Part shown: one piece after another, positions 1-41,758 of the stretch
Numbering within the stretch: the stretch's first letter is position 1
Layout of the letters: each line of letters opens with the position of its first letter
From: Thermoplasmata archaeon
GTDB lineage: Archaea > Thermoplasmatota > Thermoplasmata > GCA-020350865
Assembly (NCBI GenBank): GCA_020348445.1
Contig: CP070751.1
Span: forward strand, 997,451 to 1,039,208
Direction of reading: 5' to 3'
Length of the DNA stretch: 41,758 nucleotides
The notes under the pieces: generated by a model
What the model was told of the DNA's origin: nothing
The model's input: the letters and a program-made list of their open reading frames with translations, nothing else
The model's database searches: none
Made by a program: the position numbers and the translations under genes

Positions 1-3000
1 GGATCTATGAATTGGTAATCAGCTAGAAGATCCGAGTCAGCTGTAGGTTCAGAGGGTGTTACATAAGCATCTGAAACCCCTGGCTTTGAATTGACTATCG
101 TCACGTTCATATCACTGCGAATAGCTGCTCCCTCATCCAAACCATCATGGGGAATAACCTCACAGGTCCAATTCTCTGCTCTTGAAGTATGGTCAGAGGA
201 TAAATTTTTACCTCGTAGGCCTGTATCGAAATATTCAGATCCGCTCCATCTAAGCCATTTTATCACCGTATCTAAACTCTCGGAATCACCGTCATTATCA
301 TAGAATTCGTAAGAAACAGTTAAGATATCTTCTGTATCAGGATTTAAGGGAGCAATTGTTATATTGAGAACATACGGCAGAGTGTTTCCTATTGTAATAG
401 AAACAGATATGAAAGGATCCCCAAAGTCCTCACCATCTGAAGGAGTGATTATGTAATACCATATCTCACCTTTTAAAGTTAGTGATGAATCAACGATGTC
501 ACTATCGTTAAGATTCCATTGCTCCATACCATCTTTATACCATCTGATTTTGCTCCCTGAATCAGAATCTTTATCAGGATCGACAAATTGAAAATCTACC
601 TGAAGATCCGAATCTGCAGTGGGATCAGAGGGAGTAATTGAAGCACTTAAAACCTTTGGAGCCGAGTTATTGATGCTCACATTCATATGGCTACGATTAG
701 CCAGCCCCTCACTAATTCCATCATGTGGTATAACCTCACAGGTCCACATCTCGCCCTTATTCGTGTGTTCTGAGGATAAGTTCTTACCTCGAAGGCCTGT
801 GTCGAAAAATTCAGATCCGCTATATCTTAGCCATTTCACCACTGTATCTAAACTCTCCAAATCCCCATCATTGTCATAAAATTCGTAGGATACTGTTAAG
901 ACATCCTCTGTGGTGGGATCCTGTGGACTTATTGTAATGTTAAGTACATATGGCGGGGTATTGCCTATGGTAATAGATACTGACATAAAAGGAGTCCCAA
1001 AGTCCTCACCGTCAGAAGGTGTGTAGATATAATACCAGGTTTCACCTTTTAATGTCAGTGTAGAATCCACAGAGGTACTATCATTCAAATTCCACTGCTC
1101 AACAGCATTTTTATACCAACGAATGGTGCTCCCAGACTCCGAATCAAAATCCACATCCCAATATTCGTAATCCACTTCTAGATTTGAATCTGACGTGGGA
1201 TTTGTTGGTGTAATATACGCAGATAGAATCTCTGGTGCTGAATTTCCAATTGTTACATTCATGGTGCTGCGATTAACCAGTCCCTCACTAAAACCATCAT
1301 TGGGTATTACCTCACATGTCCAATTCTCGCCTTTGAATGTATGTTCAGATGATAAATTCTTGCCCCGCAAGCCTGTATCAAAAAATTCAAAGCCATTCCA
1401 TCGCAGCCATTTTACAATTGTATCCAAACTCTCACTGTCACCATCGTTATCAAAGAATTCATAATCCACCCTAAGCACATCCTCGGTTGTGGGATTTAAT
1501 GGGGAGATAGTAATGTTGAATACTGAAGGTGGTGTATTTCCTATAATAACAGGGTCTGATACTGCCGGATCTCCAAAATCGTCACCATCTGAAGGTGTGA
1601 CGACATAATACCATGTTTCACCCTTCAATGTCAGCGAGGAGTCTACAGAATCACTATCGTTCAGATTCCATTGCTCTATTCCATTCTTATACCATCTGAT
1701 CGTACTTCCTGACTCTAAATCATTGTCAAGGTCAAAATAAGTATAATTTGCGGTAATTGTTTCGTTGCTCTTGGGAGAGGTGGGGAGAATAATAACATCT
1801 GAAACCCCAGGAGCCGAGTTGTCAATTAGAACTTCGGGGGATTCTTCTGAGGCCCCTAGATTATCACCATCGTGGGGGGTCACAATACACTTCCACAGAT
1901 CTCCTTTTTTTGTGTGGCTTGAATCAAGTTCCAGTGAGTCCACACCAGAGTACACGTATCCAAAGCCATCATTTACATACCATTTATATTGAGACTGGGT
2001 TTCGTTATCGCCATCGATGTCATAGAAAGTGTAGTTTACATGAAGATTATCGGAACTTGTTGGATTTGTTTCATTTATGACTACCCCAGTTACTACAGGC
2101 GGTGTATTTTGGATGGAAACAGGTGTCGAGGTCATAGGTATACCATATGTTGTGCCGTCATGTGGTATCACCTCACAGAACCATGTCTGTCCTTTACTTG
2201 TATTGGAGCTGTTTATTTCTAACATATTATTGAAGGAGGTAATGTTGACTCCATCTATATACCAAATTATTTTTGTACTGCCTTGGGGGTCACCCTCGTC
2301 ATCTGAATACTGATATGTTAGATTCAGATCATCTGTGGTTGTGGGATATGAAGGACTTATTATTACATTGGACACCTGGGGAGGCTTATTTTGCAGCCAC
2401 ACTGAAACCAATGTAGACTGGTTCAGGTGAAGACCATTTGAACCAGCGTGATTGCCTAAATATGCATGGAACGTGTGAGGTGTGTATAATTCCTTAGAAG
2501 TCGCAAATTGTATACGTTCATGCATCCAGATCCATCCAATATATCCATTTACATCCGTGAATCCTTCAAAAATCAATGTCCCTGCAATATTCCTTATCTG
2601 GACCTCGGCATTTTGTTGGGGATTTCCGAGCCAATTATAGACCCGAACATTCACAAGCCACCATAATGAAATACTGGAGGATAGATCCAACGTTATCTTC
2701 AGCTGATTAAATGTGGTGTTGTATGAAGTCACATCTGCATCTATGAGGTTAAAATTATAATTGGTTGCATTCAATGAACAATTGTCAACTATAAAATTTT
2801 CGCATGTGTTTATGGATATGGCTGTAACTGTACCCGAGTAAATCCTGGATTTGATGAGCTCTATGAATGTTGGATTTGAAGTGCAGGAAATCCCGGTGGT
2901 ACAATCTTCTATGGTGATATCTGTTAATGGAAGGTTATTTCCTCCGCTAACCTGAATACCTGTCCCACAGGATTTAATGGTAATATTTGTTATTTGAACA

Positions 3001-6000
3001 TTGTTACAATTTTCCAGGTGTATTCCAGAAGATGAAGAATTTTCTATGATAATATCAGAGATCGTGTTATCATTTGAATTTTCCAAATAATATCCTTCGT
3101 TCGCCCAATTTGATGTGCCTTTCGAAATAATGGAGGAATGAACCCAAAATAGATAATAATCGTATTGCGAAGTATTGTTGAAGTCGTTCTCCAATATCGT
3201 GTTCCATATGGTGAAACCGATGGAAACACCCCTTTTTAGATCATCGAAATAGTTGTTGGAGATATTGTTATTGTTACCAGCCTCCCAGATATGAACTCCA
3301 TATTCTCCACCTGTAAAATTGTTCTTGAATATCTTATTGGCCTGACAGCCACCCTCAAATAAAACCAGTCCCGCCTGAATGGACGACGGATTTATGATAT
3401 CGTTTTCGTAAATCGAATTAGTTTCCGAGTTCAATATGTAAATTGGGAATGCCTGATGATCAGTGAATGTATTATCACTCAGAATGTTGTCATCTGAATT
3501 ATTTAGATAAATTCCAAAAGTATTTGAAGAAAAAGTATTGCCAGAAATATCACAATTTCTGGTTCCATCTACCAATATGGACACGAAGTTATTTGAGAAA
3601 TCATTATTTTTCACTGTTATATCTGCAGAAGGATCGGAAATATACAAGCCTCTGAACCAGGGTTCACCAGCTGTCATTACCTGAGGTGCGTGAATCTCAA
3701 AATCCCAGGTACCGTATGCCAAACCCTCATCAGAGCCGCACTTTTCTAGCTTGCTGTTTTTCATCACGAATTCTGACCCATTCATAATAAAATAATATGA
3801 TTCGTTAATCGTAAAAATATAAGATCGATCGCCTGTTGTCAGTGGATTGTCGTCATTATCTAAAATCCAAAACTTACCATTTGGTTGTACCTTGATACCA
3901 TAAAAATCCGTAAAGGTACAATTAAATTCAATCTCAACACTCTTTAAGGTTAGGTTACCTGTTGAAAGAATAATGAGCGAACCATTCATTTGGGTTGATA
4001 AATCCGATATTTCTAGGGTATCATTCACCACCCAGTCTCCACATTGGGCAACATTTGATGGCTGGCTTTCCTGGAGTGCCTGATCTACGCATGTGATATA
4101 ATATCGATATGTGGCCCAGTCTGATGCTGCGTGAAAATCGGTCCAATTTGTCCAAAGCTCTTTTCCAGGGGATGTAGATGAATCGTACACAAGCAGCCAT
4201 CCAGATCCTGTCTGATTTCTGTAAACCAAATAATGATCAGCATCGCTTGATACGCAAGGTTCCCAATTCAAATCCACGTTTGTTTTGTTGCTTATGGCAG
4301 TTAATCCCCCCGGCGGGACTGGCGGAAGGTCAACTTTAAAGTTAACATTAACGGTTTGGGAGACATTCATGATAGGCTCGATTTCTCCATACGCCGTGTG
4401 TACATCCAAGGTGGCAGTTATATTGTACGGATCATAAGATATGTTTTCGGTTTTAGTTATTGTCTGATTATTTACCACAATAAATCGTACCTGGCCATCT
4501 TCATCAGATTCACCCTCAAATACAATTTCATCAGTGTTGTTTTTTACCACTATATATGCACCAGGAACCCAACTGTTTATATCAGTGACATTGAGATGAA
4601 GATAATTTAGAATTACGAGTTCACAAGCTTCATAGGTGATATTCACCTTTGATGGGTCGAATGTACAATTCAGGACCTCAAGAACTGTATCTCCTGGGCC
4701 AACAGTATCACGTAAATAAAAATCATAGTTCGTGGCATTGATGGTGTTGTTGGAAAAATTAGAGTAGTCGCCGCCATCTACATCATTTATGTATACACCA
4801 TTATATCTGCATAAGGATATTGTGTTGTTAACGAAGTTATAGTATCTGAGTTGCCTTAGCTCCAACCCTACAGAATTATTGATTAGAACATTATCCTTGA
4901 AAATATAAGTATCATCCTCATCACCATATTGTAAGAAAATGCCATATCCATCGTTATTCGATATGTTGTTGTTGGCAAACTTGTTGTTATTGGAGGTTCC
5001 CGACATACTAAATCGAAGTCCACTATCATCATTATCTGATATTGTATTGTTATGAAAATCCATATTCGAGGATCCATAGATATACAACGAGGAGAAACTG
5101 CCCGACTTAACATTAGTAATTCTGTTATGATGGAATTGAATGTAATGACAATCGATCATTTCTACATTTTCGCACCAACCGGTTCCAGCATTGTATTCGA
5201 TAGTATTGTTGTAGATTTCCGAATAGTCAACCCGAAGATACAATCCATGTTTATCCGATGTTGGCGGATTGGTAAACACATTGGAATTATTGTGAATATA
5301 ATTATTAAAAATCGTATTATATTGGCCCCATGCATGCATTCCATAATCATTATGGTGAACAACATTGTTGTACACTTTGACATAATCACCGTAGGCATAG
5401 TTGATGCCATATTGGTCGCAGTATCTGAATTCGTTGTAACCTATGGTGTGGAAATCATCATGAGTCGAGTAAAAACCATACAAACAATTTTCGATTGTAC
5501 AATTCTGGATATTTACACTGTTTGTATCAATAAAAAGCCCTAAATTATTACCTCCTCCTTTATAGCCCATCTCTCGAATTATTGAGTTCTCAATTGATAG
5601 GGAGGCACCCGAATAGACTTTGATCGCGGTTCGAAAATCTAAAGAGGACCTATCATCCACATCGAAGGGGCTGTCTGTAATGTTTGAGTAATCGCTTGTA
5701 GTGGCAGGATCGCCATCCAAATCAGAAATGTCAAGAGAGCCCCACACATCTATGGTGAATGTACCATTTTCTGTTGAACAATTCATGGCCAGTGTCACAT
5801 TTCTTAAGGTCAACGATGCACCCGAGTTAATTGTCAGATTACCTGATAATACTATTATCTCATTTGTATAGCTCTCGCTACCATTTACATACCAGTCTCC
5901 ATCGATATACTGCAGTCCATCAACTCCATCGTCAGGTGTGCCTGCCTCTACAGTTGAATTGTTCAGTGGTAAGACTATCTGTAATATGCCCAAAACTAGC

Positions 6001-6035
6001 GTTGTCACTACGAGTAAATCTATCGGTTTTCTCAT
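1..6035 (-). CDS. Giant secreted/cell-surface protein: NosD/CASH parallel beta-helices, FN3-like domain and tandem Ig-like repeats. 3' end runs off the window; >2,011 aa. Paralogue of 6151..13041.
   Basis: Not in the ORF track. Manual translation starts at ATG 6035 (RBS GAGGTGA at 6041-6047) and reads MRKPIDLLVVTTLVLGILQIVLPLNNSTVEAGTPDDGVDGLQYIDGDW. The frame was open at the points checked (5490-5640, 3-62) and still reads VTPSEPTADSDLLADYQFID at the left edge. An internal stop would have made the track report it. Confidence 0.93.
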   Translation of the reverse strand, partial: MRKPIDLLVVTTLVLGILQIVLPLNNSTVEAGTPDDGVDGLQYIDGDWYVNGSESYTNEIIVLSGNLTINSGASLTLRNVTLAMNCSTENGTFTIDVWGSLDISDLDGDPATTSDYSNITDSPFDVDDRSSLDFRTAIKVYSGASLSIENSIIREMGYKGGGNNLGLFIDTNSVNIQNCTIENCLYGFYSTHDDFHTIGYNEFRYCDQYGINYAYGDYVKVYNNVVHHNDYGMHAWGQYNTIFNNYIHNNSNVFTNPPTSDKHGLYLRVDYSEIYNNTIEYNAGTGWCENVEMIDCHYIQFHHNRITNVKSGSFSSLYIYGSSNMDFHNNTISDNDDSGLRFSMSGTSNNNKFANNNISNNDGYGIFLQYGDEDDTYIFKDNVLINNSVGLELRQLRYYNFVNNTISLCRYNGVYINDVDGGDYSNFSNNTINATNYDFYLRDTVGPGDTVLEVLNCTFDPSKVNITYEACELVILNYLHLNVTDINSWVPGAYIVVKNNTDEIVFEGESDEDGQVRFIVVNNQTITKTENISYDPYNITATLDVHTAYGEIEPIMNVSQTVNVNFKVDLPPVPPGGLTAISNKTNVDLNWEPCVSSDADHYLVYRNQTGSGWLLVYDSSTSPGKELWTNWTDFHAASDWATYRYYITCVDQALQESQPSNVAQCGDWVVNDTLEISDLSTQMNGSLIILSTGNLTLKSVEIEFNCTFTDFYGIKVQPNGKFWILDNDDNPLTTGDRSYIFTINESYYFIMNGSEFVMKNSKLEKCGSDEGLAYGTWDFEIHAPQVMTAGEPWFRGLYISDPSADITVKNNDFSNNFVSILVDGTRNCDISGNTFSSNTFGIYLNNSDDNILSDNTFTDHQAFPIYILNSETNSIYENDIINPSSIQAGLVLFEGGCQANKIFKNNFTGGEYGVHIWEAGNNNNISNNYFDDLKRGVSIGFTIWNTILENDFNNTSQYDYYLFWVHSSIISKGTSNWANEGYYLENSNDNTISDIIIENSSSSGIHLENCNNVQITNITIKSCGTGIQVSGGNNLPLTDITIEDCTTGISCTSNPTFIELIKSRIYSGTVTAISINTCENFIVDNCSLNATNYNFNLIDADVTSYNTTFNQLKITLDLSSSISLWWLVNVRVYNWLGNPQQNAEVQIRNIAGTLIFEGFTDVNGYIGWIWMHERIQFATSKELYTPHTFHAYLGNHAGSNGLHLNQSTLVSVWLQNKPPQVSNVIISPSYPTTTDDLNLTYQYSDDEGDPQGSTKIIWYIDGVNITSFNNMLEINSSNTSKGQTWFCEVIPHDGTTYGIPMTSTPVSIQNTPPVVTGVVINETNPTSSDNLHVNYTFYDIDGDNETQSQYKWYVNDGFGYVYSGVDSLELDSSHTKKGDLWKCIVTPHDGDNLGASEESPEVLIDNSAPGVSDVIILPTSPKSNETITANYTYFDLDNDLESGSTIRWYKNGIEQWNLNDSDSVDSSLTLKGETWYYVVTPSDGDDFGDPAVSDPVIIGNTPPSVFNITISPLNPTTEDVLRVDYEFFDNDGDSESLDTIVKWLRWNGFEFFDTGLRGKNLSSEHTFKGENWTCEVIPNDGFSEGLVNRSTMNVTIGNSAPEILSAYITPTNPTSDSNLEVDYEYWDVDFDSESGSTIRWYKNAVEQWNLNDSTSVDSTLTLKGETWYYIYTPSDGEDFGTPFMSVSITIGNTPPYVLNITISPQDPTTEDVLTVSYEFYDNDGDLESLDTVVKWLRYSGSEFFDTGLRGKNLSSEHTNKGEMWTCEVIPHDGISEGLANRSHMNVSINNSAPKVLSASITPSDPTADSDLQVDFQFVDPDKDSDSGSKIRWYKDGMEQWNLNDSDIVDSSLTLKGEIWYYIITPSDGEDFGDPFISVSITIGNTLPYVLNITIAPLNPDTEDILTVSYEFYDNDGDSESLDTVIKWLRWSGSEYFDTGLRGKNLSSDHTSRAENWTCEVIPHDGLDEGAAIRSDMNVTIVNSKPGVSDAYVTPSEPTADSDLLADYQFID
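93..1820 (-). repeat. Three tandem 576-bp (192-aa) two-domain repeat units inside the first surface protein; a fourth unit begins at 92
   Basis: The Asn codon of the N-S-(A/K)-P module start recurs at 1820, 1244, 668 and 92, exactly 576 nt apart. The GLRGKNLSS and TPSDGEDFG coding segments also recur at about 576-nt spacing. Confidence 0.9.
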
Positions 6036-6040
6036 ATAAC

Positions 6041-6047
6041 TCACCTC
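6041..6047 (-). promoter_or_regulatory. Archaeal ribosome-binding site GAGGTGA of the first surface-protein gene
   Basis: Minus strand reads GAGGTGAGTTAT-ATGAGAAAA. Confidence 0.7.
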
Positions 6048-6150
6048 ATTTTACACTGGTCTCTATTACCCCCCTATACAGTTTGATCTTTGATATTACC
6101 AGGATAGATGTCAAGTATATATTATCTTTTGTTATAACCCAGTTTTTTTC

Positions 6151-9100
6151 TCACTCGTCATCGATATTTTCCTTTTCCCTAGATTCATCAGATTTATCGC
6201 CTATTTCTTCGTCAATTTCGTATTTTTCGGGTTTTATCTCAGGAGCCGGCCTTTCATTATGAATATTGCCTTTATCTTCAACCTCCCAATCACCAATCAT
6301 CCTGGATAATTCCTTCCGTTGAGTAGCTGTAAGTGATGAGGTCTGTGATATCGTCATGACAAAACCCTCGTATTCTTCCCTGGATATTCTACCGTCAGCA
6401 AGCATTTCATCCAGTTCCCTTGTCACTCCCTCAGGTAATTCCTCGAACTTATGGGCAACTGCAGCCCTTCGAATCTCCCCGCGCTTGCTTACCATGATCT
6501 CTTCAAGCATTAAAAAGTGCAGATCTTCAATATTACCTTGCTTGAATTCATCATTTATTCTAGCATCTAGCTCGTTTAGTTTATTCTCGTACTCGACAGG
6601 GTCCTCGCCCTTTCCCTCAGAGATTTCATCGATTTCTGCCATATATTTCTTAAGAGCGCCCTTTTTCTTCCTTATCTTGCTGTAACCGATAAAGGCAAGA
6701 AGACCGGTACCGGCAATTACAAGAATCTCAAGTATTATGCTCCACTGGTCCCAATTTAATCCAAGAATCAGCTCCTCACCAACATCTGCGACACTTAGGT
6801 TCCAGCCATACTCCGTTTCGTCAGTGCCATCACTGACCACTGCTGTTACTTTATGTTTTCCTGCAGCCGAGTAATCTGCAAAATATGTATACGAGCTACC
6901 ACCTGTCTGCACCACCACATCATCGAAGTACCACGTTATTTCAAGGGTATCTTCGGCATCCGGATCGCTTTCGTCTATCATGAATTTTAAAGATGTGTCT
7001 TCTTTCATTTTTGGAGATTTTGAAATGGGCTCTTTGACCTCGATTTGCGGTAGCAGATTAACATTGTTTACCACTATAGTCCATTCGAAATACAGCGTAA
7101 CCGACCTCTCACCCAAATCCTGAACCGATAGATTTAATGTGTATGTTCCCGCACTTTCATAATCGGTTTCGAACAGATAGGCTTCATCATCGCTTACAGT
7201 TTGTTTACCCAGTTTCCATTTGAATAATAGAAAATCACCGTCCGGATCTTCCACATCAACATAAAATTCCCATGATTCTGTCTCATTGAGGGTTATTTGA
7301 CCCTGCCCGGGGGAAATCGTATTTACCTGAGGTTCTGAATTTTCTATAACCACATGATATGAAGAAATGAGCTCACTATAATCCTCACCGTCAAATACGA
7401 TCAAGGTGTAAGACCACAGATCACCTTTTTGTGTGGCTGAAGATTCCACTACAAGGCCATCAATGTCCTGTAAAAGACCACTTTTATACCACTTGATCTC
7501 AGGGTCTTGTTCGGTATCTCCATCTTCATCAAAAAATGTGTAGTAAGCAGTAAGGTCGTTATCGCCTAGCGGAGGGCTGGGTGATATTGACAAATCCACT
7601 GCAGTTGGCGGGCTGTTTTGTATCGTGATTTCTGGGGATTGTATTGGGTCTCCAAAATCAAATCCATCCTTTGGTTGCACAATGAAGTACCAAACCTGGT
7701 CCTTTTGGGTTTCATCAGATGGGACAGTCAAAGCATTGGCGAGGGTGGTCATTTGAACGCCATCACGGTACCACATAATCGTAGTACCATCCTCAGAATC
7801 GCTATCCAGATCAGAATATTCATAATTTGCCACGAGGTCATACTGGGTTGTGGGCTCAGACGGGCTGATGTACACATCTGAAGCTATCGGAGGAGAGTTT
7901 AATATGGTCACCTCGAGACTGGAGTTAACATTACTTCCATAATCCAAACTATCGTGCGGTGTGACCACGCATTTCCACTCCTCGCCTTTAGTAGTGAATG
8001 ATGAAGATAGGATCTTTCCCTGATGACCAGTATAAGTAAATTCAAGGTCCCCCACCCTCTTTCTGTACCATTTGATTATTGTATCTATGCTCTCATCGTC
8101 GTCGTCTTCGTCATAATAGTCGTATTCAACAGTGAGCTCATCTGTAGTATCGGGATTTTGGGGATTTATAATCACATTGGATACTGATGGGGGAGTATTC
8201 CCAATAATTATGGATTCAGATTGAACTTGAATCCCAAGATCCTCTCCATCGCTGGGAGTTATGATATAGTACCATTTTTCTCCCTGTCGTGTCTTTTCTG
8301 GGGCAACAGAAGCACTACCATACAAATCTATCTGCTCCAGACCATCTTTATACCATCTGATTTCACTTCCCGATTCTGGATCATCGTCCAGGTCAAAATA
8401 AATATAATTTACCTGGAGTGTCTCATTACTAACAGGGGACTCAGGTATTACTATGACTTCTGAAACCTCAGGTGCCGTGTTGGTTATATTAACTGTAGGT
8501 GATAATTTAGGTTCACCGTAATCATCGCCATCTCCTGGAGATACCAAACATCTCCATTTATCACCCTTTTTGGTATAAATAGAACTTAATTCCATTGAAT
8601 CCACACCAGAGTATACCCAGCCAGAGCCATTATTCACCATCCATTTGCGTAATGACCAGGTTTCAGGATCATCGTCGATATCAAAATAAGTATAACTTAC
8701 ATGGAGATTATCAGAACTTCTCGGATTGGTTTCATCTATTAATACATTCGATGCAACCGGAGGTGTGTTTTGAATCGTAACAGGTATGGAGATCATGGGA
8801 ACGCCATATACTGTACCATCATGGGGGATGACCTCGCAGAACCAAGTCTGGCCTTTTTGGGTATATACACTGTCTATGATCATCCAATTGTTAAATGAAG
8901 AATAATGAATTCCGTCTATATACCATAAAATCATCGTGGTTCCTTCAGGATCATTTTCAGAATCTGTATACATATATGATAAATTCAGATTGGATACAGT
9001 TGTTGGATATGTCGGGCTTATTATCACGTTTGATGCAGTGGGTGCTGTGTTCTCCAAATATACGGTTATTACACCGGATTGATTCAGCATCAAATCCAAT

Positions 9101-12100
9101 GAACCAGAATGATTGCCGTAGTTGGCAAAGATGAAATGTGGATTCGAGGTTTCATTAGAGAATATATATTGTGTACGCTCGTGTAGCAATATCCATTTTG
9201 CATATCCCTGAGAATCTGTGTACCCGCTGAACATGATTGTTCCAAATACCTTTCTTACTTTAACCTCGGCATTTGATACGGGATTATCGATCCAGTCAAG
9301 AACTTTTACATGAATGTACCAATTAAGCGAAATACTGGAAGAATTATCCATTACTATTTTTGTTTGATAATATGTTGTGTTGATCAATATTATGGATGTT
9401 AATGTGAGATTGAAGTCTAATAGTGAAGAAGCGAAAGTGCAATTCTCGAATAAAACATTGTTACATCCCTCTCCAATGAATCCTTGTTCTATACCGATTT
9501 CAGCTGTAACATCCTGGAATATAACATTCTCTGAACCCCAAACAGTATAAATTCCAAAATTGCAATCTTCTATTGTAATATCGCTTGCAGTTAAGATACT
9601 TCCACCAGCAAATGCTAATCCACCGAAGCCACAATTATAGATAGAGGCTTTTTCAATTCTTAATTTATAACAGTAAAAACCAACGAAACCCGCCATTAAT
9701 GCATTATCAATAACAATATTTGAAAGAGTTATATTTCCTGAATTTGTGATATAACTGCCAAAAAAGCTATCTGTAATTGTCCCACCTTGGATGCTTGTTG
9801 AATCTGATTGATATATTAAATAACCTATGTATGAGTTATAAAAGTAATTATCCAATAGGATATTTCCACTGGAACCGTAAATATATATCCCGCCGTCATC
9901 CTGGTATGTTTGGTCGTATAAATTATTACCTGAGATGTTGTTATCAACACCTCCATCATAAATGGCAATCCCATAGTCACCCCACGATACTTCGTTGTTG
10001 AATATTTTATTATCATTACAGTTGCTTCCATAAATAACAATACCTGCTGCAACTGTGGGTCTGCTTCCCATAATTGGGTCAATGAACACATTATTGGAGT
10101 TAATGTGATTACTTATTGAATCAAATAAATAGATAGAATATGCAAAGGTTAAGTTAAATGTGTTTTGGTAAATATCATTATCGTATGCTTCATAAAGGTA
10201 TATACCGAATTTATTTTCGAAGAAGGTGTTGTTTCGTATAATGCAATTTTGAGCCCCATAAGGTAATATCGACACGAAATTGTTTGTGAAATTATTATTT
10301 TCGATTAGTACATTCGTAGCAACGCTTGAAATATACAAACCCCTAGTTTTTGGATCACCTTCGGTGATTACGTCCGGAGCCCATTTTTCAATGGCCCATT
10401 TCGGATATTCCAGTCCTTTTTCAGAGCCACAGGATAACACCTTGCTGTTTCTCATCTCGAATCTTGCGCCCTCCACAACGAAGTGAAAACCTACATCATA
10501 TCTAAATGATGTGATATTTGACTGGTCATCGATAGTCTGGGGATCATCATCCATATCCAAGATATAAAGCTCTCCACCAGGTTTTACTTTTATTCCAAAT
10601 TCACCCATATTACTGCAGTTGAATACCATATGAACCTTACTTAAAGTCACATTTCCATTGGATAGGACAATAAATGACCCATTGAGTTCTATTGAAAAAT
10701 CTGAGTACGATCTTGTATCGTTTATGGCCCAATCGCCGCATTTTGCTACATTCGAAAAATCACTTAACTGAAGGCCCAAATCCATTGCTAGAACTTTGTA
10801 CTTATAAAGGGTCCAATCCGAAGCTGCCATAAGATCTGTCCACTCGTTTGCCAAGGGGTCAGCATCCCCAATTGTATCATGGAATAATACCCAGTCCACG
10901 ACCGTTCCATTTCTATAAATCAGATAGTTACGAAGATCTGGGGAATGACAAGGAGTCCAGGTCAGGTGAACATCAATGTCCTTACTTACTGCAACTAGAT
11001 TCGTAGGTGTTTCTGGTCTGAGATCTGTTGTAAAATGCACGTTCACCGTCTGGGATACATCCATTATCGGTTCGATTTCACCCCAGGCCGTATCTCCATC
11101 TGATGTTGCAGTGATGTTGTAAGGATCATAGTACTTTATTTGATCGGGACTCGCTGGAGGTTTATATCTTGTTTGATTTACCAGTACTATGTATCGCAAT
11201 TGACCATTTTCATCTGTTCTTCCCATATAAGCTGTACTCCCATAGGCATCTTTTATTCTTATGGTGACATTTGGTGCAGCTCCTTGTACATCTGTTACAT
11301 CAAGATGGAGATAGTTTTGAAATACTATCGTTGGGCTACCAGGTGTATTTAAATATGTATCTTCTGGATCGCAGGTACAGTTCGTAACCACAAAATTTGT
11401 ATCAAAATAATCACCCACTGTGTCCGTTACAAAAAAATCAAAAGGTTCAGCATAAATCGTGTTGTCTATAAAGTCTCCATTCTCAACATCATTTATCCAG
11501 ACACCTGATCCAATGGTGGAACTTATGACGTTATCTGTGATTGAATATGCTCGAATAGTTGCCAAATACAATCCATAATCATCATTCTGATAGAAATCGT
11601 TATTCTTTACCTCGATATAATTGACAAAATCTGGTGAATTATTACCAAAAAACATCAAACCCACACCACTGTTAAAAGAAATATTATTATCGTAAAAGAA
11701 ATTGTTGGTTTTGTCATCATTTAAATCGCATCTGATCGCTGCTGATAGAATTGAACCATCGTTATGTGTTACTGTGTTGTTGTGAAAAGTGATATCATTA
11801 CTTCTATCAATAAAAACGGAGTAATAGCTGTTTGTATCGAGTTTTTGCATCGTATTGCCAAATATCGTTATATTATCGCAAAAATCTATATTCAGGTTAT
11901 GCGAGTAAAACTCCAAACCACCATTATATACCAATGTATTATCAAACACTTGCGAGTCCCTGCTATCACCAACCTCAATACCATGATCTGTGTTATTATG
12001 AACCTCATTATTGTAGATACTTGAATTGTAGATTCGCCAAGCTCTTATTCCTTCATAGTAATTATTGTAAATCGTATTATCATAGATTGTGAAATTATCC

Positions 12101-13041
12101 CCCTCTAATTGCAATCCCCTGTCGTTATCATAAACTTCGTTATTATAAATTAAATTATCTTCACAGGTTGTAAACGACATCTTGCCAATATATATACCAT
12201 AATCGTAGTTATGGTGAACATCGTTGTTATATATCCTACTTCTTTGAATACCAGGTTTTGAATAAATGCCATAACTGTTATGGTGGAGATTGTTTCCGTA
12301 TACAACAAAATTCTCACCACCCAAACCTATCCCCCAGCTCGAGTTGTGGATTTCATTCCCATATATGTAACAATTTTTTATATAGGACTCCGCTGTAATA
12401 CCATAATCTGAATATCTGAAAAGATTGTTCGCGATTGTAACGTTCTCTGCTTGATCAAGATAAATGCTGTACCTGTTATTTTCAAATGTACAGTTCTGTA
12501 TATCTGCATAATCGGTCATTATCGTGAGCCCATAATATGGATGACTCCAGCTACCACTTTCCCGAACCAAAGAATTATGAATTGAAAAAGATGCACCATC
12601 ATATACGACTATTGAGTAATGGAAATCGTGGTCTAATGAGCCATTATCAGTATCAAAGGGACTGTCCGTGATATTTGAAAAATCGTTAACTGTAGCTGGA
12701 TTACCATCTATGTCAGTTATGGTCAACGAGCCCCCGTCATCAACTATTATGTTGTATTGATGATCCGCAATTGTGCAGTTCATAGCTAGTGTGACATGCC
12801 TTAAGGTCAATGAACCTCCAGAATTGATTATAAGGCTTCCATTTAACACGATTATCTCGTCAGTGTAAGTTTCTGTTCCATTAACTATCCAGTCCCCCTC
12901 GATATACTGAAGGCCGTCGACTCCATCATCTGGTGTGCCTGCACTTACATTCCCATTATTAAACGGTAATACAATCTGCATCACGTTGAATATTAGCATA
13001 CTTGCGACTATGAGATATACTATTTTTCTCATAAACATCAC
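6151..13041 (-). CDS. Giant type I membrane-anchored surface glycoprotein: 2x NosD/CASH beta-helix superdomain, FN3-like, about 6 Ig-like Asp-rich repeats, 2 further Ig/PKD-like domains, TM helix, about 170-aa cytoplasmic tail. Likely true start ATG 13032.
   Basis: N-terminal signal peptide. Many I.I..N.I..N...GI beta-helix repeats. RPETPTNLVA...LTW...YLIYR FN3-like motif. NT(A/P)P..V.I.P...L..Y.Y.D.D.D.E...WY repeats. Hydrophobic ILEILVIAGTGLLAFIGY followed by KIRKKK. RBS GAGGTGA lies 5 nt before ATG 13032. Confidence 0.92.
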   Translation of the reverse strand: MMFMRKIVYLIVASMLIFNVMQIVLPFNNGNVSAGTPDDGVDGLQYIEGDWIVNGTETYTDEIIVLNGSLIINSGGSLTLRHVTLAMNCTIADHQYNIIVDDGGSLTITDIDGNPATVNDFSNITDSPFDTDNGSLDHDFHYSIVVYDGASFSIHNSLVRESGSWSHPYYGLTIMTDYADIQNCTFENNRYSIYLDQAENVTIANNLFRYSDYGITAESYIKNCYIYGNEIHNSSWGIGLGGENFVVYGNNLHHNSYGIYSKPGIQRSRIYNNDVHHNYDYGIYIGKMSFTTCEDNLIYNNEVYDNDRGLQLEGDNFTIYDNTIYNNYYEGIRAWRIYNSSIYNNEVHNNTDHGIEVGDSRDSQVFDNTLVYNGGLEFYSHNLNIDFCDNITIFGNTMQKLDTNSYYSVFIDRSNDITFHNNTVTHNDGSILSAAIRCDLNDDKTNNFFYDNNISFNSGVGLMFFGNNSPDFVNYIEVKNNDFYQNDDYGLYLATIRAYSITDNVISSTIGSGVWINDVENGDFIDNTIYAEPFDFFVTDTVGDYFDTNFVVTNCTCDPEDTYLNTPGSPTIVFQNYLHLDVTDVQGAAPNVTIRIKDAYGSTAYMGRTDENGQLRYIVLVNQTRYKPPASPDQIKYYDPYNITATSDGDTAWGEIEPIMDVSQTVNVHFTTDLRPETPTNLVAVSKDIDVHLTWTPCHSPDLRNYLIYRNGTVVDWVLFHDTIGDADPLANEWTDLMAASDWTLYKYKVLAMDLGLQLSDFSNVAKCGDWAINDTRSYSDFSIELNGSFIVLSNGNVTLSKVHMVFNCSNMGEFGIKVKPGGELYILDMDDDPQTIDDQSNITSFRYDVGFHFVVEGARFEMRNSKVLSCGSEKGLEYPKWAIEKWAPDVITEGDPKTRGLYISSVATNVLIENNNFTNNFVSILPYGAQNCIIRNNTFFENKFGIYLYEAYDNDIYQNTFNLTFAYSIYLFDSISNHINSNNVFIDPIMGSRPTVAAGIVIYGSNCNDNKIFNNEVSWGDYGIAIYDGGVDNNISGNNLYDQTYQDDGGIYIYGSSGNILLDNYFYNSYIGYLIYQSDSTSIQGGTITDSFFGSYITNSGNITLSNIVIDNALMAGFVGFYCYKLRIEKASIYNCGFGGLAFAGGSILTASDITIEDCNFGIYTVWGSENVIFQDVTAEIGIEQGFIGEGCNNVLFENCTFASSLLDFNLTLTSIILINTTYYQTKIVMDNSSSISLNWYIHVKVLDWIDNPVSNAEVKVRKVFGTIMFSGYTDSQGYAKWILLHERTQYIFSNETSNPHFIFANYGNHSGSLDLMLNQSGVITVYLENTAPTASNVIISPTYPTTVSNLNLSYMYTDSENDPEGTTMILWYIDGIHYSSFNNWMIIDSVYTQKGQTWFCEVIPHDGTVYGVPMISIPVTIQNTPPVASNVLIDETNPRSSDNLHVSYTYFDIDDDPETWSLRKWMVNNGSGWVYSGVDSMELSSIYTKKGDKWRCLVSPGDGDDYGEPKLSPTVNITNTAPEVSEVIVIPESPVSNETLQVNYIYFDLDDDPESGSEIRWYKDGLEQIDLYGSASVAPEKTRQGEKWYYIITPSDGEDLGIQVQSESIIIGNTPPSVSNVIINPQNPDTTDELTVEYDYYDEDDDDESIDTIIKWYRKRVGDLEFTYTGHQGKILSSSFTTKGEEWKCVVTPHDSLDYGSNVNSSLEVTILNSPPIASDVYISPSEPTTQYDLVANYEYSDLDSDSEDGTTIMWYRDGVQMTTLANALTVPSDETQKDQVWYFIVQPKDGFDFGDPIQSPEITIQNSPPTAVDLSISPSPPLGDNDLTAYYTFFDEDGDTEQDPEIKWYKSGLLQDIDGLVVESSATQKGDLWSYTLIVFDGEDYSELISSYHVVIENSEPQVNTISPGQGQITLNETESWEFYVDVEDPDGDFLLFKWKLGKQTVSDDEAYLFETDYESAGTYTLNLSVQDLGERSVTLYFEWTIVVNNVNLLPQIEVKEPISKSPKMKEDTSLKFMIDESDPDAEDTLEITWYFDDVVVQTGGSSYTYFADYSAAGKHKVTAVVSDGTDETEYGWNLSVADVGEELILGLNWDQWSIILEILVIAGTGLLAFIGYSKIRKKKGALKKYMAEIDEISEGKGEDPVEYENKLNELDARINDEFKQGNIEDLHFLMLEEIMVSKRGEIRRAAVAHKFEELPEGVTRELDEMLADGRISREEYEGFVMTISQTSSLTATQRKELSRMIGDWEVEDKGNIHNERPAPEIKPEKYEIDEEIGDKSDESREKENIDDE

Positions 13042-13044
13042 CTC
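13038..13044 (-). promoter_or_regulatory. Archaeal ribosome-binding site GAGGTGA of the second surface-protein gene
   Basis: Minus strand reads GAGGTGATGTTT-ATGAGAAAA, nearly identical to the start context of the paralogue. Confidence 0.7.
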
Positions 13045-13270
13045 AATGCCTGATAGTCACTTTTGCCCACATTTTTCCTAAATATTTACATTTTTAGATA
13101 GCTGTCCAATGTAATTCTATATATTAATAAATATCTTTTATTCATAGAACTGGTATATGTCACGAAAATACGCTATTAATGACCAATAATTCACGATGAA
13201 AACTGCAATGCATGATGAGATTCGAGGATTCCACACCGATAGAGCTATAAATTAAAATGCCATTCAGGGT

Positions 13271-14692
13271 ATGGGGGGCAATCTGATGAATGCGATAAAG
13301 AGCTTTTTTAAACCTTCCTCAGTGGCTGTAATAGGCGCATCCCCGAAAAAGGGGAAAGTAGGCAATATAGTACTTAATAACATAATATACGGCTCTGAGG
13401 AGAACGAGAAAAATGGTGTAGTGGGAGGATTTAAAGGGAATATATACCCAATAAATCCCAAGGCAGATGAAATATCAGGACTCAAGGTGTATGACTCCGT
13501 AATCAAGGTCCCCTCCGAAGTGGATATGGCAGTTGTGTGTATTCCACCTAAAGCAGTTAAGGATGCAATTGAAGATTGTGGAAAAAAAGGTGTGAAATCC
13601 ATTGTGATCATCACGGCAGGTTTCTCTGAGATGGGAGCTGAAGGGAAAAATCTGGAAAAAGAAATCCTGTCAACAGCAAAAAAATATAAAATACGCATAA
13701 TTGGCCCGAACTGTCTTGGAATTATCAGCCCTTTCTGTGATCTCAACGCAAGCTTCGGCGATGCTGTCCCAAAACGCGGTCCCATTTCCTTTGCTTCCCA
13801 AAGCGGCGCTCTGTGCACATCAGTTATTCAATACTCCTTTGAGGAATATCTTGGATTCTCGAATTTCGTGAGCATCGGAAACAAGTCTGACGTTGACGAT
13901 TCTGATCTAATTGAATATTTCCATTCTGACCCGTATACCAAATGCATCATGCTTTATATCGAGTCTTTAAAGGATGCCAGAAAATTCTTCAAGACCGCCC
14001 GCAATGTAGTGAGAGACAAGCCCATAGTGGCATTCAAATCAGGATACACAGAGGAAGGTGCCAAAGCCACATCCTCACATACAGGTAGCATTGCGGGCTC
14101 AGATGCTGCCTATGAAGCTGCTTTTAGACAGTCCGGAGTGTTTCGTGCAAGGACATTAAGTGAGCTTTTCGATGCATCACGGGCACTTGCATACCAGCCT
14201 GTTCCGAAAGGGGAAAAAATCGCGATCCTGACCAATGCGGGAGGTCCTGGCGTTCTTGCTGCAGATAAGGTATTTTCCCTTGGCATGCAGCTCGCCGATC
14301 TTTCCGAAGACACTATCAAGAAGCTGGATAGAATATGTCCTCCCAATTGGAGCCGCCGCAATCCCATAGATATAATCGGTGATTCCACAGCGCAAAGATA
14401 TGATGACGCCCTTAAGGTCCTGATGAATGCCAAGGAGGTGGATGCCGTAATTCTGCTTTTGGCTCCCACTGCTATGGCCCATCCATTGAATCTTGCGTAC
14501 AGAATAGTTGACATACAGCTCGCCACTGGAAAACCCATCTCAGTCTCATTTGTTGGTATGGTCCACCAAGAATCTGAGAATTATTTGGACAGCAAAGGTA
14601 TACCTGAAATAGAGTATCCTGAGCGGGCTGTATTTGCCATGTACGCTCTCATGGAACGCTATCGATTCTTGAAAAAGGAGGGATTGATTTGA
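13271..14692 (+). CDS. acdA: Acetate/acyl-CoA ligase (ADP-forming), alpha subunit
   Basis: FFKPSSVAVIGAS CoA-binding start, IIGPNCLG, SQSGAL, phospho-His motif SHTGSIAGSD, ILTNAGGPGVLAAD, NPIDIIGD. Confidence 0.93.
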   Translation: MGGNLMNAIKSFFKPSSVAVIGASPKKGKVGNIVLNNIIYGSEENEKNGVVGGFKGNIYPINPKADEISGLKVYDSVIKVPSEVDMAVVCIPPKAVKDAIEDCGKKGVKSIVIITAGFSEMGAEGKNLEKEILSTAKKYKIRIIGPNCLGIISPFCDLNASFGDAVPKRGPISFASQSGALCTSVIQYSFEEYLGFSNFVSIGNKSDVDDSDLIEYFHSDPYTKCIMLYIESLKDARKFFKTARNVVRDKPIVAFKSGYTEEGAKATSSHTGSIAGSDAAYEAAFRQSGVFRARTLSELFDASRALAYQPVPKGEKIAILTNAGGPGVLAADKVFSLGMQLADLSEDTIKKLDRICPPNWSRRNPIDIIGDSTAQRYDDALKVLMNAKEVDAVILLLAPTAMAHPLNLAYRIVDIQLATGKPISVSFVGMVHQESENYLDSKGIPEIEYPERAVFAMYALMERYRFLKKEGLI

Positions 14693-15396
14693 AAAACAAG
14701 GCAATTTCTGAACATATTTCCTCTGCAATAAAAAGCGGAAAATCCATTCTAGATCTTGAGGAAGCCAGGGAAATCATGGAGCTTTCTGGAATACCATTTA
14801 ACAAATCAGGTTTTGGAAAAACCGAAGATGAGGTGGTTTCGGTTGCCAATGAAATGGGATATCCAGTGGCATTGAAGATCGTATCTCCTCAGATCGTTCA
14901 CAAAACTGAATCAGGGGGGGTTAAACTCGATATCAATTCTGAGGAAGAAGTGAAATTTGCTTATCGCGAAATCATGAAAAGTGTTAAAAACAAGGTTCCA
15001 GATGCCGAGATTTTGGGAATATCAATAGACGAGATGGTAAAGGGAACAGAGCTTATAATCGGAACCACGGTGGACCCTCAATTTGGGCACATGATAATGT
15101 TCGGCATCGGCGGTATATTCGTGGAAATATACGAGGATGTGAGTTTTCGATTGATTCCAATAACCTCAGGCGATGCAAAGGATATGTTAAACGAAATCAA
15201 AGGCAGGCCATTACTCGATGGAGCAAGGGGCCGGCCAAAGATCGATGAGGGACAATTAGTTGATATTCTCATGAAGGTCTCCGAGCTTGTGGATAAAAAT
15301 CCCGATATACAGGAAATGGATCTCAATCCCCTCATGGCAAATGAAAGCAATGTTGTTGCCGTGGATGCAAGGATAATACTGAAAAAGTCCGAATAA
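14689..15396 (+). CDS. acdB: Acetate/acyl-CoA ligase (ADP-forming), beta subunit (ATP-grasp)
   Basis: GYPVALKIVSPQIVHKTESGGV, DPQFGHMIMFGIGGIFVE, EMDLNP...AVDARI. Overlaps the acdA stop by 4 nt (TTGA). Confidence 0.93.
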   Translation: MKNKAISEHISSAIKSGKSILDLEEAREIMELSGIPFNKSGFGKTEDEVVSVANEMGYPVALKIVSPQIVHKTESGGVKLDINSEEEVKFAYREIMKSVKNKVPDAEILGISIDEMVKGTELIIGTTVDPQFGHMIMFGIGGIFVEIYEDVSFRLIPITSGDAKDMLNEIKGRPLLDGARGRPKIDEGQLVDILMKVSELVDKNPDIQEMDLNPLMANESNVVAVDARIILKKSE

Positions 15397-15530
15397 CACT
15401 AAAATATAGTTCTTTTGGCGGTCCATTTTGGACAATGCTCTTTTGAATGAAACCGATGTTCGTCTTAAAGAGTATATTTTAAATATCTCTCTTGATATAA
15501 TACCAATTATCACATTTATTTGGAGATGTT

Positions 15531-15887
15531 ATGATGCAGAATATGGTTGAGGTACATGGTAAGAAGTTCTGCAAGGATACAGTTGAATTGATTGCAGGCA
15601 ACCGCGGTGTAACAGATGTAGACAAGAAATTCCTTCCTGTATTGGAGGCAATTGACAAACCCAGTGAGCTTCCATTTCTTCTTGATGAGATCAATTCAAT
15701 GAAACCCACAGATGAGCTTCGCCTAGCTCTTGTCAGGGTACAGGTCCATTCCGAACTCAACATGCATGAGGATTTAAATATGCATCAAAAAAGACTTTAC
15801 GCGGCACAGACCATGGAAAAGATGCTTTGGGGAGAGCTTCTTCTGGACGGGGGCAAGGAAAAGGAAGAAGATAAGGGGAAGGAATAG
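15531..15887 (+). CDS. Hypothetical protein, 118 aa, predicted helical
   Basis: GGAG upstream, protein-like composition, acidic/basic tail; no family recognised. Confidence 0.75.
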   Translation: MMQNMVEVHGKKFCKDTVELIAGNRGVTDVDKKFLPVLEAIDKPSELPFLLDEINSMKPTDELRLALVRVQVHSELNMHEDLNMHQKRLYAAQTMEKMLWGELLLDGGKEKEEDKGKE

Positions 15888-15997
15888 TAAAATTTAGGTT
15901 ACTTTTTTTCAATATTTAGTCAAAATATTGAACCAATTTATTTAACTATAATTTTGAATATAATTATTTAATTAGATAAGAAAAGAAGGGCAATAGC

Positions 15998-16567
15998 ATG
16001 CGAAAAACCATTGCTGTTATAGGTACAGTTGTAATATTTATATTATTTTCTACAGTGGCAAGAAATGCCCTAGCAATAGGGACTTTTACAGTAGAATTAA
16101 CTGAGCATGAAAAAATCTGCTACCTCAATACTAATAATTCTAATGAAGTAATATTATATGGCTTCGTAAATTTTACAGGTGGGGGAGCAACAGAAACAGT
16201 TGTTTCGTTGACTTCAAATTGTGATTTATGGGATTCAATAGTCGAACCAAATGAAGTTCGATTTCGTACCTCAGGTAGTGAGGAATTCAATGTAAAAATC
16301 GATATCCCTCAAAACACTAATAATGGAACAACAGGCCATTTAAGTGTTACAGGTATATCACAACAAGGGGCCACCACCTATTCTTATGCTGATTTTGCAG
16401 AAATATATGTATTCAATCTTTCTGAAGATGGTAACGGAAATAACCAAGATAAATCGGAAAAAGATAAACCTGAAGACAACCAAACTTTCCCATTAATAAT
16501 ATTAATCGTTGTCGTTGCCATAATTGCTCTTTTCCTAATCTATAAATTAAAATTTAAAAAGGAATAA
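15998..16567 (+). CDS. Exported beta-rich (Ig-like) protein with C-terminal membrane anchor
   Basis: Signal peptide MRKTIAVIGTVVIFILFSTVARNALA, beta-strand-rich core, D/N/K linker, C-terminal LIILIVVVAIIALFLIY followed by KLKFKKE. Confidence 0.75.
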   Translation: MRKTIAVIGTVVIFILFSTVARNALAIGTFTVELTEHEKICYLNTNNSNEVILYGFVNFTGGGATETVVSLTSNCDLWDSIVEPNEVRFRTSGSEEFNVKIDIPQNTNNGTTGHLSVTGISQQGATTYSYADFAEIYVFNLSEDGNGNNQDKSEKDKPEDNQTFPLIILIVVVAIIALFLIYKLKFKKE

Positions 16568-16647
16568 ATTCTTTTTAATATCCTTATAAACCTCTGTCGA
16601 ATCACAAGAAAGATATTATAGGGGAGAATATATTTTGAAGTCCATTT

Positions 16648-18123
16648 ATGAATATGAAAAGGGGTAATCTCATGAAATCACCTGAGCAGTACAAGGAAAG
16701 CCTTAGGAAGATGCGTGTGAACATCTACAAATTTGGCGAGCTTATTTCAGATGTGACAACCCATCCTGCGACAAGGGCCACAATCGAGGGCCACGCACAG
16801 ATTTTCAAGGCTGCGCAAAATCCCGAGTACCAGGATATCTTAACCACAACCTCTTCTCTTTCTGGCGATAGAATATCCCGCTACCTCTCCCTAATAAAGA
16901 ATGCAGATGATATGATTGCAAATTCCAAAATGAAAAGGCTCATGTTCAATTTAACTGGCACATGCACTGGTGGAAGATGCGTTGGATGGACTGCACTAAA
17001 TGCCATGTGGGCTTCAACCTATGATATGGATCAAAAACTGGGAACAGATTATCATGAAAGAATGAAAAATTGGCTTGCCTGGGCCCAGAAACAGGACATA
17101 ACGTTGGCAGGTGCTCTGACAGACCCAAAAGGTGACAGAACAAAGCCTCCTTCCAAACAGGAAGATCCTGACATGAATCTTCGTATATTGGAGGGTAGGG
17201 ATGATGGAATAATTGTCAGGGGTGCAAAGGTAATGATATGCGGTGTTGCAGCAGCAAACGAGATCTTTGTTTTGCCTGGGATGGGCTACGAAGCTGAGGA
17301 TAAGGATTACGCTGTGTCCTTTGTTATCCCAAGGGATATTGAAGGATTAACTATCGTTGAGGCAAGGCATCCAAGTGACTTGAGGGAATTTGAAGAGAGC
17401 TTTGACATCCCAGTTAAGATGGGAGGGATAACCCAGGCCTATCTTTTATTTGAAGATGTGTTTGTTCCCAAAGAAAGGGTTTTCATGAAAAGAGAACATG
17501 ATTTCTCCCATGAGGCTGTAATGAACTTCATAATGCCGTATCGATCAGCTATTGGGGCTTGTGTTGCAGGCCAGGGTGATGTGATGATAGGTGCTGCAGT
17601 TTTAGTTGCCCAAGCCAATGGTCTTTCTGAGAAGACGTTTAGGGAAAAATTAACAAAGATGAGCATCAACAACGAAACTACATTTGGTTGTGGTATAGCT
17701 GCAGCCACATTGGGAAAGAAGCATCCTTCTGGTGTCTGGCTCTGCGATCCCCTGCTTGCCAATGTAAACAAGGTCCATGTTGCCACTTTGCCTTATGAAA
17801 CCAAGATTCTGGCCCAGGACATTTCTGGCGGTATTGGTGAAACAGGATGCATACCTTCATACAAGGATTTTAATGATGAAAGATACGGCCATCTCATACA
17901 AAAATATTTGAAGGCTTGCTCCTCTGCAGAGGACAGGGTAAAAGCAGCCAGGCTTGTTGAATGGCTTACAGTGGGAGCTGGGATACCAGGCTGCATGCAC
18001 GGAGGGGGCTCGCCTGAGGGTGCGAAGCTCATTATCAGGGCAAACATGGAGATAGAGGATAAGGTTAAGATGGCTAAGAGACTGGCTGGAATCGAACAGG
18101 AAAACAAGAAGACTGGACAATAA
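16648..18123 (+). CDS. 4-hydroxybutyryl-CoA dehydratase (AbfD)/HpaB-family FAD-Fe-S enzyme with atypical active-site residues
   Basis: GALTDPKGDR, DPDMNLRI, GIIVRGAK, DKDYAVSF, FEDVFVP.ERVF, DPLLANVNK, MHGGGSP match the AbfD family. The Cys motif is CTGGRC rather than CFQRC. Confidence 0.85.
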   Translation: MNMKRGNLMKSPEQYKESLRKMRVNIYKFGELISDVTTHPATRATIEGHAQIFKAAQNPEYQDILTTTSSLSGDRISRYLSLIKNADDMIANSKMKRLMFNLTGTCTGGRCVGWTALNAMWASTYDMDQKLGTDYHERMKNWLAWAQKQDITLAGALTDPKGDRTKPPSKQEDPDMNLRILEGRDDGIIVRGAKVMICGVAAANEIFVLPGMGYEAEDKDYAVSFVIPRDIEGLTIVEARHPSDLREFEESFDIPVKMGGITQAYLLFEDVFVPKERVFMKREHDFSHEAVMNFIMPYRSAIGACVAGQGDVMIGAAVLVAQANGLSEKTFREKLTKMSINNETTFGCGIAAATLGKKHPSGVWLCDPLLANVNKVHVATLPYETKILAQDISGGIGETGCIPSYKDFNDERYGHLIQKYLKACSSAEDRVKAARLVEWLTVGAGIPGCMHGGGSPEGAKLIIRANMEIEDKVKMAKRLAGIEQENKKTGQ

Positions 18124-18140
18124 TAAAGTGAGGGAACTTT

Positions 18141-18542
18141 TTGAAAGGCACTTATGCCCTGTTGATGCATCTTGAGGATGATAAGAACATCAGGATAGGA
18201 AGTCTGGGGAGCATTGATTTTCTTAAAGGACATTATCTTTATATTGGCTCCGGTATGAACGGTATAGAGGGAAGGGTCCGAAGACATCTTAGAGACAAAA
18301 AGAAAAATCACTGGCACATAGATTATTTTTTAGAGAAGGTCAAGATAACTAATGTTTATTATATCAATAAAAAGCGGGAATGTATCTTGGCCAATAACTT
18401 TTCCCAGAAATTCGAGGTTGTTCCAAGATTTGGATCCTCGGACTGCAATTGCAAAGGCCATCTTTTTTATGGAGGACATAGGGAACTTGTGGATTGTGCT
18501 TTACAAAACAGATTGAGTATTCTTAATTTAACCGAATTATAA
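18141..18542 (+). CDS. GIY-YIG (Uri superfamily) nuclease, DUF123 type
   Basis: KGTYAL...G.YLYIGSGMNG...RVRRH...HWHIDYFL...FGSSDCNCKGHLF. TTG start after GAGGG. Confidence 0.88.
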   Translation: MKGTYALLMHLEDDKNIRIGSLGSIDFLKGHYLYIGSGMNGIEGRVRRHLRDKKKNHWHIDYFLEKVKITNVYYINKKRECILANNFSQKFEVVPRFGSSDCNCKGHLFYGGHRELVDCALQNRLSILNLTEL

Positions 18543-18550
18543 ATTCTTAT

Positions 18551-21226
18551 TTAATTCAATTTTCTAGGGGGCTGGACCATGGTTTTACACATTGGACATT
18601 CTATTGGAAGGAAATCCCCCTCGTGCAATATTATGGGATAGCGGCAGTTGGAACAGAATATCTTGGTATCTGAGATTGTTGGTGGGTGGTCCCTTATTTT
18701 TTGTATAATAGGTGCATCCGTCGGTGTTTCCTCTTTAGGGGGGATATCTTCTTCAGATGCATCCTCGATATGGTCCTCTTTCTCAATTTCTTTATCTTCA
18801 ACAATATGACCTTCATCTATTATAGATTCCTCTTCAGCTTTTACTGTTTTAGGGTGTTTTGTATATAATTTCTTCATCACAAGGGTTGTAATTAACATAG
18901 GAATGACTATTACCGCGAATAATATATAATAAAAATAATCCACAAGTGAGAACGGCTTGCTATTTGCGTCCAATGGGTTCGTCCCTGCTTTGTATTCCTG
19001 AAGGTTTGTATATCCGTCATCATCTTTATCTTCTTTCGCGTCTTGATGATTTGTGGAATTCAAACCATATTTTTCTTCCCATTGATCGGGTATACCATCA
19101 TTGTCATCATCCAAGTCAGCATTATTGCCAATTTTATCATTATCGGTGTCAAGCCATTCATTGGGATCATCTGGAAATGCATCAGGATTGTTGCCTCTTG
19201 TATTGTCTCCCCAACCATCACCGTCCCTGTCATCCCATTGTGTTGGGTCATTAGGGAAAGCGTCCTCTACATCTCTGATACCATCCTCATCAGAATCCAG
19301 AATGATAGTAATAAATCCAATATCACATGGCTTAGCAATTTGATTACCTGCTAAATCCCAAATAATCACACGGATTTGGTAATCGCCATCCTTAACGAAA
19401 TTACTATTCGAATTCTTTCCATCCCAAGTTATAAACTGAAACTCTGCTGTGGTATTGCCTTTTAATATCATATCAGTTGTATTATCAAAACCTTGTACCC
19501 CATCTGTATCTATAATCACTTCATAATGTCCCTGCTCATTTGTTGTGAATTCTAAATAGAAGTTATCACGGGGTAGAAGCAAGAAACCGTGTATAATATA
19601 TGGAGATGATATGAAAAACGGGGGTTTAGTATCTGGTGGTATACTTCCAGTGTAAGGTTGCATCAACGGGTAATTATCATACGTATTTGAATCAATCTCA
19701 TAGGGAGTATCCCCTATTCCATCACCATCGTCGTCGCTTCCAGTATAATCACTCCAGTAGTTACCTTCTCCACCATAATCCCATATATTGTTGGTTCCAT
19801 CATCAAATCCTAGTTCTCCTACAGCATCGTTATCAATGAAATTATTATGATAGATAATATTTTCAGATGGTGGGATATCCCCTGTAGAAGCAACTAAACG
19901 AATGTAATAAGTAAAGCTTAATTTATTACAATTTATAAGAGTGTTTTCAGTAATACGATTTTGCTTACATGCTTCTCGAAGATAAATACCTTCAAATTTA
20001 ATAGATGAAATATTATTCCTTGATATATCATTAAAACTAGCATCCCACAACCATATACCAAAATCGCTGTCAATTACAATATTATCAATAATATTAATAT
20101 AATTGCTATTACTAAGAAAAATCCCTTTATGCCATGCACTTTGGATAGAGTTACTAGATATGAAGTTATTGTTAGATTTTTTTAAATAAATACCTGTTAT
20201 ACCTCCAAAAACATCATTATTCGTTAGATTACAGTACGATGATAATTTCATGGAGATTCCCCAACTATTATTCCAAATCTTATTTCCCGTAATTATTATA
20301 TTATCTGAATATGAGATATCTACTCCACCAAGTGTATTGATTATTTCTAGATTTCTAACAGATATATTAGAACAATTGACCAGAATGAGCTCTCCAACGT
20401 GTATACCATCAATATCCATCCAGTGACGACTCACATAATAATACAATGGTTTATTATTTACAATATTGTTATCTGGTATCGTATGTGATGTGTAATGGTA
20501 TAATTGGTCACCACTAATACTTACACCGTCTCTTGTGAAATTATTGTTAATTAGCATATTATTTGACGATTTTCTTAGGCTTACTCCACCAAACTCCCGA
20601 TTGTTTGATATATTATTATTTGTAATAATGTTATTAGAAGACAAATAGACTTCGATCCCTCCTAGGTTGTTTAAAATATCATTATTTGTTATATTATTAT
20701 TAAATGATGAGTAAATGTATATTGCGTGATTATTAAGAAAGAATCGATTATTATAAATCCGACAGAATTTTACGTTATTTAGTTCTAATCCAGCATAGGA
20801 GTATCCTTTAGTTATGTTGAATCCTGTGATATTTACATAATTTGTATTAACATTTATTGTATCTCCATTGCCATCGCCATCAATTATGGTGGTAATCTTA
20901 TTCTCACCTGTCAAATTGATCGTTTTGCTTACCCACAGATTTTCGTAATATGTCCCATTATAAACGTAAACCGTATCTCCATCATTAGCTGCATCTATCG
21001 CATCCCCTATATTTGAATAATCAGCTGGGCCATCATCATCCACCGTGATTGTTGCAGCTTCCGAGTTCTTGGTGGTGAACAAAAGCAACACTATGATTAA
21101 AAACGCAAAAACTCCCAGCCAAATAACGCTTCTTAGGGAAAAATGCTTGCTTTTTACGGTCTTCTGCGGAGTATTACTTTGAAAAATATTGTAGCCTAGA
21201 TTTCTAAATAAATTTATATTCATCAT
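18551..21226 (-). CDS. Membrane-anchored surface protein: NosD/CASH beta-helix, FlgD-like Ig domain, thrombospondin type-3-like Ca-binding repeats, TM helix, C-terminal Cys4 zinc ribbon
   Basis: ATITVDDDGPADYSNIGDAIDAA...VYVYNGTYYENL, NYWSDYTGSDDDGDGIGDTPY, ITWDGKN...DGDYQI, DSDEDGIRDVEDAFPNDP, DKDDDGYTNLQEYKAGTNP, TM YYILFAVIVIPMLITTLV, CSNC-x13-CPMC. Confidence 0.88.
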   Translation of the reverse strand: MMNINLFRNLGYNIFQSNTPQKTVKSKHFSLRSVIWLGVFAFLIIVLLLFTTKNSEAATITVDDDGPADYSNIGDAIDAANDGDTVYVYNGTYYENLWVSKTINLTGENKITTIIDGDGNGDTINVNTNYVNITGFNITKGYSYAGLELNNVKFCRIYNNRFFLNNHAIYIYSSFNNNITNNDILNNLGGIEVYLSSNNIITNNNISNNREFGGVSLRKSSNNMLINNNFTRDGVSISGDQLYHYTSHTIPDNNIVNNKPLYYYVSRHWMDIDGIHVGELILVNCSNISVRNLEIINTLGGVDISYSDNIIITGNKIWNNSWGISMKLSSYCNLTNNDVFGGITGIYLKKSNNNFISSNSIQSAWHKGIFLSNSNYINIIDNIVIDSDFGIWLWDASFNDISRNNISSIKFEGIYLREACKQNRITENTLINCNKLSFTYYIRLVASTGDIPPSENIIYHNNFIDNDAVGELGFDDGTNNIWDYGGEGNYWSDYTGSDDDGDGIGDTPYEIDSNTYDNYPLMQPYTGSIPPDTKPPFFISSPYIIHGFLLLPRDNFYLEFTTNEQGHYEVIIDTDGVQGFDNTTDMILKGNTTAEFQFITWDGKNSNSNFVKDGDYQIRVIIWDLAGNQIAKPCDIGFITIILDSDEDGIRDVEDAFPNDPTQWDDRDGDGWGDNTRGNNPDAFPDDPNEWLDTDNDKIGNNADLDDDNDGIPDQWEEKYGLNSTNHQDAKEDKDDDGYTNLQEYKAGTNPLDANSKPFSLVDYFYYILFAVIVIPMLITTLVMKKLYTKHPKTVKAEEESIIDEGHIVEDKEIEKEDHIEDASEEDIPPKEETPTDAPIIQKIRDHPPTISDTKIFCSNCRYPIILHEGDFLPIECPMCKTMVQPPRKLN

Positions 21227-21241
21227 ATTTCCCCGCGATGT

Positions 21242-21311
21242 ATAATCATATGATTATTTTTCTCCATATAACTATTTAAAGATTACATGGTATTTACCAT
21301 GGAAATACCAT
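21242..21311. promoter_or_regulatory. Palindromic putative operators upstream of the 18551..21226 gene
   Basis: Perfect 16-bp palindrome ATAATCATATGATTAT at 21242-21257. 9-bp inverted arms ATGGTATTT/AAATACCAT at 21287-21311. Confidence 0.4.
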
Positions 21312-21412
21312 TCGATAACCAACATCTATTGTTTTTGGCTCAATCATCCAAGTATTAATTAAAATACTACCAAATAAACAAATTGGTAAATATCTTTGAC
21401 TAATATTTGTAC

Positions 21413-22657
21413 CTATTCTATTAAAGGCACAGTAACACTCCCATCCATCAAGAACAGCACTTTAGCGTTCTCGCCCTTTTGGGATATCGCAGCATCCACT
21501 GCCTTCTGAATACTTGGACAGGACTTCATAAAGGCTTTCTTTATTTCCCTGTCCTCCACATCAGTTATCGCCCATATCTCACCCTTTTTGGATGCTTCAA
21601 CTATCCTTGCAGCCTTATGATATCCAAGCTTGTAGCCCTTGTCTATGGTATCCAATACCTCCTTGGCATCTGAGGAGCTCGCTAAGAGGTCAAAGAAGAC
21701 CTTGTCTCCAATCCCGTCCCGGCATTTGGACACCAAAATGATTATTCCCCCATCCTTTAAGGCCATCTTTCCATTTTCAATGGCCTTCTGAGATTGATAT
21801 AGATCAACATCCATTGGATAAGGTGCCACAGAAACCACGATGTCCGCTTTTTCTTTTATCTTGACTGCAAAAACCTCGTTCGCCTTTTTAATAGCCGCAT
21901 GGAAGGAATCATAAATGTGGCCGGCTGTGGCTGCATAGATTTTCTGATGCCTGTCAAGCACAGCCATAATTGAAAATATCTCCTTATCTTGGATGGTCTT
22001 AATGGCATCCTCCATGTCCTCGGCAACCGGATTTCCCTCTAAAGCCAAGGGTTGGGCCTCGGGCCTCATGGCGTACCTGTGGTTCTGCTCGATGGTTTTG
22101 TAAGAGGCTATGCCAGGCAAGAAGGATTTCCTTCCACCAGTGTATCCTGCAAAATAATGAGGCTCCACAGAACTTATGATAACGATTTTATGGGCTTCGA
22201 CACCCAATTTATTGACATACATTTCCGTGCCATTCTTTGATTTGCCAATAAAAACCATATCCTCCTCGCGTTTTGCATCGTGAATAAATATTTTATCTCT
22301 AAGAGAATCCAGATGCTCACCAAATATGAACTTGAGCTCTTCCTCTGTGGGTGCCCTATGAATGCCAGTGGCAATTATGAATCTTATGTCTTTATCCTTT
22401 ATCTTATCGTAAAGGATACCCAATATCTTCGAGGTGGGAGTTGGTCTTGTGCCGTCATTTACTATGAAAAGGACATCCTTGGCATCGCTTAAGAATTCCT
22501 CGAAGGATTTTGAGTTTATTGGATTGTCAATTGCATTGAAAATAGTGCTTTGTTCATCCCCGAGTTCAACCTCATTTGGCATAACTATACCTGCCAGGTT
22601 CTGCTCAGGAACTTCCACAGAAATCGATTCTTTGCCGTAAGGAATTTCAAGCTTCAT
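21413..22657 (-). CDS. larA: Nickel-pincer-dependent lactate racemase (LarA) family protein
   Basis: NDGTRPTP, ATGIHR, EPHYFAGYTGGRKS (catalytic His and cofactor-binding Lys), QNH, DLYQSQKA, GYHKA. Confidence 0.9.
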   Translation of the reverse strand: MKLEIPYGKESISVEVPEQNLAGIVMPNEVELGDEQSTIFNAIDNPINSKSFEEFLSDAKDVLFIVNDGTRPTPTSKILGILYDKIKDKDIRFIIATGIHRAPTEEELKFIFGEHLDSLRDKIFIHDAKREEDMVFIGKSKNGTEMYVNKLGVEAHKIVIISSVEPHYFAGYTGGRKSFLPGIASYKTIEQNHRYAMRPEAQPLALEGNPVAEDMEDAIKTIQDKEIFSIMAVLDRHQKIYAATAGHIYDSFHAAIKKANEVFAVKIKEKADIVVSVAPYPMDVDLYQSQKAIENGKMALKDGGIIILVSKCRDGIGDKVFFDLLASSSDAKEVLDTIDKGYKLGYHKAARIVEASKKGEIWAITDVEDREIKKAFMKSCPSIQKAVDAAISQKGENAKVLFLMDGSVTVPLIE

Positions 22658-22819
22658 GTTATCGACACCTGAACCTACGTTGGACGATATTTAGTTTATG
22701 GTTGCAGTATGTCCTCTTTTGAATATAAAAAAGGGATCAGCCCTATTTCCACAGCAAATATGGACTTTCATGCAAAAATCTAAATAGATTCAAATCGTTT
22801 TTCAATAAGAGGGATTTCC

Positions 22820-23641
22820 TTGGTTAGAAAATATTACGTGGCAATATTGGTATTAGCTGTTCTTATCATCAGTGCATTATCCGGATGCTTTGAAGAAGAG
22901 GGCGATACTGTAACCAAGTCTGTTAAAGGAGAATATTTCGCCGATGAAAATACCCATTTAAAGGTCTACAATGTCAATGGAAAGGTCATAGTCAGTGGAT
23001 ATGACGGCGGGAATGTTACTCTGGATGCGCAAAAGAAAGTCCCTAGAAAACATAAAAGTGAACTTAATGAGGTTGAAATCAACGTTACCGAGGGTACCAA
23101 CGAGATAAAAATAAAAACAATAGTGGAGGACATTCATGCAAATCACGTCACTGTAAACATGGAAATTATGGTCCCATACTATGTGATTGTGGACACTGTA
23201 CAGAATACAAATGGAGATATTGAGATTTCTGACACACTGGGAAACACCTCAGTGGGAAATACAAATGGAAACATAATCATAAATGACGTAAGTGGGTATG
23301 TTTCGGCAAATTCAGCCAATGGCGTAGTCGAGGTTAGAGGAACCACAGGAATCGGTTCTGTGGGAACAACAAACGGCAATATCTATGTCCAGATATTTGA
23401 TATAAACTTCGATGTAGATATCACATCAACCAATGGAAATATTGATGTATATATACTTACCTCGATGCAGGTAAGCATTGAATTGAGGACAACCAATGGG
23501 AAAATATCGGTAAAGGATGTTCCATTAACTTATACCAAAGAAGAAGATACACACAAAATTGGGGATTTGGGAAGTGGTGGATTTAAGATAAATATAGTGA
23601 CGTCCAATGGGAACGTCAATCTTAATAAATTAAGTGCTTAA
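22820..23641 (+). CDS. DUF4097/adhesin-like beta-strand repeat lipoprotein
   Basis: Lipobox-like LSGC after a hydrophobic leader; repeated T(T/S)NG.I motifs. Confidence 0.8.
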   Translation: MVRKYYVAILVLAVLIISALSGCFEEEGDTVTKSVKGEYFADENTHLKVYNVNGKVIVSGYDGGNVTLDAQKKVPRKHKSELNEVEINVTEGTNEIKIKTIVEDIHANHVTVNMEIMVPYYVIVDTVQNTNGDIEISDTLGNTSVGNTNGNIIINDVSGYVSANSANGVVEVRGTTGIGSVGTTNGNIYVQIFDINFDVDITSTNGNIDVYILTSMQVSIELRTTNGKISVKDVPLTYTKEEDTHKIGDLGSGGFKINIVTSNGNVNLNKLSA

Positions 23642-23816
23642 TCTCAGATTTTATTTTGTAAAAGAGCCGAGGATGGGCATTTGGCTTCCTAATAAGGAAT
23701 AATCAATAAACCAGTCTTTACACCAATATAGGAATTAGGGAAAGTGAATAATGCCTTTTACCAAAAAAATATTACAATATGATTTGATATCCTGCTATGG
23801 AGGATAAGGGAAACCA

Positions 23817-24947
23817 ATGAAAAGGAAAAAAGATAAACCTGTTCTCGAAGGTCGAGAAAAATACGACAGGAGGCTATTAATTTTCTTTTCCTTTTGGCTT
23901 CTTTTAGGTTTCTTGGTCAGTATAGCAGATGGATTCATATCTGGGAGAGAAAGTATAAGATCCCTAATCCCTGCTCTTATAAGCAGTTTTTCTACGGCAT
24001 TCTTCTTTTCGGGATTCCTTGCTTTTAAGTATCACCGCAAAAGGGGAATAATCCCCATGAAAAGGATCTTGAAATGGTTTGCATTGATTTCATTGGTTAT
24101 CGGTTTGGTGTTTGCCGCGGTGATATTCTGGTACGCCACACAGACGACGATCTTGGATGATCAATCTCTTGAATTGAGTGGAATCGAAATGATCGGAATG
24201 TTCATCGTTTTGTGTTTAATGGGGTTCATTGGGGGTTTTATCGTCCTCCTTGGTGCCATGATCCTGGGCTTTGGTATGATCGGAGTCATGTCTGCACTTA
24301 TTAGGAGCAAAACCCCTGAGCTCTTAGTTGAAATCAAAAAAATTACCCCAAACATATCGGAATCAATGAAAAAGACGGATAAGAAAACATATAGAGGATA
24401 TGCCTGGCTTGGATGGATATTCATTATCCCTTACGTTCTTGACACCAGTACTTTAACCATAAACCATGATGAATCTCATAAGCAGATCCCGTGGACAGTC
24501 TTTAAAAAAGCCATGGTGTGGCAGATACTTTTCGGTAATATTGTGGTGATATATATCAGCTTCAATCCCTTCCTTTTGGAACTCATGAACATGCAGGCGC
24601 TGTTTTCCATAGCCTCAAATGTAACCTTGTTTATCCCAATACTCGTTCTTCCATGGTTCATCTATTATAAGCTAGATGTAAAAATTAAAGGACCTGTTCG
24701 GGATTTCAGGCTGTATGATGGTATCAAGGCCCGCATGTTCCAGACCCTTGTGGCATTTGGCACAATCCTTCTTCTAATTCGGCTTGCTTTAAAAAATCCA
24801 CAATTTCAAGATTTTGCATGGGGGTTCTTAGGGTATTTCATGTTTTTTGTTGGGGGAGTCTTCATTTTCACATTCGTATACTTCAATTATTTCAATGATG
24901 ACCTAGCTATAGATATCGCCACGAAATTCGAAAAGATCAAGGATTAG
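23817..24947 (+). CDS. Multi-pass membrane protein of unknown function
   Basis: About 8 hydrophobic segments; GGAGG/GGGA upstream. Confidence 0.8.
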   Translation: MKRKKDKPVLEGREKYDRRLLIFFSFWLLLGFLVSIADGFISGRESIRSLIPALISSFSTAFFFSGFLAFKYHRKRGIIPMKRILKWFALISLVIGLVFAAVIFWYATQTTILDDQSLELSGIEMIGMFIVLCLMGFIGGFIVLLGAMILGFGMIGVMSALIRSKTPELLVEIKKITPNISESMKKTDKKTYRGYAWLGWIFIIPYVLDTSTLTINHDESHKQIPWTVFKKAMVWQILFGNIVVIYISFNPFLLELMNMQALFSIASNVTLFIPILVLPWFIYYKLDVKIKGPVRDFRLYDGIKARMFQTLVAFGTILLLIRLALKNPQFQDFAWGFLGYFMFFVGGVFIFTFVYFNYFNDDLAIDIATKFEKIKD

Positions 24948-25057
24948 GTGTCGGTGAACGACGATTTATCACCTTTTACAAGAATTTTAAACATGCTGAA
25001 AAAACAAAACATTAAAATGAACGTGCCTTATTAACTCCACTTAGGTGTGTTGAATTT

Positions 25058-25771
25058 ATGTGGACATTTGGACATTGTTGTCTTGGGTATATTATTAGTA
25101 GGCCGATGTTTGGAAATAAGCCCTTAAAACCCATTTCCCTGCTTTCGATCTTTTTAATGGCTAATGTTCTAGATAGCGCTCATATTTATACAATCAGACA
25201 ATTGATGCATAGTTTGATTTTCTTTTTTCCATTTACAATTATGGTCCTTTTGGTCATCTATAAAATCAATATAATCAGAAGATATGAAATCATTCCCCTA
25301 TTCGTTGTCGCTTTGACGCATATTATTGCTGATATATTTTTTGGCGGCTTTGCTCTTCTTGCGCCCATTAGCTATCAAGAGGTGGGAATTTTTGCATGGG
25401 GGAGTTATTTTAATATGTCTGTGGAGATCGTACTATTTGCCATCATGATGGTGGTATTGATTTATACAGGGGATCTCAGGAAGTTGGGAGAGGTATCTTT
25501 TCTGAAAAAGAAAGAAAGAAGAGGTCAGAGAATATTTCAAAACTTCGTCCTTGTCATATTTATCCTGGTTACCCTTGGTCAAATAGGGACTGTGATATAT
25601 CTCGATTTTTTACAAGGACCGAATTTTTATAATGAGCTTGTATACAACGATAAAAGTATGTGGTATATCTCGTTTTTATTTATGGTGGTCCAGATAATTT
25701 TCCTTTTCATTCTCCTTAAATGGGCCCGAGATAGGTTCAAAAAACCAAGATCAATGGTATCAAATTCGTGA
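25058..25771 (+). CDS. Membrane-bound metal-dependent hydrolase (YbcI/DUF457-like)
   Basis: N-terminal GH, N..D..H, HS, and H..AD motifs between TM segments. Confidence 0.7.
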   Translation: MWTFGHCCLGYIISRPMFGNKPLKPISLLSIFLMANVLDSAHIYTIRQLMHSLIFFFPFTIMVLLVIYKINIIRRYEIIPLFVVALTHIIADIFFGGFALLAPISYQEVGIFAWGSYFNMSVEIVLFAIMMVVLIYTGDLRKLGEVSFLKKKERRGQRIFQNFVLVIFILVTLGQIGTVIYLDFLQGPNFYNELVYNDKSMWYISFLFMVVQIIFLFILLKWARDRFKKPRSMVSNS

Positions 25772-25826
25772 TGCTTGGATTATGATAACGAATGAGCACT
25801 TTCTTGGATTTCAAGATAGAAGAAAA

Positions 25827-26522
25827 TTATGATTGAGTGTCAAATCGTTTAATTATGCTCTCATCGATTTGCTCGCCTAATTCCTCTGTTAATTTTTTTA
25901 GCTCTCCTCTTTGAACAAGTTTCACTCCAATTATTGCTATTACGATTCCGGCTATGGTATCAACGAGCAAATCCTTCATTGTATCCTGCAGTCCCCATTG
26001 CTCATGCGTTCCAAACAATAAATCGGTTCCCCACTCAAAAAACTCCCATACCACGCCCATGGCCATTGCAAATATCACAACTAGAAATGCCATGGCATAA
26101 AGGTCCATATGTAAACCATCCCAGTGTTCATGCAAAATATAAATAATTATAAATGCTAAAAAACCCACGAGAATCGATGCAACAAAGTGGGTGATTGTAT
26201 CATACCCAGGGATTATGCCGTACAAGTTAAAAATGACCCCCCCCACATGTAAAAATATGACAATTGAAATCATCAAATCAAGTACCCAAGGTAAAGTGAT
26301 ATTAAAATCATGTTTAAGAATAGTGGGTATAAAACCGAGTAATATGGCAAAACCGCATCCAATTACCCATAACCAGTCCTTCCTCCAAATGGATATTATG
26401 AGAAATATAATCAATAATATTCTTAGAACGTATGATGCTACAAAATTTTTATCATATACATTATATTTTATTATTTTCTGTGGTGTTTCTTTCAATTTCT
26501 GCTGCGAATCTTTTAAATTCAT
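25827..26522 (-). CDS. Integral membrane protein, DUF2238/YjdF-like
   Basis: YDTITHFVAS, GVVWEFFEW, DTMKDLLVD motifs within TM helices. Confidence 0.72.
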   Translation of the reverse strand: MNLKDSQQKLKETPQKIIKYNVYDKNFVASYVLRILLIIFLIISIWRKDWLWVIGCGFAILLGFIPTILKHDFNITLPWVLDLMISIVIFLHVGGVIFNLYGIIPGYDTITHFVASILVGFLAFIIIYILHEHWDGLHMDLYAMAFLVVIFAMAMGVVWEFFEWGTDLLFGTHEQWGLQDTMKDLLVDTIAGIVIAIIGVKLVQRGELKKLTEELGEQIDESIIKRFDTQS

Positions 26523-26734
26523 TGACGGTTCCCCCTGCGATGTAAATTTAGTTGTGTTATTTATATTTTGTCTTGGAGAGATTTTGTTATTACTTCCGAT
26601 TTAATCTTCTTTAAGTGGACACCAAGATGAACCTTATTCGTATCTCAGCGCATCTCAACTGGCGACTTTCGTTTTTTTCAAACAAGGGTGTGGTAAAAGT
26701 GTAGTATAGGGCTCACTATACTCCAATTCTTTGT

Positions 26735-26833
26735 TCATACTATTTTTATTACAATTTTCCCTTTTGAATGACCTTCCTCGTAATGCCTATGAGCAACAGC
26801 AATTTGACTCAACTGATAAGTTTTATCAATTAT
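26735..26833 (-). pseudogene. C-terminal remnant (32 codons) of an MDR / NADPH:quinone oxidoreductase-like gene
   Basis: Reads IIDKTYQLSQIAVAHRHYEEGHSKGKIVIKIV*, which aligns with the C-terminus of 39947..40924 ([31 protein letters not shown]). It is preceded by an in-frame TGA and has no start codon. Confidence 0.75.
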
Positions 26834-27443
26834 TCAGAAATACCATCAGAGCAAGAACAAAGTAGTATAGCTGATAAGGGGTGACTCCAAATCTTTCGAG
26901 TAATCCCCTGTACTTACTTTTGATGAAGATACCTGCGATAATAATAAGAATTAACGAAGATAAGGCTGAAATGAGTGAATATATGGCAAAAACATTCCAT
27001 TGTGCAACATCCTTCAATCGAAACCAAAGTGCTACCATCCCACCAATTGTCAATATTCCCGATGCCATCACAAGAATTAGATGCATTTTTCCTCTGTAGG
27101 TTACAATTTCACCACCCTCATCAAGAGGGAAAAAGAAAGCAACGAGCATTCCTAAAAAAGAGCTGATTATAAATAAAACAGGTCCTACAATTGATCCTCC
27201 TTCATCATTTATGCCCTCATGCAATCCCAGGTAAAATAGGAACAATAGGACACTTGATACAATTATGAATGATTGCATTAGCCGCTTGTTTGGGGCACCC
27301 ACTGCAAATAACGAGCTAATATCATCTCGAATATGGCTATAATCCGATTGTATTTTACCGCCAAGAATCCACATTGCAGTATATACGATTGGACTTACCA
27401 TTCCGCAGATCGCCAGGATTTGAAAAATATTCATAATATCCAC
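26826..27443 (-). CDS. DUF998 family membrane protein
   Basis: YSHIRDDISSLFAVGAP, FFPLD, RGKMH, GLLER motifs; 5 TM segments. Confidence 0.82.
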   Translation of the reverse strand: MDIMNIFQILAICGMVSPIVYTAMWILGGKIQSDYSHIRDDISSLFAVGAPNKRLMQSFIIVSSVLLFLFYLGLHEGINDEGGSIVGPVLFIISSFLGMLVAFFFPLDEGGEIVTYRGKMHLILVMASGILTIGGMVALWFRLKDVAQWNVFAIYSLISALSSLILIIIAGIFIKSKYRGLLERFGVTPYQLYYFVLALMVFLNN

Positions 27444-27664
27444 ATTTGGATCTTGTTTATAGAAGGAGAAAAGCTAATTCTCCATAAATATTTTATTATA
27501 ATAATGAGTGATGATCTCAATCTACGGTTTCAATGTCTCGCTTCACTTAAATCCCTTAATGATCATAATACCCGATCACCATTTCAGGATTTATTATAGG
27601 AAAAGTTGACCATTAAAGGCAGAAAAATTTAAGTTTACCAATTTTATTCTGATTATGTGAGACT

Positions 27665-28102
27665 ATGAAATACGTTATTGTCTATTGGTCAAGATATGGA
27701 AACGGTAAAAAAGTGGTGGAACACCTCTCGAAAATCCTTGAAGAGAAGGGCAACGAGACAACAATCCTTACCACTGACCAAGCCAATCCAACATCGATGC
27801 CGGAAAGCGATATGTATGTGTTCTCAGCACCGACAGAGATGATGAACGTTCAGAAGAACATGAGGAAATTCATGAAGAAGTTAAGCGGTGTGGAGGGTTG
27901 TAATTGTGGGATCATAAACACCCATGAGACGCAGGGCATCAACTGGATTGGAAAGATGGAGAAGATGCTTTCGAAGAAAGGGATGAAGATGAAGGCCGGC
28001 ATGGACTTTGAAATCGGCAAAGAAGCTAAACAGGCGGAGGGGCTCCCTGAAGGATGGGAGAAGGAAGTGGAGCAGTTTGTAGAAAAACTCTCGGGTTCTT
28101 GA
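27665..28102 (+). CDS. Flavodoxin-family protein
   Basis: IVYWSRYGNGKKV FMN-binding loop, VFSAPT. Confidence 0.8.
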   Translation: MKYVIVYWSRYGNGKKVVEHLSKILEEKGNETTILTTDQANPTSMPESDMYVFSAPTEMMNVQKNMRKFMKKLSGVEGCNCGIINTHETQGINWIGKMEKMLSKKGMKMKAGMDFEIGKEAKQAEGLPEGWEKEVEQFVEKLSGS

Positions 28103-28211
28103 GACTAAATCCTTTTTCGGAACACCATCTCAGTCACCGATAGAAATCCATAAATATCGACTAAGCATTACTCATAATAGAGAGGAAACATATTGGGGGG
28201 AGTAAATTAAA

Positions 28212-28940
28212 ATGACGTCAAAACTTCTTCAGGTGCTGTCTCATCCTGTCAAGCTCGAAATTCTAAGAGCCATTACAACACAACCCGAGCCTGTGGAAAC
28301 AATTTCCCAGAAGGTTGATATTAGCATTGAGGAGACCATTGTTCATCTAGAAAGCCTTCACGGAGCAGGTCTTGTGGATAAGGAACCTGAAGGTACATTT
28401 CGCTCCAGTCCTTTTGGCCAGCTTACACTATCACTTCTTATAGATTTTGACTTTGTTGCCACCTACTCTGAGGACTTCCGCAATCTCGATCTCTCTCTTC
28501 TCCCCATTTCTTTTGTGGAACGCCTGGGAGAATTAAAAGCCAGCAAGCGTATAGAGGGAACGGTGGGTAATCTTCAACTCGCCGAGAGGATTTTCGAACA
28601 AGCTGGAAAGAGTATTTTTGTTATGGCCAATGAAGTTATGTTGGATGCAGTTCCCATAGTACGAGAAAAGATATCCCAGGGCGCGGATTTTCGCTTCATC
28701 ATCGATCAAACTTACAAGCCTCCTTCTGATTTTGAATCCACTGTTCCCCAGCTTTGGCGGCAGATTTGGAAGATTCCGGCTGCAACAGTGGTCACTGATA
28801 AGAAGGCAATGGTCTTCTTTTTAGACCGTAAGCTCAAAGTTGACTACTCTTTGGGCTTTGTGTCCAATGAACCTGTTTTCATGAAATGGTGCGAGGACCT
28901 TATAGATTACCTCTGGAACCAGGGGGATCAAGTTGAATGA
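28212..28940 (+). CDS. Archaeal ArsR-type winged-helix transcriptional regulator (DUF1724-like C-terminal domain)
   Basis: LSHPVKLEILRAI...HLESLHGAGLV, HDLS-like LDLSLLP..FVERLGEL, F.KWCEDL..YLW. Confidence 0.8.
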   Translation: MTSKLLQVLSHPVKLEILRAITTQPEPVETISQKVDISIEETIVHLESLHGAGLVDKEPEGTFRSSPFGQLTLSLLIDFDFVATYSEDFRNLDLSLLPISFVERLGELKASKRIEGTVGNLQLAERIFEQAGKSIFVMANEVMLDAVPIVREKISQGADFRFIIDQTYKPPSDFESTVPQLWRQIWKIPAATVVTDKKAMVFFLDRKLKVDYSLGFVSNEPVFMKWCEDLIDYLWNQGDQVE

Positions 28941-29581
28941 CGCAAAATAAAGATATATTGGAAAAACTCGAAGATAAGGAAAACATGCCCGAAGATTTTG
29001 TAGATTATGTCCTGGCAAACCGAAACCTAATAAATGTAATGTTAGAGGGCATCTCTTCCTCACAAGCCCGAGTGAGATTCGGCTCTGCAAAAATACTGAG
29101 AATAGTATCTGAAAAGAATCCGGAGGCAATATATCCTCACATGGATTTCTTTATCGACCTTTTGGACAGCGAAAACAACATTCTCAGATGGATTGCTCTG
29201 GATGTCATCGCCAGTCTTACATCTGTGGACAATAAAAATAAATTTGATGACATTTTCCAGAGGTACTATGACTTTCTTTCAGATGAGTCCATGGTCACTG
29301 CTGCTCATGTGATCGATAATTCAGGAAAGATCGCATGCGCCAAACCTTATCTCAAGAATGAAGTCACAAATAATCTTTTGAGGGTGGAAAATATCCCCAG
29401 AAATAAGGAATGCAGGAACATCCTTTTAGGTAAAGCAATACTTTCATTTGAGAAGTATTTTGACCAAATCGAGGATAAAAAGAAGATTATCACATTTGTA
29501 GAAAGACAAAAAAGCAATCCAAGAAATGCTACAAAGAAAAAGGCAGAAAAATTCCTGGCAAAGGTGAATTCAAAGGTTTAA
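28937..29581 (+). CDS. HEAT/armadillo-repeat protein
   Basis: Helical repeats VRFGSAKILRIVSE.NP, LLDSENNILRW.A..VIA.L. Overlaps the upstream stop (ATGA). Confidence 0.7.
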   Translation: MTQNKDILEKLEDKENMPEDFVDYVLANRNLINVMLEGISSSQARVRFGSAKILRIVSEKNPEAIYPHMDFFIDLLDSENNILRWIALDVIASLTSVDNKNKFDDIFQRYYDFLSDESMVTAAHVIDNSGKIACAKPYLKNEVTNNLLRVENIPRNKECRNILLGKAILSFEKYFDQIEDKKKIITFVERQKSNPRNATKKKAEKFLAKVNSKV

Positions 29582-29646
29582 TTTAATTAACAATCCAAAA
29601 GAAATTCATATCCAAAACAATTAAATATCCAAAAGTACTCAAAACG

Positions 29647-30984
29647 TTGATTGGAATGGATGAGAAGGATATCGAGATTTTAAAGATGCTGATATCGAAT
29701 TCAAGGGTCCCTTACAGGGAAATAGCAGATCAACTGGGCCTCTCTGTAAACGGAGTCTACAAGAGAATCAAGAATCTCCAGAATTCGAATGTTATTAGAG
29801 GCTTTTCAATCTCCCTGGATCCAAGGATATTAAATGCCTTTCCCATTACCATCTTCGGGCAATGCGATGCCAGCTCTATAGAGAAAGTAATTTCCGATCT
29901 TGGAAAGAGCGAGAACACCCAAAAGATATCAATTGCAGGGGGTAATTACCTCTACATTAACGCAATATTCCGGGATCTTCGCGAGCTTCAACCCTACATC
30001 AAAATGGTGAAGAAAAAGGGAGGCATCCCAACACCCCTTGTTGGCATATTGCGCACAAGAAAGTCCATTGAATCCAGGCTGGAAGACCTGTCCTCATTGG
30101 ATTTTCGAATAATCTCTGCCCTTCAAGGGGATTCAAGGAGATTTGCATCAGATATTGCTAAGGAAATTGGTGTATCAACAAAAACCGCAAGAAAAAGACT
30201 TGCCCGTCTTACAGAAGAAGAATATATCAAAACTGGCGTTACCTTTGCCTTGGACTCATCAAGGGACATTTTTGCAATGCTGCATTTGAAACTGGGAAAA
30301 GGGCAGGAAATCAACAAGACCGAGGCCATGCTTATAAACAATTTCTCGTCAAATATCATATATTTAGATTCGTATAGCAATCTGCCCAATCTCATCCTCT
30401 GCTCGCTTTGGGCCCCCACAATGAAGGAAATAAAAGAAATTCAAAATGGTATGAAAAAAAAGGGTGCCTTCGAGTCTATGATCCCCAGAATATTCTATAC
30501 GACCCATATCTACGATTCCTGGATGGATACAATAATTGACGATTTGGTTTCCAAGCCAGGTATGATGGAAGAGATCAAGAAAAAACAGGCCAAATCTAGG
30601 AGCATATCGAAGAAGAAGATGGGCCAACTTGATTTGGGGACCCTCAGAAAAGTGGATACGTACAGAAAAGCCCTGGTTCAGGCTCTTAAGGATGGTGTAA
30701 TAACAGAGGATGAGGAGGCAATATTGACCTCACTTAGGGACAGCCTCAAAATCACTGATGAGCAGCACGGTAGGATTATGGAGTTCGTGAACATGGAGGG
30801 TAACATGGACGAAACTGTGATAGAAGCTTACAGAAGCGCCCTTGGTCAGGCACTGGATGACAGTGTAATTACAGAAGATGAGGAAAATATACTTCTATCC
30901 TTACGGGACAGCCTTTCCATTACAGATGAGGTGCATGAGGAAATTCTTAACAGCCTAAAAGGTAAAAAGAAAACCTCCAAATAA
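29647..30984 (+). CDS. Tandem Lrp/AsnC-type regulator with a duplicated C-terminal helical (TerB-like) repeat
   Basis: Two HTH units (MDEKDIEILKMLISNSRVPYREIA; LSSLDFRIISALQGDSRRFASDIA), then two YR.AL.QAL.D.VITEDEE.IL.SLRDSL.ITDE.H repeats. Confidence 0.85.
   Translation: MIGMDEKDIEILKMLISNSRVPYREIADQLGLSVNGVYKRIKNLQNSNVIRGFSISLDPRILNAFPITIFGQCDASSIEKVISDLGKSENTQKISIAGGNYLYINAIFRDLRELQPYIKMVKKKGGIPTPLVGILRTRKSIESRLEDLSSLDFRIISALQGDSRRFASDIAKEIGVSTKTARKRLARLTEEEYIKTGVTFALDSSRDIFAMLHLKLGKGQEINKTEAMLINNFSSNIIYLDSYSNLPNLILCSLWAPTMKEIKEIQNGMKKKGAFESMIPRIFYTTHIYDSWMDTIIDDLVSKPGMMEEIKKKQAKSRSISKKKMGQLDLGTLRKVDTYRKALVQALKDGVITEDEEAILTSLRDSLKITDEQHGRIMEFVNMEGNMDETVIEAYRSALGQALDDSVITEDEENILLSLRDSLSITDEVHEEILNSLKGKKKTSK
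30661..30948 (+). repeat. Two-copy 168-nt-period intragenic repeat
   Basis: TACAGAAAAGCCCTG at 30661 and TACAGAAGCGCCCTT at 30829 encode near-identical 40-aa units. Confidence 0.75.
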
Positions 30985-31140
30985 AGGGGATTAAAGGTAA
31001 ATATTCCGTATCTTACACCAGATGGTTGAAGAAGCGGCATATTTAAGTATTAAGTTGGTGTTTTAAGATATCTAAAAAGTTAACATCATTATTTATCATA
31101 TGTCAAAATTATCAATTATCATAAATCCAAAAAAGGTGGT

Positions 31141-32085
31141 GTGAAAATGACAAACTATGCCATGAAAATCAAAAACCTTACCAAGAAATACGGTGATTTT
31201 ACTGCTGTAAAAAATCTAAGTCTGGATATAGAAAAGGGCGAGATATTTGGACTTTTGGGGCCAAACGGAGCCGGTAAAAGCACAACAATTAGAACCTGCC
31301 TAGGGCTTCTTTCAAAGACCGAAGGTGAAATCGAGATACTTGGTTTGGACTCTCACAAAGATGCAATAGAAATCAGGAAGAGAACAGGATACCTCCCAGG
31401 TGAGTTCGGACTTCTTGACGGTATCTCTGTTTATACATATCTCAAGTACCTTTTAAGGCTCAGCAGTGTCAAGTCCGATGAAAAGCTCAAGGATCTGGCA
31501 AAAAGATTGGATCTGGATCTGAAAAGAAAGACTAACGAACTATCAAAGGGCAACAAACAGAAGGTGGGGGTTGTCCAGGCCCTCATGGCCGATCAGGAGT
31601 TCATTATCTTGGACGAACCCACAGGGGGTCTTGATCCCCTCATGCAGCAGATTTTTTATGAGATATTAAGGGAGGAAAAGGAGGCAGGGAAAACTGTTTT
31701 CATGTCATCACATGTTCTTGCCGAGGTGGAGACAGTCTGTAATCGGGTGGCCATAATCAAGGAAGCAGAGCTGATCCTCAACGAGCATATCTCCACTTTG
31801 CAGGACATGACAGGAAAGGTTCTTGAGGTGGAATTCAGGCATAAGGTTGATCCCTCGGCGTTCGAGATTGAGGGTGTAACAGACATAGAAGTGGATGACA
31901 GGAAGATCAGAATGACAGTCACCAAGGATATAGACCAGGTAGTAAAAAGGGTGGCTGACCATAGAGTAATAAACATGAATTTATCCACTTATTCCCTGGA
32001 AAAGCTCTTTTTGCGCTATTACTCAAATGGAGGCGTTGTGGAGAATGAAAAAGAGGGAGTTGCGATTGGGGGTGGTGTAAAATGA
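31141..32085 (+). CDS. ABC-2 type exporter ATP-binding protein (likely start ATG 31147)
   Basis: Walker A GPNGAGKST, signature LSKGNKQK, Walker B ILDEPT, H-loop SSH. Confidence 0.93.
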   Translation: MKMTNYAMKIKNLTKKYGDFTAVKNLSLDIEKGEIFGLLGPNGAGKSTTIRTCLGLLSKTEGEIEILGLDSHKDAIEIRKRTGYLPGEFGLLDGISVYTYLKYLLRLSSVKSDEKLKDLAKRLDLDLKRKTNELSKGNKQKVGVVQALMADQEFIILDEPTGGLDPLMQQIFYEILREEKEAGKTVFMSSHVLAEVETVCNRVAIIKEAELILNEHISTLQDMTGKVLEVEFRHKVDPSAFEIEGVTDIEVDDRKIRMTVTKDIDQVVKRVADHRVINMNLSTYSLEKLFLRYYSNGGVVENEKEGVAIGGGVK

Positions 32086-33269
32086 TTGGGCACACAATGT
32101 TCATGGAGCTTCGGACAAGCTGGAAGGGCATACTGGTAATATCTCTTTTAGTTTTAATAGTGGGATGGGGCATGGTCTCGATATTCCCTACCTTCCAGGA
32201 GTCCTTAACAGAGGATTTAGAAGGTGCTGATAATGTTGATCTCGTAATTCCAGAGGACGAATCAGGTGAACTCAACATTTCCTGGGTACCTGTGAAGAAT
32301 GCTGATGGATATATAGTTTTAGAGAATGACCGCTTTTCTTTTGATTTTTTGTTAACGTCAAAGCTGGTTTATATGGGAACATCCACCAATATTTCAATTC
32401 CCTACAACTCTACAGAAACCAAATATTATGCCATAATGGCCCTTGAGAATTGGAGTGTGATTGGGGGGCAGTCCATCAATGTCACTGTTCCTTATAACTT
32501 TACAGATATCAATTTTTATGAAGCAATGAACCAGATAAATACCAGTGGGATGATCCAATTTGTAGGTCTGGACACCACAGGCAAAGCAGCAAACCTTTTC
32601 GAGGAGCTTATGGAAAATCCTGGTTATTCAGGCTTCACAGGTGGAAGAGTCATCGATATGACAGAAATCGACGGTTTTCTGTCCCTGGAACTGTTCAGCT
32701 GGTTATGGATTCTGGTGGGGATGTTCATGGCTTATTTTTCAGTATCCAGTGTGACCAGCGATTTCGAGGGAAAGCGCATGGATCTCATCTTCTCCACCCC
32801 GATTTCAAGGGAGCAGTACATTATCGAGAAATTCCTGGCCATGACCGCCGTTTCCCTGATAATGATATTTATTTGTGCATGGGGAGTAATATCTGGCCTT
32901 AATGGAATCGGAGAAATAGATAATCTAGATTCAGGGACTGCATTTCTTTCTATATTCACGATGCTCTCATTCTTAATGATAATAGCTGCATTTGGGATAT
33001 TCCTTGCAGTTGTCTTCAGAAGCAGCAAGGCAGGAATGGGGATCAATATCGCCTTTGTCTTTGGAAGCTTCATACTGCTCACAATTTCCGGCTTTGCAGA
33101 TAGCCTGAGGTGGCTTAAGTACATCAGCATCATGCACTACTGGGACTACAACTCCATGCTTTTAGATGGTGTATTCAACACAGGGTACTTCCTTGGTCTT
33201 TTAGTTGCTTCCCTCATCATCTTGGGATTGGCAATCTACATATTCAAGAAAAGGGACATCCCAATGTAA
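32082..33269 (+). CDS. ABC-2 type exporter permease with an inserted extracellular domain
   Basis: ELRTSWKG..., GFLSLELFS, DFEGKRMDLIFSTPISR...EKFLA, LKYISIMHYW; 6 TM segments. Confidence 0.88.
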   Translation: MIGHTMFMELRTSWKGILVISLLVLIVGWGMVSIFPTFQESLTEDLEGADNVDLVIPEDESGELNISWVPVKNADGYIVLENDRFSFDFLLTSKLVYMGTSTNISIPYNSTETKYYAIMALENWSVIGGQSINVTVPYNFTDINFYEAMNQINTSGMIQFVGLDTTGKAANLFEELMENPGYSGFTGGRVIDMTEIDGFLSLELFSWLWILVGMFMAYFSVSSVTSDFEGKRMDLIFSTPISREQYIIEKFLAMTAVSLIMIFICAWGVISGLNGIGEIDNLDSGTAFLSIFTMLSFLMIIAAFGIFLAVVFRSSKAGMGINIAFVFGSFILLTISGFADSLRWLKYISIMHYWDYNSMLLDGVFNTGYFLGLLVASLIILGLAIYIFKKRDIPM

Positions 33270-33289
33270 TCAAATATTCTACTCCCTCC

Positions 33290-33304
33290 TTTTTTTTCAT
33301 TTTT
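33290..33304 (+). terminator. Oligo(T) archaeal-type terminator after the ABC operon
   Basis: TTTTTTTTCATTTTT begins about 20 nt after the stop at 33269. Confidence 0.45.
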
Positions 33305-33504
33305 GAGAATCATTGTCAAGAGGGTGAATTCCACTTTTTCAACCCCCTTGCAAAAGAAATCCACTTTTTTTACGTAGAATATGGTATTTTATTCAATATA
33401 ATAGTATACACGATTATATATTGTATCATTCACCTTCTTCACATTGTTAAAAGTTCGGATGTGATAAAAGAACCGGAAAGTTAAAAAGAGAAGTAATTGA
33501 ATAA

Positions 33505-33528
33505 TTCTTATATAGGGCTATATAAGAA
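33505..33528. promoter_or_regulatory. Perfect 11-bp inverted repeat containing TATA-like boxes on both strands
   Basis: TTCTTATATAG-GG-CTATATAAGAA. Confidence 0.5.
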
Positions 33529-33558
33529 GGCTAACAATTAGTTCCCAAAGAGACAATA

Positions 33559-33861
33559 GTGTACAGTAAAACGAGGTATGGTATGAAAAAAAATAGACGT
33601 AGACAATTACAAGAGGGCGGAGGCTATGTCATTGGCATGGCAATAGGCATGCCTACGTTCATCTTTTTCGCATTTATCATAAATAATTTTCCACTTGGAG
33701 TGGCTTGGCTCACTTCTGGCTTTGCCGTGGGTATGACCCTTGAGGAGGAGCAAAACAGTCATTTAACTATAAAACAAAAGAAGGCCGCAATATTATCTTC
33801 AATCATTGGTGTGATTGTTTTTGTGATAACCATTGCTCTATTATGGTCTTATTACTTCTAA
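33559..33861 (+). CDS. Small membrane protein (likely start ATG 33583)
   Basis: GAGGT precedes ATG 33583; three hydrophobic segments with G...G...G pattern. Confidence 0.65.
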   Translation: MYSKTRYGMKKNRRRQLQEGGGYVIGMAIGMPTFIFFAFIINNFPLGVAWLTSGFAVGMTLEEEQNSHLTIKQKKAAILSSIIGVIVFVITIALLWSYYF

Positions 33862-34301
33862 ATTAGTTCTTCTAATATTTCGGCCGCACTTTTTACTAAT
33901 TCAGGGCAGAGGGTTTTAAATAGACCTTTATCTTGGGCTGTTTTTCTACCTTCAGCCGTGGTAAGATCACAATCAAGGAGATCCCTGCATCTCAGTGATT
34001 CATGTTTTGCTTTGAACGTGTCCATGAATTCATTTACAAGTTCGTAGGTTTTGTCTCTTGCCTGGGAATCTGTCTCATTTGTCATTCCGTATTTTAAACC
34101 AATTATCATGAGGGCACCAGTTACGGCGCCGCACACCTCACCGCGTCTTGCCATTCCACCTGCAAAGCTCGTACCCATATGGGCACTTGTGTCCTTTGGG
34201 AGCCCATATTGAGGTCCATATGTCATAATAATGGACTGGCAGCAGTTCCAATCTCCCTCGAAGTATTTTACTGCTTCATTAATTTTTGAGTTTTCTGTCA
34301 A
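33858..34301 (-). CDS. C_GCAxxG_C_C family putative redox protein
   Basis: NCCQS, FAGGM...GEVCGAVTG, CRDL, C..LV motifs. Confidence 0.9.
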   Translation of the reverse strand: MTENSKINEAVKYFEGDWNCCQSIIMTYGPQYGLPKDTSAHMGTSFAGGMARRGEVCGAVTGALMIIGLKYGMTNETDSQARDKTYELVNEFMDTFKAKHESLRCRDLLDCDLTTAEGRKTAQDKGLFKTLCPELVKSAAEILEELI

Positions 34302-34421
34302 AATATCCCCTCATATTTTTCCGAAATATCTTCTGGGTATATAAACTACCCGACATAAACGGCACAAGGATTTCATTTGTCATTTTGCATATACTTAATC
34401 ATGGAAATGGTGGTGAAAAAA

Positions 34422-34535
34422 ATGAGTAAGTATGTGAAATACAAGGTAGGAAAATGGTTTGTAGGAGCTGGTGGAGCTGTCATGGGTAAAATCGGATTCT
34501 TGCCTATAAATACGGTCTATGTAAGTGTTGACTGA
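34422..34535 (+). CDS. Putative 37-aa small protein (not in the ORF track)
   Basis: MSKYVKYKVGKWFVGAGGAVMGKIGFLPINTVYVSVD*, preceded by a strong GGTGGTGA RBS about 5 nt upstream. Confidence 0.4.
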   Translation: MSKYVKYKVGKWFVGAGGAVMGKIGFLPINTVYVSVD

Positions 34536-34824
34536 AAATATTAGAATATGACTTGGTGAATGAAAATGAATAAAAGATGTTTACAAAAAAAGAAATATGG
34601 ACCCTTTGCTAAACTACCGTATCTTCAACCTTTTGGTTTAGATAGCGGTAGTTCTTCATGTCAGAAAAGGCCGTCCAGTGATTATTTTGGTAAACGAGAT
34701 TTTATATTGTATTTTCAAAATGGTATACTCATTATGGGAGATCAAGGATGGTTTGCATGTTAAAGTTTCAGAATTTCAAGAAAAAGAAACTAAGGAGAAT
34801 AAAACTCAGAAGAGGTGATGAAGA

Positions 34825-37176
34825 ATGAAAAAAGAAAAATTAAAAAAGACAAATGACAGCGATGTTGGCAGAAGAAATCCCTTGACTGTTTTGGTAGGAA
34901 TCTCAGCGGGGCACCCAAAAAAGACACTATTGGTTGCTTTGATAGTGACCATAATATTCATGGCTCTCGCAGCGAACTTGAAAATAGACTCCTCAGTGGA
35001 AGGGGTCTTTGGAGACGATGTACCAGAGGAGATTGAGGATTTCATGGAAGTTGGCGAGGAATTTGGTGAGCAGGAACTTGTAACTGTGGTGGTGGATTGT
35101 GAAAACAGCAATGAAACCAATGCAAGGATGTTTTTAAAAGATCTTGCACCGGTGCTAAAGGGAACTGAATGGTTCAGGGACATTCAATATACACAAAACA
35201 TGGACTTTGCAGGGGAGAAGACCATCTTATATGTTCCCGAAGAATACCTTTATTTTGTAATGGATCCAAATGCGACATCTGAATCTGTTGAAATGACACA
35301 CCAATATATAATCAGCTCAATGAACGAACCTCAGTATTTTGTGTCCGAAAACGGCAATATATACATACTTAACATGATATTGAATAATACAATAGATGAT
35401 GTGGATGAGAGAGCTGAGATTTTTGACGGGCTTTACGAACTACTTGAGGAAGTTCAGGATTCAGATTCCCAATATGATGATCTCAAGGTGGGATTCACGG
35501 GCAGCATGACCGTAATGGATTATGAAGCGGACAAGATGGCCTTAAATGATATGTATTTAACAGGTATTGTTACTTTTATTTTGATATTAATTATTCTTTT
35601 TATTTCCTTCAAGAGTATATCTTTACCACTCTTGTCTCTCGTGCCACTTTTAATGGGTATAGTAATTACAGCTGGAATTATTGCAGTAATCTACGGAGCA
35701 CTTAGCATGTTAGCTGCTGTCTTTGCAGTGCTTCTTCTGGGACTGGGAATAGATTTTTCAATTCATATACTTACAAGGTTCACGGAGGAGTTAAATGGAC
35801 ATGAAGACATAAAAGTCGCTTTTAAACATACCTCCCTCAGCACCGGCAAGGCCATCGTTCTTGGAACCATGACAACGGCGGTGGCCTTCGGTGCATTAGC
35901 TTTCAGCAATACATCTGGAATGCGGCAGATGGGTGTAGTTCTGGCAATAGGGCTTATCACCACAATGTTATGTGTGTTTGCAGTTCTTCCCGCATTAATT
36001 ACGTTGAGATTGAGAAGGGGAAAGTTGAGGCAGAAGCTTTCGAAGAGAGCCAAGTACAATGTCCTTAAGAAAATCGGATCTGGAAGTGCAAGATTCGCTT
36101 CAGTGATAATTCTTATACTCCTGGTAGTAGGTGTATTTCTCGCCCTTCAGGTTCCCGCTACCTCCATTGACGAGAATCTCCACGAGCTTCAACCCAAAAC
36201 AACAAACTCCTATAAACAACTTGAAAAGGTAAAGGAGAATTTCAATTACACTGAGGATTACATCCTTTGTGTCGCAAATGGTTATGACGAGCTAGTATAC
36301 ACTGCGGATGGTTATTCGCAAATACCCGAGATCATGGAAGTAGAATCGATTCTGAGCTTCCTCCCAGAAAACCAGACAGCCAAACTTGCGATATTGGCCC
36401 AGGCAAAGGCACAGAATCCCGGGCTTGAAAGTGTTTCCTGGATGAATTTAAATGAGATGACATGGCAGGAACTTCCAGAAAGCATTAAAATGAACTGGGT
36501 TTCAGAAGGGCCCGAAGGAGAGAGATTCCTAATCAGGGTATCGGCCTGGGGCAATATATGGGACAAGGATTACAGGGAGACCTTGGTTCCCCAGATGGAG
36601 GAGGTTAATCCCAACATCGTGGCAAGGGCCATTATGTTCCCTGTGCTTATGGATGCCATGACCCAGGATGTTATCAATGTGACCTTCTATGCGGGAATTC
36701 CTATATTCCTCATCGTGTTTATAGGATTCAAAAGAAAGAATCCGGTTTACGCATTATTGGCCCTGGTTCCCGTGGCAATCGGTATTGGAGGAGTACTTGC
36801 ACTTGCAGAATTTCTGGATATTTCTCTTAACATGATCTCAATAATGATGATACCATTGGTCGTTGGGATAGGAATAGATGACGGAATCCATATACTTCAC
36901 AGATATAAGGAAGAGGGAAAAGGCTCCATTCCCCATGTTGTTCAGAACACAGGAAAGGCTGTTTTCCTTACCACTGTAACAACATGCCTTGCATTCTCAT
37001 CATTCACAGTTGCCCAGCATCCAGGAATGAGGGCTCTTGGTCAGGTGCCTGTCCTGGGACTGGTTCTGGCCTTGATCGGGGCATTGATATTCTTGCCGGC
37101 ACTTATTGTCAAGATTCTTGATAGAACATCTGTAAAAACAAGCGAACCTCAGGTATCACCAAGTCCTGATCAATGA
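34825..37176 (+). CDS. MMPL/RND family transporter
   Basis: Two halves, each with an extracellular loop and a TM bundle. GLGIDFSIH and GIGIDDGIH motifs; TG.AIVL..MTT..AF; RQMG. RBS GAGGTGA. Confidence 0.9.
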   Translation: MKKEKLKKTNDSDVGRRNPLTVLVGISAGHPKKTLLVALIVTIIFMALAANLKIDSSVEGVFGDDVPEEIEDFMEVGEEFGEQELVTVVVDCENSNETNARMFLKDLAPVLKGTEWFRDIQYTQNMDFAGEKTILYVPEEYLYFVMDPNATSESVEMTHQYIISSMNEPQYFVSENGNIYILNMILNNTIDDVDERAEIFDGLYELLEEVQDSDSQYDDLKVGFTGSMTVMDYEADKMALNDMYLTGIVTFILILIILFISFKSISLPLLSLVPLLMGIVITAGIIAVIYGALSMLAAVFAVLLLGLGIDFSIHILTRFTEELNGHEDIKVAFKHTSLSTGKAIVLGTMTTAVAFGALAFSNTSGMRQMGVVLAIGLITTMLCVFAVLPALITLRLRRGKLRQKLSKRAKYNVLKKIGSGSARFASVIILILLVVGVFLALQVPATSIDENLHELQPKTTNSYKQLEKVKENFNYTEDYILCVANGYDELVYTADGYSQIPEIMEVESILSFLPENQTAKLAILAQAKAQNPGLESVSWMNLNEMTWQELPESIKMNWVSEGPEGERFLIRVSAWGNIWDKDYRETLVPQMEEVNPNIVARAIMFPVLMDAMTQDVINVTFYAGIPIFLIVFIGFKRKNPVYALLALVPVAIGIGGVLALAEFLDISLNMISIMMIPLVVGIGIDDGIHILHRYKEEGKGSIPHVVQNTGKAVFLTTVTTCLAFSSFTVAQHPGMRALGQVPVLGLVLALIGALIFLPALIVKILDRTSVKTSEPQVSPSPDQ

Positions 37177-37194
37177 ATGTTGGATTGATGAAAT

Positions 37195-37395
37195 ATGACC
37201 GATAATTCAAAGGAGGATAAAAAGATAAGACTAAGAGAAATCGAAGACAGGAAGATAGAGATTTTGCTTAAGACTGAAAAAATTGGTAGATGTTACAGTG
37301 AGGAGGTTTCCAAACTAAGATCTGAATATAGCCAACTGGACAAGGAGCAATATTATTTGCAATTGGAATTGATTTCAGAAAAACAAAAAGGATGA
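37195..37395 (+). CDS. Small coiled-coil hypothetical protein
   Basis: 66-aa charged helical ORF directly downstream of the MMPL gene on the same strand. Confidence 0.55.
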   Translation: MTDNSKEDKKIRLREIEDRKIEILLKTEKIGRCYSEEVSKLRSEYSQLDKEQYYLQLELISEKQKG

Positions 37396-37450
37396 TTTAC
37401 TGAGAAAAATATTAAAATAATAAAATAAAGATACAATCAGCTAACTGGAG

Positions 37451-38368
37451 GTGAAAAATATACTGGAGATTCTTATGGATTCAGGAGGTTGTGCTGGCCC
37501 TATCGGGTCCAGCGTGACTTATTGTATCATGAAGATGAATTACAGCATAATAGGAAAGACCATGATTCCACGACAAAGAAATATTTTAATGGAGACCTTT
37601 GACCAAGATGGTAATATAATAGATACAAAATTAGAATCTGCAACAGAGAAAGAAAGAATTAAAAGTGCTGAACTAAGAGAAATGCTTAAAGATGAGGTCG
37701 AGAGATTGGATTTTAGGTTAGAGAATACACTGTCCAACTCGACCTTAAAACTTATGCCATCCCTTCCCAATATGAGGCGGTATTGGCTTGAAGAGGATGG
37801 ATTTGTCCGAGGTGAAAAGAAATATGAAACAGTTGAACCTCCTGCAAAAATATGTTTTACAATCTCCAAATCGTTAATTGAAATATGTGTAGAGGAATCC
37901 CCGGAAATTAAATTATTTAATGAATTGAAAGAAGACCTAGAAGTTCATGTTGATATCCCTAAACAAGGTCAAAGTATCATAACAACCTCTGAACATGTTT
38001 GTGTGTTAATGTCAAGCATGTACTATACAAAACAATTTATCGAAAGTAGTCAAGAAACTGTCCTGAAGATTGCTAATTTATCCGAAAAGGTGCTAAAGAA
38101 ATATCCACAGTTTCAAGTTAGGAAATACTCCCGAGATTTACCTAAGATATTTTACAGGTACCTTCCCGGGATATACGAGGATGAAGAAGCAAACACCTGT
38201 GAGCCGAAAGAGAATTCGTATAATGTATCGTTTCGGTTTGGATTTTGGCAGGCCTGGTTCGAAATTATTATTGCATTTGAAATACTGCCAGATAATGAAT
38301 TATTAAATTCTTTAACAGTTTCATTAAGGGATGAGTTATTTGATATGTTAAACTCCTTTAAAAATTAA
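37451..38368 (+). CDS. Hypothetical protein, 305 aa
   Basis: Long open frame, GGAG before the GTG start; no family recognised. Confidence 0.72.
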   Translation: MKNILEILMDSGGCAGPIGSSVTYCIMKMNYSIIGKTMIPRQRNILMETFDQDGNIIDTKLESATEKERIKSAELREMLKDEVERLDFRLENTLSNSTLKLMPSLPNMRRYWLEEDGFVRGEKKYETVEPPAKICFTISKSLIEICVEESPEIKLFNELKEDLEVHVDIPKQGQSIITTSEHVCVLMSSMYYTKQFIESSQETVLKIANLSEKVLKKYPQFQVRKYSRDLPKIFYRYLPGIYEDEEANTCEPKENSYNVSFRFGFWQAWFEIIIAFEILPDNELLNSLTVSLRDELFDMLNSFKN

Positions 38369-39015
38369 TACCCAGCCAATATATTTTCCATTAGCCGTTC
38401 TTCAGCTTTTCTCAGATGTTCTAGGGCGGTACCTTTACTGATTCCAATTTTTTGTGCTAATTCTTCTGATTTAATTTTTCTGGGATATGTATAATATCCA
38501 TGCTTTTTGGCAGCAACAAGGACTTCCCTTTGTTTTTCAGTTAAAACCGAAAGAATATCATGCTTCTGGTATGCTGCTTTTTGAAAGCTCAAATTCACGA
38601 CTTCGCCATAATTTTTCATTAACTCAACGAATTTCGATATACTCTGCTGATCGCCAATGCAGCTATATGTGCGTTTATCCTCTGAAAAGACCATAGGTGT
38701 GGTCCAGATCAACTCCATCTTAAACTCTATATAATGGTGCATGAACTCTTTTGGATTTTGGATCTTAACAATACAAGTATGCGTATTCCCCTCGGATTTT
38801 AGAATGTTAAGTATCTCCATAAGATCAGGTACTTTCACATCCTGAAGTGGAATACCACTTTTTGTATTACATTCCATCACACCTATCGTAACACCATCTT
38901 CATAATCTAACCTCAACACCTCCAGGACCTCATAGGATTGGATTTTTTCAAAAATTGGTTTTTGAACTTTTCTTGTCATCTCATTCGGTTCTAATTCTAG
39001 GGTTAACTTTCTCAT
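38365..39015 (-). CDS. HTH_10 (bacterio-opsin activator-type) transcriptional regulator
   Basis: LTEKQREVLVAAKKHGYYTYPRKIKSEELAQKIGISKGTALEHLRKAE. Confidence 0.9.
   Translation of the reverse strand: MRKLTLELEPNEMTRKVQKPIFEKIQSYEVLEVLRLDYEDGVTIGVMECNTKSGIPLQDVKVPDLMEILNILKSEGNTHTCIVKIQNPKEFMHHYIEFKMELIWTTPMVFSEDKRTYSCIGDQQSISKFVELMKNYGEVVNLSFQKAAYQKHDILSVLTEKQREVLVAAKKHGYYTYPRKIKSEELAQKIGISKGTALEHLRKAEERLMENILAGY
38367..38423. repeat. 57-bp perfect direct repeat, copy 1 (3' end of HTH_10 gene)
   Basis: AATACCCAGCCAATATATTTTCCATTAGCCGTTCTTCAGCTTTTCTCAGATGTTCTA, identical to 41603..41659. Confidence 0.9.
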
Positions 39016-39126
39016 GGTATCATTATCTGAATCAGCGTCTGGGTATTTAAACTACCTCGTATAAATGGCTCAAATTCTTTGTAATTTTAAGACCATAACA
39101 TGAACTAGAAATCAGATCGGAAATAG

Positions 39127-39885
39127 GTGATAAATATGGTAGAAAAAAATAATAGGGAAAAATCGACAAAAGTTAAAGGGAATGAAATTGCGAAAGAAAA
39201 GGTGAAGAAAATGGATTCATACAGGAAAACTGCAATAATTGTGGGAGTATTATTTATAACTGCCACAGTTGCTTACTCATTTGGTATGTTAATTTTAGAC
39301 CCAATTCTAGGTAGTTCAAATTATCTTACTAAGGCTTCTGAAAATGAAAACCAAGTGATATTAGGAGCGTTTCTTGTGTTAATTGATGCCGTTGCAGTTG
39401 CTGGTATTGGAATAATGATATATCCAGTCCTAAAAAAGCATAATGAAGCTTCAGCTCTTGGGTACGCAGGTGCCAGGATTGCCGAGGGCATACTCTTTAT
39501 TGTTAATGTAATCTTCATACTAACACTATTGACATTAAGTCAGGAATTTGTAAAGGCAGGAGCACCGGATGCTTCCTATTATCAAACCTTAGGCACTGTA
39601 TTACTCGCAGCAGGTGACTGGGCCTTTTTGCTTGGGTTTGGAGTCGCTTTTACCATATCCGCCCTGATTTTGAACTATCTGCTTTATCAATCAAAACTCG
39701 TTCCCAGATGGTTGTCAGGTTGGGGTTTTGTTGGAGCAGCATTGCTGTGGGTATATTATTTGTTACAGTCTTTCAGTATTAATCAAGTTGATATTTTATT
39801 TCTTCCAATAGCCGTGCAGGAAATGGTATTTGCGGTATGGCTGATAGTTAAAGGATTCAATCCATTAGCAATTGCTTCCGGGTAA
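39127..39885 (+). CDS. DUF4386 family membrane protein
   Basis: RKTAIIVGVLFITAT, YPVLKKHNE..ALGY...RI.E, LYQSKLVPRWLS.WG, P..VQEMVFAVWLIVKGF. Confidence 0.88.
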   Translation: MINMVEKNNREKSTKVKGNEIAKEKVKKMDSYRKTAIIVGVLFITATVAYSFGMLILDPILGSSNYLTKASENENQVILGAFLVLIDAVAVAGIGIMIYPVLKKHNEASALGYAGARIAEGILFIVNVIFILTLLTLSQEFVKAGAPDASYYQTLGTVLLAAGDWAFLLGFGVAFTISALILNYLLYQSKLVPRWLSGWGFVGAALLWVYYLLQSFSINQVDILFLPIAVQEMVFAVWLIVKGFNPLAIASG

Positions 39886-39946
39886 GTAAAAACAAATATA
39901 AACGAAGATTGAATGACCAAGTCAAAGTAAAATAAGAGGAATAATT

Positions 39947-40924
39947 ATGAAAGCAATTGTATATGAAAAATACGGACCACCAGAAGTTCTCCAGATAAAA
40001 GAGCTAGAAAAACCAACGCCCAGGGACAATGAAGTACTGATAAGAAATCATGCGACAACAGCAACGAAATTCGATTGTTGGATGCGAAGCAGCACAGCCC
40101 CTCCCGGATTCGGACTCCTAATGCGATTAGCCACCGGTTTCAGAAGACCAAAGCAACCTATACTTGGGACAGAGCTAGCCGGGGAAATTGAAGCTGTGGG
40201 CAAGGATGTAACGCTATTTTCGAAAGGTGACCAGGTTGTTGGATACCTAGGGATGAGTTTGGGCGCTTATGTTGAGTACATATGTCTGCCAGAAGACGGG
40301 GTGCTGGCTAGAAAACCAGCCAATATAACCTATGAGCAAGCTACTGCCGTTCAAGGAGCATTGACAGCATTGTATTTCCTAAGAAAAGCAAATATCCAAA
40401 GTGGACAAAAGGTCCTTGTCTTTGGAGCTTCTGGAGGGGTAGGTTATTTTGCGGTACAGCTTGCTAAACATCTTGGAGCAGAAGTTACTGGGGTATGCAG
40501 TACCCCAAAATTAGAATTTGTGAAATCTCTGGGAGCCGATTCGGTAATTGACTACACCAAAGAGGATTTTACCAAACGCAGTGATACTTATGACATTATT
40601 TTGGATACCGTAGGTAAAAGTCCATTTTCAGGTAGCGTAAAATCATTAAAAAAAGAAGGAAAATATGTTTTTACTACCTATGGAATACCGCGAATTATTC
40701 GAGTAATGTGGCTTAATCTGACAAGTGGTAAAAAAGGAATGAGTGGCCTTTTGGAAGAAACAACTGAGGATCTAACTTTCATACTGAAGCTTATAGAAAC
40801 AGGGAAGCTAAAAACGGTCATAGATAGGAGTTATCCCTTGGAGCAGGCTTCTGAGGCTCACAGGTATGTGGAAACATGGCAGAAAAAGGGAAATGTAGTA
40901 ATTACTGTGGAACAGGAGGAATAA
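39947..40924 (+). CDS. NAD(P)-dependent MDR-family oxidoreductase (zinc-independent, quinone-reductase-like)
   Basis: [63 protein letters not shown]; no Zn-ligand cysteines. Confidence 0.9.
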
Positions 40925-40927
40925 TAA

Positions 40928-41530
40928 ATGAATTTAATTAGTGATTTATATAAAATACAAAAAAAAGATCTTAAGAACGCAGTAAATGTACTCAATGATG
41001 CATTTTCTGAAGATTCAATGTGGAAAGAAGTATTTGATGATGAAGATAAGAACCGTGTATTAACTGAAGTAATGGTTAGATTTTGTTTGAAATATGGTAA
41101 TGTCTTATCGACATCAGATAATTTAGAAGGTGTAATGGCAATTACACCTCATGATAAAGATATGACAGCATTGAGAGTTATTCGAAGTGGTGCTTTTTTT
41201 CTTTCTATGAAAATAGCCAGCGAATCAAAGAAAATGAAAGTTCTCAGTAAAGCAATTGAAGAAGCGAAGAAAAGTCTTAATTTAGGCCCAAATATACATC
41301 TATTAATAATGGGCGTTTCACAAGAATTTCAGGGAAAAGGTTTTGGAGGAAAATTATTAAGAGCAGTAATAGAAAAAGCTGAAACAGAAAGAAAGCCCAT
41401 ATATTTGGAGACCCAAAAAGAAGAGAATATTAATTTCTATGAAAAGTATGGATTTTCTGTTAAGAAAAAAATAATTCTTCCAGAACCATTGAATTTACCA
41501 ATGTGGCTAATGGTTCGAGATGTGAAATAA
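40928..41530 (+). CDS. GNAT family N-acetyltransferase
   Basis: MGVSQEFQGKGFGGKLL acetyl-CoA motif, IYLET...NINFYEKYGF. Confidence 0.9.
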   Translation: MNLISDLYKIQKKDLKNAVNVLNDAFSEDSMWKEVFDDEDKNRVLTEVMVRFCLKYGNVLSTSDNLEGVMAITPHDKDMTALRVIRSGAFFLSMKIASESKKMKVLSKAIEEAKKSLNLGPNIHLLIMGVSQEFQGKGFGGKLLRAVIEKAETERKPIYLETQKEENINFYEKYGFSVKKKIILPEPLNLPMWLMVRDVK

Positions 41531-41600
41531 ATTTGATTGCAATTCTTACTGTCTTCTTACTACCTTTGGGCTGCCTAAGCTTTTTCAATGATCATCTCGA

Positions 41601-41758
41601 TCAATACCCAGCCAATATATTTTCCATTAGCCGTTCTTCAGCTTTTCTCAGATGTTCTACAAGTGTGGCTTTACTGATGTTGACCTTTTGTGATAATTGC
41701 TCACTGTTTATCTTTTTGGGATAATCGAAATATCCATATTTCTTGGCAGCAATAAGGA
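41601..41758 (-). CDS. Second HTH_10 regulator, 3' part only (runs off the right edge; not in the ORF track)
   Basis: Manual translation: ...[51 protein letters not shown]. Confidence 0.88.
41603..41659. repeat. 57-bp perfect direct repeat, copy 2
   Basis: Identical to 38367..38423. Confidence 0.9.

Follow-up and report, generated by a model that had tools for sequence, protein, structure and literature searches.

The question raised by this locus is what is made by an archaeal gene that one database (JGI) labels 4-hydroxybutyryl-CoA dehydratase and another (NCBI) labels an HpaB-domain protein. The gene lies in a 41,758-nucleotide stretch of Thermoplasmata DNA, referred to here as the window; its GC content is ~39%, and the host genome is a 5.16-Mb scaffolded metagenome-assembled genome (MAG). 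A sequence-only reading of the window had proposed that the gene encodes an intact but different enzyme, built on the scaffold of AbfD, the 4-hydroxybutyryl-CoA dehydratase (4HBD) of Clostridium aminobutyricum, with most of its key positions changed.

The AbfD scaffold and its changed residues

The gene is the following:

16672..18123, plus strand: AbfD-like gene (predicted FAD/[4Fe-4S] enzyme); first in-frame ATG at 16648, probable start at 16672

The reading frame 16648-18123 is open throughout (491 aa). Translation probably begins at 16672, since homologues and the database gene call (483 aa) start at M9. This is the single AbfD-family gene found in the window's genome, an assembly with scaffold gaps.

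Pfam assigns HpaB_N and HpaB domains to the protein. Its closest solved structure is that of AbfD (1u8v; HMMER E 1.5e-105), followed by the 4HBD of Nitrosopumilus (6vjr; E 3.3e-98), and HpaB monooxygenase structures trail at ~1e-30. The protein is collinear with 1U8V over residues 10-482 and alike in fold and length (~490 aa); its AlphaFold2 model (mean pLDDT 81.9) retrieves 1u8v first in Foldseek (TM 0.83). The NCBIfam HpaB equivalogs TIGR02309 and TIGR02310 score below their cut-offs (152.4 vs 480.2 and 94.2 vs 885.2 bits, respectively). Resemblance to acyl-CoA dehydrogenases (ACADs) is at the level of fold alone (Foldseek TM 0.4-0.5), and the Pfam domains Acyl-CoA_dh_N, M and C are absent at E 0.01 or better. 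The window's gene is intact and belongs to a separate subfamily of AbfD-type enzymes with the acyl-CoA-dehydrogenase-like HpaB fold. Its product would be expected to bind FAD, by homology, as well as a [4Fe-4S] cluster.

The cluster of AbfD is held by C99, C103, C299 and H292, and T190, E257, Y296 and E455 have been named as important for dehydration (10.1101/2020.02.05.935528). Reading the substitutions from a gapped HMMER alignment to AbfD (PDB 1U8V) places the relevant features of the window's protein as follows:

16963..16980, plus strand: CTGGRC in place of CFQRC, with cluster cysteines C106 and C111 (AbfD C99 and C103); Cx4C rather than Cx3C, one extra residue
17230..17244, plus strand: VMICG, with C198 at the position of AbfD T190; Cys in 36 of 38 clade sequences
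17428..17442, plus strand: ITQAY, with Q263 at the position of AbfD E257, 35 residues before Y298
17539..17565, plus strand: YRSAIGACV, with Y298 (AbfD H292), I302 (Y296), C305 (C299, kept) and V306 (K300) in the HMMER alignment
17839..17850, plus strand: ETGC, residues 398-401, a two-residue insertion with invariant E398 and C401; no AbfD counterpart, also present in the sister lineage P0126
17989..18003, plus strand: GCMHG (ESMHG in AbfD), with invariant C449 at the position of AbfD S456; HMMER places a four-residue deletion here

All three cluster cysteines of AbfD are kept, and the fourth ligand is gone: Tyr stands at the position of His292 in the window's protein, as it does in 120 of the 121 closest relatives. 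E455, which lies in the active site of AbfD, is either deleted (the four-residue gap) or replaced by Gly. The substitutions that had been proposed from an ungapped comparison (CFQRC to CTGGRC, H292Y, Y296I, K300V, E257Q and T190C) are each reproduced by the gapped alignment, the retention of C299 (as C305) is confirmed, and the proposed change of Glu455/Ser456 to Gly/Cys holds in the sense that E455 is lost and S456 has become C449. The invariant C401 of the inserted ETGC loop had not been listed. No alternative alignment restores the canonical AbfD residues. The published catalytic residues of AbfD cannot serve in the window's enzyme.

Zhang et al. reportedly found in 2015 that single changes at H292, E257, E455 or Y296 abolish dehydration by AbfD, and that a network of internal residues generates its radical. 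If these residues are singly essential, catalysis of the same reaction by the window's enzyme would need a truly different mechanism.

A conserved clade and its candidate cluster ligand

The altered motifs are shared. The closest database proteins number 121, each with 70% identity or more; CTGGRC is found in all 121, YR..IG.C in 120 and GCMHG in 113, so the three co-occur across a clade, a check that the sequence-only reading had proposed. In a 38-sequence alignment spanning 65-86% identity, C106, C111, C305, C401 and C449 are invariant. A metagenome scan with two of the clade's motifs yields at least 553 confirmed loci, and the clade is abundant in sediment metagenomes. Its sources, MAGs throughout, include Thermoplasmata/Thermoplasmatota, Zixibacteria/GN15, Chloroflexota, Acidobacteriota, Eisenbacteria and Elusimicrobia. 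It is present in 79 of 401 sampled Thermoplasmatota genomes, including 38/53 and 20/24 genomes of two families, and is almost always the sole AbfD-family match in the clade-bearing genomes of this sample.

The gene is under strong purifying selection: dN/dS is 0.04 against the closest locus (synonymous sites are saturated against all other loci compared). In a FastTree phylogeny the clade is monophyletic (SH-like support 95), with short branches relative to other representatives of the AbfD family. Selection and conservation as a distinct clade bear out the claim of an intact but different enzyme. So consistent a signature goes far beyond what chance or private decay would give, and occurrence in at least 553 metagenome loci and several phyla rules out substitutions confined to one genome, the finding that would have spoken against that claim. 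A description of the subfamily was not found in the literature searched.

A wider survey of the AbfD/HpaB superfamily, by representatives at 50% identity, confines the canonical signature (CFQRC, T, E, H, Y, C, K) to a few lineages; many lineages that have the three cysteines carry other active-site residues. Among 48 three-Cys representatives, the His is lost in 6 of the 8 with Cx4C vs 4 of the 40 without it (Fisher p 4e-4), and a Cys in the loop following the GG motif is found in 4/10 His-less vs 3/38 His-bearing lineages. These associations of Cx4C and loop Cys with loss of His are suggestive, the numbers being small and the lineages related.

The sister of the clade in the tree is a single 50%-level representative, P0126 (uncharacterised, 45% identical). 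Cx4C, Tyr at position 292, Ile at 296 and ETGC are common to both; P0126 differs in having Phe for C449, Ala for C198 and Ala at the position of E257. Since P0126 has ETGC but neither C449 nor C198, C401 is the stronger candidate to stand in as the cluster's fourth ligand. C449 is a possible ligand as well, because the A447-S448 segment of AbfD, on which E455 also lies, lines the tunnel just behind the cluster. (The two loops that bear C401 and C449 are the only internal parts of the AlphaFold2 model with pLDDT below 50.) The conserved residues that are new relative to AbfD are thus C198, C401 and C449, together with the invariant E398. We infer that the cluster is ligated differently from that of AbfD; ligation wholly by Cys, or an additional metal site, is plausible on this pattern of residues.

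Genomic company

The gene is preceded in the window, in order, by the two subunits of an ADP-forming acyl-CoA synthetase, a small protein and a membrane protein specific to the window, and is followed directly by a DUF123 gene:

13271..14692, plus strand: ADP-forming acyl-CoA synthetase, alpha subunit; synteny with the AbfD-like gene retained in loci L003 and L008
14689..15396, plus strand: ADP-forming acyl-CoA synthetase, beta (ATP-grasp) subunit
15531..15887, plus strand: 118-aa protein of no family, between the synthetase and AbfD-like genes; a ~120-aa protein stands there in L003 and L008
18141..18542, plus strand: DUF123 protein, directly downstream of the AbfD-like gene; adjacency in 4 loci

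The order synthetase, ~120-aa protein, AbfD-like protein, DUF123 is conserved in the closest relatives, L003 and L008. An Atlas search with the 118-aa protein gave no match. The alpha subunit of the synthetase finds its best matches in generic archaeal acyl-CoA synthetases (2csu, 4xyl); to 8wzu, an ADP-forming 4-hydroxybutyrate-CoA ligase, E is 7e-94.

Clustering the neighbours of 86 loci brings out three recurrent contexts. The first, in roughly 19-25 of the 86, comprises an ACAD, an AMP-forming acyl-CoA ligase, EtfB, EtfA, a DUF6125 protein and the AbfD-like protein. In the second, a divergent hbd gene is accompanied by acetate/butyrate kinase (ack) and nfnAB. The third is that of a subclade whose members have a neighbour resembling aminoacyl-tRNA synthetases and, in some cases, a divergent ACAD as well. 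A crotonase is found near some loci. In the tree, the ETF/DUF6125 context makes up one subclade and the window belongs to the other, in which etf genes are not adjacent to the AbfD-like gene. Genes for 4-hydroxybutyrate dehydrogenase, for succinate-semialdehyde conversion or for CoA-transferase do not recur beside the AbfD-like gene in the sampled loci.

The window's own genome nevertheless has, at locus L093, an operon of bcd, ligase, etfB, etfA and DUF6125, which ends within DUF6125 in a 100-N scaffold gap. (An initial interpretation of L093:8444-9019 as a truncated DUF6125 gene with the AbfD-like gene deleted was withdrawn, the break being the scaffold gap.) The ACAD of this operon is closest to Clostridium difficile Bcd in the bifurcating complex (5ol2_C; E 6e-142), EtfB and EtfA are both closest to bifurcating Etfs, and the ligase resembles short-/medium-chain acyl-CoA synthetases. 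An analogy of the operon with the caffeyl-CoA reductase CarCDE was rejected, as the ACAD is nearer to Bcd than to CarC (6e-142 vs 1.4e-114).

Gene fusions provide a further kind of association. EtfA::AbfD-like fusions of 825-877 aa, carrying the full signature, occur in at least 5 protein clusters and several phyla. One AbfD-like::ACAD fusion and one fusion of an AbfD-like protein with a Cys/Met-type PLP enzyme also carry the full signature. Taken together, the genomic company of the clade is that of the crotonyl-/butyryl-CoA node of anaerobic fermentation rather than that of an autotrophic cycle.

DUF6125 is found in 70 of the 401 sampled Thermoplasmatota genomes, 60 of which also have the clade, and in 46 of these 60 it adjoins the AbfD-like gene (within 60 bp). 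Nineteen genomes have the clade only and 10 have DUF6125 only (the genomes of this sample are related, and the counts are not independent). A second copy of DUF6125 in the window's genome sits after a pyridine-nucleotide-disulfide oxidoreductase, and one of this genome's DUF6125 genes is at L094:7015-7545. The protein stands alone, at 176 aa with five conserved Cys and one His. Its model (pLDDT 89.8) has as top structural matches the phenol-sensor domains of DmpR and PoxR (Z 9.3 and 8.1 over ~155 residues), with further matches to Bet3/TRAPP, BcsD, H-NOX and a V4R protein, and so predicts a fold of the small-molecule-binding type. A ferredoxin-like electron carrier was considered and set aside, since the predicted fold is of the V4R/phenol-sensor kind and its Cys site of the zinc type; DUF6125 is more likely to be an accessory or regulatory subunit that binds a ligand than an electron carrier. 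No description of DUF6125 was found in the literature searched.

Candidate functions and known systems

The reading that we prefer, and hold with a little better than even confidence, is that of a distinct AbfD-type FAD/[4Fe-4S] enzyme at the crotonyl-CoA node, its catalytic machinery replaced, which interconverts a C4-type acyl-CoA with crotonyl-CoA. The His ligand and the Tyr296/Glu455/Glu257/Thr190 network would have given way to a site in which C198, C401, C449 and E398 appear instead. Interconversion of a C4-type acyl-CoA and crotonyl-CoA in anaerobic fermentation would be the most likely reaction, with 4-hydroxybutyryl-CoA or vinylacetyl-CoA as prime candidates for the substrate and other gamma-substituted acyl-CoAs as possible ones. 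Crotonyl-CoA might then be reduced by bifurcating-type Bcd/EtfAB or oxidised via Hbd, and the adjacent ADP-forming acyl-CoA synthetase could make or use the CoA ester.

The suggestion of the sequence-only reading that the enzyme acts on another acyl-CoA is not supported in that form: the Bcd/EtfAB-like, Hbd, crotonase, acetate/butyrate kinase and acyl-CoA synthetase neighbours fit a crotonyl-CoA-forming enzyme. Because these are the neighbours expected around an AbfD-type enzyme, the substrate may still be 4-hydroxybutyryl-CoA or vinylacetyl-CoA. Input from 4-hydroxybutyrate is a candidate only, since no genes supplying it recur in the sampled loci.

Alternatively, the EtfA fusions might point to a role in redox chemistry. 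An Etf-coupled oxidoreductase, or a radical enzyme initiated from outside, with EtfAB as partner and an all-Cys cluster for electron transfer, is a possibility to which we give distinctly less weight. Etf would then supply the electron that Tyr296 gives internally in AbfD, or drive a net reduction. Loss of the radical network together with the EtfA fusions (in at least 5 clusters and several phyla) and the ACAD fusion keeps this possibility alive, and etfBA directly upstream in one subclade and the new invariant cysteines are in keeping with it. On the other hand, the Bcd-like ACAD of the same operons is an ordinary partner for Etf, so that the fusions may only mirror operon neighbours; adjacent etf genes are missing in the window's own subclade, and DUF6125 is not detected in 19 of the 79 clade-bearing Thermoplasmatota genomes. 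A more elaborate version, marginally more tentative still, would have an AbfD-derived Fe-S flavoenzyme that has discarded the Tyr/Glu initiator, has an all-Cys cluster with C401 or C449 as fourth ligand, is wired to bifurcating EtfAB/Bcd with DUF6125 as accessory, and uses an electron from outside to start a radical gamma-elimination or a reductive form of it. Were this true, anaerobic radical dehydration would have a fourth mode of initiation, beside ATP-driven activators, adenosylcobalamin and radical SAM.

It is improbable that the protein is an ordinary 4-hydroxybutyryl-CoA dehydratase that uses the AbfD mechanism in an autotrophic dicarboxylate/4-hydroxybutyrate or 3HP/4HB cycle, in which case the routine label would suffice. 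Identity to AbfD of ~45% (at the level of P0126), the match to 1u8v and the JGI label abfD speak for such an enzyme, and a study of MBG-D archaea took a gene of this kind as a marker of the cycle (PMC6461988), but the protein lacks the His ligand along with each of the four residues important for dehydration, and the contexts, with Bcd/Etf, Hbd, Ack and NfnAB, are fermentative. An inactive, decaying or purely structural paralogue, to which the changes at the His292 ligand, Y296, K300, E257, T190 and E455 might point, is strongly disfavoured and very improbable in view of the low dN/dS with saturated synonymous sites, the 65-86% identity across phyla, the many positions that do not vary (the new Cys and Glu among them), the gene's standing as sole family member found in its genome and its presence in most genomes of two Thermoplasmatota families. 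Least credible of all is an HpaB-type two-component phenol monooxygenase, for which the Pfam domains and the phenol-sensor-like fold of the DUF6125 partner could be cited, against the equivalog scores, the far weaker structure matches, the conserved Fe-S cysteines, hosts from anaerobic sediment lineages and neighbours that are CoA-ester enzymes.

The clade bears on the use of abfD (K14534), on which environmental studies rely as sole marker for the dicarboxylate/4-hydroxybutyrate and 3HP/4HB cycles, the MBG-D study being one example. With His292 and the four dehydration residues lost, and with fermentative operons around it, the clade gene is an unsafe indicator of carbon fixation via 4-hydroxybutyrate; the caution that a 4HBD or HpaB label would mislead is borne out by the JGI and NCBI labels, set against the lost residues and the contexts. 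Counting the clade as abfD may inflate estimates of dark CO2 fixation. What is new here, by sequence comparison, is a large conserved sister group of 4-hydroxybutyryl-CoA dehydratase on the known family scaffold. It amounts to a natural experiment on a textbook radical enzyme: scaffold and cluster cysteines were kept, whereas other residues took the place of the His ligand and the active-site residues. Its conserved partners (DUF6125, EtfAB and Bcd) suggest how the chemistry may be driven.

Compared with known systems, the clade resembles AbfD (EC 4.2.1.120) in fold, length, the three cluster cysteines and neighbours in crotonyl-CoA metabolism, and differs from it in Cx4C, the changed active-site residues, the ETGC loop, the frequent DUF6125 partner and the EtfA and ACAD fusions. 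The oxygen-tolerant 4HBD of Nitrosopumilus maritimus (6VJR) is a close homologue, and its gene, too, lies beside one for an ADP-forming acyl-CoA synthetase; the Nitrosopumilus enzyme, however, retains the canonical residues and works in an aerobic autotrophic cycle. The window's synthetase, for its part, is nearer to the generic archaeal enzymes than to the 4-hydroxybutyrate-CoA ligase 8wzu. The bifurcating Bcd/EtfAB systems (5OL2, 4KPU/4L1F, 6FAH), which are the nearest matches of the ACAD, EtfB and EtfA of the operon, are likely functional neighbours of the AbfD-like protein; Bcd has the ACAD-type fold in common with it, whereas Pfam does not class the AbfD-like protein as an ACAD, and it has Fe-S cysteines. 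Finally, DUF6125 is like the V4R-type sensors DmpR, PoxR and MopR in its predicted fold and in a C-terminal Cys-rich region that resembles the zinc site of DmpR (Cys151/Glu172/Cys177/Cys185; PMC7264223), and differs from them in having neither an AAA+ nor a DNA-binding domain.

Genes around the AbfD-like gene

Two genes separate the acyl-CoA synthetase from the AbfD-like gene:

15531-15887, + strand: 118-aa protein
15998-16567, + strand: 189-aa protein carrying a signal peptide, sequons of the N-glycosylation type and a membrane anchor at its C-terminus

The 118-aa protein finds no match in Pfam or Atlas searches, and its place between synthetase and AbfD-like gene is conserved in the loci of the closest relatives (L003 and L008); this retention suggests a possible role as a small subunit or as a regulator. 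Only this genome has the 189-aa membrane-anchored protein inserted between the conserved neighbours.

Downstream of the AbfD-like gene lie two further genes:

18551-21226, - strand: NosD/beta-helix surface protein
21413-22657, - strand: LarA-type (lactate racemase family) protein

A LarA-like gene is also retained in L008.

EtfA and DUF6125 elsewhere in the genome

Three regions of the same genome (G000, contig C1) outside the window are of concern here:

1042796-1043038 (L091), ~3.6 kb past the window's end: second EtfA
1372000-1388000 (L093), at 3836-9019 of the region: operon of bcd-like acyl-CoA dehydrogenase, AMP-ligase, etfB, etfA and DUF6125 (the partner protein with a predicted V4R-like fold)
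2472000-2486000 (L094), at 7015-12242 of the region, minus strand: cluster with a second, full-length DUF6125

The second EtfA has a 400-aa open frame, and ~27 kb separates it from the AbfD-like gene. The L093 operon, 0.36 Mb from the window, is terminated by a 100-N scaffold gap inside DUF6125 (N run at 8820-8919 of L093). This implies that the genome's "single contig" is a scaffold, and that a second AbfD-like copy may be missing from the assembly.

In L094, the full-length DUF6125 is preceded by a pyridine-nucleotide-disulfide oxidoreductase, and its cluster holds two DtxR-type iron regulators together with FeoA/FeoB. The AbfD-like gene of L003 likewise has a DtxR-like gene immediately upstream.

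Fused and nearly fused AbfD-like proteins

In P0396, a 936-aa metagenome protein, an AbfD-like domain bearing the full signature is joined to a complete Cys/Met-metabolism PLP enzyme of the gamma-elimination family. (The fusion may hint at function, or it may be an artefact of gene calling.) A search of Thermoplasmatota genomes also yielded DUF6125 and the AbfD-like gene in one frame with a single stop codon between them (G071, G194, G065, G253, G241, G379 and G124; open frames of 669-707 aa with the one stop). Coupled genes that share a frame by chance probably account for this arrangement, which is nevertheless close to a fused state.
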